NCBI GenBank assembly: GCA_000018565.1
Contig: CP000875.1
Coordinates: forward strand, 377,199 to 441,198
Direction of reading: 5' to 3'
From: Herpetosiphon aurantiacus DSM 785
Lineage (GTDB): Bacteria > Chloroflexota > Chloroflexia > Chloroflexales > Herpetosiphonaceae
Length of the DNA stretch: 64,000 nt
The notes under the pieces are model-generated. The model saw only the letters and a list, made by a program, of their open reading frames with translations. It had not been told where the DNA came from and ran no database searches. Made by a program: the position numbers and the translations under genes. How positions within the stretch are numbered: the stretch's first letter is position 1; each line of letters opens with the position of its first letter. Below, in pieces: positions 1 through 64,000 of the stretch.

Positions 1-542
1 CCAAACGGTGTGAACACTTCGGTTTGCTTGCTGCGTTGTGGTGGCGGTGGTGCATCAATATCGCCAGTGTAATCGGTGGGTATTTTGCCATTGAGCAAAT
101 CGTTGCGCTCGTAGCAATCGCGAATTGTGCCGACTGTGCTGGCTTGCATCACCACCCGAAATTCGTTCAAAGTTAATGTGTTGAACACGCGGAAGGTGGC
201 AGTTGAAGCAGGCACTGGCTCGCGTTCGTATGGCTCATCGTCGCCAACTTCGGTAGGGAGCACTGGCATAGTTGGCGCTTCATCAGTCAACACGCCAGTG
301 GTGATAAATTCGACCGTCAATGTGCGATTGACTCGTTGAACGCCGCTGGGTGGATTGACCTGGCTAAGTTTGGTTTTGAGCGCGGCCAGTTGGAATGGAT
401 CGCCACTCAAACATGGTTGGGCACTGCCGCTCGTCTGGGCCGAAATTGAACTAGTGGTGATTGAAAAACTACTGGCTATTAATCCGACCGTTCCTAACAG
501 GCTCAGCGTCGAGCGCCAAAGTTGGCGAGTTTGTCGTTGCAT
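1..542 (-). CDS. Hypothetical secreted protein; only the N-terminal part is in the window and the gene continues past the window start
   Basis: Minus-strand reading frame stays open from the ATG at 540-542 to the window edge. AAGGAG RBS (revcomp of 551-556) sits 8 nt upstream. The N-terminus is hydrophobic and signal-like (LWRSTLSLLGTVGLIASSF). The plus-strand ORFs 127-339 and 355-594 on the opposite strand look spurious. Missing from the ORF track presumably because it lacks an in-window stop. Confidence 0.45.
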   Translation of the reverse strand, partial: MQRQTRQLWRSTLSLLGTVGLIASSFSITTSSISAQTSGSAQPCLSGDPFQLAALKTKLSQVNPPSGVQRVNRTLTVEFITTGVLTDEAPTMPVLPTEVGDDEPYEREPVPASTATFRVFNTLTLNEFRVVMQASTVGTIRDCYERNDLLNGKIPTDYTGDIDAPPPPQRSKQTEVFTPF

Positions 543-624
543 TGCTACACTCCTTCTTGATTCCGATGGCTGTAGCATAGCAGCCCGCCGCTGAGCAAAA
601 GTCTCATTTCGCGATCAAAAAGTC

Positions 625-1395
625 TCATTCTCCAATTGGCAACACCAAGCCATCATAGGCTAATTGAACATGCTTGGGTAGCGTGGCATGCTCAGTGTTG
701 TAATCAAGGCTATGGCTCATATGCACAAAAAAGGCCTGTTCTGGCTGAATTCGTGCTACCGCAGCCAGTGCTTGCTCAACCGTAAAGTGCAATGGATGCG
801 GTTCATGGCGCAGCGCTCCGATAATTAAGCTCTTTACGCCATGCAACATCTCAAATGTTGGCTCTGGAATATGGCTCACGTCAGTCATATAGGTCAAATC
901 GCCAATTCGAAAGCCTAAAATCTGCCAATCACCATGATCAATCGGCAAGGGAATAATCGGCACATCGCCAATCTGTAACGCTGAGCCATCAAGCAGATTC
1001 AAGCCCAAGCTCGGGCGAGTTGAAGCCGATTCGCCGCTGGCAAAGGCATAATCATATTGGTAGCGAATGCGATCGAGGGTAAATTGGTTGGCATACAGCG
1101 GTAACATTCGTTGGGTATGCAAGGTAAATGGCCGCAAATCGTCGATGCCACCAATATGGTCTTGATGCGGATGAGTGACTAAAACTGCATCGAGCTGCTG
1201 CAAATTATGGCGCAAGCCTTGAAGCCGCAAATCTGGGCCAGGATCGATCAAAATGGTTGTGGTTGGGCTTTGAATCAAGGCAGCGGTGCGGGTGCGCTGG
1301 TTGCGTGGCTCAGTTGATGTACAGACTACGCAGTCGCAGGCCAACATTGGCACGCCCATCGAGCCACCACACCCCAGAATTGTCAATTGCATCAA
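625..1395 (-). CDS. MBL-fold metallo-hydrolase (PhnP/beta-lactamase-like)
   Basis: 256 aa with HxHxDH motif 'THPHQDHIGG' plus downstream His/Asp ligands typical of the metallo-beta-lactamase fold. Confidence 0.8.
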   Translation of the reverse strand: MMQLTILGCGGSMGVPMLACDCVVCTSTEPRNQRTRTAALIQSPTTTILIDPGPDLRLQGLRHNLQQLDAVLVTHPHQDHIGGIDDLRPFTLHTQRMLPLYANQFTLDRIRYQYDYAFASGESASTRPSLGLNLLDGSALQIGDVPIIPLPIDHGDWQILGFRIGDLTYMTDVSHIPEPTFEMLHGVKSLIIGALRHEPHPLHFTVEQALAAVARIQPEQAFFVHMSHSLDYNTEHATLPKHVQLAYDGLVLPIGE

Positions 1396-1502
1396 ACCAT
1401 CTCCTTGTGCTAGTTGGGTTGCAATGCTCAGCGCATTTTAGCATGGCCTCGCCCAGTTTGCCGTTACAATGGAGTGAGCTTTGTTGATGTTTGGAGGTTG
1501 GT

Positions 1503-2267
1503 ATGAGCGCAGTAGTTGAGTTAAGCCGCGCCGAAATTGTGACAATTTGTGCTGTGGTTAGTGCAGCAAGTATTATGGGGGTTGCTCCAGCCCAAAATCC
1601 TGCTGAGCACGCTCAATTATTACAGCTTGGCGAAGCCGCACTGCGCCAACGCCAGCTTGCTCAATCCGACCAAGATGGAATGTTGATGATCGCCCGTGAT
1701 CCGCTGGCCTTGGTCGCAACCTGTGCTTACCCCCAGCGCAGTTTGATCATCCATCATGTGCAACATAATGGGTCGGTGCTGCAAGCATTTGGGCATAAAC
1801 ACGCCGATTCAGTGGTTTTCCACGAGGTGCTCAATTCCGATATGCAGCGTTTGCAGGCCTTTGGTTCGTTGGCACAACTAGCAAATTACAGCCTTGATTG
1901 GTGTGGCTACGCGGGAAGTGCTGAGTTAAGTGTGCGCTGGCATATTCAAAGCACGGTTTTGGCCGAAGCCCGTAGTTTGGTTGAACAAAGCGAGGAACAA
2001 GCTGCCCTACGAGCCTTGGGCAATTCGGGTGTTTCGGCTGAAGCAGCCATCCGTTTGATCGAGTTGTTGAGCCAACCACATACCACCACGATTTTCAATG
2101 CAGTGGTCTATCAAGGTCAGCAGGTGTTGAGCCGTGAATATAGTTTATTGCAGGCAGGCCAACACACCTTACTCATGACCCAAACTAACATTGAGCAAGA
2201 TCTCTATCAACTTGAAACGACCAGTCGCGAACGCTTGGCCAATTTGTTGATTCAATCGTTAGCATAG
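1503..2267 (+). CDS. Hypothetical protein (lysine-poor, unknown function)
   Basis: Complete ORF with GGAGG RBS 5 nt before the ATG at 1503. No recognisable motifs. Only one Lys in about 254 aa. Lies 16 bp upstream of the methyltransferase gene. Confidence 0.55.
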   Translation: MSAVVELSRAEIVTICAVVSAASIMGVAPAQNPAEHAQLLQLGEAALRQRQLAQSDQDGMLMIARDPLALVATCAYPQRSLIIHHVQHNGSVLQAFGHKHADSVVFHEVLNSDMQRLQAFGSLAQLANYSLDWCGYAGSAELSVRWHIQSTVLAEARSLVEQSEEQAALRALGNSGVSAEAAIRLIELLSQPHTTTIFNAVVYQGQQVLSREYSLLQAGQHTLLMTQTNIEQDLYQLETTSRERLANLLIQSLA

Positions 2268-2283
2268 TTTAGAAGGGCTTGGC

Positions 2284-3132
2284 GTGAATTCGCAGCAATC
2301 AAATCAGCTTATCCAAGGCGAAATGCTCGATGTTATCGGCTCAATCGCGCCTCAATCGATCAATCTGTTGTATCTTGACCCGCCATTTGCTGCTGGTCGG
2401 GTGTTTGCCGATAGCGCTGGAGCTTTTGATGATCGTTGGCAAGGTGGCTTAACTGAATATTTGGCTTGGCTTGAGCAACGTTTGGTGGCTGCTCGCCGAA
2501 TTGTGGCTGAGCATGGCTCGTTATTTTTGCACCTTGATCGGCGGGCGGTGCATTATGCCAAAGTGCTGCTTGACCAAACGTGGGGTTTCGAGTGCTTTCG
2601 CAACGAAATTATTTGGCATTACACAGGCGGCGGGCGAGCACGACGCAGTTTTTCGCATAAACACGATACAATTTTGTGGTATAGCAAACATCCGCAACAC
2701 TGGACATTTAATCTCCAAGCAATGCGTCAACCGTATAAAGCCAGCAGTGGTTTTGCCAAGGCCGGCATTCGTTCGGCGGCTGGCAAGCGTTATTTGCCGC
2801 ATCCCGATGGCACGCCCGTCGATGATGTTTGGGATATTCCGATGCTCAACCCCATGGCTGCTGAACGTTTGGGCTACCCCACCCAAAAGCCCGAACGCTT
2901 GCTGGAGCGAATTATTCTCGCAGCAAGCAATTCAGGCGATCTGGTAGCTGATCTCTGTTGTGGCTCAGGCACGACGGCGGCAGTGGCTCAGCGCCTAGGG
3001 CGATGCTGGATTGCAGCAGATCAATCGGCTGATGCCTTGGCTTTGGTGCGTGGTCGCTTGCGCCAACAAGCTGCCGAATGGCAAGAGACGCTTATCCAAC
3101 CTCAGCCAGCTTCGTTTGCTGCCAAGCGCTAA
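2284..3132 (+). CDS. DNA methyltransferase, N6-adenine/N4-cytosine beta-class (PF01555-like)
   Basis: N-terminal motif IV 'LDPPF' and C-terminal motif I 'DLCCGSGTTAAVAQRLGRCWIAADQ' (FxGSGTT) in the beta-class order. GTG start with AGAAGGG RBS. Confidence 0.8.
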   Translation: MNSQQSNQLIQGEMLDVIGSIAPQSINLLYLDPPFAAGRVFADSAGAFDDRWQGGLTEYLAWLEQRLVAARRIVAEHGSLFLHLDRRAVHYAKVLLDQTWGFECFRNEIIWHYTGGGRARRSFSHKHDTILWYSKHPQHWTFNLQAMRQPYKASSGFAKAGIRSAAGKRYLPHPDGTPVDDVWDIPMLNPMAAERLGYPTQKPERLLERIILAASNSGDLVADLCCGSGTTAAVAQRLGRCWIAADQSADALALVRGRLRQQAAEWQETLIQPQPASFAAKR

Positions 3133-3724
3133 GCGCCGTCGCAGCCACTGCTGAATCCCAATGGTGATCAATCGCTTGATCGATTAAGCCTTGCAGATTG
3201 GGGCTAAGGCTGCTTGGTTGTGCTCGCAAATGGTCGAGCGCATTGGCCAAAGCCACGATTTGGGCACTACGGGCTGGATATTTGCTGCCACGTGGAAAAC
3301 CTGTGCCATCAATCCGTTCGTGATGCTCAGCCACTAAGGGAATGAGCAAATGCAGCGTGGGATAAGCATGTAAAACATCAAGGCTTTCGTTGACATGCTG
3401 TTGATAGAGCGCAACTTCCCAATGTGGGCTACCTGGCGGTGGGCAAAACAGCAAGCTTCGTGGCATGCGGGTTTTGCCACAATCATGCAACAGTGCTGCC
3501 AACCAAATCTGCTGCCGTTCATAGGTTGGTACACCCAAACTATGGCTCATATGCCAAGCCATGTGGCCAACCCGCAGCGAATGTTGATATAGTTCATGCG
3601 AATGGCGAGCGATCGAATTTAAGATCAAATGTGCGTCGTAGGGTAATTCGGGTGAGTTTGGCATCAGGGCTGCAATGTCACGCGGGATGGAGTGCCAAAA
3701 TTCAGGAAAGCTTGTTGTGTCCAT
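3092..3724 (-). CDS. Stand-alone HD-GYP-like domain protein (putative cyclic-di-GMP phosphodiesterase)
   Basis: 'LLHDCGK' HD motif and 'HHERIDGTGFP' (HHExxDGxGYP-like). GAGGAG RBS before the ATG at 3724. The 3' end overlaps the convergent MTase gene by 41 bp. Confidence 0.7.
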   Translation of the reverse strand: MDTTSFPEFWHSIPRDIAALMPNSPELPYDAHLILNSIARHSHELYQHSLRVGHMAWHMSHSLGVPTYERQQIWLAALLHDCGKTRMPRSLLFCPPPGSPHWEVALYQQHVNESLDVLHAYPTLHLLIPLVAEHHERIDGTGFPRGSKYPARSAQIVALANALDHLRAQPSSLSPNLQGLIDQAIDHHWDSAVAATALSAWQQTKLAEVG

Positions 3725-3743
3725 GCCGCGTTCTCCTCTTCAA

Positions 3744-4133
3744 TTAAAGCATCCCTTTGCTTGATTCGATGTTGCCCCATTGCCAAGCGGTGTTGAGTGG
3801 CGCGGTTTGCAGTTGGTGTGTCATCGTAATACCTTCGATATCGCCCCATTGCCAAGCGGTGTTGAGTGGCGCGGTTTGCAGTTGTTGGGTGACGGTAATG
3901 CCTTCGATGTCGCCCCATTGCCAAGCAGTATTGAGTGGGGCAGTTTGCAGTTGTTGGGTGACGGTAATGCCTTCGATATCGCCCCATTGCCAAGCAGTGT
4001 TGGCGGCGGCTGGTGTACCAAATTGGGGTGTTTGGCTGCTTGTGAGGGCAGTGTAAACAAAACTGACAAAAATCAGGCCGAAGGTTACGAAGGCGAGAGC
4101 GATGCGGCGGCTAATCGTTGATGAATTGTACAC
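3744..4133 (-). CDS. Small secreted/membrane-anchored protein with 23-aa tandem repeats (NTAWQWGDIEGITVTQQLQTAPL)
   Basis: The ORF track extends to 4229, but an AGGAGG RBS followed 6 nt later by GTG at 4133 gives a start just before the hydrophobic segment IALAFVTFGLIFVSFVYTAL. The C-terminal part is four copies of a 23-aa repeat. Confidence 0.55.
   Translation of the reverse strand: MYNSSTISRRIALAFVTFGLIFVSFVYTALTSSQTPQFGTPAAANTAWQWGDIEGITVTQQLQTAPLNTAWQWGDIEGITVTQQLQTAPLNTAWQWGDIEGITMTHQLQTAPLNTAWQWGNIESSKGML
3775..4012. repeat. 69-bp tandem repeat, about 3.5 copies, inside a CDS
   Basis: Units starting 3775, 3844, 3913 and 3982 ('ccccattgccaagc(g/a)gt(g/a)ttgagtgg...gcagttg...ccttcgat(a/g)tcg') with few mismatches. 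Confidence 0.85.
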
Positions 4134-4345
4134 TGGGAGCCTCCTAAGCTGTATCAATTTTGGTCTGGATACAGCTTCGCTTTCGCAGTGCGACAACTCC
4201 GTGAATGGCATGCGACAGGTATGCGACAATTATTAAGTTGTTATTGAGTTGTTAGGTTTTTGTTGACTACTAAAAATTAAAAAAATCAGCCATGGTGCAG
4301 CGAACTACACACATGACTGATCGATTTAAGCCGAATAATTTTAAT

Positions 4346-5554
4346 TTATTGGCGGTTTAGTTGCCTCTGCCGTAATAACACCAGCATTGGCCATAAACAG
4401 CAACTTGCTGCCACAAACGCCGCTGGGAGTCCCATGCGACTAGCGATTAAGCCAATGATCGGGCCGCCCAGAATCTGGCCAAAGGCATCAGCTTGGCTAT
4501 TGATCGAAATAATTGTCGCACGGCTGCGACTTTCAATCAGCCGATTGAGCCAAGCACTATACAGCGGCTGAATGCTTTGACGTAGCATGCGAATGAGCAT
4601 AATCCAAAATAAGGCTATAGCAAATTGTTGGGTGAGCGCTAAACCAAGCAAGCCTGCTGCCAACAAGCCATATTGCCAGCGTAACAGCCAAATACTGCGC
4701 TCGGTGGTGTTGCTGGCTAAGCGTTTGATCACGATAACTGCCACCAAACTAGCCAAGGTTCCCAGTGCGGCGATTGCACCAAACCAGCTAACTGGCTGGA
4801 GATCAAGCCATGTTGGTAGGCCAATATTGTTGAGCAAGTGCGCTTCCCACAGCCGATCGTAGCCTTCAGAAGCGGCTCCGGCGATGGCACTCATCACCAT
4901 AATACTCAATAATACTGGTTGTCCTCGTACCGCTTGCCAACCATGGCCGAGGGTTGCGCCGAAGCGGCCCCAACTTTGGCGTTCAGCAGCTGGCGCTGGG
5001 CTAAACTGGGTTTCTGGCATAAACCAGCGAATGCTGATCGCTAAACCAACCAAAGCGAGGCCACCACCAACGATTGGCCAAACCAAGCCAATAGTTGCCA
5101 ACGCCACCCCCAGCCCGATGCCAAGCAAACTGGCGATGCTGTTGAGTTGGGCGGCCTTGAGAAACAACGCTTCAACCACTTCAACTCCGAGTTCATCGGT
5201 GATCCAAGCTTCGGTCGCGCCGCTCATGAGGGTATAACCCAAGGCCCAAACAACTTGCGCTAACAAACTGCCAACAAAACTGCCCAGCCAAACCTCGCTG
5301 AGCGCTCCCAAGCCCAAAAAGGCTACTCCCAACACGACCGACAATCGCCGACTATAGACATCGGCAACCACACCCGTGGGAATTTCTAAGGCGAAGGCGG
5401 CAGCCTCAAGCATTGTGCCAACTAAAACCAATTGCAATGGATCAAGCTGGAGCACTTGAATTCGATAGAGCATTGAGGCGGTAAAAATACAACTTAAGAG
5501 CAGTCGAGTACCAAACGATAAAACCAAATAGCTAAAACGCGCTTGCGGTTGCAC
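4346..5554 (-). CDS. MFS transporter
   Basis: About 12 predicted TM segments with two 6-TM halves and MFS-like loops. The ORF-track start is TTG directly abutting the RBS; a GTG two codons in (GCAGGAG + 6 nt) is more plausible. Confidence 0.8.
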   Translation of the reverse strand: MQPQARFSYLVLSFGTRLLLSCIFTASMLYRIQVLQLDPLQLVLVGTMLEAAAFALEIPTGVVADVYSRRLSVVLGVAFLGLGALSEVWLGSFVGSLLAQVVWALGYTLMSGATEAWITDELGVEVVEALFLKAAQLNSIASLLGIGLGVALATIGLVWPIVGGGLALVGLAISIRWFMPETQFSPAPAAERQSWGRFGATLGHGWQAVRGQPVLLSIMVMSAIAGAASEGYDRLWEAHLLNNIGLPTWLDLQPVSWFGAIAALGTLASLVAVIVIKRLASNTTERSIWLLRWQYGLLAAGLLGLALTQQFAIALFWIMLIRMLRQSIQPLYSAWLNRLIESRSRATIISINSQADAFGQILGGPIIGLIASRMGLPAAFVAASCCLWPMLVLLRQRQLNRQ

Positions 5555-5819
5555 ATGCAACTCCTGCTAAAAAAATTCAGCCCAGCTGGCTGAGCCGCAG
5601 CGCGATTACTCCCATTGACCATTAATTGACCTTTCGGGGCTATCCTTGCTGTTGCTCAACCCGAACAATGCCAGCAGCAGTTGATAGTGTTTGCATAAAT
5701 TGCCTCCAAATCAAAACAATAGCTGGTTTATACCAAGTTTTGGCGGGCTTGGCCTCGGTCTTAGGGCACATCTCCAACACAACGCTAACGTAGCAAGCTT
5801 CTCGTGGTAGGCATGGCTA

Positions 5820-5828
5820 TGCTACAAT
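5820..5828 (+). promoter_or_regulatory. Candidate extended -10 (TGcTACAAT) upstream of htpG
   Basis: TGnTACAAT at 5820-5828, about 50 nt before the htpG ATG. No convincing -35 and no CIRCE element found. Confidence 0.3.
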
Positions 5829-5878
5829 CGGCCTAGCGGTTTAAGCCCAATTAAGCGTTTTATAAGGAGTAGCGACCT

Positions 5879-7753
5879 ATGGCTGAGCAACACGATGTTG
5901 CCAATGAGCGCGAACAGTTTCAATTCCAGGCTGAAATCCAACAAGTTTTGCATATTCTGATTCACTCGCTGTATACCCACCGCGAGATTTTTGTGCGCGA
6001 ATTAATCTCGAATGCTTCCGATGCCTTGAATCGGGTGCAATTTGAGATGTTGACCAACCAAGATGTGCGCGACCCCGAGCTTGAATTGGCGATCACGTTG
6101 GAAGCCGATAAAGATGCGCGGATCATTCGGATCAGCGATACGGGTATCGGCATGACCCGCGATGATATGATCAAGAATTTGGGCACGGTGGCGCAATCTG
6201 GCGCGAAAGCCTTTTTGCAAAAGTTGGGCGAAGCCAACCCAACCAACAGCAGCGAAATTATTGGTCAATTTGGCGTAGGCTTCTACTCGGTGTTTATGGC
6301 TGCCGATGAAGTGCGGGTCACCTCGCTGTCGTATCAGCCCGATGCAACTGCTTGGCGCTGGACATCGCGCGGCGAAGCAACCTACACCTTGGAAGCAGCC
6401 GAACGCAGCGAACGCGGCACGACGATCGAAATTGTGCTCAAAGAAGATGCCGAAGAATATGCCGAACGCTGGAAACTTGACCAAATTGTGCGCCAACACT
6501 CCAATTTTGTGGCCTTCCCAATTTATTCGGCTGAGGGCGACGAAAAGAAAGTGCTCAACCAACGCACGGCGCTTTGGCGCAAGCAGCCACGCGAAGTCAC
6601 CCAAGAAGAATATAACGATTTCTATCGCCAAACCACGATGGATTTCAACGAGCCATTGAGCACAATTCACATTAGTACCGATGCTCCGGTCGATTTGCAC
6701 GCAATTTTGTTCTTGCCCGCCAAACGTGAGCAAGGCATGATGCGCCAAATTCCTGATCCAGGTTTGAAACTTTATTCGCGCAAGGTGCTGATCCAAGAGC
6801 GCAACGAAGAATTGTTGCCCAAACATCTGCGCTTTGTCCAAGGTGTGGTCGATTCGGAAGATTTGCCGTTGAATGTCTCGCGTGAAACCGTGCAAAGCAG
6901 CGGCACATTACGCCAAATTGCCAAAATTGTGACCAACAAAATTACCAAAGAAATTGAAACCTTGGCCGAAAACGATGCCGAAAAGTTTGCTGACTTCTGG
7001 CGTGAATTTGGGCCATATTTCAAAGAAGGCTTGGTTACCGATCCTGGCACGCGCAGCCAAATTGAGCCACTATTGCGCTTCCACTCGACCAGCGGCGAGG
7101 GCTTGACCAAGCTCAGCGAGTATGTTGAGCGCATGAAGGAAGGCCAAGAAGATATTTATTATGTGATTGCCGACAACGTGGAAACTGCCCGCCGTTCGCC
7201 ACATCTCGATTATTTCAACGAACGCGGCTACGAAGTGCTGTTGATGCATGAAACGATTGATAGCTTTGTCATCTCCAGTTTGCGCGATTTCCAAGGCAAA
7301 AAATTGCGCTCAGTCGATGATGCCGATATTGCGGGCGACGATGTTGAGCTAGAAGGCTCGCTCTCAGCAGCAACGCTTGGCCAACTGGGCGACCGCATCA
7401 AAGAATTATTGGGCGAGCAAATCAGCGAAGTGCGTGGCTCGAAGTTGCTGCGCAGCAACCCTGTGCGTTTGGCCGCGCCTAGCGACGATTTTGGCCGCGA
7501 TATGGATCGCATTCGGCGTATGATGGGTCAAGAATATAGCGTTCCTAGCCGAATTCTAGAACTCAACCCACGCCACGCGATTGTGCACAACTTGGCCGCC
7601 TTGCTCGATGAGCCAGATCAAGCCGAATTGTTCGAGGTTGCGGTGCAACAATTGTATGGCACGGCTTTGTTGGGCGAAGGCTTACACCCCAACCCCAGCG
7701 AGTTGATCAGCGGTGTCCATGCCTTGATCGCTGCCGCTACCAAAAAACAATAA
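5879..7753 (+). CDS. htpG: Molecular chaperone HtpG (Hsp90)
   Basis: 624 aa. N-terminal GHKL ATPase signature 'YTHREIFVRELISNASDA' and 'GQFGVGFYS'. Full-length Hsp90 architecture. AAGGAG RBS. Confidence 0.95.
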   Translation: MAEQHDVANEREQFQFQAEIQQVLHILIHSLYTHREIFVRELISNASDALNRVQFEMLTNQDVRDPELELAITLEADKDARIIRISDTGIGMTRDDMIKNLGTVAQSGAKAFLQKLGEANPTNSSEIIGQFGVGFYSVFMAADEVRVTSLSYQPDATAWRWTSRGEATYTLEAAERSERGTTIEIVLKEDAEEYAERWKLDQIVRQHSNFVAFPIYSAEGDEKKVLNQRTALWRKQPREVTQEEYNDFYRQTTMDFNEPLSTIHISTDAPVDLHAILFLPAKREQGMMRQIPDPGLKLYSRKVLIQERNEELLPKHLRFVQGVVDSEDLPLNVSRETVQSSGTLRQIAKIVTNKITKEIETLAENDAEKFADFWREFGPYFKEGLVTDPGTRSQIEPLLRFHSTSGEGLTKLSEYVERMKEGQEDIYYVIADNVETARRSPHLDYFNERGYEVLLMHETIDSFVISSLRDFQGKKLRSVDDADIAGDDVELEGSLSAATLGQLGDRIKELLGEQISEVRGSKLLRSNPVRLAAPSDDFGRDMDRIRRMMGQEYSVPSRILELNPRHAIVHNLAALLDEPDQAELFEVAVQQLYGTALLGEGLHPNPSELISGVHALIAAATKKQ

Positions 7754-7775
7754 GTCTGAATGCCCTCACCCCAAC

Positions 7776-7809
7776 CCCTCTCCCACTGCGGTGGGAGAGG
7801 GGCTTTTTG
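7776..7809 (+). terminator. Rho-independent terminator of htpG, formed by a degenerate copy of the GC-rich palindromic repeat
   Basis: Stem cccctctccc / gggagagggg with loop actgcggt, followed by cttttt. Confidence 0.7.
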
Positions 7810-7896
7810 TTAAATCCCCAACTTGCGACTGATTACGCCCCAAATCATTGTGATTATGCTGGCTATGATCAACTCTGATCGCAGACGAGGTGAACG

Positions 7897-8433
7897 ATGA
7901 GTGATGAGTTTGTGGCGTTTCCCAAAATTGCGCGGCTTTCGCGCCAAGTGATTGTGACCGAGAAAATTGATGGTACGAATGCTTGTATTGCAATCGACGA
8001 ACAAGGCCAAATACGCGCTGGCAGCCGTAGTCAATGGCTAACTGTGGAGCACGATAATTATGGCTTTGCCGTGTGGGTTGCCGCCAACCACAATGCTTTA
8101 CTTGAATTAGGCGTTGGCACGCACCATGGCGAGTGGTTTGGCCACCGAATTGGTAAGCGCCAATATGGCTTGAATGAACGGCGTTTTGCCTTGTTCAATA
8201 CTTCGCGTTGGAATGCCGAGAATCGCCCTGCTTGCTGTGAGGTTGTGCCAGTGCTCTACGATGGCGTATTTGATACTGCCAAGATTGATGCATTCTTAGA
8301 AGATTTACGGCTCAATGGTAGCCGCATGGTTGCGGGATTCATGCAGCCTGAGGGTGTGATTATCTATCATACTGCTGCCAATATTTTTTTCAAAAAGACC
8401 ATGCCCAACGATGGAGCCAAAGGTAAAACCTAA
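7897..8433 (+). CDS. Minimal RNA/DNA-ligase-like nucleotidyltransferase domain protein (PF09414-like)
   Basis: 178 aa. Motif I 'KIDGTN' (adenylated lysine), 'PEGVIIY' (motif IV-like) and 'FFKK' (motif V-like). No OB or C-terminal domain. Confidence 0.6.
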   Translation: MSDEFVAFPKIARLSRQVIVTEKIDGTNACIAIDEQGQIRAGSRSQWLTVEHDNYGFAVWVAANHNALLELGVGTHHGEWFGHRIGKRQYGLNERRFALFNTSRWNAENRPACCEVVPVLYDGVFDTAKIDAFLEDLRLNGSRMVAGFMQPEGVIIYHTAANIFFKKTMPNDGAKGKT

Positions 8434-8536
8434 ATATTACTAAAACAACAGCCTAAAATACTGCAAAAGCCACAGGATAGTTGCGTATCTGGCGGCTTTT
8501 TGCAGTTAAATTCTAAAGAAATACTTAAGATTTTAA

Positions 8537-8564
8537 TTGACTCTTTAAAAATGTATACTATTAT
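8537..8564 (+). promoter_or_regulatory. Sigma-70-type promoter for the GH26 gene
   Basis: TTGACT (8537-8542), 16-nt spacer, TATTAT (8559-8564). Lies in an AT-rich intergenic region and implies a 5'UTR of about 125 nt. Confidence 0.45.
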
Positions 8565-8696
8565 CGCTGGTGGGAATGTTCCTATATTTGCTCTGGACTC
8601 TTGGACATTCGCACGCGTAGCCATCGCATTCTCGCCTCGTTCTTACCACGATCAATACCCAATGCTGAGTGTCCTCAATCAAAGGAGATTGTCGCC

Positions 8697-10781
8697 ATGT
8701 GGTCGAACCTGAGCCGTTCGCGGTCGTTGTTGACCATTGCGCTCCTTGGGGTCTTGCTTGGTTCACTGAGTTTGTTACCAACGCACACCACCAAGGCCGC
8801 GATTACCGCCTATCAAGCCGCCGATCCAAATCTCGCCCCGTATGCCCAAAATGTGCTCGATCGTTTTGTCCAATACAAAGGTCAGTATTGGCTAGGTGGT
8901 CAGCAAGAAGTTCACTGGGATAATTCGCGCAAAGATGAAATGTCGAACGCAGTTTTTGCCCGCACCAATCCACAACGCTACCCCGCGCTGCGTGGCTGGG
9001 ATTTCCCGATCGGCGGCGCACTGCCCAACGATGGCCAATGGATGATCGACGCGATCATCAGCGATTGGACCAATGCCAACGTTATTCCAACCATCAGCCA
9101 ACACTGGACACCGCTTGCCAGCCAAGGCACTAACCATCAAGATATGTTCACGGTGGTTGATATTGATCGGATGTTTGTTGATGGCACGACTGAACGCACT
9201 AATTATCTGATTTGGCTCGATAATATTGCTGATGATTTGCAACAGCTCGAAGATGCCAACGTGCCAGTGCTATGGCGACCCTACCACGAAGCTGGTGGTG
9301 GTTGGTTCTGGTGGGATAAAGATAATGGAGCCACCAATTATCGCCGCCTTTGGGATGATATGTTTACCTATTTGGTAACCACCCGTGGCCTGCACAACCT
9401 GATCTGGGTTTGGACACCTGGGGTAAAAGGAGTCAGCACGGCTTGGTATCCCGCTGGCCAAGCCGATATTTTGGGCAGCGATGTATATAACGAAACTTCG
9501 GGCAATTACGTGAGTTGGTATGAAGATCTTGGGCGTTTCTCGCAAACCAAGATTAAAGCCCTCAGCGAAACCGACTACATGATGGACCCTGCTCTGTTGA
9601 GCAGTGCGCCATTTGCCTACTTTATGATTTGGCACACCGATATGTTTTATCGCAATACCGATAGCCGCATTCAAAGCACCTATGCGCATTGGGCAACCCT
9701 GAATCGAACCAATGTTGGCCAGATTTGGAATGGTACTCTTGGGATCGCTCCCACAGCAACGCCTGGTACACCAACGCCTACGCCAATTCCTGGGATCGTG
9801 GTCAGCGATTTTGAAGATGGCACGCTGCAGGGCTGGACTGGCACAAACCTGGTTTCAGGGCCAACTGTCAACAACGAATGGGCCGCCAATGGTCAACGTT
9901 CGATCAAAGCTCAAGTTAATTTAGCCGCTACGCCTGCCGATATTCGGCTCGCACAAGCACTGGATTTAACTGGTCAATCACGCATCCAAATTCGCCTGAG
10001 TGCCCAAAATGTTGGGAGCGGTCTCAGTGCTAAGCTCTACATCAAGACGGGAAGCGCCTGGAATTGGAAAGATAGCGGAACTGTGCTGATCGATTCGGGC
10101 ATCAGCTTGCTGACAATTGAATTAGCGGGTGTGCCTGATATCAACCAAGTGCGCGAGTTGGGGGTTGAATTCAACGCACTCACGGGGAATAGTGGCACAG
10201 CAACGATCTACGCCGACTATCTGACCGTGGGTGTGGTCAATAGCAACCAACCAACCCCAACCACGGGGCCAACGGCGACTGCAACGCGCACGCCAACCCA
10301 AGCGCCAACGGCTACGCCAACCAATATTCCAACCGCAACGCGCACGCCAACCCAAGGCCCAACCGCGACTGCAACCACCATTCCAACCGTCACGCCAACG
10401 AATATTCCAACCGCAACGCGCACGCCAACCCAAGTGCCAACTGCTACGCCAACCAGCACTGGCGGCGCTTGTAAGGTTGATTTCAAGGTGACAAGCCAAT
10501 GGGGCGTAGGCTTTATCGCCGATGTTACCGTAACCAATTTGCAGCCAAGCGCCTTAAATGACTGGAATGTGAAATTCAACTTCCCCAGTGGCCAAACCAT
10601 CAGCAACCTATGGAATGGCACACTCAGCCAGACTGGTAGCGCAGTTACCGTCACGAATGCTGGCTGGAATGGCTATCTTGCAGGTAATGGTGGCACAGCC
10701 AACTTTGGTTTCCAAGGTGTTGGTAGTGTTCCAATCTTGCCAAGCAACAGCTTCCAACTCAATGGCGTAACCTGCCAATAA
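8697..10781 (+). CDS. Secreted GH26-family beta-mannanase-like glycoside hydrolase with internal CBM-like domain, PT-linker and C-terminal CBM2
   Basis: Start moved to the ATG at 8697 (AAAGGAG RBS, signal peptide MWSNLSRSRSLLTIALLGVLLG). 'RPYHEAGGGWFWWD' matches the GH26 catalytic-region signature. The C-terminal segment 'GACKVDFKVTSQWGVGF...WNGYLAGNGGTANFGFQGVG...CQ' is a type-2 cellulose-binding module. Linker is 'PTATATRTPTQ...'. Confidence 0.8.
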   Translation: MWSNLSRSRSLLTIALLGVLLGSLSLLPTHTTKAAITAYQAADPNLAPYAQNVLDRFVQYKGQYWLGGQQEVHWDNSRKDEMSNAVFARTNPQRYPALRGWDFPIGGALPNDGQWMIDAIISDWTNANVIPTISQHWTPLASQGTNHQDMFTVVDIDRMFVDGTTERTNYLIWLDNIADDLQQLEDANVPVLWRPYHEAGGGWFWWDKDNGATNYRRLWDDMFTYLVTTRGLHNLIWVWTPGVKGVSTAWYPAGQADILGSDVYNETSGNYVSWYEDLGRFSQTKIKALSETDYMMDPALLSSAPFAYFMIWHTDMFYRNTDSRIQSTYAHWATLNRTNVGQIWNGTLGIAPTATPGTPTPTPIPGIVVSDFEDGTLQGWTGTNLVSGPTVNNEWAANGQRSIKAQVNLAATPADIRLAQALDLTGQSRIQIRLSAQNVGSGLSAKLYIKTGSAWNWKDSGTVLIDSGISLLTIELAGVPDINQVRELGVEFNALTGNSGTATIYADYLTVGVVNSNQPTPTTGPTATATRTPTQAPTATPTNIPTATRTPTQGPTATATTIPTVTPTNIPTATRTPTQVPTATPTSTGGACKVDFKVTSQWGVGFIADVTVTNLQPSALNDWNVKFNFPSGQTISNLWNGTLSQTGSAVTVTNAGWNGYLAGNGGTANFGFQGVGSVPILPSNSFQLNGVTCQ

Positions 10782-10799
10782 ACTCAATCGCAACGGCAT

Positions 10800-10838
10800 A
10801 ACGACGATCTCAGCAATGGGATCGTCGTTGGTATTTAA
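10800..10838 (+). terminator. Rho-independent terminator
   Basis: 9-bp stem aacgacgatc / gatcgtcgtt, loop cagcaatgg, then ggtattt. Confidence 0.6.
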
Positions 10839-10897
10839 GCACCTAGGTGCTAGCTCGAAGCTGGTATGATGAAACAACTGGCTTATAGGTAGCATCC

Positions 10898-13033
10898 ATG
10901 ATTTTTATTCTGCAATCGATCGCGCTGGCGATTTCAATTTTCAATGCAATTATCTGTTTGTGGTTGGGCATGACTGTGGCGCTCGATGGTGGGCGTGAAC
11001 GTGGCCCGCGTTTGGCAGCGGCTGGTTTATTGATGGCTGGCGTGTTCTTTTTGATTCACGCGGCGATTATTGGGCGCGGCCCACCAGTGGTTGATGTGGG
11101 CTTGCCCTTTTGGTGGCGGGTGATCAGTGTGGTTTCGTTGCTTGCGCCCTATGCCTGGTATGCCACGATGATCTGGTATACCGGGGTGAGCGGTAAGAGC
11201 CTGCGGATTCATAAATTGCTGCTATTTACCATGGGCATTTTTATTGGAATTTTGGGCTTGGTGCTGACCGCAATTTACCCTTTACCCCAAGAAGCGCGAA
11301 TTTTGGCCCTGAAAATTGTGCCAGCTTGGTTGGTTGCCAATTTGCCGTTTATTGTGGCAGGCTATCTTTTGGCTTTGATTATGTGTTTTAGCTTGCCGAT
11401 TCATGCCTTATTGACTGGTCCAGGGCGGCGCAACAACTTGCCGCATCAAGCATGGCTGCGGGTGCGCTCGTGGCTGATTCGCACCTCGTTGCTGGGGTTG
11501 CTCGCTGGAATTGTGGCATTAATCGGCGCGGTGATCGTTTTTTCGCAAGGTGCAGTGGGCCGCACTCCTGAGGTCGCTTGGCTGGCCGATCGCGCAATCG
11601 AACTCTTTTTTCAGCTTGATGTGATGGTGCTCATCGTGGTGGCTGCGGCGTTGGGGGCTGCTGGTCAGGCGATGGGAGCCTACGCTGCCTTTACCGATCG
11701 CCCCTTGCCCCAATGGAATCGCATCGATCAATGGCGTTGGTTGGTGGCGATTGCTGGCGGTTTTGCCTTGATGGTTGGGGTCAGCTCAGCGCTGCAAGTG
11801 GCCTCGATCTACATTGTGTTGTTTGCCACAACCTTGGCTTCGCTGGCCTATGGCCTGTTGAGTTGGCGCTATCGGGTTGAGCACGAGGCTTTTATGGAGC
11901 GTTTGCGCCCGTTCGTTGGCAGTTTGCACTTTCAAGATCGTTTGTTGGATGGCGGGGCTAGCCTTTCGGCTTCGGTCGAAGGCTTGGTTGAGGCGGTCAG
12001 TCGTGATGTGCTGCGGGCGGAACGAGCGTGTTTGTTGCTGCGCGATGCCGTGCCTGGCCTGCCCAACGTAATTAGCTATCACTGGGGCCAAACCCCAATT
12101 CCATTACTTGAACAATTGCCAATTTCCAACGAACGGCGAACGTCGGGCATTCGGCTTGAGGCGCAAAGTGGGGCCGAGTGGGCTGTGCCCTTGTGGGATG
12201 GGCGGGGTTTGGCCGGAGCGTTGGTGCTTGGTTCGCCCCAAGCTGGCGCGGTGTATAGCGAAGAATTGATGGAAGTTGCGGCGGCCTGCTGTGCCCGTTT
12301 GACCGATGCGCTGGCTGGCGAACGGGCGGCGCGAATGTTGGGTGATGTGTTGCGCCAACGAATTGCTGAAGTCAAAGTCTTGGGTAGCCAAGGGCGACGC
12401 ACCTTGCACGACGATGTATTGCCGCAAATTCATGCCGCATTGATTCATCTCAGCGCGGTTTCGGCCAACGATCCCATGGCGCAACAAACAATTCAGGCCT
12501 TATCCGAGGCCCATACCAAGCTTTCGGCGTTGATTCGCTCGTTGCCGCCCGCCACTCCCCATCGTTTGGCCCAAGGTGGTTTAGCCCAAACCTTGCACGA
12601 TATGGTTTTAGTTGATTTTGGCAATGCCTTTGATCAGGTCAGTTATACCGTTGCGCCTGCGGCAGAAGCCCGTTTGGCTGATACGCCGCAATTTATCGGC
12701 GAAGTGATTAGCTATGCCTTGCAAGAAACTCTGCGTAATGCCGCCCGCCATGCTCGTGGCAACGATCCACGCCGCACATTGCAGATGCGGGTACAAATTG
12801 ATTGGCAACATGGTTTAGTTGTCGATATTTGTGACGACGGTGTGGGCATGCAACCGCATCAATCGAGTTCATCGGGCAGTGGTAGCGGCTTGCGTCTACA
12901 TCGCGGCTTGTTGATGGTGATTGGTGGCAGCCTGAATATTGCTACACCAGGGCAGGGTGGCACGCATATTCACATTCAAGTGCCTGAAGAATTATGGAAC
13001 TTGCCAGTGCTCGAACCCGAAGAAATTGCCTAA
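10898..13033 (+). CDS. Membrane sensor histidine kinase (HisKA_3 / NarL-DegS-type), no adjacent response regulator
   Basis: At least 8 N-terminal TM helices, then a GAF-like region. H-box 'RRTLHDDVLPQIHAAL' (HisKA_3). HATPase_c N-box 'ETLRNAARHA' and G1 'DICDDGVGM'. Confidence 0.8.
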   Translation: MIFILQSIALAISIFNAIICLWLGMTVALDGGRERGPRLAAAGLLMAGVFFLIHAAIIGRGPPVVDVGLPFWWRVISVVSLLAPYAWYATMIWYTGVSGKSLRIHKLLLFTMGIFIGILGLVLTAIYPLPQEARILALKIVPAWLVANLPFIVAGYLLALIMCFSLPIHALLTGPGRRNNLPHQAWLRVRSWLIRTSLLGLLAGIVALIGAVIVFSQGAVGRTPEVAWLADRAIELFFQLDVMVLIVVAAALGAAGQAMGAYAAFTDRPLPQWNRIDQWRWLVAIAGGFALMVGVSSALQVASIYIVLFATTLASLAYGLLSWRYRVEHEAFMERLRPFVGSLHFQDRLLDGGASLSASVEGLVEAVSRDVLRAERACLLLRDAVPGLPNVISYHWGQTPIPLLEQLPISNERRTSGIRLEAQSGAEWAVPLWDGRGLAGALVLGSPQAGAVYSEELMEVAAACCARLTDALAGERAARMLGDVLRQRIAEVKVLGSQGRRTLHDDVLPQIHAALIHLSAVSANDPMAQQTIQALSEAHTKLSALIRSLPPATPHRLAQGGLAQTLHDMVLVDFGNAFDQVSYTVAPAAEARLADTPQFIGEVISYALQETLRNAARHARGNDPRRTLQMRVQIDWQHGLVVDICDDGVGMQPHQSSSSGSGSGLRLHRGLLMVIGGSLNIATPGQGGTHIHIQVPEELWNLPVLEPEEIA

Positions 13034-13185
13034 AATAAGTAGGTTCCAACCTGCAATCGCCAATAGTCAATCCCAATCAGCGACTTAAGTCATAGCTAGT
13101 CGTGCTATAATCGTTCTAAATAGTACAACAAGATTGCTCAATGGTGCGCGACACTCGCATCATTGTTATAGGAGCGCATAGCACC

Positions 13186-14265
13186 ATGGGCTTGTTTGGG
13201 AAACGGGCGGATGCGCCAACACAAGAGGCAGTCTTGGCTGCCCTTGCAACGGTGCAAGAGCCAGAACTCGGCGGCAATTTAGTTGCCCGCAAAATGATCA
13301 AAGAGCTTAACATTGATGGCGGACGAGTCGTTGTTTTGATCGATCTCACCACGCCAGCATGTCCATTCAAGGAACAACTGGCCAACGATGTGCGAGCAGC
13401 TTTGGCTCAAGTGCCAGGCGTGAGCGAAATCGAGGTCGATTTTACCGCGACCGTGCGGTCATACAATGGCATTCCTGATAAAGCCCGCGTGCCTGGGGTA
13501 AGCCATATTTTGGCGGTAGCTTCAGGTAAAGGCGGCGTAGGTAAATCGACGGTTGCCGTCAACTTGGCCGTTGCTTTGGCCCAAGAAGGCGCAAACGTTG
13601 GCTTGCTCGATGCCGATATTTATGGGCCAAGCGCTCCCTTGATGACTGGCGCACGCGGCAAACCAGGCATTACGCAAAATCAAAAAATTGCCCCACTCGA
13701 AGCTCATGGCATCAAAATTATTTCGGTCGGCTATTTTGTTGATGATAGCCAGCCCTTGGTTTGGCGTGGGCCGATGATTTCATCGATGTTGCGTCAATTT
13801 TTGTTCGAGGTTGATTGGGGTCAGCTTGATTATTTGATCGTCGATTTGCCACCTGGCACTGGCGATATTCAACTCACCTTGGCCCAATCAATTCCACTTT
13901 CTGGCTCGGTTGTGGTAACGACACCACAAGATGTAGCCCTTGCTGATGCGATTAAAGGCGTTGAGATGTTCCGCAAGTTGAATGTACCCATCTTGGGGAT
14001 TGTCGAGAACATGAGCTATTTTATCGCGCCCGATACTGGCAAGCGCTACGACATTTTTGGCCATGGTGGAGCACGAACCGCGAGCAGCAAATTGGGTGTA
14101 CCATTCTTAGGTGAAATACCCTTGGGCATGCCAATTCGCGAAGGTGGCGATACTGGCCAGCCAGCGGTAACCCAAAGCGCCAAAGATGCCTATGCTGATT
14201 CGTTCCGCGATGTTGCTCGCACTTTAGCAGGCCGCATCAGTATTGAAACCATGGTGGCGGCCTAG
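13186..14265 (+). CDS. apbC: Mrp/NBP35/ApbC family Fe-S cluster carrier ATPase
   Basis: N-terminal DUF59-like region 'ATVQEPELGGNLV', Walker A 'ASGKGGVGKST', CxxC-type C-terminal region. Start chosen at the ATG at 13186 (TAGGAG RBS); the ORF-track start 13141 is possible but lacks an RBS. Confidence 0.85.
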   Translation: MGLFGKRADAPTQEAVLAALATVQEPELGGNLVARKMIKELNIDGGRVVVLIDLTTPACPFKEQLANDVRAALAQVPGVSEIEVDFTATVRSYNGIPDKARVPGVSHILAVASGKGGVGKSTVAVNLAVALAQEGANVGLLDADIYGPSAPLMTGARGKPGITQNQKIAPLEAHGIKIISVGYFVDDSQPLVWRGPMISSMLRQFLFEVDWGQLDYLIVDLPPGTGDIQLTLAQSIPLSGSVVVTTPQDVALADAIKGVEMFRKLNVPILGIVENMSYFIAPDTGKRYDIFGHGGARTASSKLGVPFLGEIPLGMPIREGGDTGQPAVTQSAKDAYADSFRDVARTLAGRISIETMVAA

Positions 14266-14339
14266 CGCCTTGCCACTGGCAACGCTTCAATGACGCATGG
14301 CTGCTGCTATGCGTCATTGTTGTCTGAAAGAGCAAGCCG

Positions 14340-15374
14340 ATGATGCCGATTGAATTGTTGGAAAAACCTCAAACCCTGCAAACGCGCAGCAATGCCCCCG
14401 CCCACGATGCCCACGGGCGGCGGATTAATTATCTGCGGATTTCATTAACCGACCGCTGCAATTTTCGCTGCTTCTATTGTATGCCTGAATGGGGCATGCA
14501 GTTTGCCCCCAAGCCCGAACTGCTCACCAATGCTGAGTTGATTCGCTTGGTGCGCATTATGGCCCAAACTGGCTTTGAAAAGATTCGCTTGACTGGTGGC
14601 GAGCCAACCTTGCGCCGCGATTTGGTTGGGTTGGTCGAGGCGATTGCCAATACCCCAGGAATTAGCGAAGTTTCGATGACCACCAATGCCTTATTATTGG
14701 CCCCAATCGCCCAGCAATTGGCCGATGCAGGCCTCAAGCGAGTTAATATCAGCATCGATTCACTCAACCCCGAAAGCTTCCGCAAAATCACGCGTGGCGG
14801 CGATTTGACGCGAGTTTGGGCTGGAATCGAAGCCGCCGAGCAGGCTGGGCTGACTCCATTAAAACTCAATTGTGTGGTTGTGCGCGGAGTCAACGATCAC
14901 GAAGTGCTTGATTTGGCGCGGCTGACGATCGATAAACCTTGGCAAATGCGCTTTATCGAAGTCATGCCGTTGGTTGGCGTGGCTGAGGTGGCTGATAACG
15001 GGGTTGTGCCGAGCAACCAACTAATTGCGCAAATTGAGGCTGAATTTGGCCTCGATTTTCTTGGTTGGTATGGAGCTGATCCTGCCCGCACCTATCAAAT
15101 TCCTGGAGCACAAGGCAAACTTGGCTTTATTAGCTCAATTAGTGACCCGTTTTGTGCTACTTGCAACCGCATGCGTCTTACCGCCGATGGCAAATTACAC
15201 CTGTGTTTGCTGCGTGATAATGAGCTTGATCTGCGAGCTGCACTCCGGGGCAGCGGCAGCGACGAAGAGCTAGAAGCCTTGATCCGCCATGCCGTCTGGA
15301 TCAAACCATGGGGCCATGGGCTGCCGGATGGAGTTAAGCCGACCGTGCGCGGCATGTCAGAACTCGGTGGTTAA
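14340..15374 (+). CDS. moaA: GTP 3',8-cyclase MoaA (radical SAM, molybdenum cofactor biosynthesis)
   Basis: 'LRISLTDRCNFRCFYCMPE' CxxxCxxC radical-SAM motif, length and C-terminal second-cluster cysteines 'CATCNRMRLTADGKLHLCL'. Confidence 0.9.
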   Translation: MMPIELLEKPQTLQTRSNAPAHDAHGRRINYLRISLTDRCNFRCFYCMPEWGMQFAPKPELLTNAELIRLVRIMAQTGFEKIRLTGGEPTLRRDLVGLVEAIANTPGISEVSMTTNALLLAPIAQQLADAGLKRVNISIDSLNPESFRKITRGGDLTRVWAGIEAAEQAGLTPLKLNCVVVRGVNDHEVLDLARLTIDKPWQMRFIEVMPLVGVAEVADNGVVPSNQLIAQIEAEFGLDFLGWYGADPARTYQIPGAQGKLGFISSISDPFCATCNRMRLTADGKLHLCLLRDNELDLRAALRGSGSDEELEALIRHAVWIKPWGHGLPDGVKPTVRGMSELGG

Positions 15375-15421
15375 AGTAGGTTAAAAATTCGCTAGTAAAG
15401 CAACCACAACGCTGCTATAAT

Positions 15422-15473
15422 GCCATCCTACGATCGGTAGTAGGTGAAATCGATCGTAGGATGGCTCGTTTTT
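15422..15473 (+). terminator. Strong rho-independent terminator after moaA
   Basis: Perfect 15-bp stem gccatcctacgatcg / cgatcgtaggatggc with a 14-nt loop, followed by tcgttttt. Confidence 0.8.
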
Positions 15474-15602
15474 AGCTTGAAAAGCTTTCCATCGACCATA
15501 CAGATACAGGCCTTAGCATAAATCTCAATTGCGAATAGAATCGGCTCAAGACATACTAACCAAGCCGCATCCTGACAATTCATCACATCAAAGGCATTCG
15601 TT

Positions 15603-16886
15603 ATGGCTCGCAACATCATGCTCAATCATAGTATTCGCTTGTATGGTCATTTTATTCAGCAACAGCTTCCCCCAAGTAATTATAAAGAATTTTCGCGTTG
15701 GGGTATTGACGAACAAAATATTTATCGCTCAGAATATCTTCAAATGAGCAGTTTGACTCAAATGTGTACCATGTTTACCTATTTGTATCATTCAGCAATT
15801 GCTGATCGCCAAAAATGGAATATACTTTGTGAATCGTTTGGCACAATGCTGATCTATCAAATCTATGAAGTTATTTCAGATAATATTTCGATGGGTTTAG
15901 GCTTAGCGATTAATCCCGATTATCAGCAAAAAAATCAGTTGATTCGTTATTTCAATACAGCAATGGTTGAATCACTTGATAACGGTATTATTATGCTCGA
16001 TCATCAACGGATTAAAGCGTTATCAAAAAATATCTCATTAATCGAACAACATATATCGCTCACCCGCAACCAAGATCTGTTTGATAAATATTGTGCGCAT
16101 AAAAACATTCGATTAGATACCATCGAAGAGCCTGAGATTTGGGTCGCACTCTATGCGAATATTGCTAGTTGCTTAGATTTCATCAATCAAATTAAGCAAC
16201 CATCTGCCCGTACATTAATCAAAAATAGTGTTATAAGTCGTTATACGGCGATTAATCGCTTAAATAATGCTGAATATACCAGCATCAATCAACTTATTCA
16301 GCTGCAAATCGATACCATGTTAGTTATTCCAACTTTAGAATATTGTATTAATCTGTGGAGCGAAGTCTATCTCGACGATCAAGCGCTCCGCGATGATATT
16401 GCTGAAAATCCATATTTGCGCCAATATATCACTACGGCGACGCTGTTGGTGCGACTGCTAAACGATGTTGGTTCGATTTTGCTGCAATTAAGTCATCAGC
16501 AGATTGCCCAGTATTTCAGCCAATTATTGCTCGAATCGCCACCGCTGAAGCACGAAGCTTGGTACGATTGGTTTAATCGGGTTGCCTCGCATCCCATGTT
16601 TTTCCGTTTGCATAAAGATGTTGTGTTTAACGAAGTGAATATTTTGTTGTATGCGATTGAGCCGACGATGGACCCCAGCACGGTTATTGATCAAATGATT
16701 CATAATACCCAGCATGCCGCCCAACTGTACCAAGCGACAATGGCACTTTTTGAACAACAATTTGGGCTGCTCAGTCAAACAAGCCATTATCGTATACCGC
16801 TCGATATTGCCAGCCGCATCGTCACATTTCACCAAGCACTGTATGCCAACGACTATACGCAGCCAGAGGGCGAATATGCCGTTTAG
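15603..16886 (+). CDS. Hypothetical protein encoded in a low-GC island
   Basis: 427-aa intact ORF at about 38-40% GC against about 52% for neighbours. Q/I/N/Y-rich, predicted all-alpha. No motif I can assign. Confidence 0.55.
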   Translation: MARNIMLNHSIRLYGHFIQQQLPPSNYKEFSRWGIDEQNIYRSEYLQMSSLTQMCTMFTYLYHSAIADRQKWNILCESFGTMLIYQIYEVISDNISMGLGLAINPDYQQKNQLIRYFNTAMVESLDNGIIMLDHQRIKALSKNISLIEQHISLTRNQDLFDKYCAHKNIRLDTIEEPEIWVALYANIASCLDFINQIKQPSARTLIKNSVISRYTAINRLNNAEYTSINQLIQLQIDTMLVIPTLEYCINLWSEVYLDDQALRDDIAENPYLRQYITTATLLVRLLNDVGSILLQLSHQQIAQYFSQLLLESPPLKHEAWYDWFNRVASHPMFFRLHKDVVFNEVNILLYAIEPTMDPSTVIDQMIHNTQHAAQLYQATMALFEQQFGLLSQTSHYRIPLDIASRIVTFHQALYANDYTQPEGEYAV

Positions 16887-16913
16887 TTAATCTTTTGAGC
16901 TGGTGGAGAATCT

Positions 16914-17372
16914 ATGCCAAACCCATTATGCATCAGCGCCAACGAATTGGTCTGCACCGATCAATCGACAACCTTCGAGTATGTTTGCCATTTTGAAAAC
17001 AACCGCGAATGGTGGTTGCCAGTCACCCATACCCAACATCTCAGCGGCGAAGGCGTTGGCGCAATTTATGAGGAGCACGCCAAGGTTGCGGGCATTCCCA
17101 TGAAAATGCAGTTGAAGGTGTATCACTACAACCCACCACAGCAAATCAAATTCACGATTACGTCGGCATTGATGCTATCGGATATGGATTATCGGTTTTT
17201 AGTTGAGTCAGCAGGCACCCGCATCATCATTAGCACAGCAATTAATTTCAAATGGTTTTTACGCCCATTCGCCCCGCTCATGCGTTCAGCCTTGATCAAA
17301 GAAGCCAGCCAACATTTAGGCGTACTCAAAAGCGTTTTGGCCCAAAAATTCAGCCAAGCAAGCAACAAATAA
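16914..17372 (+). CDS. Small protein, possibly SRPBCC/START-like (polyketide_cyc2-like)
   Basis: 152 aa with GGTGGAG RBS. Size and alternating beta/alpha pattern only; weak. Confidence 0.4.
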   Translation: MPNPLCISANELVCTDQSTTFEYVCHFENNREWWLPVTHTQHLSGEGVGAIYEEHAKVAGIPMKMQLKVYHYNPPQQIKFTITSALMLSDMDYRFLVESAGTRIIISTAINFKWFLRPFAPLMRSALIKEASQHLGVLKSVLAQKFSQASNK

Positions 17373-17426
17373 GCTCAATTGCTGCTGAAGTTGCAGCAAC
17401 TTTATGGTATGCTATACAAAACTTAG

Positions 17427-17462
17427 ACGCTGAGGTCAACAATGTTGCTCAGCGTTTTTTGT
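17427..17462 (+). terminator. Rho-independent terminator
   Basis: Stem acgctgag / ctcagcgt with a 13-nt loop, then TTTTTTGTTGTTG. Confidence 0.65.
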
Positions 17463-17483
17463 TGTTGAAAGGATAACAGCGCA

Positions 17484-17924
17484 ATGGCGCGGACTGATCA
17501 ATCGAACGAATCGGAAGTTTTAGCAGGCAGTAGTCGAGTTTTACGCTTCGCCTATTGTGTGCTGGCAATCTCGGCTGGCGCTCGTGCCTTGTTCCAAGTT
17601 GCCACCAAATTCAATCAAGCACCACTGGCCTATGGCTTGACAACCGTAGCAGCATTAATTTACTGGGTCGCTTTCTTGGGATTTGGGCGACGCTCACCCC
17701 AAGCTTGGCGCATAACCTTGGGCGTATGTGCAATTGAACTTTTAGGCGTGATCACGGTTGGCATTTTGACCTTGATCGAACGCGATTGGTTTCCGAAAGA
17801 TACTGTTTGGAGCGATTTTGGGATTGGCTATGGCTTTACGCCATTATTATTGCCAATCGCTGGGCTGTGGTTATTGTTACGCCAAGAAACCCGCCAAGCC
17901 TATGGGGTCGCCAATAAACTCTGA
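17484..17924 (+). CDS. Hypothetical 4-TM membrane protein
   Basis: 146 aa, AAAGGA RBS, four hydrophobic helices. Confidence 0.5.
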   Translation: MARTDQSNESEVLAGSSRVLRFAYCVLAISAGARALFQVATKFNQAPLAYGLTTVAALIYWVAFLGFGRRSPQAWRITLGVCAIELLGVITVGILTLIERDWFPKDTVWSDFGIGYGFTPLLLPIAGLWLLLRQETRQAYGVANKL

Positions 17925-18709
17925 ACAGCAGCAACAACGGCAGGCCATTCCCGACTCGCTGGATCGATTAACTCAAAGTGATGGGCATTTGGCAGCGGCA
18001 CCAAACGCGCCTCATCACCAGCAGCCAGCGCTTGTTCAACATAGCTTTGGCTAATCGCAAAGGGCACAGGCCCATCATCAGTTCCATGCAACACAATTTG
18101 CGGCACCTGCAAGGGCAATAAGGCAGCAGGCGAAGCATCATGGTAGCGTTCGGGATAGGTTTCCGGCGAGCCACCCAATAATTCCTGCACTGCTTGCTGG
18201 CTCAAACGGCGTTGATCAGCCATAGCCAAATCGGCTACACCCGCTAAGCTCACAACTCCTTTTAATCCCAGCGGTTGAGCTTGCCACAACGGGCTGGTCG
18301 CGGCCAGTTTAGGCCGCGCCGCCAACCATAAAGCTAAATGGCCACCAGCCGAATGACCCAAACTAATAACCTGTTGCGGATCAATTGGGTAGTGCTGGGC
18401 CAAATTGGGCACAAAATCGGCAGCTTGAGCAACATCTAAAAAGGTATTTGGCCAGCCACCCGCATTGCCAACCCGCCGATATTCAATATTCCAAGTAGCA
18501 TAGCCCAAGGCCGTCAAGGCCGCACAGACATGGCCAATATGCTCAAGATCATAGCGTGCGCGCCAAAACCCCCCATGGACAACGACGACCACTGGGAATG
18601 GCCCGATTCCTGGCGGTACGCGTAAATCAGCAAATTGCAGCGGCTCAGCTCCATACCAAATCCGCTGATCAGCAGGCGGCGCGGCCTGGGCCAAAATCGA
18701 ATCACTCAT
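17900..18709 (-). CDS. Alpha/beta-hydrolase fold esterase/lipase (HSL-like)
   Basis: 'VVVVHGGFW' oxyanion-hole HGG motif and nucleophile elbow 'LGHSAGGHLA' (GxSxG). His near the C-terminus. Confidence 0.8.
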   Translation of the reverse strand: MSDSILAQAAPPADQRIWYGAEPLQFADLRVPPGIGPFPVVVVVHGGFWRARYDLEHIGHVCAALTALGYATWNIEYRRVGNAGGWPNTFLDVAQAADFVPNLAQHYPIDPQQVISLGHSAGGHLALWLAARPKLAATSPLWQAQPLGLKGVVSLAGVADLAMADQRRLSQQAVQELLGGSPETYPERYHDASPAALLPLQVPQIVLHGTDDGPVPFAISQSYVEQALAAGDEARLVPLPNAHHFELIDPASREWPAVVAAVQSLLATP

Positions 18710-18864
18710 CGTTTGTTCCTAATTATTAAAAAATACATAGTTGTTAATAAAGTTTTAAAGGCGAATAGGACTGTTGGCCTATGGTCAATCCAGCGCTAGC
18801 ATAGCACGATCAACCCATTATTTCCATGGAACTGCCACGTTTGCAGTCAAGAGGAGTGTCTAGT

Positions 18865-20607
18865 ATGGTTCTTCGAAGGATGATGTTTGTTTTGCTGGTT
18901 ATTTTTAGCTTGAGCACTGTTTCGGCAACGTCGCTGGAAACTCCCTCTGCTGAGCCACTCGACGCAGCAAGCCCCGCTAGCCCAGCCGCCACCAATGCCT
19001 ACACCATGCGAGCTGGATTCCCTGCAACCAAGCCGAATGGTTCATATTTTTCATCACCAACCGTCGTTGATCTATTTAAAGATGGTTCGCCCGAGATTCT
19101 TTCAGCAGATGCAACTGGTTGTATTTGGGGTTACAACATTTATGGTCAATTGTTGCCTGGCTTTCCCTGGATGACTGGCGGTGCGTGTGCCAATACCCCG
19201 CGGATCAATGGTTCGTTGGTGGTCGCTGACATTAACGAAGATGGCTTATTGGAAATTGTGGTTGGCACACGCGGCAAAGGCACAAGCGTTGGTCAGCGCG
19301 GCAAGGTCATTGTTTATCAACGCAATGGAGCCATTTTGAGCGGTTGGCCCAAAGAAATGGAATGGGCCTACATCACCAACGGCAACTTCCCCGAGGTGGT
19401 GCATGTCGCTGTTGACGATATTATTGGTGATAGCAAACTTGAGGTGATTGCGACTACCACGAATGAGGCGGGTAGTAATACTGATTATGCACCCAATGTG
19501 CATGCGTGGTATTACACGGGGAATGTCGTTACTGGCTACCCCAAAAGCTCCGATAAAGGCTCGGGCATTTGGGGCCACCCCGCCTTGGCCGACCTCGACA
19601 ATAACGGCAAATCGGAGATCTTCGTTGGCCGCGATGAACTCTATTTCTATCGCTATAAAAACGATGGAACCCAATATGCAGGCTGGCCAATTCAGACCTA
19701 TACCCATGTCAACCAAACGACTTGGAATGTTCACGATTATATTGAGTTTACCCGCTCTGGCCCAGCTATCGCCGATTTAGATAATGATGGCAGTTACGAG
19801 GTGATTGCAGCAGGTAAAGTGCGGACTCCAGACGGCGATCCGCATAACAACTACGACCCGCAAAGTGCTAGTGCGGTTTTCGTAACTGAGCCAGATGGTA
19901 CTCGCCGCCCTGGCTGGACTGATGCCAAACGCGCTGGCGCACCGTTGGATGTCAACTTTACCCCCAATAATCCGATTGTTGTCGCCGATTTGGATGGCAA
20001 TGGTGAAAAGGAATTTGTAGTTACCTTCGATGATGGTACAATTCGCGCCTATCGCGAAAACGGCACGCAAATCTGGTCGTATTTCTATGCTGAGGAACCA
20101 GTCCAAGGTGCGCCAACCCGCAAAGTATTTGGTAGCGAAGTCGTCATTGCCGATGTTACGGGTGACCGCAAGCTAGATATTGTCTTTGGTACGTATTCAT
20201 TCGACCGACTTTATGCGGGGATTGTCGGGTTGTATGCCCTCGATGCCCGCAATGGAGCCTTGCATTCGGGCTTTCCACTGAGTTTGCCCAATGAAGGCAC
20301 GGCTAGCGATAACAGTGCTGGCTCGCAGAAAGGGATTCAAGCCGCCCCAACTATCTCCGATATCGATAATAACTGCTATGTCGAAATTTTGGCCCACAGT
20401 CGGGCGGGCAATATTTATGTTTGGGAAACCCTAGGCCGCAATTTGCCTGAATTAATGCCTTGGCCGATGAGCCGCCAGAACTTACAGCGCACTGCGTGGG
20501 TGCAAAATCCACCTGAACCACGCCAACACGTATTTGCCCCCGAGCAAATTCAAGGCGGTGATTTCAATGTCTATTTGCCAATGACCCGCATGGGTTGCGA
20601 TTTCTAG
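18865..20607 (+). CDS. Secreted FG-GAP/VCBS-repeat beta-propeller protein
   Basis: Start chosen at the ATG at 18865 (AGAGGAG RBS; signal peptide MVLRRMMFVLLVIFSLSTVSA). Repeated Ca-binding-like loops 'DINEDGLLEIVVG', 'DLDNNGKSEIFVG', 'DLDNDGSYEVIA', 'DLDGNGEKEFVV'. Confidence 0.75.
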   Translation: MVLRRMMFVLLVIFSLSTVSATSLETPSAEPLDAASPASPAATNAYTMRAGFPATKPNGSYFSSPTVVDLFKDGSPEILSADATGCIWGYNIYGQLLPGFPWMTGGACANTPRINGSLVVADINEDGLLEIVVGTRGKGTSVGQRGKVIVYQRNGAILSGWPKEMEWAYITNGNFPEVVHVAVDDIIGDSKLEVIATTTNEAGSNTDYAPNVHAWYYTGNVVTGYPKSSDKGSGIWGHPALADLDNNGKSEIFVGRDELYFYRYKNDGTQYAGWPIQTYTHVNQTTWNVHDYIEFTRSGPAIADLDNDGSYEVIAAGKVRTPDGDPHNNYDPQSASAVFVTEPDGTRRPGWTDAKRAGAPLDVNFTPNNPIVVADLDGNGEKEFVVTFDDGTIRAYRENGTQIWSYFYAEEPVQGAPTRKVFGSEVVIADVTGDRKLDIVFGTYSFDRLYAGIVGLYALDARNGALHSGFPLSLPNEGTASDNSAGSQKGIQAAPTISDIDNNCYVEILAHSRAGNIYVWETLGRNLPELMPWPMSRQNLQRTAWVQNPPEPRQHVFAPEQIQGGDFNVYLPMTRMGCDF

Positions 20608-20619
20608 AGTTGTTGCCAA

Positions 20620-20652
20620 AGCAGGGATGGTTGCGGCCATCCCTGTTTTGTT
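20620..20652. terminator. Bidirectional terminator hairpin between convergent genes
   Basis: cagggatgg / ccatccctg stem with ttgcggc loop, then ttttgtt. Confidence 0.6.
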
Positions 20653-20654
20653 AA

Positions 20655-21362
20655 TTATTGCAATGGCAGATTAGGATCAATCTTGTAGCTCTGAACAATC
20701 CGCACAAGATCTGGTTGCAAGGCCTCAAATTGCTCCAACGGCACTAAAATCTGAATGATGCTAAGATAGTTGCCATCACGCCGCACATAGCCATCGCCAC
20801 TCATCGCCAGCAAACTTTGCTGATCAATAAAACTATACGAAACATAGGTGTTGCCATCGGCTTGCAACACTGGCTGATCGATATTAAACTCCGACGATTG
20901 CCCGACAATTTGGCTAATAAAATCGTTCAAAAACTCAGCTTGGTCGCCAATTAAATTCTGGCTATCATCAACCACTAACAATTGAATAAACGCTTGCTCA
21001 GCGGGATCAACCCAAAAGAGCAAATTATTGCCAGCATCAACGCTATCACGCATTTGCCAATCGTCAGGTATGTCGATTGAAAAGGCTTGGGTGGGATTGG
21101 TATAGGTTTTCAAGCCTTTAATTTCGATAAAAGCTGTGCTATTACCTGGAATATTGCCCAAATCGGCTACGGTTGGGGTTACCCGTGGGAGTGGCGTAAA
21201 CGTCGGGGGAATCGTGGGTGTAAGGGTTGGCTGAACCAAGGTTGGCTCAGGGGTTGCCGTGCTTACTTGAGCAACCACCTGTGTTGCTGGAATTGGCGTT
21301 GCCGTTGCGCCACCACAGGCAACTAAGCCACAAATAAATAGAAAATAACTAATCAACCGCAT
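20655..21362 (-). CDS. Lipoprotein with Pro/Thr-rich linker, unknown function
   Basis: Start at the ATG at 21362 (GAAGGAG RBS, 6-nt spacer). Lipobox 'LFICGLVAC' with Cys. PT-rich tract 'TPEPTLVQPTLTPTIPPTFTPLPRVTPTV'. Confidence 0.6.
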   Translation of the reverse strand: MRLISYFLFICGLVACGGATATPIPATQVVAQVSTATPEPTLVQPTLTPTIPPTFTPLPRVTPTVADLGNIPGNSTAFIEIKGLKTYTNPTQAFSIDIPDDWQMRDSVDAGNNLLFWVDPAEQAFIQLLVVDDSQNLIGDQAEFLNDFISQIVGQSSEFNIDQPVLQADGNTYVSYSFIDQQSLLAMSGDGYVRRDGNYLSIIQILVPLEQFEALQPDLVRIVQSYKIDPNLPLQ

Positions 21363-21423
21363 AGATGCTCCTTCGACCAAATCGGTCGGCTCAATGACGG
21401 TCTAGAGTGTACTCGATTTTAGC

Positions 21424-22263
21424 TTAGGCAAATTCGCCGCGCTGCCAAAGCGCCCATTGTTGCAATTCTTCATAATAATCAGCAACACAGGCAATCCCCG
21501 CTTGAATTCCATCATCAAGGTGCAGTAAATCGGCCATACTCATGCGATTTACATCGGGGCTGAAGAGTAGATCAGGCGGGGTTTCGCGCAAACGTTGCAA
21601 AGTAATTTGATGCACCATAATCCCAATTGCTCGCTCAGCTAAGGCCAATTGCGTGAGCGGAACCCAGCGTCGCCACGAAAAGAGGCTGCTTTGGGCGGCA
21701 TTATTTACCTCAAATTGATCGAATTCACCAATCAAATTAACTGCAATCACCCGTTCGGCTCCAAGTTGACGAGTGATGTCAATTGGCAAATTATTACGGA
21801 TGCCACCATCGGCCAAAATATATTTCTCGATGCGGCGGGGCGGAAACACCCCAGGCACTGCCGCACTCGCCAAGGCAGCCTCAACCAACGAGCCACGTTG
21901 CAATACCACCTCATGCCCAGTCACCAAATCAACCGCCACTGCCGCATAGGGTATCGGCAAATCTTCGATCAGTTGATCGCCCAATAATTCGCTGAGCACG
22001 CCAGCCAATTTTTCCGAGCCAATCAAGCCCCAACTTGCTGGATCAAGGCTGAGAATTCGGCGCAACGGCGTGGCACGAAAAGCCTGCTCAATCGTCGTCG
22101 CATTGTAGCCTGCCGCCACCACGGCCCCAATAATGGCCCCAATGCTGGTTCCAGCCACCATATTTGCTTGGATGCCAACCCGTTCTAATTCATGGAGCAC
22201 GCCAATATGGGCACTGCCCTTGCCACCCCCGCCACCAAGACATAAACCAATCGTCCGTTGCAT
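21424..22263 (-). CDS. Patatin-like phospholipase
   Basis: 'GGGGKGSAHIGV' oxyanion Gly-rich loop, 'GTSIGA' GxSxG nucleophile, downstream catalytic 'DGG'. Confidence 0.8.
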   Translation of the reverse strand: MQRTIGLCLGGGGGKGSAHIGVLHELERVGIQANMVAGTSIGAIIGAVVAAGYNATTIEQAFRATPLRRILSLDPASWGLIGSEKLAGVLSELLGDQLIEDLPIPYAAVAVDLVTGHEVVLQRGSLVEAALASAAVPGVFPPRRIEKYILADGGIRNNLPIDITRQLGAERVIAVNLIGEFDQFEVNNAAQSSLFSWRRWVPLTQLALAERAIGIMVHQITLQRLRETPPDLLFSPDVNRMSMADLLHLDDGIQAGIACVADYYEELQQWALWQRGEFA

Positions 22264-22354
22264 GGCCCAACTCCTTGATTGAATGACGCGCTGCGTTAGA
22301 GTATAACACGGTATAGGAGTCAGGGACTCTTACAAGGATAGGTTTTAAGTTCCC

Positions 22355-22418
22355 TCACCCCCTAGCCCCCTCGCCCACTGCGGCGGGCGAGGGGGCTAGG
22401 GGGTGAGGGCATGCCAAT
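22355..22418. repeat. GC-rich palindromic MITE-like repeat: minimal perfect hairpin copy
   Basis: ccctcaccccctagccccctcgccc-actgcggc-gggcgagggggctagggggtgaggg. Flanked at 22440-22460 and 22561-22656 by other modules of the same mosaic family (cccttgaaagggt; ccttcgtgtcctttgtgcccttcgtggatc; ctatgttctatgctctat). Confidence 0.8.
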
Positions 22419-22655
22419 CGGCGGTACATCCCACCCAACGATTGTTAAAAACCTACCCTTGAAAGGGTCAGGGATTGAGAGTCGGGGTTTAGGGGATCAG
22501 GCAATTGGCATTGAAGCGTAATCATAATAATCTGTGCTAATCTGTGGCAAAAACAGCCTTCGTGTCCTTTGTGCCCTTCGTGGATCAAACAGTAATTTTG
22601 CGTCCTCGATCCCCAGCTCACCTCTATGTTCTATGCTCTATATTCTATGTTCTGA

Positions 22656-24086
22656 TTAATCATCGTCATCATTGCCTTTGCCTGGACCTTTGGGCTTTTT
22701 CGTTTCTTTGACCGCAATCACCAACGTAATTTGGCTATTTTCGGCGATTGGGCTGCCAGCAGCTGGCTCTTGGCTTAAAATCCGATCTTTGGCTTGTTCG
22801 TTGGCTTCTTCGATAAAATTAATTTTTAGCTTTAACTGGCGTGCTTGCTGCTCGGCCTCACCACGTTTTAGCCCGACAAAATTGGGCATACTTGGCAGCG
22901 GTTGGCTGGCGATGGTGGGTTCTGGAGCTTGGGTGCTGATTGCCTCGGCCACGATTGTTGCCGTTGCTTCAGCTATTGGCACAAGCGTAGCGCTGGGTTG
23001 AGCAACAGTCGTCGCATTGCCGCTAGCGCCGGGTTGTTGGGTATCGCCACTGAGTTTGGCAAAGGCCACGGCAACCAGCACCACAAAGACCAACGCTGCC
23101 AAGGTTAGGCCAATTTGTTTTTTGGCAACAGGTTTGGGATTGGCAAGCAAGGCTTTGGTTGGCGTTGGCTGAGGCTTGGCCTGCACTAAGGCTGCGGTTT
23201 TAGGCGGCACACGCACCGCCGTGGTTTCCATGTTGTGAATCGAAACAGTTGAGCGTTGGCGCACTGGCATGGCAATCGTGGCCGAATTTGCGCCTTGTTG
23301 AATGCTCTCGATCTCGCCAGCAAAGGCTTGAGCTGAAGCAAAACGCTGGCTTGGCACTCGTTCAGTCGCACGCTTGATCAGATTCTCAATCGCGGTGGCG
23401 GTGCCTGGCAAGGCTTGGCGTAAGGCGGGCACACCTTCATTCAAATGGCGCTGCACAATCGCCCACGCCGAATCGCCATCAAGCGGCACGCGCCCAGTCA
23501 AAAGCTCATACAACATGATTCCCAAGGCATAAATATCGCTGGCTTCGGTGGTTGCCCCACCCTCAGCCCGTTCAGGTGCGATATATTGGGGCGTGCCATA
23601 CACCTGCTCAGCATTGATTGTGCCGATCGCTTGCACAATTCCAAAATCGAGCAAAATGGCATGGCCATCGGCATTGATGCGGATATTTTGGGGCTTTACA
23701 TCGCAATGGACATAGCCTTGTTGATGAATCGCGGCTAAGGCTAGGGCAATTTCACGCGTCCATGTCAGCGCTTGGGGCGCGGCAACGGGCAACAATTGAT
23801 CAAGGCTTTGGCCTTCGATCAGCTCTTGCACAAAAAACGGCCCGCTACTTGGATCATAGCCAACATCGAAAATTCGCGCAATATGGGCGTGGCTCAATTG
23901 GGCGGCGGTTTGGGCTTCGGCACTAAATTGCTGGCTCAAGCTAGGATTATTGGCAAACTCAGGCCGTAAAAGCTTCAAAGCCACATCGCGCTTGAGCAAC
24001 AAATCACGGGCACGATAGACCGTCGCCATGCCACCTTGGCCAAGCGTTGCTAAAATCTGATAGCGATTTACCAGCGTTTGATTCAT
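22656..24086 (-). CDS. Hanks-type Ser/Thr protein kinase with TM segment and C-terminal PASTA domain
   Basis: Kinase subdomains 'GQGGMATVY', 'VALK', 'HCDVKPQNI', 'DFG', 'GTPQYIAPE'. TM helix 'LTLAALVFVVLVAVAFA'. C-terminal PASTA-like 'MPNFVGLKRGEAEQQARQLKLKINFIEE'. Confidence 0.85.
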   Translation of the reverse strand: MNQTLVNRYQILATLGQGGMATVYRARDLLLKRDVALKLLRPEFANNPSLSQQFSAEAQTAAQLSHAHIARIFDVGYDPSSGPFFVQELIEGQSLDQLLPVAAPQALTWTREIALALAAIHQQGYVHCDVKPQNIRINADGHAILLDFGIVQAIGTINAEQVYGTPQYIAPERAEGGATTEASDIYALGIMLYELLTGRVPLDGDSAWAIVQRHLNEGVPALRQALPGTATAIENLIKRATERVPSQRFASAQAFAGEIESIQQGANSATIAMPVRQRSTVSIHNMETTAVRVPPKTAALVQAKPQPTPTKALLANPKPVAKKQIGLTLAALVFVVLVAVAFAKLSGDTQQPGASGNATTVAQPSATLVPIAEATATIVAEAISTQAPEPTIASQPLPSMPNFVGLKRGEAEQQARQLKLKINFIEEANEQAKDRILSQEPAAGSPIAENSQITLVIAVKETKKPKGPGKGNDDDD

Positions 24087-24135
24087 TGCAGCATCCTTAT
24101 GGTTTGAGCCAATCTCGCGGGTATAATAGCAGAAT

Positions 24136-24171
24136 TAAAAAAATTGAGAGGCGTAAGCTACGCCTCTCAAC
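24136..24171 (-). terminator. Rho-independent terminator (minus strand) downstream of the mini-ORF
   Basis: 10-bp stem ttgagaggcg / cgcctctcaa with loop taagcta. A-run at 24136-24143 gives a U-tract on the minus strand. Confidence 0.65.
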
Positions 24172-24191
24172 ACAATTCGCTTGGTTTATTT

Positions 24192-24314
24192 TTAGACGGT
24201 TTCTGGTTCGCCCAAGATTTTGTTGGTCAGGTATAAGGCCAAACGGGTGGCCAAGGTTCCTAAGGCCAAGCTCAACAAACCATAAACAATCCGGCGTTTC
24301 AAATCATCATCCAT
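24192..24314 (-). CDS. Candidate 40-aa single-TM mini-protein (MDDDLKRRIVYGLLSLALGTLATRLALYLTNKILGEPETV)
   Basis: Too short for the ORF track. Perfect AGGAGG RBS (revcomp of 24324-24329) 9 nt before the ATG at 24314. Hydrophobic core. Own terminator immediately downstream. Confidence 0.4.
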   Translation of the reverse strand: MDDDLKRRIVYGLLSLALGTLATRLALYLTNKILGEPETV

Positions 24315-24365
24315 TAATTATTCCTCCTAAATCGAAAAGCGCTGCTACGCCCTAGTATAGCATTT

Positions 24366-25073
24366 TTAGTCGCGGCGACCGCCAAAAACCCGAAATGCAA
24401 AGTAGGCAAAGGTCAAAATCGATTGGGCCGCAGATGCAACATAGGTCCAAGCAGCAGCATTCAACACCTTGGAAACCGCTGCTTGATCTTGGGGGCTAAC
24501 CAAGCCATTGGCGATCAGCATTTTTTTGGCGCGGCTTGAAGCGTTGAATTCAACAGGCAAGGTTACCAAGGTGAAAAGCACAGCGCCAGCAAACAGCACC
24601 AAGCCAATCAAGGCCATGGTAAAGCCAATGCCGCCACTGCGTGAAGCAGCACCAAACATCAAGCCTAACATCACCAGCCAAGTACCGATATTGCTGCCAA
24701 TATTAGCAATGCCAACGATTGAGCTACGCAAACGTAACATAGCATAGCCTTCGCGGTCTTGCAGGGCGTGGCCCAATTCATGGGCAACCACCGCCATCGC
24801 TGCTACCGAAGGGTTGACCGACGATTGCGAAATATTGATCGACTTGTCGGCGGGGTTGTAGAAATCGGTTAGCTGGCCAGCAACTTGATTGACCCGCACA
24901 TAGTTTAGGCCTTCAGCGTTCATCAAACGTTGAGCCACCGCAAAGCCATTCATGTTGTGCATATTGGCCACATTGGCATATTTGCTAAATGTCGATTTGA
25001 CATACCACTGTGCCCAGAAAGCAAACAACATACCAGGGATGGCAAAAACGAAATACAAAGGGTCGAAGATCAT
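24366..25073 (-). CDS. Membrane-associated zinc metallopeptidase (PF04298-like, HExxH)
   Basis: 'VVAHELGHALQ' HExxH with flanking TM helices. Start at the ATG at 25073 (GGAGGATACC RBS) rather than the ORF-track 25148. Confidence 0.75.
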   Translation of the reverse strand: MIFDPLYFVFAIPGMLFAFWAQWYVKSTFSKYANVANMHNMNGFAVAQRLMNAEGLNYVRVNQVAGQLTDFYNPADKSINISQSSVNPSVAAMAVVAHELGHALQDREGYAMLRLRSSIVGIANIGSNIGTWLVMLGLMFGAASRSGGIGFTMALIGLVLFAGAVLFTLVTLPVEFNASSRAKKMLIANGLVSPQDQAAVSKVLNAAAWTYVASAAQSILTFAYFAFRVFGGRRD

Positions 25074-25236
25074 CGGTATCCTCCAAGGCGATGCTTGTTC
25101 AATGTCCCTGTCCTCATGGACAGAAAATTCTAACATTAAGTATAGCAAGCTCTGGACCTAGGCGTGTTAGCATGACATTAATACGCACACCCAAAAATAG
25201 CTGTAATGATTCATTGGGTTGGCAATAAACTCTATG

Positions 25237-25337
25237 CCCTCACCCCCTAGCCCCCTCTCCCGCCCGCGAGGCGAGGGGGAATCGCACTCGGAGTGCCCCC
25301 CTCGCCCGCCGCAGTGGGAGAGGGGTTGGGGTGAGGG
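25237..25337. repeat. GC-rich palindromic MITE-like repeat, full-length copy with imperfect terminal inverted repeats
   Basis: Left arm ccctcaccccctagccccctctcccgc...gcgaggcgaggggg; right arm cccctcgcccgccgcagtgggagaggggttggggtgaggg. Followed at 25340-25390 by the module ttgttaacc...cattacacatagaacctag. Confidence 0.8.
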
Positions 25338-25398
25338 TACAGGAAAATTGGTTGTTAACCTCATAAGCCATTACACATAGAACCTAGAAGGAGTTTGC

Positions 25399-27285
25399 AT
25401 GAATGGTGGAGGCTGGCGAGGGTTTGTTCGCGCCAATGAGGACGAACAACCCACCATCAGCCGCATGTTGTTGCAGCGCGTATGGGGTTATGCCAGACCC
25501 TATCGCAGCGGCATCATTGTGGTCTTAATTACAATTTTCATCGGAACCTTGTTGGATCGGATTACACCGTTGTTGGTGCGCCATTTGATCGATGTGGCGA
25601 TTCCAGAGCGCAATCTAGGGCGGCTGAATCTTGTAGCCGTCGGCTTGGTTGCAATTCCCTTGATCGGCGGTTTGCTGGATATTTTGCAGCGTCGCCATTC
25701 ATCGTTGGTTGGCGAGGGAATTATTTTTGATTTGCGGCGGGCCTTGTATAGCCATATGCAGCGCATGAGCTTGCGTTTTTTCACCAGCACCAAATCGGGC
25801 GAGTTGGTTTCGCGGCTCAATAACGATGTGGTTGGTTCGCAACGGGCGGTTACTGGCACGCTGATCACGTTAATCACGAATGTCATTACCGTTAGCATCA
25901 CGCTGTTTATTATGTTGACGATCGAATGGCGTTTAACCTTGTTAGCCCTGCTGGTTTTGCCCTTGTTTATGCTGCCAGCCCGCCGTGTTGGTCGCATTGT
26001 GCGCAACTTGACCCGCTCGCAAATGCAGGCTAACGGCGAAATGAATGGCTTGATGGGCGAAACCTTGAATGTCAGCGGCGCGTTATTGGTCAAGATTTTT
26101 GGGCGGCGCAACGATGAAGTCGCCAAATTTAGCCAACATGCTGGCGAAGTGCGCGACCTAGGCATTCGTACCGCCTTGGTTATGCGCTCATTTTTTGTGA
26201 TGGTTGGTTTGGTCAGCGCAGTTGGCGTAACCTCAGTTTATTGGTTTGGCGGCTATCTCGCAATCACCTCGGATAATTTTAGCACTGGCGATATTATTGC
26301 CTTAGCCTTATATTTGCCTGGTTTGTATGGCGCAATTTCTACGTTGGTCAATACGCGAGTCGAATTGGCTTCATCATTGGTTTCATTCGAGCGGGTGTTT
26401 GAAATTCTCGATTTACCGCTAGAAATTGTTGATGCTGAGCAGCCTCAAATACTGCAAACTATTCGCGGCGAAGTGCAATTTGAGCATGTTTGGTTTCGCT
26501 ATCAGGCCGATGAGATCAATAGTCTCAGCTCGCGCGATGGTCAAGAAACCACTGTTATCAGTCCAATTACAACCCGTGAATGGGCCTTGAGCGATATTGA
26601 TTTTACCGCTAAGCCAGGCCAATTAGTGGCATTGGTCGGGCCATCGGGCGCGGGCAAAACCAGCCTAACCTACCTGTTGCCACGTTTATACGACCCCAGT
26701 CGTGGCCGCGTGTTGATTGATGGAATTGATGTGCGCGAGTTGGAGCTTGATAGCCTTGGTCAAGCGATTGGCATGGTCACCCAAGAAACCTTTCTCTTTC
26801 ACGAGAGCTTGCGGGCTAATTTGCGCTATGCCAAACCCGATGCCACTGATGCTGAATTAGAGGCCGCCTGTCGCGCTGCCAATATCCACGATTTGATCGC
26901 CAGCCTGCCCAATGGCTATGATACGGTGGTTGGCGAACGTGGTTATCGCTTCTCAGGTGGCGAAAAACAACGGATTGCGATCGCCCGTGTGATTCTCAAA
27001 AACCCGCGGATTTTGGTGCTTGACGAGGCCACCTCGGCGCTCGATTCACGCTCGGAAGCATTAATTCAGGCTGCACTCCAACCATTGCTCAAAGATCGCA
27101 CCAGCATTGTGATTGCCCACCGACTTTCAACGATTCTGGCGGCTGACTTGATTTTGGTCGTCGATCAAGGGCGGGTGCTCGAACGTGGCACACATAGCGA
27201 GTTGCTAGCCCAAGCTGGTTTGTACGCCCAACTCTATCAAACCCAATTTAAGGAGCGGGAACAAGCCTTAGAACAGAGAGCATAG
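25399..27285 (+). CDS. ABC transporter permease/ATP-binding fusion protein (MsbA-like exporter)
   Basis: Six N-terminal TM helices. Walker A 'GPSGAGKTS', signature 'FSGGEKQRIAIAR', Walker B 'ILVLDEATSALD', H-loop. AAGGAG RBS. Confidence 0.85.
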   Translation: MNGGGWRGFVRANEDEQPTISRMLLQRVWGYARPYRSGIIVVLITIFIGTLLDRITPLLVRHLIDVAIPERNLGRLNLVAVGLVAIPLIGGLLDILQRRHSSLVGEGIIFDLRRALYSHMQRMSLRFFTSTKSGELVSRLNNDVVGSQRAVTGTLITLITNVITVSITLFIMLTIEWRLTLLALLVLPLFMLPARRVGRIVRNLTRSQMQANGEMNGLMGETLNVSGALLVKIFGRRNDEVAKFSQHAGEVRDLGIRTALVMRSFFVMVGLVSAVGVTSVYWFGGYLAITSDNFSTGDIIALALYLPGLYGAISTLVNTRVELASSLVSFERVFEILDLPLEIVDAEQPQILQTIRGEVQFEHVWFRYQADEINSLSSRDGQETTVISPITTREWALSDIDFTAKPGQLVALVGPSGAGKTSLTYLLPRLYDPSRGRVLIDGIDVRELELDSLGQAIGMVTQETFLFHESLRANLRYAKPDATDAELEAACRAANIHDLIASLPNGYDTVVGERGYRFSGGEKQRIAIARVILKNPRILVLDEATSALDSRSEALIQAALQPLLKDRTSIVIAHRLSTILAADLILVVDQGRVLERGTHSELLAQAGLYAQLYQTQFKEREQALEQRA

Positions 27286-27300
27286 AACATAGTTGTGGTT

Positions 27301-27343
27301 CCCCCTCGCCTCGCGTGCGGGAGAGGGGGCTAGGGGGTGAGGG
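27301..27343. repeat. GC-rich palindromic repeat (right-arm copy), with associated modules out to about 27535
   Basis: ccccctcgcctcgcgtgcgggagagggggctagggggtgaggg, then ccattgttaacgcg..ccattacagatagagcatagaacatagagc and cccttcgtggatc at 27510-27530. Same order and orientation as the copy upstream of the ABC gene. Confidence 0.75.
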
Positions 27344-27586
27344 AATGCTAGCCATTGTTAACGCGACAAACCATTACAGATAGAGCATAGAACATAGAGC
27401 TTTTTTACCGCAGAGGCCATAGGGCTATCGGCTGAAGGCCCTAGGCTATTGGAACCGGGGGATATTTCAAAAGCCCATAGCCTAAAGCCTAAAGCCATAT
27501 CAGCCTTCATGCCCTTCGTGGATCGAAAACTCCGCCAATATCTATTACACTATAGCCATTGTTTTGAGCAAGGAGGCTTGAACGCT

Positions 27587-28621
27587 ATGATGAAGGCTGG
27601 ATTTTTTCGCCACCATGGTGGGCTAGAAGTTTTAGAATATGGCGATCTGGCTGAACCCGTGGCTGGGCCAGATGAAGTTTTAGTGCGAGTGCGGGCTGCC
27701 GCCTTGAACCACCTTGATCTGTTTGTGCGCGAGGGCTTGCCTGGCCTGAATTTGCCCATGCCGCATATTGGTGGCTGCGATATTGCGGGCGAAATTGCGG
27801 CAATTGGCGAGGGCGTGACTGGTTGGCGCGAAGGCCAGCGCGTGGTCGTCAACCCTAATATCTGGTGTGGCGCTTGCGAATATTGCATTGCTGGCGAAGA
27901 AACCTTGTGCGATCGTTATGGCGTGATCGGTGAGCACCAAACTGGTGGTTTGGCTCAATATATCGCGGTGCCAGCTCGCAATCTCTACGCCATTCCTGCT
28001 GATTATGCGTTTGAGCAAGCTGCCGCTGTGCCGCTGGTTTGGATGACCGCTTGGCGAGCATTGATCGGTCAAGCACAGTTGCGGGCCGGCCAAAGCGTGC
28101 TGATTTTGGGAGCTGGTGGTGGTGTGGCCAGTGCTGCAATTCAAATTGCCCGTTATGCTGGAGCAACCGTCTATGCTGCCTCGCGTTCGCCCGAAAAACT
28201 GGCCCGTGCCCAAGAACTAGGGGCCGATTACGTGGTACGATCAGATGGCGATTGGGGCCGCGAACTGTGGAAACAAACCAATAAGCGCGGAGTTGACGTA
28301 GTGTTGGAGAATGTGGGAGCCGCCACATGGGAAAGCTCGTTACGCAGCGTTGCTAAAGGCGGCACGGTCGTAACCTATGGAGCAACTACCGGACCAATCG
28401 TCAATATCGATATTCGTAAACTTTTTTGGCGACAATTTAACCTGATTGGCTCGACCATGGCCAATAATCGAGAATTTAATACGATTATGCGCTTGGTATT
28501 TTGGGAACGCCGTTTTCAACCATTGATCGACAAGGTGTTTCCACTCAGCGAAATTCAGGCAGCTCAACGCTATCTCGAATCAGCCGAGCAATTTGGTAAA
28601 GTCGTGATCACAATTCCCTAG
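27587..28621 (+). CDS. Zinc-binding alcohol dehydrogenase family oxidoreductase (MDR superfamily)
   Basis: Start at the ATG at 27587 (AGGAGG RBS). 'GGCDIAGEI' catalytic region, structural-zinc Cys pattern 'CGACEYC', Rossmann 'LGAGGGVASAAIQIA'. Confidence 0.8.
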   Translation: MMKAGFFRHHGGLEVLEYGDLAEPVAGPDEVLVRVRAAALNHLDLFVREGLPGLNLPMPHIGGCDIAGEIAAIGEGVTGWREGQRVVVNPNIWCGACEYCIAGEETLCDRYGVIGEHQTGGLAQYIAVPARNLYAIPADYAFEQAAAVPLVWMTAWRALIGQAQLRAGQSVLILGAGGGVASAAIQIARYAGATVYAASRSPEKLARAQELGADYVVRSDGDWGRELWKQTNKRGVDVVLENVGAATWESSLRSVAKGGTVVTYGATTGPIVNIDIRKLFWRQFNLIGSTMANNREFNTIMRLVFWERRFQPLIDKVFPLSEIQAAQRYLESAEQFGKVVITIP

Positions 28622-28678
28622 AATACAGCCCGACCCACACAAACCAGCAATGGGGTCAAGGCTTGGAGTAATTAATTC

Positions 28679-29683
28679 ATGCCAATCACAATTGAACATG
28701 TTCGCGTTTTAGAAGGCCCAAATATCTATTACCCTCAGGCTGGGGTCGCTGCAAGCTTGCAAGTTAGCCACGATCTGCGCGATGAACTTGGTCGTCAGCT
28801 CAAAACTTGGGCGCAGGCAGTTGGCTTAATCATTGGCTATCTGCGCATGAAAATCGAGCCGATTGACGACCAATGGCTATTAAGCCTGAGTTTTACCTGC
28901 AATCATCCCCAACTTGGTGCGGCTATCTTGCAGCATGCGGTCGAAGATATACTGGCCGGCGAACGCCAAGACGAAGATTGGAACCACGACGATGCCTTGT
29001 TTGATCTGCGTCGTCAGCGCATGCGGATTGATCCGGTGTTGCCGTTGTTGCAATTACGGGCCGAAGCTCAAGGGCGGGTTCTGCCTGTGATCGCGGTTGG
29101 TGATGGCATGCTCCAAATCGGCACCGGCAGTGGTGGTTGGCAGTTTGATCCGGCGCAGCTAAGCCTTGGCTTTGCGATCAACCCGCCATGGGAGCAAATT
29201 CGTAGCGTGCCTTTGATTGCGATTGGTGGGGTTGGGGCTGAAATTGCCGCAGCCCAGATTGCCCAAGGATTAACTGCGGCTGGTTGGCAACAGGTTATGC
29301 ATATTGTTAAGGGCGATTTTGCTAGCGTGCGCCAAGCATTTCTCCAGCCCAAGGCTGAAATCTTTGTGATTGCTTTGGATCATAGCGATGCTGTCGAGCG
29401 TGGTTTAGCCTTTAATCGCTGCACGATGGGGGTGGTACTTGGCATTAGCGATTTGCCTGAAACTCAGGCTTTGGCGGCGGGGTTGCCAGCCCTAACTGCC
29501 GATGAACTAGGCAATACCATTTTGCTGGCCGATGATCAACGGACTGCTGGCTTGGCGCGACGCACCGCAGCCCCAGTTGTGCAACTACAACGTACCCACG
29601 AACCAGCCAGTATTCAACAACCCTTATTAGCGTTGGTGGTCAATCAATTGCAACAATTGCTCGACGCTGGAGCATTTGATTAA
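28679..29683 (+). CDS. Hypothetical protein
   Basis: 334 aa with no motif I can assign. The N-terminus 'VRVLEGPNIYYP' faintly recalls the N-terminal region of cyanophycin-synthetase/ATP-grasp-like proteins, but no P-loop is present. Confidence 0.55.
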   Translation: MPITIEHVRVLEGPNIYYPQAGVAASLQVSHDLRDELGRQLKTWAQAVGLIIGYLRMKIEPIDDQWLLSLSFTCNHPQLGAAILQHAVEDILAGERQDEDWNHDDALFDLRRQRMRIDPVLPLLQLRAEAQGRVLPVIAVGDGMLQIGTGSGGWQFDPAQLSLGFAINPPWEQIRSVPLIAIGGVGAEIAAAQIAQGLTAAGWQQVMHIVKGDFASVRQAFLQPKAEIFVIALDHSDAVERGLAFNRCTMGVVLGISDLPETQALAAGLPALTADELGNTILLADDQRTAGLARRTAAPVVQLQRTHEPASIQQPLLALVVNQLQQLLDAGAFD

Positions 29684-29722
29684 TTTGGGTTAACGATTTC
29701 CACAAATTCTAGGAGGTGGAGT

Positions 29723-30076
29723 ATGCCAAAGATTACCGTCGGTTCGCAAGCTGCGTTTGAGGTTGCTAGTGGCACACGCTTAGTCAATGCTCTTGAAGAT
29801 CATGGTGTGGATATTTTACATCGCTGTGGCGGCAATGCCCGTTGCACAACCTGTCGAGTTGAGTTTCAGACTGGCGAACCCCAAGCGATCACCAAGGCTG
29901 AATCGTTTAAATTGGCCGAGGCCAAGCTCACTGGGGTGCGTTTGGCATGCCAAATTCTCTGCGAACACGATATGCAGCTTCAACCTTTACAAACCTTGAG
30001 CGCATCGGGCTTGCCCGACCCTGGGCCACGCCCGTCCGATGAACTCACCCCAGCCCCTGAATGGCTGAATCGTTAA
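29723..30076 (+). CDS. 2Fe-2S ferredoxin-like protein
   Basis: Perfect AGGAGG RBS. Cys pattern 'CGGNARCTTCRV...LACQ' matches the plant-type [2Fe-2S] binding motif. Confidence 0.75.
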   Translation: MPKITVGSQAAFEVASGTRLVNALEDHGVDILHRCGGNARCTTCRVEFQTGEPQAITKAESFKLAEAKLTGVRLACQILCEHDMQLQPLQTLSASGLPDPGPRPSDELTPAPEWLNR

Positions 30077-30134
30077 TTGAAGCCAATTGCACCAAGGATC
30101 TCCATGCTGAGATGCTTGGTTGAATAGGAATCCG

Positions 30135-31025
30135 ATGAACTTTCCGTTGCTGCGCGAATTTGGCTCAACTGGTTTGCAGGTTTCAGCGCTAGGCTTTGGC
30201 GCTGGCCATATTGGTGGAAACGAATTAACTGAAGCTGAAGCAGCCAAGTTGCTGCATGGCTTGCTCGATTTAGGGATTAACTTAATTGATACAGCACGCG
30301 GCTATGGCCTTTCCGAAGAGCGGATCGGGCGACATCTCCAGCAACGTCGTCATGAGTTTGTGCTTTCAACCAAAATTGGCTATGGCATCGAGGGCTACGA
30401 CGATTGGACCAGCCCAATCATCACTGCCGGAATTGATGCAGCGCTGCAACGCATGCACACCGATTATTTGGATATTGTGCATTTTCATTCTTGCCCGGTC
30501 GAGACCTTACGAGCAGGCGAGGTGATTGAGGCACTTGAGCGGGCGGTTCAAGCAGGTAAAGTACGGGTTGCCGCCTATTCTGGCGATAATGCACCCTTAG
30601 CTTGGGCGGTGCAGTCAGGCCATTTTGGTGCGATTGAATGCTCGGTGAACCTCGCCGATCAACGGGTGATCAGCCAAGTATTGCCCCAAACCCAACAACG
30701 CCAAATTGGTGTAATTGCCAAACGCCCAGTGGCCAACGTCGCGTGGCGTTTTGCCCAACGGCCAGTTGGCGATTATGCTGAAGTGTATTGGGAACGACTC
30801 CAAGCCATGCAGCTTGATTTCGACCCTGAACGACTTTTGGATATTGCCTTGCGGTTTACCGCCTATACCCCAGGTGTCCATAGCTGTATTGTTGGTTCGC
30901 GCAGCCTCGAACATATGCAGCATAATTTAGCATTATTGCAACAAGGCCCACTTGAACCCCAACTCTATGCCTATCTCTCCAGCCAATTTCAGACGAACGA
31001 TCAAGGTTGGGTTGGTCAGATCTAA
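30135..31025 (+). CDS. Aldo/keto reductase
   Basis: 'IDTARGYG' and 'KIGY' AKR motifs, TIM-barrel-length protein. The ORF-track start 30120 is TTG; the ATG at 30135 is preferred. Confidence 0.8.
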   Translation: MNFPLLREFGSTGLQVSALGFGAGHIGGNELTEAEAAKLLHGLLDLGINLIDTARGYGLSEERIGRHLQQRRHEFVLSTKIGYGIEGYDDWTSPIITAGIDAALQRMHTDYLDIVHFHSCPVETLRAGEVIEALERAVQAGKVRVAAYSGDNAPLAWAVQSGHFGAIECSVNLADQRVISQVLPQTQQRQIGVIAKRPVANVAWRFAQRPVGDYAEVYWERLQAMQLDFDPERLLDIALRFTAYTPGVHSCIVGSRSLEHMQHNLALLQQGPLEPQLYAYLSSQFQTNDQGWVGQI

Positions 31026-31257
31026 GCCATCAGCAAGCATCATGCATGGTGGTGCTTGCTACTCTAGCAGTAGAAACGGGACTTTTCGACTATAGCTTGG
31101 TGTTGGCAAAGCTGCCACAATAAGCTTGAGAGTAGACGACCATTTCAAATCCACAGTTCAGTGTTTGGGGAATTTGCCCTGATGTTGCTTGCAGTTGCAA
31201 CTTTGGCCTGTTTCGGGTACAACAGCAACCAGTTAATCAACAATCAAGGACAACATC

Positions 31258-31869
31258 ATGGGCAAATTAATTACTATTGTGGGCAACGCTGGCATTGGCA
31301 AAACCACCCTCACCAAGCTACTCTGCCGTGATCAGCGTTTTTTCGCAGCCTTAGAGAGCCACGTCGAACGACCATTCCAACAACTATTTGCCCAAAATCT
31401 GCAACGCTATGCCTTAGCCAACCAATTCGATTACCTCTTACTCCGTGCTGAACAAGAGCGATTCATTCGGGCGCAATCTGGTATTGGAGTCCAAGATGGC
31501 GGCCTTGATGAAGATTTTTGGGTTTTTACCCAGCATTTTCAGCATCAAGGCTATTTGAGTGCTGCCGAGTTTGAGTTATGCCAACGTCTATATACTGAAT
31601 TGCGAGCTGGGCTTGGTCAGCCCGATTTGATCATCAAGCTCGATGCCCCCTTGGATGTGATTATTCAGCGTTACGAGCAGCGCAATCGCCCATTGGAAAT
31701 AGCGCAGCGCGACGATTTAGCCCAACTTGGCACATTGCTTGATCGCTGGACTGCGACCATTACCACCCCTTTGCTCAGCCTCGATTGGAGCAGCAGCGCT
31801 TTACCGACGATTGAACAGCAACAACAACTCATTGAGACTATTCTAAAACAGCTCCGTATAGTACACTAA
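31258..31869 (+). CDS. P-loop NTPase, deoxynucleoside-kinase-like
   Basis: 'ITIVGNAGIGKTTL' Walker A at the N-terminus. 203 aa with lid-like Arg-rich region 'RYEQRNRPLE'. Confidence 0.55.
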   Translation: MGKLITIVGNAGIGKTTLTKLLCRDQRFFAALESHVERPFQQLFAQNLQRYALANQFDYLLLRAEQERFIRAQSGIGVQDGGLDEDFWVFTQHFQHQGYLSAAEFELCQRLYTELRAGLGQPDLIIKLDAPLDVIIQRYEQRNRPLEIAQRDDLAQLGTLLDRWTATITTPLLSLDWSSSALPTIEQQQQLIETILKQLRIVH

Positions 31870-31908
31870 GCAAACTAGTTAGGGTTAGATGTAGATTTTG
31901 GAGGTTGT

Positions 31909-34101
31909 ATGCGATTACGGATTGGTTTAATCATCACGCTTTTGTTGATGATCACCGTTGGAAAAACCCTGCAAAACCCCAGGGATGTAGCCCAAGCCCT
32001 GTCCCAAACCCCTGATCAAACCACAATTCCGCAAGGATTTTCCCGCATCCAAGAGCAAGAATTTAACGACTTACCACTCAATGCCAATCTGTTGGTTGGC
32101 AGCAGTTTGGTGGTGCGCGGCTCAATTCAGCAAACTGATGTTGATTATTTTGCGCTTGATTTAACCGCTGGTCAGCGTTTAGCAATGGCCACCATTACTA
32201 GCGCCAGCGTCGCCTCCAGCGATACAACCATCCATCTCTATGCTTTCGATGGCGTAAATAGTGATCTGATCGAAACCGATTTGAGCGATGGCATTCTGAG
32301 CAACAGTTCCTCGGTGATCAGTTCTCAGCCAATTACGCTGACCGGAACCTACCTGATTAAAGTTGAAGGTGGCACTGCAACCACGGTTATTCAGCCCTAC
32401 GACTTATATGTGCGAGTGCTGAGCGAAACTGCCAGCGAACAAGAACCTAACGACGAAGTTGCCCAAACCATCGATGCTCAAGCGGCAATCAGCGGGGTAG
32501 TTTCAACCACCAACGATCTTGATCGCTATCAATTTAATGTTAATCCTGGCGACACAATTTTTGCCACCGTTGATTTTGATCCAGAGCGTGATGGCATAAC
32601 TTGGAATGGCTTTCTCGATATTGGCATGATCAACAATACCTATCTTCGGGCTAACGATAGTAATAGTGTTTCACCCAACGCTGAAGCCAATGTGATCACC
32701 GTTCAACAAGCTGGCACTTACGAAATTCGCATTGGCTCACTACTTGAGATCGGTGTGGATGCTAGTTATTTGGCGCAAGTTACGATTATTCCCGCCGCTA
32801 TTCAGGCCAACTGCCAAACCGTGATGAGTTCAGGTGCACCACAGAATATTGGCCCACAAGCTGGAATAATTCAATCGACATTAACCGTCACCCAAGCAGC
32901 CAACATTGCCGATATTGATGTATTGCTCAATTTAGAGCATAGCTTCATGCCCGATTTGGATGTAACCCTGACTGCCCCCGATGGTAATGTGATTAACCTC
33001 TTCACCGATATTGGCAATGTGCAGCAACCTACCGTTAATCTCGTGATTGATCAACAAGCTGCCTTACCACTTGGCACGTATAACGTTTTGAGTGGCACGC
33101 ATTTTGGTCCGAAATGGAATAGCAGCCTCGATTGGTTGGCTGGACAACAAGCCCAAGGCCAATGGATACTGACGATTTATGATGATACCGACCAAAATGC
33201 TGGTGTATTAAATGGTTGGGGCTTGCGGATTTGTGGCATGCCCACGCCAAGCGATTGTCCAGTCGGGATGTCGCGCAGCGTGCTTTATAGCAGCCAATTT
33301 GAGGCCGATAATGGCGGGCTTACTCCAGGCCCATTTGACCAAGAATGGGTTTGGGGTAATCGTAATAGCCCACCAATTGTTGGTGCGTATAGCGGCGAAA
33401 ATAGCTGGAATACCAATTTAACCGGAAATTATCCTAATAGTACCCGCATGCAATTGCTATCACCGCAAATTGACTTAACCAATGTTACGGGGCCAATTTA
33501 TGCAAGTTGGTATCAACGCTATCAGCTTGATAATAGTGTTAACGATTTTTATCAGGTAACGGCCCATAAGCCCCAAGTTGAACAGATTCTCTTTCGCCAT
33601 CAAAGTGCTGCAATGCAAATTAACCTCGGAAATCCTTTGGTTACGCTTGATCAAAGTACAGGTTGGGGACTTCAACGCCATGATCTAAGCGATTTTGCTG
33701 GCACTTCACTCTATTTAACCTGGGATTTCGGTAGTGATGAGGTAGCAAGTTTTGCTGGGATTGCGCTTGATGATGTGGAAATTACTGGTTGTATTGATCC
33801 AGCTCAAATCACGCCAACGAATACGCCAACGCCAAGCAACACGCCAACCCTAACATCAACTCCTAGCAATACGCCAACGCCAAGCAATACGCCAACGGCG
33901 ACCGCAACACCAACCCAAACCTTAACGCCAACTGAAACGCCAACGCCAAGCAATACGCCAACGGCGACCGCAACGCCGACCCAGACCGAAACGCCAACCG
34001 CGACTGAAACACCAAGTATCACCCCAACGAGTACACCAAGTGTAACGGCAGATCCAAGCTTAATCCCGGTCTATCTGCCTTTAGTCAGTAAAGATAATTA
34101 A
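31909..34101 (+). CDS. Secreted multidomain protein: signal peptide - PPC - PPC - proprotein-convertase P-domain - MAM-like domain - PT-linker - conserved C-terminal tail (paralog 1 of 5)
   Basis: GGAGG RBS. PPC signatures 'EQEPNDE..A..I.A...ISGV....D.DRYQFNV..GDT'. P-domain '[29 protein letters not shown]...W.L.I.DD...AG.L..W.L.IC'. MAM-like '[12 protein letters not shown]'. Linker [13 protein letters not shown].... Tail '[12 protein letters not shown]'. No peptidase catalytic domain. Confidence 0.8.
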
Positions 34102-34242
34102 ACCAATTGCGCCAGTCTGGGGATGCCTAGGCTGGCGCAATGCCCCTAAATTCACCCTTGCAATTGGTTAAAAAGTAGCCTATCCTAACTCAATCCCACC
34201 TTCATTATTGCCCCAGCAAAAGCCTTGTTTTAGGAGGTTTGC

Positions 34243-36393
34243 ATGCGTCTACGGATTGGGTTTATCGGCCTCATGATCGCTTTACTTGGGTTAACTGGTA
34301 GTTTACGGGCTTTCAAGCCAGTTCAAGCTGCCCCAAGTAATCCAACTACCGCTCAAATTGCTCAAGCGAATGTCCCGCAGGGGGCAGTCCGCGTTAAAGA
34401 ACAGGAAAGCAACAATACGACTGCCACCGCCAACGCGATCATGTCCAGCAGTACCCTAATTCGCGGGAATATCTGGAATGGTGATGTTGACTTCTATAGC
34501 ATTGAATTAGCCGCTGGCGATCGCCTGACCGCTGCAACCATGAGCGCGGCTTCAGCCTCTGGCAACAACGATACGGTATTAACCTTTTTTGCGCCTGATG
34601 GTACAACCGTGATTGAAACCGATGATAACGATGGCTCACTTGGCGGCAATGCCTCGGTGATTAGTTCGGCTCCGGTGACCCAAACCGCTACCTACTATCT
34701 GCGGTTAAGTAGTACTAGTACCAACCAAGTTCGCTACTACGACTTCTATGTGCGGGTGTTGAGCGAAGCCGCCACTGCTGAAACAGAGCCAAATGATCTT
34801 TTGACAACCGCCCAAGTGTTGCCTACCAGCGGCACAATTTCGGGGGTCTTATCGGCTACAACCGACCTCGATTACTACCAGCTTAACTTGAATGCTGGTG
34901 ATACGATCTTTACCAGCCTCGACCTCAACCCTGAGCGCGATGGCATTGTTTGGAACGGACGACTTGGGATCGGCGCGTTTAATGGCTTTACTTTAGTTGT
35001 TGATGATACCAGTGTAGTCTCACCAAATGCTGAAGCCCATTTTATGACCGTCAAGACGAGTGGTACCTACTATGTGCTGGCCTCAACGACGGCTGCAAGT
35101 ATTCCGGCTGAAGCAACCTATTTGTTGGGTGTCACAGTGTTCCCTGCCGAGCAGCAAGCCAATTGTACAACCTACACCAGCGCTGATGTTGCCAAGACCA
35201 TCCCAACGACTACCAGCTTTATTACCTCAACCTTGACTGTTCCCGACAACTTTATCATCGCTGATCTTGATGTCAGTATCGAACTGACTCATACCAATAT
35301 GCCCGACCTCGATGTTCAACTCCAAGGGCCAGATGGCAATGTTGGAGGGCTATTTACCGATATTAGCAATAATACCCAGACCACGATGAATATCGATCTT
35401 GATGATGAAGCCGCAATTCCAATTGGACTTTTCGCGATTGTCTCGGGCATCCGTTATATTCCAGAGTTGAATTATCGCCTCGATTGGTTCGATGGTGGGC
35501 GATCGGCTGGCACCTGGACTCTCTTGATTCACGATGATACTGCTGCCAACGGTGGAACATTGCAAAATTGGAGCATCACGCTGTGTGCCGCGCCACCAGC
35601 AAGCTGCCCCGATGGTATGAGCATGAGCACAATCACGAGCACTGATTTTGAAGCCAATGATGGTGGCTTTACCCATAGCGGAACTGCTGATTCATGGGAA
35701 TATGGCGCACCAAGCGCTGCTCCATTGATCGGTAGCTATAGTGGGGCTAATAGCTGGAAGACCAACCTTGACGGAACTTATTCGGTCAGTAGTATTGCCA
35801 ATCTCTTCTCGCCATCAATTAGTATTCCCAATGTGACTGGCCCTGTCTACATCCAATGGCAACAACGCTACCAGATGGAAAGTGCTAATTTTGATCATTA
35901 CACGGCCTCGGTTGGTACAGGCGTTGTGACCAAAACCTTGTATGAATTTGATGCAGCAACCATGACCAATGCAGTTGGTAACCCAAGCGTAACCTTCCAA
36001 GAAAGCACAGTTTGGAGTCGCCAGCTCTACGATATTAGCGAGTTCAAGGGTCAATCAATCCAGGCCTTGTATCACCTAGATACTGATAGTTCGGTTCAAT
36101 TGGGTGGTATCGCGATCGACGATTTCCAAATTATGGCCTGTGACGGTGTGGCAGCAACCGCGACCCCAACCGAAGCACCAACCGCTACCAGCACACCAAC
36201 CAACACGCCAACTAACACACCAACCAACACGCCAACTAACACGCCAACCAATACACCGATTATCACGATTACCCCAAGCAATACGCCGACGGCTACGGTT
36301 ACCCCAAGTAACACGCCAACCGTTACCCCAAGCGTGACCGCTGGGCCAACCATGATTCCGGTTTATATGCCATTAGTCGGTAAAGACCAATAG
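34243..36393 (+). CDS. Paralog 2 of the secreted PPC-PPC-P-domain-MAM-like-PT-linker family
   Basis: Same architecture as paralog 1. Signal peptide '[23 protein letters not shown]'. Tail '[12 protein letters not shown]'. Confidence 0.8.
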
Positions 36394-36547
36394 ATCAGCC
36401 CTTGCCTAATAATGCAGCCCGTGGCTTAACCACGGGCTGTACTCGTTAACAGCACCAAACTGCCCCTTGTGTTTGCTCACCCTATAGCCTACGCTAACTC
36501 AAGCCCCGCTCATCGCTTCGATAAAACCTTGATTGTAGGAGGTTCGT

Positions 36548-38629
36548 ATGCGTTTACGGATTGGGTTTATCGGTCTTATGATCGCCCTGCTCGGATTAAC
36601 GGGCGGCTTGCGTAGTTTAACCAGCGTTCAAGCAGTACCCAACGCCCCTCAAAATCTCGCAGCCCACCAACTTAATACTCCTCAAGGATTTGCGCGGATT
36701 AGCGAACAAGAATCAAACGATACTCCTGCCATGGCCCAGCCAATCATTGGCGATTCAGCCGTCATTCGCGGCTATATCACTGCCAATGATAGCGATTTCT
36801 TGGCAATTCCACTTACTAGCGTCCAACGGGTGGTCGCAGCAACTATGACCTCGGCTTCAGCCACAAATATTGTCGATTCGATCCTGACTCTCTATCAACC
36901 TGATGGGACAACTGTCTTGGAGCTTGATAATGACGATGGGATTTTTGGCGTGAGTTCTTCGGTTATCAGCTCAGCGATTATCACGACTACTGCAACCTAC
37001 TATCTCAAGGTCACCGCCAACAATACGACGAATAAAATTTATTATTACGATTTATATGTACGGATTTTAACCAGCGAACCAATTGTCGAACAAGAGCCAA
37101 ATGAGCCAGCTCAAATGCTGCCAGCAGCTGGGATTGTCAGTGGGATTATTAGCCAAACTGGCGATATTGATCGTTTTCAGCTGGCCTTGAATCCAGGCGA
37201 TACGTTGTTTACAACCCTCGATATAGACCCCGAACGTGATGGCATTAGCTGGAATGGGCGGGTAACGATCGGGCCATTTGGGCCAAATATCATCACAATC
37301 AACGATGGCAATGCGGTTTCGCCCAATGCCGAATCGGCCCAATTAACCGTTAAAGAAGCTGGTAATTATATAATCAGCGTCGATAACCTATCAGCAATTA
37401 ATAATTCGACCTACATCCTACAAGTGCTGATCATCCCAGCCGAAGAGCAAGCCAATTGTCAGACCTATATGAGCACCGATGTCAATAAAACAATTCCACC
37501 TGATCCTGGTATGATCACGTCGGGATTAAATATTCCTGACAATCTCTTGATTGGCGATTTAGACTTGATTATTCAGCTTGATCATACCTTTATACCTGAT
37601 CTCGATGCGCAATTGACTACGCCTGATGGGAATATCCTTGGGCTATTCAGCGATATTGGAATCACGACTAGTGCCCCAGCGAGCATGAACCTGATTATTG
37701 ATGATGAAGCAGCCTTACCATCATTTCAAGCGCTTAGCGTCAATGGATTGATCAACTTGCCTGAGGCAGCCTATCGGATGAGTTGGTTTGATGGCCAACG
37801 TACCCAAGGCAATTGGACATTAACGCTCTATGATGATGCAACTGGCGATGGGGGCACATTACTCAATTGGGGCTTGCAGGTTTGCGCTGCGCTGCCACCC
37901 GCCGATTGTCCTGATGGCACGGTTAGCAGCACCATCTACAGCACCGATTTTGAAGCAAATGATGGGGGCTTTACCCATAGCGGAACCACTGATCCATGGC
38001 AATATGGTCAACCAAACTCAGCGCCAATTGTGGGCAGTTATAGTGGGAGCAATAGTTGGAAAACCAATTTAACTGGCAATTATCCCGCTTTAATGAATGC
38101 CAACCTAACGTCGCCGGCCATTGATCTTAGCGGTGTAGTTGGGCCAATTCAGGTGCAATGGCAACAACGCTATCAAATCGAATCAGCAGCATTTGATAAT
38201 TATGCAGCACAGATTGTTGGTAGTAGCAACCAAGTACTCTTTCAGCATCGCGATGGCGTAATGCGTGAATCAGTTGGCAATCCGCTGGTTACGGTTCAAG
38301 CAAGCACTGGTTGGAGCCGCCAACTGCATGATATTAGTAGCTTTGTGGGTCAGTCGATTCAACTGCAATTCCATATGGATACTGATTCCAGCGTTGAACT
38401 GGCGGGTGTCGCCATTGATGATGTGCTGGTAACTGGTTGTGTTGTGCTCCCTACGGCCACCCCAACCGAAACGCCAACTAACACACCGACCAATACCCCC
38501 ACCGAAACCCCAACCAATACGCCGACGGTTACGGTTACGCCAAGTAATACACCAATCGTTACCCCAAGCGTGACGGCTGGGCCAACGACGATTCCAGTTT
38601 ATCTGCCGTTGGTTAGTAAAGGCGAATAA
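36548..38629 (+). CDS. Paralog 3 of the secreted PPC-PPC-P-domain-MAM-like-PT-linker family
   Basis: Same architecture. Tail '[12 protein letters not shown]'. The leader 36394-36547 is nearly identical to 38630-38784. Confidence 0.8.
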   Translation: MRLRIGFIGLMIALLGLTGGLRSLTSVQAVPNAPQNLAAHQLNTPQGFARISEQESNDTPAMAQPIIGDSAVIRGYITANDSDFLAIPLTSVQRVVAATMTSASATNIVDSILTLYQPDGTTVLELDNDDGIFGVSSSVISSAIITTTATYYLKVTANNTTNKIYYYDLYVRILTSEPIVEQEPNEPAQMLPAAGIVSGIISQTGDIDRFQLALNPGDTLFTTLDIDPERDGISWNGRVTIGPFGPNIITINDGNAVSPNAESAQLTVKEAGNYIISVDNLSAINNSTYILQVLIIPAEEQANCQTYMSTDVNKTIPPDPGMITSGLNIPDNLLIGDLDLIIQLDHTFIPDLDAQLTTPDGNILGLFSDIGITTSAPASMNLIIDDEAALPSFQALSVNGLINLPEAAYRMSWFDGQRTQGNWTLTLYDDATGDGGTLLNWGLQVCAALPPADCPDGTVSSTIYSTDFEANDGGFTHSGTTDPWQYGQPNSAPIVGSYSGSNSWKTNLTGNYPALMNANLTSPAIDLSGVVGPIQVQWQQRYQIESAAFDNYAAQIVGSSNQVLFQHRDGVMRESVGNPLVTVQASTGWSRQLHDISSFVGQSIQLQFHMDTDSSVELAGVAIDDVLVTGCVVLPTATPTETPTNTPTNTPTETPTNTPTVTVTPSNTPIVTPSVTAGPTTIPVYLPLVSKGE

Positions 38630-38784
38630 ATGTATCGCGTCGCTAAAATCGCAGCCCGTGGTTAATCCACGGGCTGCCCGTATTAACAGCACTAAACTCA
38701 CCCTTGTATTTGGATGTTGTCGCGCCTATGCTAGCCCAATCCCCGCTCATTGCTTCGATAAAACCTTGATTGTAGGAGGCTTGT

Positions 38785-40912
38785 ATGCGTTTCAGGATTG
38801 GGTTTATCGGCCTTATGCTTGTCGTACTTGGGTTAACTGGTAGTTTGCGGGCTTTCAAGCCAGTTCAAGCCGCCCTCAGTAATCCAAATACCTCACGAAT
38901 TGTTCAAACGCATGTGCCGCAAGGTGCAGCTCGGATCAATGAACAAGAAAGTAATAATACACTTGCAACGGCTAACCCGATCATGGCGAGTAGGGCGATC
39001 ATTCGTGGGATTATCTGGAGTGGTGATGTTGATATGTATCGGATTGAATTAGCAGCAGGCGACCGATTGAATGTCGCGACCATGACTTCCGCTGCAACCC
39101 ATAGCAGCACTGACACCGTACTAAGCCTGTATGCACTCGATGGAACAAGCCTCATTGAATTAGACGATGACGATGGAACATTTGGTAGTCTTTCATCAGT
39201 CATTAGCTCAGTTCCGGTCACCATAACAGGTACATATTATATTCGTATCAATGCGTTCTTGGCTACCGCCCAAGTTCGTTACTACGATTTGTATGTACGC
39301 ATCTTTAGCGAAGCCACCACTGCTGAGCAAGAACCAAATGATGTTGTTGGCACAGCCCAAGTGTTGCCAGCCAGCGGCGCTGTTGAAGGTAGTTTATCCG
39401 CCACGACTGATGTTGATCTGTTTAAATGCTGGCGATACGATTTTTACGAGTATCGACTTTAACCCTGAACGTGATAGCACAAATTGGAATGGAAGCCTCG
39501 GTATTGGACTATTTAACGGTCTTATTTTATTCGCTGATGATAACAGTACTTCGGCTCCGCCGAATGCTGAGGCTCATTTTATGACCGTTAAAAATAGTGG
39601 AACCTATTATGTTGTTGTTTCAACAAGTGCGAGCAGTATTCCGGCTGAGGCAACCTATCTATTAAATGTTACGACCTTTCCTGCCGAGCAACAAGCGAAC
39701 TGCACAACCTACACCAGCACCGATGTTGCCAAAACGATTCCAACCACCACCAGTTTTATCACCTCAACTTTGAGCGTTCCAGATAACTTTATCATTGCCG
39801 ATCTTGATCTAAGCATTCAATTGACCCATAACAACATGCCCGACCTCGATGTCCAGTTGCAAGGGCCAGATGGTAATGTTGGTGGGCTATTTACCGATAT
39901 TGGATCAAATCTTGTGACGATGATGGATCTTGACCTTGATGATGAAACAGGGATCACGATTAACAGCTTTGCGGCTGTAGCTGGGATGAAGTATATTCCT
40001 GAATCTGTCTATCGCCTCAATTGGTTTGACGGTGGTCGCTCAGCCGGCACTTGGACGCTGTTGATTCACGATGATCTCGCTAGCAATGGTGGTACACTCC
40101 AAAACTGGAGTATTACGCTGTGTGCCGCCCCTCCCGCGAGCTGCCCCGATGGTATGAGCATGAGCACAATCACGAGCACCGATTTTGAGGACAATAATGG
40201 TGGTTTTACTCACAACGGAACCGGCGATACATGGGAGTATGGTGCACCAATCGCCGAACCACTGATCGGCAGTTACAGCGGGGTTAATAGTTGGAAAACT
40301 AATTTGGATGGAACCTATAGTGCTAGCAGTGTTGCCGATCTCTTCTCACCATCAATCAGTATTCCGAATGTGGCTGGCCCAGTCTATTTGCAATGGCACC
40401 AACGCTATCAGATGGATACGGCTGGATCTGATCGCTATAGCGCATCAATTGGTGCTGGGGCTGTGACCAAAACCCTGTATGAGTTTGAGTCAGCCGTAAT
40501 GACCAATCCAGTTGGCAATCCAAGCGTGACCTTCCAAGAAAGCACAGTTTGGAGTCGTCAGTTACACGAAATTAGCGAGTTCAAGGGTCAATCGGTTCGG
40601 GTTCAATATCACCTTGATAGTAATGCTACAACGAATTTGGGTGGCGTTGCAATCGACGATTTTCAAATTATGACATGTGATGAGGTGATCGCAACCCCAA
40701 CCAACACCCCAACTGCAACTCCAACCAACACCCCAACTGCAACTCCAACCGCAACCCCAACCGCAACCCCAACCGCAACCCCAACCAACACCCCAACCAA
40801 TACGCCAACGGTTACGGTTACGCCAAGTAATACGCCAACCGTTACCCCAAACGTGACGGCTGGGCCAACGACGATTCCGGTCTATCTGCCACTAGTCGTT
40901 AGAGGCGAATAG
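38785..40912 (+). pseudogene. Paralog 4/5 of the same family, disrupted by a +1 frameshift in an A-run (39424-39426); the two ORF fragments are 38785-39462 and 39251-40912
   Basis: N-terminal and C-terminal parts align to the other paralogs in different frames. Removing one A from 'tttaaatgct' restores '...[23 protein letters not shown]...'. Tail '[12 protein letters not shown]'. Confidence 0.65.
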
Positions 40913-40933
40913 GCTTCATCATTGGTTACCCAA

Positions 40934-40972
40934 ATAGCCCATGGTCAATCCACGGGCTATTTTTTTTGCCTA
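40934..40972 (+). terminator. Rho-independent terminator ending the paralog array; hairpin core conserved at 36415-36439 and 38652-38677
   Basis: gcccatggtcaatccacgggc followed by a T8 run. Earlier copies (cagcccgtgg-cttaa-ccacgggctg) lack a T-run. Confidence 0.6.
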
Positions 40973-41142
40973 CCCATAAACCTATGAAGATTTGATGGAG
41001 TATAAGCTAAACCCTGAATGAGCAAAAGCGGCATTTGACTTGGATTTTCTAAACCACCATTTAGCCTGCATTAGCCTGCTTTTTAGCTAAACATTGCTAC
41101 AATACAAGCAGCAAAACAAGCTCTCTGCAACCAGGAGTCGTT

Positions 41143-42249
41143 ATGAGTAATCCCAAACGTACCGTCGGCATCGGCGGATTGATTATTGCCGCCCTCGCAC
41201 TTTCAGGGGTTGGTGGTGGTTTAGTCGGTGGTGTCGCAGGCTATCGCTTAGCCCAAGTTGATCAAACGGCAACGGCAGTGGCGGTCACGCCAACCAGCGC
41301 CACCCAACAAACGACCGATAATCTGACTGCGCAACCAGTTGTTGCCAGCACGAATGATGCAGTTGTCCAAACCGTTGCCAAGGCCTCACCAGCAGTCGTA
41401 AAAATTATTAGTACGGTGGTTGGCGGTCAGGCCAGCGGTTCAGGCGCAATTATCAATGAAGATGGCTATATCATCACCAATAATCATGTGGTCGAAGGTC
41501 AAAGTCGCTTGCAAGTAATTTATTCTGATGGAACCAGCCACAATGCCGAGTTGATCGGCACTGATGCTTTTTCGGATATCGCCGTGATTCGGGTGCTCGA
41601 TGCCGTGCCAGCCACAATTTCCTTAGGCGATTCGGATAGTTTGCAGCCTGGCGAAACGGTCGTGGCCATTGGCAGTCCGCTTGGTAAATTCCAAAATAGT
41701 GTGACGGTTGGAGTGGTCAGCGCTCTTGACCGCACAATTGATAGCATGGAAGGCCTAATTCAAACTGACGCAGCGATTAACCATGGCAATAGTGGCGGCC
41801 CACTGATCAACCTCAAAGGCGAAATTGTTGGGATCAATACGTTGGTTGTGCGCGGTGATATTGGTAGTATCGATGAAGCTCAAGGCCTAGGTTTTGCTGT
41901 CCCATCAAATATTGTGCGCGAAGTCAGCGATGCTTTGATTGCCAATGGCCAAGTTATTCGACCATATATAGGCATTCGCTACGAATTGCTTTCGCCCGAA
42001 ACCGCCGAACTGGGGATTGCCAATGATAAAGGTGCTTTCGTGACCAATGTTGATGAAGGTACACCTGCTCGGCGAGCTGGCATTAGCCGTGGCGATATTA
42101 TTCTCGCAGTCAACGGCGAAGAAATTACTCAACGCCACTCATTGCAGCGCCTGCTGTTGCAATATAAACCAGGCGATACCGTAACGGTCACAATCGAGCG
42201 TAATGACCAACAACAGGAAGTGCAAATTACCCTCGCTGAACGCCCATAA
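41143..42249 (+). CDS. htrA: HtrA/DegP-family trypsin-like serine protease with C-terminal PDZ domain
   Basis: N-terminal TM anchor. Catalytic His region 'ITNNHVV', Asp 'DIAVIRV', Ser 'GNSGGPL'. PDZ-like 'GAFVTNVDEGTPARRAGISRGDIILAVNGEEI'. Confidence 0.9.
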   Translation: MSNPKRTVGIGGLIIAALALSGVGGGLVGGVAGYRLAQVDQTATAVAVTPTSATQQTTDNLTAQPVVASTNDAVVQTVAKASPAVVKIISTVVGGQASGSGAIINEDGYIITNNHVVEGQSRLQVIYSDGTSHNAELIGTDAFSDIAVIRVLDAVPATISLGDSDSLQPGETVVAIGSPLGKFQNSVTVGVVSALDRTIDSMEGLIQTDAAINHGNSGGPLINLKGEIVGINTLVVRGDIGSIDEAQGLGFAVPSNIVREVSDALIANGQVIRPYIGIRYELLSPETAELGIANDKGAFVTNVDEGTPARRAGISRGDIILAVNGEEITQRHSLQRLLLQYKPGDTVTVTIERNDQQQEVQITLAERP

Positions 42250-42379
42250 TCGCCTAATAAACCCAGCTCGCTTCAAGCCCTTCGTTCCCAAAACGAGGGG
42301 CTTTTTGGTTGTGGCACGCTGCTTGCCCTTTACACAGCGTTTAGAATACAAACGAAACTTAGCCTGAAGGAGTGTTGAA

Positions 42380-42766
42380 ATGCGTCGTTGGTTTTTAGCT
42401 CTGTGTCTTTTGGTGGTGCTGGCGGGCTGCTCAGGCAGCAGTATCGCCACCCAAGTCTCGGATACAGTCCAACAATTAAGTGAAACCTCAGTGCAAGATT
42501 TGGTTGATCGTTTGTCGGGGATCGAAGAGGCGGTACGTAACAACGATTGGGAGCAAACCCGTGCTTTATTTAGCACAGTTGAAAATGGCTGGAATGCGCT
42601 ACGCGTGCCAGTTGAAGCCGCCTTTCCCGAGATTGCCAGCAATATTCAAGCTCAAATCGATCAACTGAGCCAAGCCTTGAGCGTTGAACTCCCAAGCTCT
42701 GAAGACGTTCGAGCAGGCTTATCCAATTTGCGCGATCAATTAGTGGCTTTATTGCAAGCACTTTAG
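42380..42766 (+). CDS. Small lipoprotein, unknown function
   Basis: GAAGGAG RBS. Lipobox 'LAGCSG'. 128 aa, helical. Confidence 0.5.
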   Translation: MRRWFLALCLLVVLAGCSGSSIATQVSDTVQQLSETSVQDLVDRLSGIEEAVRNNDWEQTRALFSTVENGWNALRVPVEAAFPEIASNIQAQIDQLSQALSVELPSSEDVRAGLSNLRDQLVALLQAL

Positions 42767-42821
42767 AGCTACTTTTTGCTGTAAATTGTGGTATGCTTTT
42801 TGAGGTTTCCAACGTAGAGGA

Positions 42822-43481
42822 ATGTGTGTGGGTGAATTTCAGCAGGCCTTGGAGTATGCGCTTGAGCCGCGCAATTTGGCGCGATTAAGTGCCGCGCTCA
42901 ATCGCCATGGGCAGCTTGTTGCTAGCGCGATGGCGATTGCGCTGCTACTAGGCTTGCCCTTTGGCTGGTGGAGCAGCCGCTCACGCCTGATTAGCGCCAT
43001 TGCGATCAATACCACCAATGGGCTGCGGGTCATTCCCAGCCTTGCCATCCTCTTTTTGTTTGTCGCAATCCCAGGCTTTGGCTTGAGTATTCGTTCGGCA
43101 ATTATTGCCCTAACAATCTTGGCTTTGCCACCAATTTTGATCAATACCAATACGGCTTTTCGCACGCTCAACCCAGCTGTGCGCGAAGCCGCCAAGGCCA
43201 TGGGTATGCCAGCATGGCTCCAACTATGGCGGGTCGAGTTGCCTTTAGCTGCGCCTGTCATTCTTTCGGGCATCCGCATCGCTTTGGTTGAGGTGATTGC
43301 CAGCGCCACCTTGGCTGCCTTTATTGGAGCTGGCGGGCTAGGCAGTTTTATCACTTTAGGATTTAGTATGAGCCGCGTCGATATTTTGCTTGTTGGCGCT
43401 ATTCCGGTGGCTTTGCTCGCAATTCTGGCCGAAATCGTCATGGCCGGGCTGTTGCGATGGGTGCAACCACCACAGTTTTAA
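42822..43481 (+). CDS. ABC transporter permease (glycine betaine/choline OpuCB/OpuBB-like)
   Basis: BPD_transp_1-like EAA loop region 'EAAKAMGMPAWLQLWRVELPLAAP'. About 6 TM. Confidence 0.8.
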   Translation: MCVGEFQQALEYALEPRNLARLSAALNRHGQLVASAMAIALLLGLPFGWWSSRSRLISAIAINTTNGLRVIPSLAILFLFVAIPGFGLSIRSAIIALTILALPPILINTNTAFRTLNPAVREAAKAMGMPAWLQLWRVELPLAAPVILSGIRIALVEVIASATLAAFIGAGGLGSFITLGFSMSRVDILLVGAIPVALLAILAEIVMAGLLRWVQPPQF

Positions 43482-43502
43482 GCTTGTTGGATAGGAGGAT
43501 TC

Positions 43503-44444
43503 ATGCGACGTTTCATCCAGCTAACCGTGTTGCTCACGCTCTTGATGACCATTTTAGCCGCTTGTGGCGATGATGCAGCCAGCAGCACGACAGCTCCCAG
43601 TAGCGACCCAAATCCCGCCCCAAGTAGCAATCAAGTAATTCGGATTGCCTCGAAGAATTTTACCGAACAGTTTATTGTGGGCGAAATGTATGCCCTCTTG
43701 TTGGAACAAGCAGGCTACAAAGTTGAGCGCAAAATTGGCTTAGGCGCAACCGATGTAGCCCAAGCTGCCATGGAAAAAGGCGAGATCGATATTTATCCTG
43801 AGTACACTGGCACTGGCTTGTTGACTGTACTCAAATTGCCAACCCAAACCGATCCCAAAGCGGTCTATGAAACGGTCAAAAAAGGCTATGCCGAGAAATA
43901 TCAAATTGCATGGCTCGACCCTGCGCCAATGAATAATACCCAAGCCTTGGCCATGACCAAAGAAGGTGCTCAGAAATTTGGCATCATCACAATCTCCGAC
44001 ATGGCCGCCAAAGCCGGCGAACTGCGCATGATCGGCCCACCCGAGTTCCAAGAACGAGAAGATGGCTTGCCTGGCATTCAAGCCAAGTATGGCAACTTCG
44101 AACTCAAGGAATATGTACCAGTCGATCCAGGCCTCAAATACAAGGGCTTGGTCGAAGGCAATGCCGATGTGGTGGTGGCCTTTGGCACGGACGGCGAAAT
44201 TGCCAATTATGGCTTGGTCGTGCTCAAAGATGATCGCAACATGTTCCCGCCCTACCAAATCGCTCCGTTGGTGCGCCAAAGCGTTTTGGATGCTAACCCC
44301 AAATTGGCTGAATTGCTGAATGCCTTGGCTCCCAAACTTGACGATGCGACCATGCAACAGCTCAATTTTGAAGTCAGCGGCAATAATCGCAAATACGAAG
44401 ATGTGGCCAAAGAGTTCCTAACCACCCAAGGTTTGTTGAAATAG
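43503..44444 (+). CDS. ABC substrate-binding lipoprotein, OpuAC/OpuCC-type (glycine betaine/osmoprotectant)
   Basis: AGGAGG RBS, lipobox 'LAACGD'. OpuAC-fold aromatic-box-like residues. Positioned inside an opu-like operon. Confidence 0.75.
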   Translation: MRRFIQLTVLLTLLMTILAACGDDAASSTTAPSSDPNPAPSSNQVIRIASKNFTEQFIVGEMYALLLEQAGYKVERKIGLGATDVAQAAMEKGEIDIYPEYTGTGLLTVLKLPTQTDPKAVYETVKKGYAEKYQIAWLDPAPMNNTQALAMTKEGAQKFGIITISDMAAKAGELRMIGPPEFQEREDGLPGIQAKYGNFELKEYVPVDPGLKYKGLVEGNADVVVAFGTDGEIANYGLVVLKDDRNMFPPYQIAPLVRQSVLDANPKLAELLNALAPKLDDATMQQLNFEVSGNNRKYEDVAKEFLTTQGLLK

Positions 44445-44561
44445 CGTTCGAGCATAACGTCAATCCATCTCCCTGCCCCTGCGTTACAAGGGTAGGTTTC
44501 TGCTGCGAACCACGGATAGACTGGTTCATCGGTGAATGGATGAGGACTCTGATTGCCCTTG

Positions 44562-44624
44562 AGGGGGTGCAGGGGGATTAAAGCCCCCTGCGTCTCCCGC
44601 CTTGAGGCGGGACGAAGGGTGGTG
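44562..44624 (+). repeat. Two-hairpin structured repeat element (copy 1), inside the opu operon spacer
   Basis: gggggtgcagggggattaaagccccctgcg + tcccgcc-ttga-ggcggga + cgaagggtgg. A second copy at 49449-49509 shows a compensatory stem change. Confidence 0.7.
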
Positions 44625-44693
44625 ATCGATGAGGCTTGTTAATAACCTATGGAATGAGTCGAGGGTGAGGGAAATGTACAGGGAGTTATCGGC

Positions 44694-45668
44694 GTGAGCA
44701 CAATCGAGTTTCGCAATGTTCGTAAAATCTACCCCAAGGCCGCAACCGCCGCGCTCGCCGATATTTCTCTGACAATCAATCGCGGTGAATTTGTGATTTT
44801 GCTTGGGCCTTCGGGCTGCGGCAAAACCACGCTCATGAAAATGATCAATCGCTTGATCGAGCCAAGTAGCGGCACAATTTTGCTCGATGGAGTCGATATT
44901 CAGTCGATTAATGCCACGAAATTGCGCCAGCAAATTGGCTATGTGATTCAGCAAGTTGGGCTTTTTCCGCATATGACGGTCGCTGAGAATATCGCAGTTG
45001 TCCCCAAATTGCTTGGCTGGCCCAAAGCCAAAATCCAAAGCCGCATCGACGAATTACTCCAGCTCATTCAGCTTGATCCTGCCCAATTTCGCCAGCGCTA
45101 CCCGGCCCAAATTTCCGGTGGGCAAGCCCAGCGCGTTGGTTTGGCCCGTGCTTTGGCCGCTGATCCTGGGGTGATGTTGATGGATGAACCATTTGGCGCG
45201 ATCGATGCGATCACCCGCACGGCCTTGCAAGATGAGATGCTGCGCATTCAGCAGCAATTGCAGAAAACTATCGTTTTTGTGACTCACGATGTTGAAGAAG
45301 CGCTTCGCTTAGCTGATAAAATTGCAATTCTGCACGAAGGCACGATCGTTCAATACGATACTCCGCTCAATTTATTGCGTAATCCCGCTAATCACTATGT
45401 CGCTGAGTTACTGGGAGCCGATGATTTGGTGCGCCGTTTGAGTTTAATTCAGGTGCGCCATGTGCTTCAACCACTGCCTGCAAGCTATGATTCCTCGTTA
45501 GCAAGCATCGAAAGTAGCCGCAACCTGCGCGATGGGCTGAATCAACTCCTCGCCAGCAGCGACGAACAATTGTTGGTCGTTGAACACAATCAACCAATTG
45601 GTATGCTCTCATTAGCCGCAATTCATGCCTATTTGCACCCTGAGGTCATCCATGAACGACATCGTTGA
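44694..45668 (+). CDS. ABC transporter ATP-binding protein with tandem CBS domains (OpuCA/OpuAA-like)
   Basis: GTG start with AGGGAG RBS. Walker A 'GPSGCGKTT', signature 'ISGGQAQRVGLARAL', Walker B 'VMLMDEPFGAID'. C-terminal CBS-like region. Confidence 0.85.
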   Translation: MSTIEFRNVRKIYPKAATAALADISLTINRGEFVILLGPSGCGKTTLMKMINRLIEPSSGTILLDGVDIQSINATKLRQQIGYVIQQVGLFPHMTVAENIAVVPKLLGWPKAKIQSRIDELLQLIQLDPAQFRQRYPAQISGGQAQRVGLARALAADPGVMLMDEPFGAIDAITRTALQDEMLRIQQQLQKTIVFVTHDVEEALRLADKIAILHEGTIVQYDTPLNLLRNPANHYVAELLGADDLVRRLSLIQVRHVLQPLPASYDSSLASIESSRNLRDGLNQLLASSDEQLLVVEHNQPIGMLSLAAIHAYLHPEVIHERHR

Positions 45669-46290
45669 TGGACTCCGATATCTATTAACTGAACGGGCTG
45701 AGGTTTGGCAATTGCTTGGCCAGCATGTAACGATCAGCCTGATCGCGCTCTTGATCGCTAGCTTGATTGCCTTGCCGCTGGGGGTATTGGTGGTGCGGGT
45801 TGGTTGGCTGGCTGGTGGTGTGATGGCCGTGTTGAGTGTGCTCTATACAATTCCTAGTTTGGCAATGCTGATTATGCTGATTGCAGTGTTTGGCCTGAGC
45901 AAAACCACCGTGATCGTGACGCTGGTGATCTATGCCCAAGTGATTTTGGTGCGCAACATTGTGGTTGGCTTGAAGAGCATTGATCGCTCGGTGCTTGAAG
46001 CGGCGCGAGGTTTGGGCATGAATGCTTGGCAAATTTGGTGGCAAGTCGAATTGCCTTTAGCTTTGCCAATTATGTTGGCCGGCCTGCGGATTGCCGCCAT
46101 GATGTGTATTGCGATTAGTTCAATTGCTGCAATGATTGGTGTTGGTGGATTGGGGCAGTTATTGTTTCAAGGCATCACCTTTGATCGGGCTGATATGATT
46201 TGGGCGGGCACAATCAGCATTGCCAGCTTGGCCTTGGTTTGTTATGGATTATTGGCTTTGGTGGAGCAACGATTTAGCCCAAAAATATAA
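45652..46290 (+). CDS. ABC transporter permease (OpuCD/OpuBD-like)
   Basis: The ATG at 45652 overlaps the upstream stop (coupling). 'EAARGLGMNAWQIWWQVELPLALP' EAA motif. 6 TM. Confidence 0.8.
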   Translation: MNDIVDGLRYLLTERAEVWQLLGQHVTISLIALLIASLIALPLGVLVVRVGWLAGGVMAVLSVLYTIPSLAMLIMLIAVFGLSKTTVIVTLVIYAQVILVRNIVVGLKSIDRSVLEAARGLGMNAWQIWWQVELPLALPIMLAGLRIAAMMCIAISSIAAMIGVGGLGQLLFQGITFDRADMIWAGTISIASLALVCYGLLALVEQRFSPKI

Positions 46291-46396
46291 TTGGAGCCGC
46301 GACCAGCTTGCAATAGCCATTGCAACATATCGCTAGCTCCAATTATAGCCAAACCATACGATAGCTACTAGCAGCGCCGAAGCGCAATTAAGCTGT

Positions 46397-46942
46397 CTAG
46401 AACCAGCTTTTTTGAACCACATACTTCTGATAAAACTCAGCATCAGAAGCGACTAAATAAAGTACTGTTTGCACCAAACAGATTATTCCGGTTAAGGCAT
46501 AGCCCAAAAGCCCAATCCCAAAACAGGATAACGGCAGAAACACTACGTTCGACAAGAGCAAAATTAACCCCATCTGACTATTGCCCAGATAAAACCCGTG
46601 AATCCCTAATGGCCCCAAGAAAAAGGCTAATAAGGCTGCGACAACTTTGTTTTTCTCAGTGTAGGCATAGCCTTGAGGCACTTGATATTGATATTGATTG
46701 GGCTGTTGGTAAGGGGCGATTGGTTGTTGATAGTTGGCTTGATACATTGGTGGTGGCTGAACTGGCTGGCTATATTGTTGATAGCCTGGTTGGGCAGGAG
46801 TAGAATTTTGTTGATAGGCCACAGTTTGAGCGCCATGGACTGGACTGCCTTGCAACGAACCTCCACAATTGGTACAAAACATCACATCAGGATGGGTTTG
46901 GGTGTTACAGGTTGGGCAAATTTTATAAAATGGTTGAGTCAT
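46397..46942 (-). CDS. Zinc-ribbon / TM2-domain membrane protein
   Basis: N-terminal 'CPTCNTQ...CTNCG' zinc ribbon, Pro/Gln/Tyr-rich low-complexity linker, C-terminal TM2 domain 'NKVVAALLAFFLGPLGIHGFYLG'. AAGGAA RBS. Confidence 0.65.
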   Translation of the reverse strand: MTQPFYKICPTCNTQTHPDVMFCTNCGGSLQGSPVHGAQTVAYQQNSTPAQPGYQQYSQPVQPPPMYQANYQQPIAPYQQPNQYQYQVPQGYAYTEKNKVVAALLAFFLGPLGIHGFYLGNSQMGLILLLSNVVFLPLSCFGIGLLGYALTGIICLVQTVLYLVASDAEFYQKYVVQKSWF

Positions 46943-47169
46943 AACGCATTCCTTAGTGCCAATAACAGCACAGTTAAATCATATTTTTTGTGTCATCATA
47001 GCTAGCTTTAAGACGTTTTTAAAAGATCTTTTGTTTCAACCATAGTCTAGCAATTGGGGTTTAGCTTGCCATCAGTCGCAAGATGCAGCTTAAATCGGTC
47101 GAGTGCCGATGGCAATTGGGTGTCAATTGCGCAAAAATAGCATATCAAATTTTGGCATGGAGTACAATC

Positions 47170-47616
47170 ATGACTATTTACTTTTACGCGGTTTCAGCAG
47201 AATTTGGTTGCTTCTCGAACTTTTCGGCCCATGGATTTAAGCTCGATGGCCACTACTGGCCCACCAGTGAGCATTATTTTCAAGCCCAAAAATTTACTGG
47301 CACTGACTATGCTACAACCATTCGGCTAGCTAAATCGCCAGCAATTGCCGCCCGACTGGGACGCAGCCGCAAACAACCATTACGCCGCGATTGGGAAGCG
47401 ATCAAAGATGCGGTGATGCGACGCGCCTTGTTGGCAAAATTCCGTAGCCACGCTGAGATTCGGGCAATTTTGCTCGCAACCGACGATCAGCCGCTGGTCG
47501 AGAATGCACCCAATGATTATTATTGGGGCTGTGGAATTGATGGCTCAGGCAAAAATATGCTTGGTCAATTGTTAGTCGAAATTCGCCAAACCCTACGTGA
47601 TGAGGACGTTGCATGA
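47170..47616 (+). CDS. NADAR/YbiA (DUF1768) family N-glycosidase-like protein
   Basis: 'FYAVSAEFGCFSNFS...HYWPTSEHYFQAQKF' matches the conserved NADAR core. Start at the ATG at 47170 rather than 47083. Confidence 0.75.
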   Translation: MTIYFYAVSAEFGCFSNFSAHGFKLDGHYWPTSEHYFQAQKFTGTDYATTIRLAKSPAIAARLGRSRKQPLRRDWEAIKDAVMRRALLAKFRSHAEIRAILLATDDQPLVENAPNDYYWGCGIDGSGKNMLGQLLVEIRQTLRDEDVA

Positions 47617-47840
47617 GCCATGCCCGCTTTTCTATTGAGCAGTTACATCATTTTCAATGTGGCGCATGTAGCGGTTGGTGGAGCATCGCCGATGCTCCGC
47701 CCCGCGATCATTGGTTTTGCCCATGGTGTGGCACTCAATTGATCAATGCTGGGCCACTGCCGCCGCTCAACTCCAGCCCCGAAGCACCAGAAGGCCCAGA
47801 AAACAACCCGCTACTCAATGATGGCCTAGCAATCGATTGA
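47613..47840 (+). CDS. Small C4 zinc-ribbon protein, translationally coupled to the NADAR gene
   Basis: ATGA overlap with the upstream stop. 'CGACSGWWS...FCPWCG' four-Cys ribbon, then a Pro-rich tail. Confidence 0.45.
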   Translation: MSHARFSIEQLHHFQCGACSGWWSIADAPPRDHWFCPWCGTQLINAGPLPPLNSSPEAPEGPENNPLLNDGLAID

Positions 47841-47925
47841 GCATTTGCTGGGGCAGCAAGCACGAGTTGGCAAGCAGCGCTGAATCTTGTACGATGGCGC
47901 AAGCAGTTTTTTGAAGGAGCCGTCC

Positions 47926-48264
47926 ATGCTAAACCCGGCCGATCAACTTTTACTCAAAAGCCTCTGCAACGATCTGGTTGCCGTCGAAGCTCAAATCAGC
48001 GAACTTGAAACGCAACGAGAAAGCTTGCGTGCTCGAATTTCAGAACTCGTCGAGCAAATGGGCGGTAAAATTCAGCTACGTGGCTTTGGTACATTGCAAA
48101 TCTCCAATCCCAGCGTGATTGTTTCTTACGATCGCAAGGGCATCGAGCAGTTGGTTCAGCAATTAGCAGAGGCTGGTAATTTTGCGCTGGTTGATGCAAT
48201 TCAAACGTCGCGCAAGGAATCGATGCGTAGCGGCGGCCTGCGCATTATGCGTGAAAAAGCCTAA
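47926..48264 (+). CDS. Hypothetical coiled-coil protein
   Basis: GAAGGAG RBS 6 nt before the ATG at 47926 (the ORF-track start 47887 has none). 112 aa, helical. Confidence 0.45.
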   Translation: MLNPADQLLLKSLCNDLVAVEAQISELETQRESLRARISELVEQMGGKIQLRGFGTLQISNPSVIVSYDRKGIEQLVQQLAEAGNFALVDAIQTSRKESMRSGGLRIMREKA

Positions 48265-48267
48265 ATT

Positions 48268-49377
48268 ATGCGCTTAACTCGCCGTTTATTGCTCAAAAGT
48301 GTATTAATTAGTGTGATTTGCGGTGTAGCGCTGCTGCAATTATATCGTCAGCGTGTGCCACCAGCCTTTAATTTGCCTGCCGCTGCTAGTGTGCGAACCC
48401 AGCACCCAATCGTTGGCGTTCATACCCGCTTGATGGGCTTGGATGAACCAACGATTCGCCGAACCTTGCAGCAGGTACGCGAAATGGGCGCAACCACGAT
48501 TATTGATTTGTTTCCGTGGGCCGTGATTCAGCCACGTTCAGCCAATAGCTACGAGTGGACGGGCAGCGATATGCTGATTGCCCATGCCCAACGCCAAGGT
48601 CTGACCGTAATCGCTCGTTTGGATTTTGTGCCAGCTTGGGCACGTCCTGCCAACACCAGTGATCGCTATCTCGACCCTGATCACTATGCGGCCTACGCTG
48701 ATTTTGTGGTGGCGTTTGCCCAACGCTATGTGCCGCAAGGCGTGCAGGTATTGCAAATTTGGAACGAGCCAAATCTACGCTTTGAATGGGGCGATCGTGC
48801 GCCTGATCCGGTGGCCTATGCTAATTTGTTGAAAGTTGTCTATCCGCGGGTCAAAGCAGTTGCCCCCGAAGCGCTCATTACCTTGGCTGGGCTTGCCCCA
48901 GGTGGCCCAACTGGCCTGATCGATCCGCAAACACTGAGCGTCAATGATTTGACCTTTCTTAAATTGTGTTTAGCTGAAAAACCGCCCTTTGATGCAGTTT
49001 CGGTGCATGCCTATGGCTCGATTAATCCCGCTGAGCAAGCGCCAGATCTCACAATTACTAACTTTCGGCGCACTGAATTAATTTACGATTTGGTGCTAGC
49101 GGCGGGCTACGAGGTACCGTTTTATATCACCGAGGGCGGCTGGAACGATCACGCCCGTTGGCCAAACGCCGTGTCACCACCAATCCGTGTGCAAAATACG
49201 CTTGCTGCGTATGCTTGGGCTGAGCAACACTGGCCATGGATGCACACTGTGGGCTTTTGGCAATTTTCATTACCCAATCTTACCTACACCTATGCCGATA
49301 ACTACACCTTTGTCGCGCCCGATGGCACACCCAAGGCGATTTATTATGCAGTGCAAGCATTTACCCAACAACCCTAG
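48268..49377 (+). CDS. Membrane-anchored glycoside hydrolase, GH5-like (beta/alpha)8 barrel
   Basis: N-terminal TM anchor. 'LQIWNEPN' (acid/base Glu in NEP) and 'YITEGGW' (nucleophile Glu) spaced as in clan GH-A enzymes. Confidence 0.65.
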   Translation: MRLTRRLLLKSVLISVICGVALLQLYRQRVPPAFNLPAAASVRTQHPIVGVHTRLMGLDEPTIRRTLQQVREMGATTIIDLFPWAVIQPRSANSYEWTGSDMLIAHAQRQGLTVIARLDFVPAWARPANTSDRYLDPDHYAAYADFVVAFAQRYVPQGVQVLQIWNEPNLRFEWGDRAPDPVAYANLLKVVYPRVKAVAPEALITLAGLAPGGPTGLIDPQTLSVNDLTFLKLCLAEKPPFDAVSVHAYGSINPAEQAPDLTITNFRRTELIYDLVLAAGYEVPFYITEGGWNDHARWPNAVSPPIRVQNTLAAYAWAEQHWPWMHTVGFWQFSLPNLTYTYADNYTFVAPDGTPKAIYYAVQAFTQQP

Positions 49378-49448
49378 AAATTCTTCCTTATAGCAATAAT
49401 ACTTTTAATCTATCTTCAATTGTATTGCAATCCAAATGGTCAAATTTA

Positions 49449-49509
49449 GGGGGTGCAGGGGGATGAAAACACCCTGCGTTTCCCTCCAGCGGAGGGACGG
49501 AAGGGTGGC
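49449..49509 (+). repeat. Two-hairpin structured repeat element (copy 2)
   Basis: gggggtgcagggggatgaaaacaccctgcg + tccctcc-agc-ggaggga + cggaagggtgg. Stem 2 differs from copy 1 by a compensating G:C to T:A pair. Confidence 0.7.
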
Positions 49510-49560
49510 GAAATAAAATCTAGGCTTATAAATAGATGTCGATAACAGCGCTTAAATTGC

Positions 49561-49589
49561 TTGACATAGCCTCAAGATTTCTTTATACT
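49561..49589 (+). promoter_or_regulatory. Strong sigma-70-type promoter of the FadR-family regulator operon
   Basis: TTGACA (49561-49566), 17-nt spacer, TATACT (49584-49589). Confidence 0.6.
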
Positions 49590-49597
49590 CGACTGGT

Positions 49598-49614
49598 AAG
49601 TGGTCTGACCAGTT
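49598..49614 (+). promoter_or_regulatory. FadR-box-like palindromic operator (AAGTGGTCTGACCAGTT)
   Basis: Differs from the E. coli FadR consensus AACTGGTCNGACCAGTT at one position. Sits between the -10 and the start codon of a FadR-subfamily GntR gene. Confidence 0.55.
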
Positions 49615-49621
49615 GGTGAAT

Positions 49622-50329
49622 ATGAGCGAATTACAACGACCAGCATCGTATTGCGAACAACAATTGATCAAACGAATTATTGGTGGTAGTTATGCCGCAG
49701 GTAGCAGCCTGCCCAGCGAACGTGAGCTAGCAGTCCAGTTGGGAGTCACGCGGCCAACCCTGCGCGAAGCGATTCAACGCTTGGCTCGCGATGGCTGGCT
49801 TGTCGTGCAACAAGGCAAGCCGACAATGGTTTGCAATATTTGGCATGATGGCGGCTTGGGCGTATTGCGCAGTTTGGTGCAATATAGCACTGAGCTGCCA
49901 GCCCAAATTGTGCCGCAACTACTAGCGGTGCGCCTCGATTTAGCGCCAAGTTACACCGCCATGGCGATCGAACATCACGCCGAAGCGATTGCGGCCTTAT
50001 TACAAACCGCCCTGCCATTGGCTGATAACGCGGCGGCCTACGCTCAATTCGATTGGCAATTACAGCATCAATTAACGATCGCTTCGACAAACCCAATTTA
50101 TACCTTGATTTTAAATGGCTTTCGTGGCTTCTACCAAATGATGGCCTTGGATTATTTTGAGCTAGCGCAGGCCCGCGAACATTCGGCGGCCTTTTATCGC
50201 ACCCTGTTACAAGCTGCCCAAACTCGCGATGCCGATTTAGCTCGCCAAGCCAGCCAATTCGCCATGCAGCAGAGCATCGAAGTTTGGCAATTGTTAGCCG
50301 CGAATATCAATAATACACAAAGGGGATAA
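49622..50329 (+). CDS. GntR family transcriptional regulator, FadR (FCD) subfamily
   Basis: N-terminal winged HTH 'LPSERELAVQLGVTRPTLREAIQRL'. C-terminal all-helical FCD-like domain. Start at the ATG at 49622 (the ORF-track GTG at 49613 lies inside the operator). Confidence 0.8.
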   Translation: MSELQRPASYCEQQLIKRIIGGSYAAGSSLPSERELAVQLGVTRPTLREAIQRLARDGWLVVQQGKPTMVCNIWHDGGLGVLRSLVQYSTELPAQIVPQLLAVRLDLAPSYTAMAIEHHAEAIAALLQTALPLADNAAAYAQFDWQLQHQLTIASTNPIYTLILNGFRGFYQMMALDYFELAQAREHSAAFYRTLLQAAQTRDADLARQASQFAMQQSIEVWQLLAANINNTQRG

Positions 50330-50330
50330 T

Positions 50331-51932
50331 ATGCGCCGTTGGAATGGTTGGGGCGACGAGAGCAAAGAGTATCCGGTTAAAGCCGGCATTTTAGGCTTGC
50401 TCAAGCAATTAATTGGTGCTGGCACGGCTCCCAGTGATGTTCGTTTGGCCGAGATTGTTGCCCAAGTTCCAGCATCACGCTTGCCACACCACGAATTGAT
50501 CAGCACCGATCCTGAGTTGCGGATTCGCCATGCTCGTGGTCAGAGTTTCGCCGATTTGGTGGCTACCCGCAGCGGCGAGCTAGGCCAAATTCCCGATGGC
50601 GTGGCGTTTCCCCAATCCAGCCAAGCAGTTCGCGAATTGATCGATTGGGCTAGCGACAACAATGTTAGCCTGATTCCCTATGGCGGTGGAACCAGCGTTG
50701 CGGGGCATATTAATCCCGTTGCTGGCGAGCGACCCATTTTAACTGTCAGCCTTGCCAAACTTAATCGGCTGATGGAAATCAATCCAACTGCGCGGCTAGC
50801 TCGCTTTGGCGCTGGAATCAAAGGTCCAGATCTCGAAGCCCAATTACGGGCTTTGGGCTTTACGCTGGGCCATTTTCCCCAATCGTTTGAGCTTTCGACG
50901 CTGGGCGGCTGGATTGCAACCCGCTCTAGTGGCCAGCAATCGCTTGGTTTTGGGCGGATTGAACAACTTTGGGCAGGCGGGCGGGTTGAAACACCCCGAG
51001 GCTCGTTAGAATTAGCGCCCTTTCCGGCTTCGGCGGCTGGCCCTGACCTGCGTGAAATGCTGCTTGGCTCAGAAGGTCGTTATGGCATTATCACCGAAGT
51101 CACTGTGCGAATCCGCCCAATTCCTGAGCTTGATGTAGTCCATGCGATCTTTTTTGCAAATTGGGAGCAAGCCCAAACTGCCGCGCGAACAATCGCCCAA
51201 GCCAACCTACCATTGGGCATGTTGCGGCTTAGCACGCCCACCGAAACCATGACCAACCTTGCCTTGGCTGGCCATGAGCGGGTGATTGGTTTGCTCGAAG
51301 GCTTTTTGAAATTGCGTGGGGTTGGCAGCGAAAAATGTCTGCTGTTGGTTGGCTTTATTGGCAGCCAAGCTCAAGTGAAGCTCAGTCGTCAAGCGGTGTT
51401 GAGCTTGATGCGTCGGCATGGCGGCGTTCACATCGGCCAAAGCTTTGGCAAAGCTTGGCAGGCTGGGCGCTTTCGTGCGCCGTATCTACGCAATCGGCTG
51501 TGGGAGTTGGGCTATGGCGTGGATACGGTCGAAACCGCCACGACATGGGAGAATGTTACGCCATTGTTGAATAGATTGGAACATAGCTTGCGCCATGGAT
51601 TAGCGGCTGAGCACGAACAGGTGCATGTGTTCACCCATCTTTCACATTTTTACCCAACTGGCTCAAGCATCTACACAACCTATGCTTTTCGGCTAGGCAA
51701 CGATGCGCAGGCAACTTTAGCCCGTTGGCACGCCTTGAAAACCGCTGCAAGCCAAGCAATTGTGGCCGCAGGCGGCACGATTAGCCATCAACATGGCGTG
51801 GGGCTTGATCATCGCCCCTATCTCGAAGCTGAAAAAGGCCGCTTAGGAATTGGCGCATTACAACAACTTGGCCAGCATTTCGACCCGCAGGGCTTGCTCA
51901 ATCCCGCCAAATTATACGAGGATGGCCAATGA
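50331..51932 (+). CDS. FAD-linked oxidase, alkyldihydroxyacetonephosphate-synthase (AGPS)/GlcD-like
   Basis: PCMH-type FAD-binding domain 'LIPYGGGTSVAGH'. C-terminal FAD-oxidase_C-like region with 'HQHGVGLDH'. 533 aa. Confidence 0.8.
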   Translation: MRRWNGWGDESKEYPVKAGILGLLKQLIGAGTAPSDVRLAEIVAQVPASRLPHHELISTDPELRIRHARGQSFADLVATRSGELGQIPDGVAFPQSSQAVRELIDWASDNNVSLIPYGGGTSVAGHINPVAGERPILTVSLAKLNRLMEINPTARLARFGAGIKGPDLEAQLRALGFTLGHFPQSFELSTLGGWIATRSSGQQSLGFGRIEQLWAGGRVETPRGSLELAPFPASAAGPDLREMLLGSEGRYGIITEVTVRIRPIPELDVVHAIFFANWEQAQTAARTIAQANLPLGMLRLSTPTETMTNLALAGHERVIGLLEGFLKLRGVGSEKCLLLVGFIGSQAQVKLSRQAVLSLMRRHGGVHIGQSFGKAWQAGRFRAPYLRNRLWELGYGVDTVETATTWENVTPLLNRLEHSLRHGLAAEHEQVHVFTHLSHFYPTGSSIYTTYAFRLGNDAQATLARWHALKTAASQAIVAAGGTISHQHGVGLDHRPYLEAEKGRLGIGALQQLGQHFDPQGLLNPAKLYEDGQ

Positions 51933-53509
51933 ATCCGCAGTTGCAATGGAACGCTGCTTGGCGCGAAACCACTTGGCAAGTGCTCGATCAAGCGTGGGAT
52001 GTGATTATTATTGGCGGTGGAATTACCGGCGCAGGTTTGGTGCGCGAAGCCACGCGCTCAGGCCTCAAAGCGTTGTTGCTTGAAGCCCGCGATTTTGCTT
52101 GGGGAACCTCAAGCCGCTCATCAAAATTAGTGCATGGCGGTTTGCGCTATTTGGCTCAGGGCCAAGTGCGGGTTACCTATGATTCGGTGGTTGAGCGCGA
52201 ACAGCTTTTAAATGAAGCACCTGGTTTAGTTGCCCCATTGGGCTTTTTAATTGGCCTGCCGCAGGGCAAACCAATCAAGCGCTGGGTGTATCAGGCTGGC
52301 TTATTGGCCTACGATGCGCTTGCTCGTCGCCGCGAACAGCATTATCTGAGCATGGCCAATTTGCGGTTACAAGCGCCCTACCTTGCTGATGCCAACTTAG
52401 CGGCTGGCTTGCGCTACAGCGATGCCCAAACCGATGATGCCCGTTTGGTCTTGCGAATTTTGCGTGAAGCAACCGCCGCTGGAGCCTCGGTATTAAATTA
52501 TGCAGCGGTTGAGCAATTAGTTCGTGCAAACGAGCAAGTGGTCGGGGTGGTTGTGCGCGATCAGCTCAGCCAACGCCAGCAAACCCTGACGGCCAAAGCG
52601 ATCGTGAATGCGACGGGTGCTTGGGTCGATCAACTGCGCCAGCAGATTCAAGCGCCAGCCAAAATGCGCCCGTTGCGGGGCAGCCATTTGGTATTTAGTC
52701 AAGCCCAATTACCACTCGCCCAAGCGATCAATTTGGAGCATCCTCGTGATCAGCGGCCAGTCTTTTTTGTGCCATGGGAAGGCGTGAGCATCGTCGGCAC
52801 AACTGATCTTGATCATGAGCAAGATTTATGGCAAGAGCCAAGTATCAGCCCGGCTGAAGTTGCCTATTTGCTTGAAGCTGCCCAAGCCGCTTTTCCAAGT
52901 TTGGATTTGAGTTTGAGCGATGTAATTTCGACCTGGAGTGGCGTGCGACCAGTGGTCGATACGGGAGCCAGCGATCCATCCAAAGAATCACGGGATTATG
53001 TGCTATGGCAAGAGCAAGGCTTATTGACGGTCACAGGTGGTAAATTAACCACCTTTCGCTTGATTGCGCTCGAAGCCTTGAAACTTTTACGCCAACGCTT
53101 GCCTCAGATTAAACGTTGGCCGAACGCCCCGCGATTGAATCCTGCGCCCAGTAGTTTGGCTGGCACACTAGCCCCACGCATCAAACAACGCTTGTTAGGG
53201 CGTTATGCTGCCGAAGCACCCTTGATGCTGCAAGAATTACCCAACCATGAGTTTTGTTCAATCGCCGACTTGCCAAGTTTGTGGGCCGAAATCCGTTGGG
53301 CAGCACGATATGAAGCCGTGACCAATTTAGGTGATTTGCTGTTGCGGCGCAGCCGTTTAGGCCTCTTGTTGCCCCATGGCGCAGCGGAATATCAGGCTCA
53401 AATTCAAGCAATTTGCACTGAAGAATTGGGCTGGGATGCGCAGCACTGGCAAACCGAGTGGCAGCAGTATCAACAGTTAATTGCCCAACACTATAGCTTG
53501 CCAGCTTAA
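51929..53509 (+). CDS. glpD: FAD-dependent glycerol-3-phosphate dehydrogenase (GlpD-like)
   Basis: ATGA overlap with the upstream gene. Dinucleotide-binding 'DVIIIGGGITGAG'. DAO domain plus the C-terminal GlpD-like alpha-helical domain. 526 aa. Confidence 0.8.
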   Translation: MNPQLQWNAAWRETTWQVLDQAWDVIIIGGGITGAGLVREATRSGLKALLLEARDFAWGTSSRSSKLVHGGLRYLAQGQVRVTYDSVVEREQLLNEAPGLVAPLGFLIGLPQGKPIKRWVYQAGLLAYDALARRREQHYLSMANLRLQAPYLADANLAAGLRYSDAQTDDARLVLRILREATAAGASVLNYAAVEQLVRANEQVVGVVVRDQLSQRQQTLTAKAIVNATGAWVDQLRQQIQAPAKMRPLRGSHLVFSQAQLPLAQAINLEHPRDQRPVFFVPWEGVSIVGTTDLDHEQDLWQEPSISPAEVAYLLEAAQAAFPSLDLSLSDVISTWSGVRPVVDTGASDPSKESRDYVLWQEQGLLTVTGGKLTTFRLIALEALKLLRQRLPQIKRWPNAPRLNPAPSSLAGTLAPRIKQRLLGRYAAEAPLMLQELPNHEFCSIADLPSLWAEIRWAARYEAVTNLGDLLLRRSRLGLLLPHGAAEYQAQIQAICTEELGWDAQHWQTEWQQYQQLIAQHYSLPA

Positions 53510-53596
53510 GCTCGTTAACACTTCTCTAATTTGACAATCTCGCCGAGATAGCTATAATTAAATCAAACCTTCTCCTCTCTCTTCTCTCCCACAAGC

Positions 53597-53626
53597 GGCT
53601 CCATTATGCGAGCCGTTTGTGGTTTT
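53597..53626 (+). repeat. 30-bp hairpin repeat ggctccattatgcgagccgtttgtggtttt (terminator-like); an identical copy lies at 55756-55785
   Basis: Stem ggctc / gagcc with loop cattatgc, followed by gtttgtggtttt. Both copies lie just downstream of plus-strand genes. Confidence 0.7.
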
Positions 53627-53676
53627 AGAACCATAACCCTCGATACTTGGTTTTCAGCAAGAACAAAATCTCATTA

Positions 53677-54618
53677 CTAACCACCAGCCATAACAACCGC
53701 ACGCATCCGCGTCGCATCGCGTATTGGCGGCGCTCCAAAAAGGCGTTTGTAGGCACGGGTAAAGTATGCGGCATCATCATAGCCTACCCGAGCACCTACA
53801 CTTGCTGCATCAAGATCTTCGCTCAATAATAAGCGCCGAGCCTCTTGTAGACGCAACTGCTGCTGATACTGACCTGGACTCATCGCGGTCACCGCCTTAA
53901 AGTGGCTGTGGAACCCAGAGACACTCATTCCTACTGCCTGTGCTAGATCAGGAATCCTAAGCGGCTGATGAAAATCACGCTGAATTTGGGCAAGCGCACC
54001 CATGATCCGATGTTCCGCTCCTCCGATGATTGCAATCTGACGCAGCCGCATACCTTGTTCGCTCATCAAGAGCCGATAAACCAGTTCCCGCATAATCAGC
54101 GGCCCCAAAACCTGCGCGTCGCGAGAGCTATTGAATAACCGGACAAGCCGTACCACCACATCCATAAATTCTCCATCCAGCGAACTTACTGCAAGTGCTC
54201 GCACCGATGCTTGACTTGCTACCGGCGTTACTCCCACCTCGGCCATAACCGAGCTAATAAGAGCTGGGGACAGTGCAAACCGAAGACTCAGATATGGTGC
54301 TTCTGGCGTGGCCTCCGTAATTTGACCAACGACGGGCAGCGCCGCCGTGGTGAGCAAGTAGTGGGCTGGATCATAGTGATACTGGTCGGCAGCTAATAGC
54401 ACCATCTTCCGCCCTTGAACAATCACGCAAAAGGCAGGAACAGTTACCCCATGAATTGGCTCCGTTGGGCCAGAAACACGGTAGACATGTACTCCAGGCA
54501 GCGGTTCAATCATTCCATCGGATGGAAGAATGTGGGCGATCCGTGTGCTGATCTCAGCGTAGTTGGCAGCCCTATGCTGGCGCTCCCAAGCAGTTTGGTG
54601 TTCTTGAGTCATCGGCAT
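53677..54618 (-). CDS. AraC family transcriptional regulator
   Basis: N-terminal cupin/AraC-binding-like domain. C-terminal dual HTH 'AAYFTRAYKRLFGAPP'. GAGGTG RBS. Confidence 0.8.
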   Translation of the reverse strand: MPMTQEHQTAWERQHRAANYAEISTRIAHILPSDGMIEPLPGVHVYRVSGPTEPIHGVTVPAFCVIVQGRKMVLLAADQYHYDPAHYLLTTAALPVVGQITEATPEAPYLSLRFALSPALISSVMAEVGVTPVASQASVRALAVSSLDGEFMDVVVRLVRLFNSSRDAQVLGPLIMRELVYRLLMSEQGMRLRQIAIIGGAEHRIMGALAQIQRDFHQPLRIPDLAQAVGMSVSGFHSHFKAVTAMSPGQYQQQLRLQEARRLLLSEDLDAASVGARVGYDDAAYFTRAYKRLFGAPPIRDATRMRAVVMAGG

Positions 54619-54805
54619 AATTACACCTCGCTGTGTGGCTTCTATCTTTTAGGTATAGTCTGGAGAATTGTCCAATAATTGACGACAATCATCATACCAT
54701 ATGCAGCTTGTATACGCCTATACTTAGTTATGGCACGAAGTAGGCTGATCCAGCGCTCTAGAGAATCGGACAAGTAGGCGCGATTCGTGCTTTTTCAATA
54801 GCTAA

Positions 54806-55678
<873 letters not shown>

Positions 55679-55755
55679 AATACTAATCACATCCAACATC
55701 CTCACAGCATTTGGTGGCAACTGCACCAGAATATTCGATCTGCTCGTCTACAAGT

Positions 55756-55785
55756 GGCTCCATTATGCGAGCCGTTTGTGGTTTT
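55756..55785 (+). repeat. Second copy of the 30-bp hairpin repeat
   Basis: Identical 30-mer to 53597-53626. Confidence 0.7.
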
Positions 55786-55921
55786 AGGCGATTTTCCTCA
55801 AGCACGAACCAAAAAAGTAATCAAATTCATGTTCCTTGACGCTAGCTATAGATTGTGATATTTATAACATAGTCACTAGACGAACAGTTTTCGTTTAGGG
55901 CTGGCGTATGAGGGGGTGCTC

Positions 55922-57175
55922 ATGGATATTAGCATCATCAGTTATGGTTCGCGCGGCGATGTTCAACCATTTGTAGCGATTGCACGGGCATTACGCCATG
56001 TAGGGCATCAAGTTCAACTGATTGGCCCAGCCAATTTTGCTGCGCTAAGCCACGATGCAGGCGTGCCGTTCGTTTCGGTTGGAGTTGATATTCAAGCCTA
56101 TTTACGTGAACGCATCGCTAGCTTATCTGGCTCGCGCAATGTGATAGGGCTGCTCAAAAGCCTGCGTAACGAACTAAACGAATTGATTGAAGGAATTGCC
56201 CAAGAAACATTGCAAGCCTGTCAAGGAACCGATCTGATTCTTGGGACTGGCCCCCAGACTGCTAGTTTTGCTGAACGACTGGGGGTTCCATTTATTGAAG
56301 CAGTGCTCCAACCGCTAACCCCCACCCGCGCCTATCCCTCGCCAATTGCCCCGGCGTGGCTCCAACTTGGCGGATTCGCCAACTATCTCACGCATCTTGG
56401 TTTTGAGCAGATTTTTTGGCAGATCTTTCGGCCTACGGTTAATCGAGTTCGCAGCCATGTGCTTGGCTTACCATCCTATGGCTTTACCAGCCCGTTTGGC
56501 AAAATCCGCGAGCAGGTTCCGTTGCGGCTACACGCCTATAGTGACTATGTTATGCCAAGGCCAAACGATTGGGCCAAGCAACATCAGGTCACAGGCTTTT
56601 GGTTTCTGCCAGCACCAGCCGATTGGTCGCCACCAGCTGAGCTATGCGCCTTTCTGGCAGCTGGGCCGGCTCCAATTTATATCGGCTTTGGCAGTATGAT
56701 GGGCGGTGATCCACAACAATTAACCAGCATTGTGAAAGAAGCCTTAGCTCGCTCTGGCCAACGGGGAATTTTGGCTGGCGGTTGGGGTGCATTAGCCGAA
56801 ACCTCAGCGCCAAGCGATCACTTATGCTTTGTTGAAAGCGTGCCGCATCAATGGCTTTTCCCGCAAACAGCGGCAATTGTGCATCATGGCGGTGCTGGCA
56901 CCACTGGCGCAGCCTTACGCAGTGGCCGACCGTCAATCGTTGTGCCCTTTGCCTTCGATCAGACTTTCTGGGGGCGACGGGTGGCTGAGCTAGGCGTGGG
57001 CACTGCACCCATCGCACGTTCGCAAATCACGGTCGATCGGCTGACAGCAGCGATCAATCAGGTAACAACCCAAACCGCAATTCGTGAACAAGCAGCCCAG
57101 CTTGGCAGCCAAATTCAGCAAGAATACGGCACAGCCCAAGCGATTGACCATATTCATCGCGTATTTCGCCATTAA
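55922..57175 (+). CDS. GT1-family glycosyltransferase (UDP-glycosyltransferase/MGT-like)
   Basis: N-terminal 'ISYGSRGDVQPF' and C-terminal UDP-sugar-binding 'HHGGAGTTGAALRSGRPSIVVPFAFDQ' (GT-B PSPG-like). ATG at 55922 with GAGGGGG RBS. Confidence 0.8.
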   Translation: MDISIISYGSRGDVQPFVAIARALRHVGHQVQLIGPANFAALSHDAGVPFVSVGVDIQAYLRERIASLSGSRNVIGLLKSLRNELNELIEGIAQETLQACQGTDLILGTGPQTASFAERLGVPFIEAVLQPLTPTRAYPSPIAPAWLQLGGFANYLTHLGFEQIFWQIFRPTVNRVRSHVLGLPSYGFTSPFGKIREQVPLRLHAYSDYVMPRPNDWAKQHQVTGFWFLPAPADWSPPAELCAFLAAGPAPIYIGFGSMMGGDPQQLTSIVKEALARSGQRGILAGGWGALAETSAPSDHLCFVESVPHQWLFPQTAAIVHHGGAGTTGAALRSGRPSIVVPFAFDQTFWGRRVAELGVGTAPIARSQITVDRLTAAINQVTTQTAIREQAAQLGSQIQQEYGTAQAIDHIHRVFRH

Positions 57176-57283
57176 TGTGGCAATAGTTGGGCTGTTGTGA
57201 GCAGGTTGAAGCAATAAAGGCTATTGGCTCGCGGAATCCATGGTGATAGGTTGATGATTGATCGAAAGCCAATAGCTAATAGC

Positions 57284-58147
57284 CTATTTATTTTTGCGCA
57301 CACCTGTGAAGCCGAGCGCACCTGGGCCAATGTGAGTGCCCACGACCGCGCCAATTTCGGCCAACACAATTCGATCGGCGGGGAAAATCTCGTTGAGGCT
57401 TTGGGCAAATTCGCGGGCTTCAGCTTCGTTACGCGAATACAGCACCGCTAATTCTTCAAACGGAGCCATGCTGCGAGCTTCTTCGATCAAGCGGGCCACA
57501 GCTTTTTTCTTGCTGCGCACTTGCTCGAACGGTTTTACCTCGCCATCACGCACATCGATAATCGGCTTAACATTGAGCAAGGTACCAAGTAAAGCGCGGG
57601 TTTTGCCAATGCGGCCACCTTTTTCGAGGTAGCGCAAGGTATCCAAGGCTGCCAACAAGCGGGTGCGCTCGACGATACTATGCACTAAGGCCACAATTTC
57701 GTCAGCCGATTTGCCTTCTTTGGCGGCGCGAGCAGCTAATAAGGCAGCCCAACCTTGCGACATAGTGGTGCTTTGCACATCGATCACCCGAATATCAAAA
57801 TCGGGCAATAATTCGGCTGCTTGCTGGGCTGAGCGAATTGTGCCGCTCAATTTGCCAGCAATATGAATCGAGATAATTGGCTCATCGTTGCCAATTGCCC
57901 GATACAATTGCTCGAACGCACCAACTGAGGGCTGCGAGGTTGTCGGCAAATTATTGCTTTCAACCAGGCGGGCATAAAATTGATCATGGGTAATTTCCAC
58001 GCCATCGGCAAACGATTCGGCATCGAAATTAACCGTCAATGGAATCACATGAATGTCGTTTTCTGCTGCCAAACCAGCGGGAATATCAGCAGTGCTGTCG
58101 GTTACAATAATCGCCACTTGGCCTCCTTCTGGCATTATTCCAGCCAC
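57284..58147 (-). CDS. fakB: DegV-family fatty-acid-binding protein (FakB-like)
   Basis: 'VAIIVTDSTADIP' DegV N-terminal signature and length. A GTG at 58117 preceded by GAAGGAGG may be the true start. Confidence 0.8.
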   Translation of the reverse strand: MAGIMPEGGQVAIIVTDSTADIPAGLAAENDIHVIPLTVNFDAESFADGVEITHDQFYARLVESNNLPTTSQPSVGAFEQLYRAIGNDEPIISIHIAGKLSGTIRSAQQAAELLPDFDIRVIDVQSTTMSQGWAALLAARAAKEGKSADEIVALVHSIVERTRLLAALDTLRYLEKGGRIGKTRALLGTLLNVKPIIDVRDGEVKPFEQVRSKKKAVARLIEEARSMAPFEELAVLYSRNEAEAREFAQSLNEIFPADRIVLAEIGAVVGTHIGPGALGFTGVRKNK

Positions 58148-58300
58148 ATTCTTACGAGCAACATTCGGCCAATTGGCAAAGCATTGCTCGTTTAGGGAAT
58201 AGCTACCCCACGCAGCCGTATAATAGCCGAAAATGGCGCTGCGTGGGGTGTTGCTTTTGGTTTATTCAAGGGTTGATTGCTGGGCAGATTCGGCGCTGGG

Positions 58301-59149
58301 CTATTCCATGCCTTCGTAGACCACCACACCCATGGCATTTGGCCCAAGGTGCGCCCCAAGTGCCGGCCCATATTCCACAATCATAACTTGATCACGCGGA
58401 TAGATTGGATCGATCTTTTCGAGCAATTTCTCAACATCATCGGGCGTGGTGCTATGCATAATTGCTACTTGTTCGACCTTGGGGAAATCTTCAATAAAGG
58501 TAAATAAGCCTTCGATCGCTTTGGCTCGGGTGCGGGTGCGATCGTAGGGCACAATTTCACCATCATCAAGAATCAACAACGGCTTGATCCGTTGCATTGA
58601 GCCAAGCATGGCTGAGGCTTGGGATAACCGTCCGCTGCGTTCGAGATAATCAATTGAATCAACAAAAAACACCACATGAGTCAATTGAATAGTTTGCATG
58701 ACAACGCGATGCACTTCATCAATTGAGGCTCCGTCGAGCGCTGCCCGCGCTGCGGCGATTGCCACCATGCCCAAGCCCAGCGAAGTCGAGGTACTATCAA
58801 TCACCTCAACGCGGGTCAGCGAAGCTGGCAATTTATCGCGGGCAATCGTCGCCGATTTAACCACGCCACCGAATCGATTCGACAAGTGAATTGAAAATAC
58901 CCCGTCATATTCACGGGAAAATTGACGATAATACTGTTCAAACACTCCTGGTGCTGGTGCGGTCGTATAAGGATACGGCCCACCCTCGGCCATCCGCCGA
59001 TAAAACTGCTCGTTGCTAATGTCGATTCCAGCTCGCAACGTCTGATCACCAAAATGCACATAGATAGGAATAACGGTGATATTCAGCTCTTGTGCAAGTG
59101 CTGGTGGAATATCAGCAGTGCTATCGGTAATAATCTTTACTCGCGCCAT
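58301..59149 (-). CDS. fakB: DegV-family fatty-acid-binding protein (second FakB-like paralog)
   Basis: 'VKIITDSTADIP' signature. Start moved to MARVK (59149) from the ORF-track 59197. Confidence 0.75.
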   Translation of the reverse strand: MARVKIITDSTADIPPALAQELNITVIPIYVHFGDQTLRAGIDISNEQFYRRMAEGGPYPYTTAPAPGVFEQYYRQFSREYDGVFSIHLSNRFGGVVKSATIARDKLPASLTRVEVIDSTSTSLGLGMVAIAAARAALDGASIDEVHRVVMQTIQLTHVVFFVDSIDYLERSGRLSQASAMLGSMQRIKPLLILDDGEIVPYDRTRTRAKAIEGLFTFIEDFPKVEQVAIMHSTTPDDVEKLLEKIDPIYPRDQVMIVEYGPALGAHLGPNAMGVVVYEGME

Positions 59150-59193
59150 AACCCAACATATCTCCATCGCGCCGTCAGAAACGGGGCTGTGTA

Positions 59194-60831
59194 TCACTCC
59201 GCAGAGAGAATGTAATCATAAAATGGTTGTCCGCCGTTTTGCACCTCAACATCAAGCGCCGGGTAGGTCGCATTGATTTTGTGGGCTAGTGCTTCAGCCT
59301 GTTCCGCCGAACATTGTTCGCCATAATAGATGGTAACGATCTCATGATCGTCTAAATCCATCCGTGCTAGAATGCGATCAATCACTTCGTCGGGCTGATC
59401 GCCAGATTCAACCAGTGCGCCATTGAGCAAGCCAATCGTTTGGCCGTCGCGCACTTCAACATCATTAACCGTAGCATCGCGCACGGCGGTGGTAATTTCT
59501 GCCGTGGTAATATCTTTGATCGCGCGGCTCATGGCCTGCACATTATCGCTTGCGCCAACCGCATAATTAAAGGCAAACATTGCCGCCATACCTTGAGGCA
59601 CGGTTTTGGTTGGAATCACATGCACAACTTTATTGGTTACTTGTTGGGCTTGTTGCGCTGCCAAAATCACGTTGCTATTATTGGGCAACACGATCACCTC
59701 TGGCTGTGGCAACTTATCGATCGCCGTGACCAAATCTTGAATCGAAGGATTCATGGTTTGACCGCCAGTGACCACCTCGCCCACATTTAATGATTCGAAC
59801 AGCACACGGAAGCCTTGACCTGGTGCAACTGCGACCACCCCAACATCGCTGACTGGCTCGTCGAGCTTGACGCGGGCTGGTTGGCTGGCTTGTTGCGCTT
59901 GGGCCGCATGCAGATCGCTGCGCTGTTTATCCATATTGGTGATTTCGATTGCCCCAAGGCTGCCCCATTGCACGGCATAATTGAGCGCATCGCCAGGCCG
60001 CAACGTGTGCAAGTGCACCTTGACCAAGCGCTCATCGCCGACCGCCACCACCGATGTGCCCATTTCGGCAATCGTGTTGCGCACATCTTCGTAAGGGATA
60101 TTTTCGCCTTGGATCATAAAGTTGGTGCAATAGCCAAAATCATCATCGCTATGAATGTCGTCAAACGCCATCGCCAACTGATCGACGGGTGCAACTCGTT
60201 GTTCGAGTTGTTCGCCACGGGCAAAAGCGCGTGCGCCTTCAAAGAGCAGATACAAGCCCTCGCCGCCAGCATCAACTACGCCAGCATCACGTAACATTTT
60301 CATGAGGTTGGGCGTATTATCGACCGAAACTCGCGCACCTTTAACAATTAAATCCAGTACTTCATGCCAATTCATTTCGGGCTGAAATCCGGCGCGAGCG
60401 GCTTCGCTGGTTTCGCGAATAACGGTAAGCATCGTGCCCTCGACTGGCTTGATCACCGCTTTGTAGGCAGTGGTAGCGGCTTGTTCGAGCGCAGTTACCA
60501 GAATTTCAGGCGTACAAACCTGCTGGCCGACCATGCCTTGCGAAAGCCCGCGCAGAATTTGCGAAAGAATCACGCCCGAGTTACCACGAGCGCCCATCAA
60601 AGCCCCGCGATAGACCCGTTCCGCCACCACGGCGACCGAGGCATCATTCTGAACATCCTTGAGGGCGGCTGTCAGCGTAAGGTTCATGTTGGTTCCGGTA
60701 TCGCCATCGGGCACAGGAAACACATTTAGGGCGTTGACAGTCGCCACATTCTGGCTAAACCATGCGGCGGCTGCGCGGAATACCGCCAACAGCCGCGTGC
60801 CATCAATTTGATTCTTCGGTGCGCTGTCCAC
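59194..60831 (-). CDS. fakA: DAK2-domain protein, YloV/FakA-like fatty acid kinase
   Basis: N-terminal Dak2 signature 'VFPVPDGDTGTNM'. 545 aa, comparable in length to the ~550-aa FakA/YloV proteins. The operon includes two DegV genes and asp23. Confidence 0.8.
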   Translation of the reverse strand: MDSAPKNQIDGTRLLAVFRAAAAWFSQNVATVNALNVFPVPDGDTGTNMNLTLTAALKDVQNDASVAVVAERVYRGALMGARGNSGVILSQILRGLSQGMVGQQVCTPEILVTALEQAATTAYKAVIKPVEGTMLTVIRETSEAARAGFQPEMNWHEVLDLIVKGARVSVDNTPNLMKMLRDAGVVDAGGEGLYLLFEGARAFARGEQLEQRVAPVDQLAMAFDDIHSDDDFGYCTNFMIQGENIPYEDVRNTIAEMGTSVVAVGDERLVKVHLHTLRPGDALNYAVQWGSLGAIEITNMDKQRSDLHAAQAQQASQPARVKLDEPVSDVGVVAVAPGQGFRVLFESLNVGEVVTGGQTMNPSIQDLVTAIDKLPQPEVIVLPNNSNVILAAQQAQQVTNKVVHVIPTKTVPQGMAAMFAFNYAVGASDNVQAMSRAIKDITTAEITTAVRDATVNDVEVRDGQTIGLLNGALVESGDQPDEVIDRILARMDLDDHEIVTIYYGEQCSAEQAEALAHKINATYPALDVEVQNGGQPFYDYILSAE

Positions 60832-61279
60832 GCAGACCTCCCATTACGCCAAAACGTCGCCAGCGGCTGGGCTGGCCTTCGGTTGCATCTTTTGGTTCTT
60901 TATCAGCTTGTTCGATCCGCAAGCCTTGGACATGCACATTGACTGTGATATTGGCCTCGCCGAGTGCATGCACCACTGCATATTGGACACTTTCCATAAT
61001 ATTACGGGCAACTGTGGCAATCCGTGTGCCATACTCGATGATCACAAACAGATCGACCGTAATTGCCTCGGTACTCACTTGAACGTCAATCCCTTTATAT
61101 TGATCTTCTGGTCGCAAAACATGGGCGACACTATCGCGTAAGTTGCGCGGGGCCATGCCCACAACACCGTAGCACCGTACTACCGCCCCGGCTACCACAG
61201 TAGCAATGGCGCGAGAATGTACTTCGATGCGTCCAGCGTCATTTTGGCGCACATTCGCGAGACTTGTTTTCTCGTTCAC
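60803..61279 (-). CDS. Asp23/Gls24 family protein (alkaline shock protein, DUF322)
   Basis: Conserved Asp23 core 'IEVHSRAIATVV...GVVGM...GIDVQVS...VDLFVIIEYG'. The YloU-YloV-type arrangement is conserved in Firmicutes. Confidence 0.7.
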   Translation of the reverse strand: MNEKTSLANVRQNDAGRIEVHSRAIATVVAGAVVRCYGVVGMAPRNLRDSVAHVLRPEDQYKGIDVQVSTEAITVDLFVIIEYGTRIATVARNIMESVQYAVVHALGEANITVNVHVQGLRIEQADKEPKDATEGQPSRWRRFGVMGGLRGQRTEESN

Positions 61280-61507
61280 TCGAACAGTCCTCGCAACTAG
61301 ATGGTTCGATGGTCGGCGCTCACGAGCGTCCGGTTTTGATGAGAATAGCGCGGAACCAACCGCGCTACTGCTTTATGATACCCGATTATGCAAGAGCTAG
61401 CATATGCCATAATTGGCTGCTGCCCATGGCCAAACTACCATTGCTACTGAACGATTGCTGGTTGGAATGCCAGCTGCAAGCAGCATGCTCTGAACGAATT
61501 AAAAAAG

Positions 61508-61536
61508 TTGCATCAGAGCGCGTCCTATGGTATAGT
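61508..61536 (+). promoter_or_regulatory. Sigma-70-type promoter of rpmB
   Basis: TTGCAT (61508-61513), 17-nt spacer, TATAGT (61531-61536). Confidence 0.6.
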
Positions 61537-61594
61537 CAGCGGGTACAGCCACCAAGGGTGGCTCTTTTTAAGTCTAAACTACGGAGGTCCGCCC

Positions 61595-61777
61595 ATGGCA
61601 GTCTGCCAAATGACGGGGAAAAAGCGCTCCTTCGGCCACAATGTGAGCCACGCTAAAAACCGTACCAACCGCTCATGGAAACCAAATATCCAATGGGCTA
61701 TGGTTGAAGTTAATGGCCAAATGAAGCGAATGAAAGTTAGCACCCGCTATATTCGCACCATGTACAAAGATCGCTAA
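61595..61777 (+). CDS. rpmB: 50S ribosomal protein L28 (bL28)
   Basis: 'MAVCQMTGKKRSFGHNVSHAKNRTNRSWKPNIQ' matches the L28 N-terminus. 60 aa. ACGGAGGT RBS. Confidence 0.9.
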   Translation: MAVCQMTGKKRSFGHNVSHAKNRTNRSWKPNIQWAMVEVNGQMKRMKVSTRYIRTMYKDR

Positions 61778-62260
61778 TGACTTTTTCACCGCAGAGGTGC
61801 GTTGCGGCAAGTAACCTCGGTTTTGACCGCAACGCATTATAGCGGATAGCTATACCCTTTGCAATAGTTTTTAACCATTATTTCACCTCTCTTTTTGATA
61901 CCTAACACACACTATAATCCTACAATGCATACTATAGTCCCATTGTACACTAGCACTTTACTCCTAACCTATGAAGAAACTTTGAACATCTTTAAACTAC
62001 CCCTTTTGGCTTATTGATCTTGACGAATCTCTTGCTATACTATACTTGTTATACTGTAACTGTAAGAATTACAGTTCGTGGCGTGGTTTTTGCTTAGCAC
62101 AATCCAACTGGTAAGCAGCCCGTCGCAATCCACCTGCACATCCATGTTTACCAGACGTAACGTAGTAGATTGCATAGAGAATCCTGCGGGTTCAATAGAT
62201 AGCTTTCGTGCGCCGCCAGCAGCGAAAGCCATAGTGGGCGTAGCCCAGCGAGCGTGGACG

Positions 62261-63319
62261 ATGACAAAGTATGAAACGATGAATGTAGCAAAAAACCAAC
62301 CGGAACTCGAAGATGCCCCCGAGGGCTGGGAGCTTGAGCCGGGTTTTAATGATGAAGACGTAGAATTAGCAATTGTAAACCTACGCCGCAAAAAAACGCT
62401 CTATTCCGAGGCTGTCGAAGATTCAGTCCAGATGTATTTGCGTGAAATCGGCGAGGTTGAGTTGCTCACCGCCGAGGAAGAAATTACGCTGGCCAAGCAA
62501 ATTGAAACTGGCCGCAAAGCGGAACATCAGTTGCAAACCGAGCAGTATGCAACCTGGGATGAACGTACCGCCCTCGAACGCCGCGTCGATTTTGGTAATG
62601 AAGGCCGTCGCAAGCTGACCCAAGCCAATTTGCGCTTGGTCGTGAGCGTCGCCAAAAAATATATTGGCAATCACATGTCGTTCATGGATTTGATCCAAGA
62701 AGGCAATATTGGTTTGATGCGGGCAGTTGAGAAGTTCGATTATCGCAAGGGTAATCGCTTTTCAACCTATGCTACGTGGTGGATTCGCCAAGCAGTTACC
62801 CGTGCGATCGCTGAGCAAAGCCGCACCATCCGCTTGCCAGTCCACTTGAGCGAATCAATCGCCCAAATGCGCCGCGTCGCTTACCAGCTTGAGCAAGCTT
62901 TGCAACGTGAAGCAACGCCCGATGAATTGGCTGATGCCTTGGGTGTAAGTTTGCGCAAGGTCAAGCGTATGCTGAATGCTTCGGTACAGCCAGTGTCGCT
63001 TGAGCAACCAATTGGCAAAGAAGGCCAAGGCCGCGTTGGCGAATTTTTGGCCGACGATACCGATGAAGCACCGCTTGAGCAGGCCACCCGCATGATGTTG
63101 CAAGATGAATTGGCCGATGCGCTCTCGCAATTGCCCGACCGCGAACGCCAAATCTTGTTGTTGCGCTATGGTTTGGCCGATGGCAAACGCCGCACGCTCG
63201 AAGAAGTTGGCGCTGAATTCGGGATTACTCGCGAACGCACCCGCCAAATCGAGGCTGAAGCGATGCGTCACTTGCGCCAACCCAATGTTGGTCAACACTT
63301 GCGAGCTTACCTTGATTAA
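62261..63319 (+). CDS. sigA: RNA polymerase sigma-70 factor (RpoD/SigA-like)
   Basis: Region 1.2 'VQMYLREIG'. Region 2 '[41 protein letters not shown]'. Regions 3 and 4.2 '[28 protein letters not shown]'. The start is uncertain; the ORF-track 62078 is also possible. An AT-rich promoter region lies upstream (61860-62080). Confidence 0.85.
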
Positions 63320-63464
63320 TTGCTAAGCTCTGTTGGTTCAATCGCCCTCGCTGCCGTTTTGGTGGCGAGGGCTTTTTGATCCACGAAGGCCACAAAGGAC
63401 ACGAAGGGGAAATGTCTATTAACTATAGGGGTATTAGTTCATTGGGCTGGTAATCAATTGTATG

Positions 63465-63678
63465 CCCTCACTCCCTAGCCCTCTCTCCCGCAGGCGAGGC
63501 GAGGGGCTGGGGGCTTTCAAGGGTAGGTTTTCAACAATCATTGGGTAGGATGCACCGTCGCTGTTCATGCCCTCACCCCCTAGCCCCCTCTCCCGCAGGC
63601 GAGGCGAGGGGGAAACCCTTGATCATGATACTGGATATCCCCTCGCCCGCCGCTGTGGGAGAGGGGTTGGGGTGAGGG
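63465..63678. repeat. GC-rich palindromic MITE-like repeat, about 1.5 nested/tandem copies
   Basis: ccctcactccctagccctctctcccgcaggcgaggcgagggg, then caagggtaggtttt..., then a second full unit ccctcaccccctagccccctctcccgcaggcgaggcgaggggg...cccctcgcccgccgctgtgggagaggggttggggtgaggg. An inverted 'cttcgtg' module lies at 63380-63410. Confidence 0.8.
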
Positions 63679-63753
63679 AACGATTAACCTCGTGAACCAA
63701 AAGCTATAACCAATCTCCAATAGCCTCGTGCCTTTACTCCTCTTCATTAAATT

Positions 63754-64000
63754 CTAATCCCTAATCCCTTGATAGTGATCCAACCGATCCCGCAGGGCGT
63801 TACCAAGCAAGTTGAGCCATAGCACAGTTGTGGCAATGCACAGGCCAGGAATAATCATTAGCCGTGGTTCGCGTTGAAAAAATGCCCGTGATTCGTTGAT
63901 TAAATTGCCCCATTCAGGGGTTGGTGGGTTGAGTCCAAAGCCAATAAACGACAAGGCCGAAAGATTCAATATCACGCTGCCAAAGTTGGTGGTGGCAATC
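63754..64000 (-). CDS. ABC transporter permease, C-terminal part only (Dpp/Opp 'C'-type); the gene continues beyond the window
   Basis: The reading frame is open to the window end. C-terminal 'LMIIPGLCIATTVLWLNLLGNALRDRLD' is typical of DppC/OppC-type permease C-termini. Confidence 0.55.
   Translation of the reverse strand, partial: IATTNFGSVILNLSALSFIGFGLNPPTPEWGNLINESRAFFQREPRLMIIPGLCIATTVLWLNLLGNALRDRLDHYQGIRD

What the first reader, a model, noticed from the sequence alone, without database searches (positions are those of the whole stretch)
44445..44693. Two-hairpin repeat with a compensatory base-pair change, present inside the opu operon and again upstream of the FadR-family regulator
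Copies at 44562-44624 and 49449-49509 align end to end. Hairpin 1 (gcaggggg...ccccctgc vs gcaggg...ccctgc) is conserved. Hairpin 2 is tcccGcc-ttga-ggCggga in copy 1 and tcccTcc-agc-ggAggga in copy 2: both strands changed together, keeping the pairing. A conserved 'cg(a/g)aagggtgg' follows. Covariation argues the selected unit is an RNA (or cruciform) structure, such as a small ncRNA, a REP-like stabiliser/terminator or a protein-binding structured element, rather than random similarity. Copy 1 interrupts an otherwise compact opu-like operon (order permease-SBP-[250-bp spacer]-ATPase-permease) and may set differential expression of the binding protein versus the ATPase. The same spacer also contains fragments ('caagggtaggttt', 'gggtgaggg') of the GC-rich repeat family.
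Basis: seen in the sequence. Interest (0 to 1): 0.6.

Follow-up and report, generated by a model that had tools for sequence, protein, structure and literature searches.

The report
Two-hairpin mobile repeat of Herpetosiphon
The two look-alike hairpin pairs are copies of a small repeated DNA element scattered between the genes of Herpetosiphon genomes, an ordinary kind of selfish repeat, but its conserved core also occurs in the non-coding end of a group of insertion sequences in Firmicutes.

Summary
Window 44558-44627 and 49444-49513 (+) are two copies of a ~70-nt core: G-rich box, hairpin 1, hairpin 2, ACG(G)AAGGGTGG box. Hairpin 2 differs by a G:C to T:A double change.

It is not a two-copy oddity. 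A pattern scan and a covariance model found 76 copies in the sampled loci of five other Herpetosiphon genomes, often in tandem 155-215 nt apart.

- Copy 1 lies in a ~175-bp MITE-like unit. Its terminal inverted repeats also frame a different GC-rich hairpin cargo at window 22333-22461.
- Copy 2 belongs to a second unit type.
- Copies are insertions. The orthologous opu spacer of H. giganteus lacks the element, and the orthologous FadR spacer holds a copy on the opposite strand.
- The covarying pair is mainly a lineage marker linked to the 3'-tail variant.
- Mutated stems show G.T and A.C equally (13 vs 14), so no strand-specific RNA selection is visible.
- No promoter or intrinsic terminator was found, and there is no Rfam membership.

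Unexpectedly, the same core (31-54 bits with the Herpetosiphon model) ends a ~170-nt covarying structure in the 3' non-coding region of IS1111-type insertion sequences of Paenibacillaceae.

Verdict: a new member of a known kind (MITE/REP-like mosaic repeat). A REP-like effect on opu mRNA is plausible but untested.

The parts
44484..44500 (+). Left terminal inverted repeat of the type-A unit (ttaCAAGGGTAGGTTTc)
   Evidence: Aligned type-A copies share CTTACAAGGGTAGGTTTT...AAAACCTACCCTTGTAAG ends. Intact pairs occur in L047, L089 and at window 22333-22461. In L089 the ends form the closing stem of the folded unit (z -5.4).
44507..44527 (+). Inner hairpin of the type-A unit (GAACC...GGTTC)
   Evidence: Conserved 'gaaccac..ggttcatc' block in type-A copies.
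44558..44627 (+). Core copy 1 (G-rich box, hairpin 1, hairpin 2, CGAAGGGTGG box)
   Evidence: Model R1 scores it 85.6 bits. Sequence; folds.
44569..44591 (+). Hairpin 1 of copy 1 (8 bp, loop ATTAAAG)
44595..44612 (+). Hairpin 2 of copy 1 (7 bp, loop TTGA; fifth pair G:C)
44638..44658 (+). Degenerate right terminal inverted repeat of the type-A unit (gttaataaccta-tggaatgag)
   Evidence: It aligns with GTTAAAAACCTACCCTTGAAAG of intact copies.
44661..44671 (+). Remnant of the GC-rich hairpin repeat family (gagggtgaggg) abutting the unit
   Evidence: Other type-A copies are flanked the same way. The family itself appears.
49427..49449 (+). Type-B 5' box (gCAATCCAaatggtcAAATTTAG)
   Evidence: Conserved '..ACAATCCAc..AAATATTAG' lies upstream of type-B copies. 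The more distal part of the type-B unit is missing here.
49444..49513 (+). Core copy 2
   Evidence: Model R1 scores it 90.2 bits. Sequence.
49455..49477 (+). Hairpin 1 of copy 2 (one G.A mismatch)
49481..49497 (+). Hairpin 2 of copy 2 (7 bp, loop AGC; fifth pair T:A)
22333..22461 (+). Sister element: the same terminal inverted repeats, but carrying the GC-rich long hairpin instead of the two-hairpin core
   Evidence: TIR pair 129 bp apart, no core; I16, 25-nt perfect arms.

Best explanation
Both copies belong to a high-copy, non-coding, modular interspersed repeat family of Herpetosiphon. It resembles MITEs in unit A and the mosaic REP/BIME repeats of enterobacteria overall.

A ~70-nt core (AGGGGGTG, hairpin 1, GTYT, hairpin 2, ACGGAAGGGTGG) is carried as cargo in at least two longer unit types:
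- Type A (copy 1): ~175-210 bp, bounded by ~18-bp terminal inverted repeats. The same repeats also frame another cargo.
- Type B (copy 2): ~130-200 bp, often in tandem arrays.

Shown: the copies are insertions that differ between species at the same intergenic sites, and individual copies then decay about neutrally.

Inferred: the hairpins are kept in the few source copies that amplify, because the element needs them or because perfect palindromes are restored by template switching. Type A is mobilised in trans by a transposase that recognises its inverted repeats. That enzyme was not found.

Inferred local effect: copy 1 is transcribed inside the opu polycistronic RNA. It has no U-tract, so it would not terminate transcription. 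Its two stable stem-loops would shield the upstream binding-protein message from 3' exonucleases, as the REP between malE and malF does in E. coli (established knowledge).
For: Copy number and spread:
56 of them come from H. giganteus, H. geysericola, H. llansteffanensis, H. sp. NSE202 and a Chloroflexia MAG.
- Model R1 finds 76 Herpetosiphon copies above 60 bits. 14 of them were not ascertained by the pattern, and tandem pairs and triplets occur.

Unit structure:
- Terminal inverted repeats and shared flanks define the unit types.

Insertion polymorphism:
- The opu spacer is 249 nt with the element in this genome. It is 198 nt with other repeats and no R1 hit in H. giganteus, and 48 nt in a Herpetosiphonaceae MAG.
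- The GH39-FadR spacer of H. giganteus has a copy on the opposite strand.

Placement and orientation:
- Copies are almost always intergenic. Orientation is mixed: 21 sense and 12 antisense between co-directional genes, 19 convergent, 10 divergent.

Decay and lineages:
- Degenerate copies exist.
- G.T = 13 and A.C = 14 in stems.
- Hairpin-2 type is linked to tail type.
- The loop of hairpin 1 is flipped in L018, L051 and L100.

No transcription signals:
- No promoter or terminator consensus lies at either copy.

Hairpins in the opu spacer:
- All three orthologous opu spacers keep strong hairpins.
Against: - No autonomous partner was found. There is no IS110- or IS256-type transposase in the Herpetosiphon loci or the window, and no inverted-repeat pair encloses a gene.
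- No clear target-site duplication was seen.
- Type B has no terminal inverted repeats, so its mode of spread is unexplained.
- The core is conserved in sequence across phyla. At one orthologous tandem array it is better conserved than the spacers between units. Both points hint at a function beyond selfish spread, although gene conversion among copies could give the second.
- No transcript data are available.
Confidence: 0.68

Rival explanations
1. The Herpetosiphon copies are orphan modules derived from the non-coding end of an IS1111-type (DEDD recombinase) insertion sequence. They are spread by such a recombinase in trans, as the ssr9 module is by ISPpu9. This is a more specific version of the mobile-element reading.
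For: - The same core ends a ~170-nt covarying multi-helix structure. This structure lies between the transposase stop codon and the right subterminal inverted repeat of bona fide IS1111-family elements.
- Those elements carry DEDD_Tnp_IS110 + Transposase_20 domains. Their subterminal repeats have a conserved extension on the left (TAGTTAT(C/A), 7-8 bp) and a 3-bp extension on the right, close to the 7 bp and 3 bp described in PMC11187229.
- The structure is found in Cohnella, a Paenibacillus MAG (L099) and 9 further metagenomic elements whose transposases are only 50-76% identical.
- R1, trained only on Herpetosiphon, scores these 31-54 bits. None of the ~30 chance pattern hits was reported except L136, where an 18-bit match lies away from the pattern site.
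- Precedent for an accessory RNA module that moves, and duplicates in tandem, with or without the IS110-family transposase: PMC12288879.
- Many type-A copies abut GC-rich hairpin repeats. IS110/IS1111 elements often target palindromic repeats (PMC12288879).
Against: - No DEDD transposase lies near any Herpetosiphon copy in ~0.6 Mb sampled.
- Only the ~70-nt core is shared. Neither the rest of the Firmicutes structure nor the IS ends are.
- Type A has long terminal inverted repeats unlike IS1111 ends.
- In Firmicutes the strand favoured by G.U pairs (19 vs 5 at variable positions) is antisense to the transposase. The seekRNA of this family is described as lying downstream of the transposase gene, on a transcript driven from the circle-junction promoter that also transcribes that gene (PMC11187229, PMC12288879). 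The module is therefore probably not the seekRNA itself.
- One IS256-type lineage also carries it.
Confidence: 0.18
2. The core is a strand-specific structured RNA selected at the RNA level: a small RNA gene family, or a cis-regulatory element such as an attenuator or protein-binding site.
For: - Compensatory changes occur at several stem positions. Hairpin 2, pair 5: G:C 45 / T:A 26. Hairpin 1, pair 1: G:C to A:T in L084, L116 and a P. polymyxa plasmid. Hairpin 1, pair 2: C:G to T:A in L140.
- Pairing is 97% against 54-64% for slid controls.
- In the Firmicutes relatives, G.U exceeds A.C by 19 to 5 on the G-rich strand.
- There is a mild sense bias, 21:12.
- In type A and in a Clostridia relative, GCCCUU can pair either with a downstream AAGGG or with an upstream CAAGGG. 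This is a switch-like arrangement.
- Weak resemblance to Rfam Clostridiales-2.
Against: - In Herpetosiphon there is no strand bias in wobble versus mismatch.
- Orientation is mixed, and opposite at an orthologous site.
- No promoter or terminator was found.
- The element is absent from the orthologous opu spacer.
- An orthologous copy decays at the rate of its flanks.
- Covariation is confounded with lineage, and template switching in quasi-palindromes can produce it.
- All Rfam scores are far below threshold.
Confidence: 0.12
3. The element acts as structured DNA during replication, like the E. coli RRS elements that stall polymerase and create lagging-strand gaps, or as a single-strand initiation site.
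For: - The E. coli RRS in the lysO-aqpZ spacer contains the identical 14-mer GGGGGTGCAGGGGG, followed by a 12-bp version of hairpin 1. The paper 10.1101/2023.10.01.560376 reports that this segment blocks polymerase. R1 scores it 16.7 bits, E 0.008 in 20 kb.
- Firmicutes relatives sit in IS types that move through circular intermediates. In a Paenibacillus conjugative-element-like region one sits between inverted iteron arrays next to parAB and an FtsK-like gene.
Against: - The match to RRS is short, and BLAST finds nothing.
- The window element has only two G5 runs near each other.
- No relation between copy strand and local GC skew was seen (9/5 vs 5/5). The strand pattern along the 3.7-Mb MAG contig is not significant by my reading of the coordinates.
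- About 200 stalling sites per genome seems costly.
Confidence: 0.05

Closest known systems
[quoted passage not shown]
   Same: - Small (about 130-210 bp), non-coding, many copies and intergenic.
- Type A has ~18-bp terminal inverted repeats and folds into a long stem with internal hairpins.
- Copies differ in presence between species, and degenerate copies exist.
   Different: - No autonomous IS with the same ends was found, and no clear target duplication.
- The same ends frame interchangeable cargos.
- Type B lacks terminal repeats and occurs in tandem arrays.
REP/BIME mosaic repeats of enterobacteria (for example the REP between malE and malF)
   Same: - GC-rich extragenic hairpins without a U-tract, in high copy and both orientations.
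- Combined with other short modules into mosaics.
- Copy 1 sits between a binding-protein gene and the next gene of an ABC-transporter operon, like the malE-malF REP.
   Different: - The two hairpins are unlike each other and are flanked by conserved G-rich boxes.
- There is no GTAG tag; a CGTC lies before hairpin 2 in only some copies.
- No RAYT gene was looked for, and no effect on mRNA has been tested.
3' non-coding region of IS1111-family insertion sequences (seekRNA/bridge RNA region; PMC11187229)
   Same: In Paenibacillaceae the same two-hairpin core is part of a conserved structured region. It lies between the transposase stop and the right subterminal inverted repeat of IS1111-type elements.
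   Different: - In Herpetosiphon no transposase is nearby and only the core is shared.
- In Firmicutes the strand favoured by G.U pairs is antisense to the transposase, unlike described seekRNAs.
ssr9 module of ISPpu9 in Pseudomonas putida (PMC12288879)
   Same: A small non-coding module found downstream of an IS110-family transposase, and also alone and in tandem. It is thought to hitch-hike on the IS machinery.
   Different: No sequence relation. ssr9 has its own promoter and a known partner RNA; neither is shown here.
Rfam RF02937 Clostridiales-2 RNA (and RF01762 whalefall-1)
   Same: - The Clostridiales-2 consensus AuAAAauaGGGggUGcaGgGGg..cCCcCugC..GUCGAAGGGAAc resembles the type-B 5' box, hairpin 1 and the 3' box.
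- Whalefall-1 resembles hairpin 2 plus the AGGGTGAGGGA remnant.
   Different: - Scores are 19.2 and 15.2 bits against a threshold of 58.6, with a best of 27.8 bits in a Clostridia MAG.
- Whalefall-1 scores 23.7 against 37.
- The middle of the Clostridiales-2 model does not match.
E. coli RRS (replication risk sequence) elements
   Same: The identical GGGGGTGCAGGGGG followed by a GC-rich hairpin closing with CCCCCTGCG, inside a GC-rich, highly structured ~220-bp repeat.
   Different: - Two copies per genome at fixed positions.
- The rest of the sequence is unrelated, and R1 gives only 16.7 bits.

Membership tests
MITE | Terminal inverted repeats | tested here: met
   Type A has CTTACAAGGGTAGGTTTT...AAAACCTACCCTTGTAAG. 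In copy 1 the left repeat is intact (44484-44500) and the right one is degenerate (44638-44658). This is not met for type B (copy 2).
MITE | Small, non-coding, multi-copy | tested here: met
   Units are 130-210 bp. There are 76 copies in the sampled loci of five genomes. A short ORF after copy 1 is not conserved in other copies (read from the flanks).
MITE | Target-site duplication | tested here: inconclusive
   The flanks of the intact copies in L047, L089 and window 22333-22461 show no consistent duplication. L100 has GGGGGCTGG on both sides.
MITE | A related autonomous IS with the same ends | tested here: not met
   No inverted-repeat pair encloses a gene in the sampled loci, and no IS110/IS256 homologue was found. 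Whole genomes could not be scanned.
MITE / mobile repeat | Presence/absence polymorphism at orthologous sites | tested here: met
   The element is absent from the opu spacer of H. giganteus and of a Herpetosiphonaceae MAG. At the FadR spacer the copy is in opposite orientation.
REP/BIME | Short GC-rich extragenic imperfect palindrome in high copy | tested here: met
REP/BIME | Conserved GTAG or CGTC tag at one end, and an associated RAYT transposase | tested here: inconclusive
   CGTC precedes hairpin 2 in copy 1, but it is CGTT in copy 2 and in many others. RAYT genes were not searched for.
REP/BIME | Stabilises upstream mRNA | not testable with these tools
   This needs RNA half-life or 3'-end mapping.
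Intrinsic terminator | GC-rich hairpin followed by a T-run | tested here: not met
   No terminator-like site was found in either spacer. The tails are G-rich.
Independent sRNA gene | Own promoter and defined 3' end | tested here: not met
   There is no sigma-70-like site upstream of either copy. The only site found (49561-49589) lies downstream of copy 2 and serves the FadR gene. Other promoter types are not covered.
Rfam RF02937 Clostridiales-2 | Score at or above the gathering threshold (58.6 bits) | tested here: not met
   19.2 and 15.2 bits.
Rfam RF01762 whalefall-1 | Score at or above the gathering threshold (37 bits) | tested here: not met
   23.7 bits. There was no gathering-level hit anywhere in the window.
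IS1111-family seekRNA/bridge RNA | Encoded in the non-coding region next to a DEDD transposase gene | tested here: not met
   Not met for the Herpetosiphon copies. Met for the Firmicutes relatives.
IS1111-family seekRNA/bridge RNA | Same strand as the transposase, with loops complementary to target and donor | tested here: inconclusive
   G.U counts favour the strand antisense to the transposase. A brief look for target matches in the loops gave nothing clear.
E. coli RRS | G-quadruplex-forming strand on the lagging-strand template that stalls polymerase | not testable with these tools
   Only the shared 14-mer and hairpin are shown. The orientation-versus-GC-skew test was uninformative.

The most novel reading that the evidence does not exclude
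The two-hairpin core is a functional nucleic-acid module that has not been described. It has been conserved in sequence from Chloroflexi to Bacillales and probably Clostridia. It belongs to the non-coding end of an IS1111-type clade, but is read from the strand antisense to the transposase. That would make it a new accessory RNA (or single-stranded DNA signal) of RNA-guided DEDD recombinases, and Herpetosiphon has amplified it to hundreds of orphan copies.
Probability: 0.2. Interest if true: 0.6.

Novelty: new member of a known kind. Interest (0 to 1): 0.35.

Why it matters
For annotation, these sites should be masked as an interspersed repeat family. They should not be called riboswitches, sRNAs or terminators. 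The apparent covariation is a useful warning: in amplified palindromic repeats, compensatory differences can be lineage markers or products of template switching.

Two points could repay work.
- The SBP-ATPase spacer keeps a strong hairpin in three lineages, supplied by three different sequences. This makes the REP-type 'differential stability inside an ABC-transporter operon' idea directly testable in a Chloroflexi species.
- The shared core in IS1111-type elements of Firmicutes, on the strand opposite the transposase, may point to an unrecognised component of the seekRNA/bridge-RNA recombinase systems now being developed for genome engineering.

Tried and rejected
- **Rfam.** The whole window at gathering thresholds gave nothing. 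Permissive scans of both copies, the GC-rich repeats, Clostridia loci, a Firmicutes relative and the E. coli RRS gave only sub-threshold hits. A Flavivirus xrRNA hit (E 1.6) was dismissed.
- **Terminator or own-promoter reading.** No consensus sites were found.
- **Small ORF after the SD-like AAGGGTGG in copy 1.** It is not conserved in other copies.
- **Phage origin.** There were no matches in viral contigs.
- **BLAST of the Firmicutes structure against E. coli.** No match.
- **Plasmid search.** It found only unannotated copies in Brevibacillus, Geobacillus and Paenibacillus plasmids.
- **Transposase near Herpetosiphon copies.** tblastn and an HMM of 9 IS110-type proteins found none.
- **Long inverted-repeat pairs enclosing a gene.** None.
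- **Replication-strand bias via local GC skew.** Uninformative.
- **Target-site duplications.** Inconsistent.
- **Literature.** No paper describes Herpetosiphon repeats. The supplementary description of Clostridiales-2 is not held.
- **RNAalifold on the raw MAFFT alignment.** It mis-drew hairpin 2 because of loop-length differences, so the structure was given by hand.
Full report
**1. The observation**

The window carries two + strand copies of a ~70-nt unit, at 44558-44627 and 49444-49513. Each consists of:
- AGGGGGTG;
- an 8-bp hairpin GCAGGGGG/CCCCCTGC (copy 2 has one G.A mismatch);
- GTYT;
- a 7-bp hairpin, TCCCGCC/GGCGGGA in copy 1 and TCCCTCC/GGAGGGA in copy 2;
- ACG(G)AAGGGTGG.

Both hairpins are predicted as RNA and as DNA. 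The genes around them are as stated:
- BPD_transp_1, OpuAC, ABC_tran, BPD_transp_1 around copy 1;
- a GH39-like gene and a GntR/FadR_C regulator around copy 2.

The OpuAC protein is identical to one on a 6,346,587-bp contig named Herpetosiphon sp..

**2. It is a large family**

56 of them come from H. giganteus, H. geysericola, H. llansteffanensis, H. sp. NSE202 and a Chloroflexia MAG.

A covariance model built from 60 distinct Herpetosiphon copies then found 76 copies above 60 bits in those loci. 14 of these do not fit the pattern. The two window copies score 85.6 and 90.2 bits.

Copies often lie 155-215 nt apart in tandem pairs or triplets. Two copies in 64 kb suggests roughly a couple of hundred per genome. 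That is an extrapolation.

**3. Anatomy beyond the core**

Flanks sort the copies into two unit types.

Type A (copy 1) is a ~175-210-bp unit bounded by CTTACAAGGGTAGGTTTT...AAAACCTACCCTTGTAAG.
- In an intact copy these ends form the closing stem (z -5.4).
- In the window the left end is intact (44484-44500) and the right end is degenerate (44638-44658).
- The same ends frame a 129-bp element at window 22333-22461 whose cargo is the GC-rich long hairpin, not the two-hairpin core. The frame and the cargo are therefore separable modules.
- Type-A copies commonly abut GC-rich hairpin repeats. The 'gagggtgaggg' after copy 1 is such a remnant.

Type B (copy 2) has a conserved ...ACAATCCAc..AAATATTAG box, and further upstream CACGAAGG-type and GGGATCAG-type short repeats. 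Copy 2 keeps only the proximal box.

**4. Copies are insertions**

- The orthologous SBP-ATPase spacer is 249 nt with the element here.
- It is 198 nt in H. giganteus, filled by GC-rich hairpin repeats with no R1 hit.
- It is 48 nt with one plain 12-bp hairpin in a Herpetosiphonaceae MAG.
- The orthologous GH39-FadR spacer of H. giganteus is 638 nt. It holds a copy on the opposite strand among other repeat modules.
- With crude ORF calls, only about 9 of 76 copies overlap an ORF. Orientation is 21 sense and 12 antisense between co-directional genes, 19 between convergent genes and 10 between divergent genes.

**5. What the covariation means**

Within 74 distinct copies the fifth pair of hairpin 2 is G:C in 45 and T:A in 26.

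The hairpin-2 type is almost perfectly linked to the 3'-tail variant. GCC-TTGA goes with TGGT in 27 of 28 copies, GCC-RGYR with TGGC in 8 of 8, and GC-TGG with TGGA in 7 of 9. The change was therefore inherited by amplified lineages.

Other compensations exist:
- Hairpin 1, pair 1: G:C to A:T in L084, L116 and a Paenibacillus plasmid.
- Hairpin 1, pair 2: C:G to T:A in L140.
- Matched run-length changes in both arms of hairpin 1.

So source copies do keep perfect hairpins. Several results argue against RNA-level selection in Herpetosiphon:
- Single mutations in stems give G.T 13 times and A.C 14 times, after dropping 9 alignment artefacts.
- An orthologous pair (L046/L095) differs at 3 of 70 core positions, against 4-10% in the flanks. 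One of the three changes breaks a hairpin-2 pair and another lies in its loop.
- The top of hairpin 1 is found flipped in L018, L051 and L100.

Template switching in quasi-palindromes (established knowledge) can both flip loops and create 'compensatory' pairs. These data therefore do not single out RNA.

One orthologous tandem array keeps its cores better than the spacers between them. That could reflect constraint or gene conversion.

**6. No signals of an independent RNA gene or terminator**

Neither spacer has a terminator-like site, and neither copy has a promoter-like site upstream. The one good promoter-like site (49561-49589, TTGACA-17-TATACT) lies downstream of copy 2, and its sequence is also present before the H. 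giganteus FadR gene. Copy 2 is therefore outside the FadR leader.

Rfam gives no family at threshold. Weak hits to Clostridiales-2 (19.2 and 15.2 bits against 58.6) and whalefall-1 (23.7 against 37) show resemblance only.

**7. Likely local effect**

No promoter-like or terminator-like site lies in the spacer, so copy 1 should be transcribed within the opu polycistronic RNA. There it would form two stable stem-loops, 114 nt after the SBP stop.

All three orthologous spacers contain strong hairpins of unrelated sequence:
- -88 kcal/mol over 249 nt here, not different from shuffles over the whole spacer, although the core alone has z -2.75;
- -89 kcal/mol, z -4.1, in H. giganteus;
- -29 kcal/mol, z -3.0, in the MAG.

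By analogy with the malE-malF REP of E. coli, a hairpin here may protect the binding-protein message. This is inference only.

**8. Relatives in Firmicutes**

The same scan found the core in Cohnella, Paenibacillus, Brevibacillus and Sulfobacillus.

There it is the 3' part of a ~170-nt structure with several covarying helices (24 sequences, where 13 of 33 pairs have compensatory changes).

In Cohnella rhizosphaerae the structure lies inside a multi-copy IS.
- The IS has a DEDD_Tnp_IS110 + Transposase_20 protein.
- Its subterminal inverted repeats have a conserved extension on the left (TAGTTAT(C/A), 7-8 bp) and a 3-bp extension on the right, with a conserved target flank. This is close to the IS1111-family layout of PMC11187229, which gives 7 bp and 3 bp.

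A metagenome scan with a different pattern gave 49 loci, of which I judged 19 true members.
- Nine carry IS110-type transposases only 50-76% identical to the Cohnella one.
- In every case the core lies downstream of the transposase and on the opposite strand. It starts either 7-13 nt or about 270 nt after the stop codon.
- One closely related IS256-type lineage (Transposase_mut) carries it in sense orientation, between the stop codon and the right inverted repeat. Related copies lie on Brevibacillus and Geobacillus plasmids.
- Other copies stand in plasmid-like or conjugative-element-like regions without a transposase nearby.

R1, trained only on Herpetosiphon, scores all true members 31-54 bits. 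None of the ~30 chance pattern hits was reported except L136, where an 18-bit match lies away from the pattern site. The resemblance therefore goes well beyond the search patterns.

At variable stem positions, G.U outnumbers A.C by 19 to 5 on the G-rich strand. That is the strand antisense to the IS1111-type transposase, which is unexpected if this were the seekRNA. The seekRNA region is described as lying downstream of the transposase gene, on a transcript from the circle-junction promoter that also drives that gene (PMC11187229, PMC12288879).

The ssr9 module of ISPpu9 is a precedent for an accessory RNA module that travels with, or without, an IS110-family transposase and duplicates in tandem (PMC12288879).

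No DEDD or IS256-type transposase lies near any Herpetosiphon copy.

**9. Other leads**

- A Clostridia MAG has three tandem ~160-nt units with a related layout: a CAAGGGC-GAAA-GCCCUUG hairpin, then GGGGUGCAGGGG...CCCCUGC, a second hairpin, then GAAGGGC. They score 26 bits.
- The E. coli RRS element contains the identical GGGGGTGCAGGGGG plus an extended hairpin 1. This segment is reported to stall DNA polymerase. R1 gives it 16.7 bits.
- A test of copy strand against local GC skew was uninformative.

**10. Verdict**

The finding is real and is a member of a Herpetosiphon-wide, modular, MITE/REP-like repeat family.
- The RNA-structure reading is not supported by strand or orientation evidence in Herpetosiphon.
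- The operon-tuning idea is plausible but untested.
- The link of the core to IS1111-type non-coding ends in Firmicutes is the most interesting by-product, and its function is open.

Noticed in passing
window 22333-22461: A 129-bp element has the same terminal inverted repeats as the unit carrying copy 1. Its cargo is a perfect 25-nt-arm GC-rich hairpin (CCCTCACCCCCTAGCCCCCTCGCCC / GGGCGAGGGGGCTAGGGGGTGAGGG) instead of the two-hairpin core. Solo repeat-end sites lie at about 38694, 51203 and 63518.
   Followed up: partly
window 7763-7802, 22349-22412, 25234-25340, 27294-27347, 63462-63681: This is a second abundant repeat family of long GC-rich hairpins (CCCTCACCCC..CCCCTCTCCC..GGGAGAGGGG..GGGGTGAGGG). 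It fills the orthologous opu spacer of H. giganteus and often abuts type-A units.
   Followed up: partly
window 22557-22592, 27504-27529, 63372-63407; L116 14900-15390: Short CACGAAGG/CCTTCGTG-type repeats, and GGGATCAG-type repeats in other loci, form further modules of the intergenic mosaics and of type-B units.
   Followed up: no
window 31900-40900: Four tandem ~2.3-kb paralogous gene copies are 60-88% identical in the repeat blocks and have CCAAC-rich (Thr/Pro-like) repeat tails. A similar repeat lies at 10251-10458. The H. giganteus neighbourhood has P_proprotein/PPC-type genes.
   Followed up: no
L119 4030-4260 (E. coli K-12 NC_000913.3 about 915,030-915,260, lysO-aqpZ spacer): The published RRS element shares GGGGGTGCAGGGGG plus a hairpin with the core. 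Its upstream half gives a sub-threshold hit to Rfam TwoAYGGAY (30.6 bits against 43). The RRS may therefore overlap a TwoAYGGAY-like structured element.
   Followed up: partly
L060 5690-7407; L073, L074, L085, L103 (Cohnella rhizosphaerae): This is a multi-copy IS1111-family element with a 485-nt 3' non-coding region. That region contains a long hairpin (5913-6096) in addition to the core-bearing structure. The target flank AGCGGCTCTCCAGTCCG is conserved. Relatives whose core starts 7-13 nt after the stop codon (L130, L139, L140, L151; 4 nt in L099) have no room for the long-hairpin segment.
   Followed up: partly
L070 3675-4270 (Paenibacillus plantiphilus): A copy of the Firmicutes structure sits between inverted arrays of GAGCCAC..TTAA iterons. 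It lies next to a pemK RNA motif (45.9 bits), parA/parB-like genes and an FtsK/SpoIIIE-family gene. This looks like a plasmid or conjugative-element maintenance region.
   Followed up: no
L008 5456-5859 (Candidatus Limiplasma MAG): Three tandem ~160-nt units each repeat the last codons of the upstream gene plus a related two-hairpin element. GCCCUU can pair either upstream (CAAGGGC) or downstream (AAGGGC), which is a switch-like arrangement.
   Followed up: no
L007 4379-4633, L028 499-744, L027 5714-6105: An orthologous tandem array of type-B units (2, 2 and 3 copies in three species) lies just upstream of a conserved gene start with a TATACT box. The cores are better conserved than the spacers between them.
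   Followed up: partly

Follow-up and report, generated by a model that had tools for sequence, protein, structure and literature searches.

A probable FadR-type operator heading a conserved and probably self-repressed operon with AGPS-like and GlpD-like flavoenzymes in Herpetosiphon and other Chloroflexota

Introduction

The 23-nt element at positions 49592–49614 of the window, the 64 000-nt stretch of Herpetosiphon aurantiacus DNA analysed here, is likely to be the operator of a FadR repressor encoded immediately downstream, which would repress a three-gene transcript that includes its own gene, acting as a local regulator that would be released by a lipid ligand. As a regulator, FadR is the textbook case of acyl-CoA sensing, and it is also in common use as a biosensor. 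The locus represents a large and old FadR clade in a second phylum, with an operator nearly identical in sequence to that of Escherichia coli but with a different operator architecture and different predicted targets and autoregulation, and a 23-bp probe together with the residue changes of the clade (T46P, H65Q and M168F) offers a handle on the evolution of FadR specificity and ligand response. It also ties a sensor of the acyl-CoA type to a bacterial AGPS-like enzyme, a member of a family with a poorly defined role in ether lipids in bacteria. This association offers a concrete and testable entry point in the culturable Herpetosiphon.

Promoter and operator

The promoter of the operon, identified by direct reading and a promoter scan, consists of the −35 hexamer TTGACA (49561–49566, + strand) and the −10 hexamer TATACT (49584–49589, + strand) with a spacer of 17 nt, and is an 11/12 match. 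The first-pass annotation of this DNA had placed such a near-consensus promoter 8 nt before a FadR box, and this arrangement is confirmed: 8 nt separate TATACT from the 17-bp box AAGTGGTCTGACCAGTT (49598–49614, no strand assigned), which was recognized by direct reading, by PWM and by cross-locus identity. The half-sites of the box are AGTGGT (49599–49604) and ACCAGT (49608–49613), and its dyad centre is T 49606. Seven of its eight pairs are palindromic, and a single mismatch, at position 3, separates it from AACTGGTCNGACCAGTT, in agreement with the 16/17 match to the FadR consensus claimed earlier. Matches with at most one mismatch are expected by chance about 0.0015 times per 64 kb on both strands (our own arithmetic), the perfect 11-nt core TGGTCTGACCA occurs once in the window and the box scores 32 bits with the PWM. 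The window holds no other match to AAGTGGTCTGACCAGTT with up to three mismatches (0.14 expected); taken alone, this uniqueness is weak evidence, because 13 of 100 shuffles contained at least one match at that level.

The hexamer ACTGGT at 49592–49597 (no strand assigned), referred to here as the third half-site, H3, belongs to the same conserved element, which as a whole spans 49592–49614 (23 nt); the gap to the −10 hexamer is therefore only 2 nt. The box described earlier as a 17-mer is confirmed, and it is the larger part of a 23-nt element with a third half-site. Transcription is predicted to start at about 49596–49597, and a TTG at 49613 falls within the operator. The predicted operon promoter is of the sigma-70 type, its 17-nt spacer lying within the 16–18 nt expected for this type and the operator lying between the −10 hexamer and the gene start, and the palindrome is very probably a genuine repressor-binding site over the fadR promoter.

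Conservation across Chloroflexota

The element was compared among 80 fadR loci from distinct GTDB species other than the window (FadR identity 48–85%). A site scoring at least 12/16 is present within 300 nt 5′ of fadR in 78 of the 80, and the identical 17-mer (reverse complement AACTGGTCAGACCACTT) is found in 42 other loci, or 43/78 with the window included. In the aligned loci the core positions carry about 2 bits, compared with 0–0.2 bits in the flanks, and only the 21–26-nt operator can be aligned by blastn between distant intergenic regions; this conservation footprint excludes a chance origin of the site. H3 shares in the conservation, with A, C, C, A and G at positions 18–22 of the oriented element in 75, 73, 74, 72 and 67 of 78 loci, respectively, and with ACCAG exact in 63/78 loci and within one mismatch in 75/78. 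Because ACCAG is near-invariant, the element is best described as 23 nt with three half-sites. The 23-nt unit is inverted in Herpetosiphon. In the window and in loci L001, L002 and L035, H3 is reversed jointly with the rest of the element, the 17-mer.

In 71 of the 78 loci a promoter matching at least 9/12 lies immediately before the element, with an exact TTGACA in 47 of these 71 and with CATACT, TATAAT and TATACT as the most frequent −10 forms. Of the 64 loci in '+' orientation, 44 have 6 nt between the −10 hexamer and the element, and five of the seven inverted loci have 2 nt; the dyad centre lies about 15–17 nt past the −10 hexamer in both orientations. A metagenome scan for the exact 17-mer gave at least 122 occurrences, of which at least 72 are directly 5′ of a fadR homolog, at least 12 are at contig edges and at least 38 are elsewhere. 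In one unusual case, L110, the full 24-nt element lies inside a 505-aa ORF. The predicted site is a phylum-wide feature of Chloroflexota and not a peculiarity of the Herpetosiphon genome.

The regulator

The gene fadR (49622–50329, + strand) encodes a FadR-family (GntR-type) regulator of 235 aa, assigned by Pfam, NCBIfam and PDB matches. Both Pfam domains score above their cut-offs (GntR, 73.9 bits against 27; FadR_C, PF07840, 133.9 bits against 23.6), the latter over 161 of 164 profile positions, which bears out the earlier claim of a regulator with a FadR-type C-terminal domain directly downstream of the box. The product reaches 215.2 bits with NCBIfam NF003444 (FadR), above the cut-off of 189, and 208.4 with TIGR02812 (fadR_gamma), below the cut-off of 249.2; residues 4–229 match the E. 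coli FadR structures 1hw1 and 1e2x (E = 1e-46). Translation most likely starts at ATG 49622, on which homolog N-termini and independent gene calls concur, and the ribosome-binding signal before this ATG is poor (GGTGA just 2 nt upstream).

The Chloroflexota FadR clade is matched by at least 485 GTDB species representatives, and PGAP already annotates many Chloroflexota members as FadR. The box had been called unexpected in this phylum, and so it is in relation to the literature, where FadR is described as gammaproteobacterial (PMC5343134), but not in relation to the databases; the box is neither isolated nor a recent transfer. The GntR regulon compendium of Suvorova et al. (2015) contains six Chloroflexi FadR-subfamily regulators, for example HyuR; Herpetosiphon and FadR proper are absent from it.

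In 27 Chloroflexota FadRs, residues E34, R35, T44, R45, T47, R49, G66 and K67 are invariant. In E. coli FadR, R35, T44, R45, T46 and H65 make base-specific contacts and R49 and G66 are indispensable; E34 is also listed in one of these two classes (PMC7797058, PMC2602784). T47 and K67 are neighbours of such residues. Two of these base-contacting residues are changed, T46 to P in 27/27 and H65 to Q in 26/27 of the Chloroflexota proteins. Among the residues taken to contact acyl-CoA, those at Y172, Y179, R105, D145, S219 and W223 are kept, whereas the pocket has F in place of M168, M in place of G216 and L in place of T106, as well as Q in place of R213 in Herpetosiphon. M168 and Y172 are the two ligand-switch residues (PMC9329746). 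Because the pocket residues differ, the ligand may be other than acyl-CoA.

The operon and its enzymes

The second gene (50331–51932, + strand) encodes an AGPS-like FAD-linked enzyme of 533 aa, assigned by Pfam FAD_binding_4 and FAD-oxidase_C and by PDB matches, and the third (51929–53509, + strand) encodes a GlpD-like homolog of FAD-dependent glycerol-3-phosphate dehydrogenases/oxidases of 526 aa with Pfam DAO and DAO_C domains. The single operon proposed in the first-pass annotation agrees with the conserved gene order and the tight junctions. The 4-bp overlap cited for it is present between the oxidase and GlpD genes (ATGA), whereas the junction between fadR and the oxidase gene is a 1-nt spacer. 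Across the loci the order fadR, AGPS-like oxidase, GlpD-like is conserved, with the AGPS-like oxidase next after fadR in 68 loci and the GlpD-like gene third in 49 loci by a crude ORF call and in about 70 by tblastn; the three genes form a conserved predicted operon. Site and operon are conserved together in about 75 other species and at least 72 metagenome contigs, a pattern that strongly supports the autoregulation and co-control of the flavoenzymes that had been suggested. Promoter, site, protein family and operon structure are co-conserved.

The AGPS-like enzyme matches the Dictyostelium (2uuu, E = 6e-78) and mammalian (4bby, E = 1e-61) AGPS structures over nearly its full length, and close homologs are annotated by JGI as alkyldihydroxyacetonephosphate synthase. 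Its N-terminus carries a WNGWGD motif (WNGWG in 63/70 orthologs), and the equivalents of R419 and Y578, important residues of AGPS, are identical in the window enzyme. At the His615–617 loop, the window enzyme and 59/62 Chloroflexota orthologs have H-Q-H, and 3/62 have HHH; the active-site residues of AGPS include His616 and His617 (PMC13019191). The GlpD-like protein scores 312.7 and 274.7 with the NCBIfam GlpD models, below the cut-offs of 360 and 352, and its best PDB matches are glycerol-3-phosphate dehydrogenases/oxidases (3da1, 2rgh and 2qcu). The two FAD enzymes are AGPS-like and GlpD-like, respectively, each departing from its family in one point, namely the H-Q-H loop and the GlpD score below the cut-off.

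An FGGY kinase gene follows the GlpD-like gene in about 20 loci. The NCBIfam cut-offs reject this kinase both as GlpK and as XylB, and the plain reading as a glycerol catabolism operon was dropped for this reason. No conserved FAR or DHAP-acyltransferase gene was found near the operon among the compared loci. A similar glpD1/Rv2251 gene neighbourhood in mycobacteria was considered as a parallel and dropped, as a literature search gave incidental mentions only. The predicted substrates of the AGPS-like and GlpD-like enzymes are of the glycerol-phosphate/ether-lipid type.

Proposed mechanism

Within the 17-bp box, a FadR dimer would bind the two inverted half-sites with the TGGT-N3-ACCA geometry of E. 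coli FadR, and the third half-site, 7 bp further on, would probably provide an extra contact and possibly accommodate a second dimer. Because the element begins 2–6 nt past the −10 hexamer and the predicted start lies within it, the bound repressor should block RNA polymerase and would shut off the single transcript encoding FadR, the AGPS-like enzyme and the GlpD-like protein; as this transcript is that of the repressor's own gene, a negative autoregulatory loop would result. If E. coli FadR is taken as the model, release of the repressor may depend on a lipid ligand, with a long-chain acyl-CoA as the most likely candidate. The Chloroflexota FadR looks like a local switch of a glycerol-phosphate/ether-lipid-type module and not like a fad/fab master regulator.

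A more far-reaching proposal can be put forward tentatively, and we regard it as possible rather than probable. The FadR of Chloroflexota and some Acidobacteriota would not regulate β-oxidation but would control its own gene and serve solely to switch a glycerolipid module that is as yet undescribed, with the FGGY kinase, the GlpD-like protein and the H-Q-H AGPS-like enzyme acting in series on a substituted glycerol, and with more than one dimer on the three-half-site operator. As part of the same proposal, an alkyl- or acyl-glycerol would be converted to the 3-phosphate and then to a DHAP derivative, followed by ether/ester exchange. If this were true, the module would constitute a bacterial route, controlled by a lipid ligand, by which ether lipids are made or salvaged, and an asymmetric operator recruiting more than one FadR dimer would be a binding mode new for FadR proper.

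Regulon scope and alternative explanations

The first-pass annotation expected further sites at fatty-acid and glycerolipid genes, and FadR might globally control genes of fatty-acid degradation and synthesis, with the autoregulatory site as the strongest of many. Such a wider scope would fit a regulator that passes the NCBIfam FadR equivalog cut-off and an operator that equals the E. coli consensus (PMC9329746), and the sites of a regulon are usually less well conserved in sequence than the site at the regulator's own gene, which makes the exact-match metagenome scan insensitive to them. The expected sites were nevertheless not found in the window, in the sequence around the 80 fadR loci or among the metagenome matches listed, and we consider the wider scope unlikely. 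The PWM scan gave no second site of 10 bits or more in the window, despite the presence of fakA, two fakB/DegV genes and a patatin lipase gene, and in 1.05 Mb around the 80 fadR loci it gave two extra matches of 14 bits or more, compared with one in shuffles. The metagenome occurrences away from fadR (at least 38, on contigs of 31–72% GC) are mostly within ORFs or beside unrelated genes, their neighbours including DctP/DctM TRAP transporters, an AFOR beside a FadH-like reductase, a GT8 glycosyltransferase and a glycosyl hydrolase; none of the at least 122 matches listed adjoins lipid genes. The oxidase/GlpD pair is the sole gene set that travels with fadR. In the approximately 1.9 Mb of partial sequence scanned, to which the assignment as a local regulator refers, a lipid regulon beyond the operon is unsupported.

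The conservation of the outer inverted repeat ACTGGT-N10-ACCAGT could also stem from a 5′-terminal mRNA hairpin with an effect on stability or translation, instead of from a third protein half-site. As RNA, the 23-mer folds with −8.7 kcal/mol (z = −2.3) and 49590–49625 with −12.1 kcal/mol (z = −3.4), and with the common orientation transcription is predicted to begin at about position 1 of the element, which would place the hairpin at the transcript 5′ terminus. However, the 10-nt 'loop' varies as little as the arms do and itself constitutes the FadR half-site. The −10 hexamer ends 2 nt before the 5′ arm in the window and its relatives, so that the expected start (about 49596) drops this arm, and an RNA beginning there shows no significant structure (z = −0.15). 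Rfam gave no match, and covariation offers no test because both arms are invariant; a hairpin, although plausible in its energetics, does not fit the promoter geometry of the window and appears very improbable. Still less credible is binding by another regulator, either of the GntR/FadR subfamily or the neighbouring AraC-type protein, or a chance palindrome. TGGT-N3-ACCA is a generic motif of the FadR subfamily (PMC4494728, PMC2602784) and exact copies also adjoin unrelated genes in other lineages, but among the matches listed about 150 independent contigs carry the site together with a member of this fadR clade irrespective of the neighbouring genes, the AraC-type gene is no constant neighbour of the operon and the DNA-contact arginines are invariant in the clade, while the conservation footprint excludes chance. 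Control by the FadR encoded directly downstream is the explanation that we prefer.

Comparison with known systems

Among bacteria, agps homologs have been described in myxobacteria and Acidobacteria SD4 (PMC13159169, PMC13012113). The partners in the Myxococcus xanthus MXAN_1676 operon are FAR and acyltransferase, whereas here the partner is GlpD-like and sometimes an FGGY kinase. The literature searched on bacterial agps mentions neither FadR, GlpD nor Chloroflexota agps, and reports neither ether lipids nor an agps–FadR link in Chloroflexota. Eukaryotic AGPS shares the WNGWG segment, R419 and Y578 with the enzyme described here and differs in the His615–617 loop, which is H-Q-H here.

The regulator and E. 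coli FadR have a common two-domain architecture (37% identity over the full length), and the DNA-binding arginines, Gly66 and several acyl-CoA pocket residues are common to both. The E. coli operator consensus, aaCTGGTCnGACC(T/A)Gtt (17 bp; PMC9329746), has a core nearly identical to that of the window box and the same TGGT-N3-ACCA spacing, and E. coli FadR sites also overlap transcription starts, consistent with repression (PMC9329746). In contrast, E. coli FadR is not autoregulated (PMC9329746), is monocistronic and has dispersed fad/fab targets, whereas the Chloroflexota fadR is the first gene of an operon that also encodes two flavoenzymes, and no fad/fab targets were found in the sequence scanned. 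The Chloroflexota operator has an invariant asymmetry (ACTGGT/AGTGGT) and a third half-site, the latter without counterpart in the published E. coli consensus, and the protein differs clade-wide by T46 to P, H65 to Q (26/27) and M168 to F. In E. coli NanR, a member of the FadR subfamily, the operator (GGTATA)3 consists of three close hexamer repeats over the promoter, to which three dimers bind cooperatively (PMC8012715). The NanR repeats are all direct and of another sequence, whereas in the Chloroflexota element one half-site is inverted relative to the other two and the cores are 7 bp apart; the likeness is architectural only, and the repressor NanR provides a precedent for more than two half-sites in the FadR subfamily.

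The fadR promoter and its probable operator

On re-reading the window, the promoter and palindrome upstream of fadR were found at the coordinates and with the description given in the first-pass annotation. By sequence reading, a −35 element TTGACA (49561-49566, + strand) is followed after a 17-nt spacer by a −10 element TATACT (49584-49589), which together score 11/12 in a promoter scan, and the 17-mer AAGTGGTCTGACCAGTT (49598-49614) lies 8 nt past the −10. The fadR start is most likely ATG 49622; homologs share the N-terminus MSELQRPA with the protein starting there, and on 22 metagenome contigs independent gene calling places the start at the equivalent position. The 17-mer is the sole match to AACTGGTCNGACCAGTT at ≤3 mismatches in the 64 kb, with an expectation of 0.14, and as at least one such match arose in 13 of 100 shuffled controls, this uniqueness test is weak taken alone. 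At ≤1 mismatch, about 0.0015 matches are expected per window by arithmetic estimate, and the 11-nt core TGGTCTGACCA has only one perfect copy in the window.

The proposal that this site is an operator is strongly supported by 80 genome loci from distinct GTDB species, whose FadRs are 48–85% identical to the window protein. The 17-mer (≥12/16) was found ≤300 nt upstream of fadR in 78 of these loci, the upstream sequence of the remaining two being too short; AACTGGTCAGACCACTT, the reverse complement of the window site, is exact in 42 loci (43/78 with the window counted). Information content is around 2 bits at core positions versus 0–0.2 bits in the flanks, and when the 244-nt intergenic region of the window was compared with distant loci by blastn, the alignable part was the 21–26-nt operator only. 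The two half-sites are conserved in their asymmetry, ACTGGT (C in 74/78) versus AGTGGT (78/78), and beside the AGTGGT half lies a nearly invariant third half-site, ACCAG (A75/C73/C74/A72/G67 of 78; exact in 63 loci and with ≤1 mismatch in 75). The 17-mer therefore stands as part of a longer conserved element, read here as AACTGGTCAGACCACTTACCAG(T), with three TGGT/ACCA cores at a 7-bp spacing; the asymmetry and the third half-site are both features beyond the original description. In the window the element is inverted, with ACTGGT (49592-49597) preceding the 17-mer, and the entire 23-nt unit flips as one in the four loci whose inverted sites are clearest (the window, L001, L002 and L035), so that the third half-site is to be counted with the operator rather than with the direction-bound promoter.

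A second class of site, in which GACCTC replaces ACCAGT after an identical 17-mer, was seen at 12 fadR-proximal metagenome sites and also in the metagenome loci L131, L185 and L191, with a related form, ACCTCTGACCAG, in the genome loci L004, L039 and L050. This class is a shifted or variant third half-site and presumably marks a distinct FadR sub-clade.

The FadR protein

The 235-residue fadR product matches a GntR wHTH domain at 73.9 bits and, at its C-terminus, the FadR-specific domain PF07840 at 133.9 bits. It scores 215.2 with the NCBIfam FadR equivalog NF003444, above the cut-off of 189, and 208.4 with the gammaproteobacterial model TIGR02812, below the cut-off of 249.2, and residues 4–229 align to E. 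coli FadR crystal structures (E 1e-46, 37% identity). The domains, the NF003444 score and this alignment thus identify it as FadR proper, beyond mere membership of the broad FadR/FCD subfamily. A protein search gave 2420 relatives at E ≤1e-10, led by Herpetosiphon (85–96% identity) and then by more than 100 clusters at 53–60% from Chloroflexota MAGs, many of which already carry the PGAP label FadR. With one genome scanned per species, at least 485 GTDB species encode a relative; the best 80 of these belong to Anaerolineae, Ardenticatenaceae, Promineifilaceae, Herpetosiphonaceae, Thermoflexia and similar groups, a few being MAGs labelled Acidobacteriota or Gemmatimonadetes. The GC content of the window is 50.3%. 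The Chloroflexota FadR forms an old phylum-wide clade, not a recent import. Published accounts have FadR conserved across gammaproteobacteria and missing from the other classes of proteobacteria (PMC5343134), and a 2015 GntR-regulon compendium held only six Chloroflexi FadR-subfamily regulators, none of them this FadR (PMC4494728), so that its occurrence in Chloroflexi, initially called unexpected, is so against the literature but not against the databases.

E. coli FadR makes base-specific contacts through R35, T44, R45, T46 and H65, with R35, R45, R49 and G66 indispensable (PMC7797058, PMC2602784). Across 27 Chloroflexota FadRs, E34, R35, T44, R45, T47, R49, G66 and K67 are invariant, while T46 is replaced by Pro in 27/27 and H65 by Gln in 26/27; from this comparison, DNA recognition is very probably FadR-like. 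The residues that move upon acyl-CoA binding are M168 and Y172 (PMC9329746). In the same 27 proteins Y172 never varies, and at position 168 Met has given way to Phe throughout. Y179, R105, D145, S219 and W223, which we take to be ligand-side residues of FadR, are conserved, G216 has become M, and Herpetosiphon has Q in place of R213. These residues make an acyl-CoA-type ligand plausible, though not secure.

The operon and its enzymes

The order fadR, oxidase, GlpD-like is kept in nearly all loci by tblastn and ORF clustering, GlpD preceding the oxidase in three, and clustering of the locus ORFs gave no further broadly conserved neighbour. Conserved gene order upholds the proposed operon; of the 4-bp overlaps cited for it, that at the oxidase/GlpD junction (ATGA) is present, whereas fadR and the oxidase gene are separated by a 1-nt spacer. 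The oxidase matches Dictyostelium ADPS (E 6e-78) and mammalian AGPS (1e-61), bears a WNGWGD motif at its N-terminus and is identical at the positions aligned to R419 and Y578, both important in AGPS, and is thus AGPS-like; it is named 'FAD-binding oxidoreductase' by NCBI versus 'alkyldihydroxyacetonephosphate synthase' by JGI. The AGPS active-site residues include His616 and His617 (PMC13019191), whereas the His615-His616-His617 loop is H-Q-H in the window oxidase, as it is in 59 of the 62 orthologs that could be read. DAO and DAO_C domains are present in the GlpD-like protein, which scores 312.7, below the GlpD equivalog cut-off of 360. In about 20 loci an FGGY-family kinase gene lies directly 3' of GlpD on the same strand; judged by the NCBIfam cut-offs, it is neither GlpK (160 versus 590) nor XylB (241 versus 380). 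The combination of kinase, GlpD-like and AGPS-like enzymes suggests, speculatively, that the module acts on a substituted glycerol phosphate or DHAP derivative, i.e. in ether-lipid synthesis or salvage.

Promoter geometry and predicted repression

A promoter (≥9/12) lies directly 5' of the element in 71/78 loci, with an exact TTGACA in 47 of the 71. Among these, 6 nt separate the −10 from the element in 44 of 64 loci with the common orientation, against 2 nt in five of seven inverted loci, the window included. The dyad centre falls around 15–17 nt past the −10 in both orientations, at about +8 to +10 of the predicted start, a likely repressor position. A strong promoter, a 23-bp operator abutting the −10, a FadR-family gene and two enzyme genes are co-conserved phylum-wide in one compact unit. 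A FadR dimer would sit on the two inverted half-sites, with an extra contact and possibly a second dimer at the third, and the bound operator would block RNA polymerase. Release of the repressor by a lipid ligand, for which long-chain acyl-CoA is the likeliest candidate, would induce the enzymes together with the repressor in a negative autoregulatory loop. Given the co-conservation of site, fadR and operon, the earlier reading of autoregulation is judged right, with repression itself predicted from sequence.

Regulon and alternative readings

The first-pass annotation also expected sites at other lipid genes, as would a global regulon of the E. coli kind. A PWM scan gave no second site of ≥10 bits in the 64-kb window, despite genes for FakA (59194-60831, −; Dak2 and FakA_M/C domains), two DegV/FakB proteins (57284-58147 and 58301-59197, −) and a patatin-like lipase (21424-22263). 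The flanks of the 80 fadR loci (1.05 Mb) held two extra sites of ≥14 bits versus one in shuffles. The metagenome search, which used the exact 17-mer and is insensitive to degenerate sites, gave at least 122 occurrences in at least 120 stretches; among the matches listed, 72 sit immediately 5' of a fadR homolog, 12 fall at the ends of contigs and the other 38 are elsewhere, about two-thirds of these 38 within ORFs, on contigs of 31–72% GC. The intergenic ones among the 38 adjoin TRAP transporter genes, an AFOR/FadH-like pair, a glycosyltransferase and a glycosyl hydrolase. The third half-site is absent from all of these intergenic sites, which look fortuitous or like targets of different FadR-subfamily regulators belonging to other phyla. 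No further lipid-gene site has so far been found, which is half of what the first-pass annotation itself would take as refutation; a global regulon is unlikely, and within the window, the 1.05 Mb of flanks and the exact-match metagenomes the Chloroflexota FadR looks like a local regulator.

Two other readings concern the site itself. The outer repeat might form an RNA hairpin, and it folds at −8.7 to −12.1 kcal/mol; however, the expected start in the window removes the 5' arm and leaves RNA without significant structure (z −0.15), the 'loop' is as strongly conserved as the arms and there is no Rfam match, which makes this quite improbable. That a different regulator binds the site, or that the palindrome is fortuitous, is contradicted by the gene–site association across about 150 contigs and hardly deserves credence.

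The fatty-acid kinase cluster (57284-60831, −), 4–7 kb from the operon and without a FadR-type site, suggests activation of exogenous fatty acids to acyl-phosphate in this organism, a point that bears on the ligand that FadR actually meets. Two metagenome contigs stood apart. L090 (Ga0180438_10025791, 36% GC) carries three exact 17-mers within 3.2 kb (433-449, 1017-1033 and 3552-3568), two of them intergenic, of which one adjoins a GT8 glycosyltransferase; the 6.2-kb contig shows no FadR homolog, and the sites may together form a regulon under a related regulator from a different phylum. L110 (Ga0105104_10028604) holds a full 24-nt operator with third half-site, AACTGGTCAGACCACTTACCAGTA (2000-2023, −), inside a membrane-protein-like ORF of 505 residues (1515-3032, +), where it is read as LLVSGLTSYQ; the match is too long for chance, and no fadR lies near it.

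Other features of the window

A candidate small RNA (53531-53627, +) lies between the GlpD-like stop (53509) and a convergent gene for an AraC_N-type regulator (53677-54618, −). It has a perfect σ70 promoter (TTGACA-16-TATAAT, 53531-53558), then a CU-rich run, AAACCTTCTCCTCTCTCTTCTCTCCCAC (around 53566-53593), that looks anti-Shine–Dalgarno-like, and an 11-bp hairpin (53591-53601 paired with 53610-53620) followed by GGTTTT; this hairpin may double as the end of the fadR operon transcript. The Herpetosiphon-clade loci L001 (11886-12000) and L002 (11894-12012) share the transcribed part with the window at 100% identity but differ in the promoter spacer and flanks; 53531-53627 has no Rfam match. 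Upstream of the fadR promoter, the GC-rich intergenic segment ggggtgcagggggatgaaaacaccctgcgtttccctccagcggagggacggaagggtgg (49445-49512, around 40–70 nt) has a partial copy in another intergenic region of the window (44562-44598) and two copies in L001 (7832-7899 and 15975-16024), and looks like a small dispersed repeat. Four tandem paralogs (31909-34101, 34243-36393, 36548-38629 and 39251-40912, all +; 31909-40912 overall) have as products large secreted proteins that combine P_proprotein, PPC and InhA-like MAM domains, a protease-like set consistent with a predatory lifestyle of Herpetosiphon.

Comparison with known systems

In conclusion, the Chloroflexota system appears to be a FadR-type repressor and operator, yet autoregulated, tripartite, asymmetric and Chloroflexota-wide, and no published description of this FadR–operator–AGPS/GlpD system was found in the literature searched. 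In its regulatory logic the system is conventional; what stands out is its conservation, and the link of FadR to a bacterial AGPS-like enzyme is open to direct test. The operator is positioned like the FadR sites of E. coli fad promoters, which overlap the transcription start (PMC9329746), and NanR, a FadR-subfamily repressor that places three dimers on a three-repeat operator (PMC8012715), is a precedent for an extra dimer at the third half-site. The proposed autoregulation differs from E. coli FadR, which is not autoregulated (PMC9329746), and is known from some gammaproteobacterial groups (PMC5343134); the Chloroflexota FadR is tied to an AGPS-like/GlpD-like module rather than to fad/fab genes.
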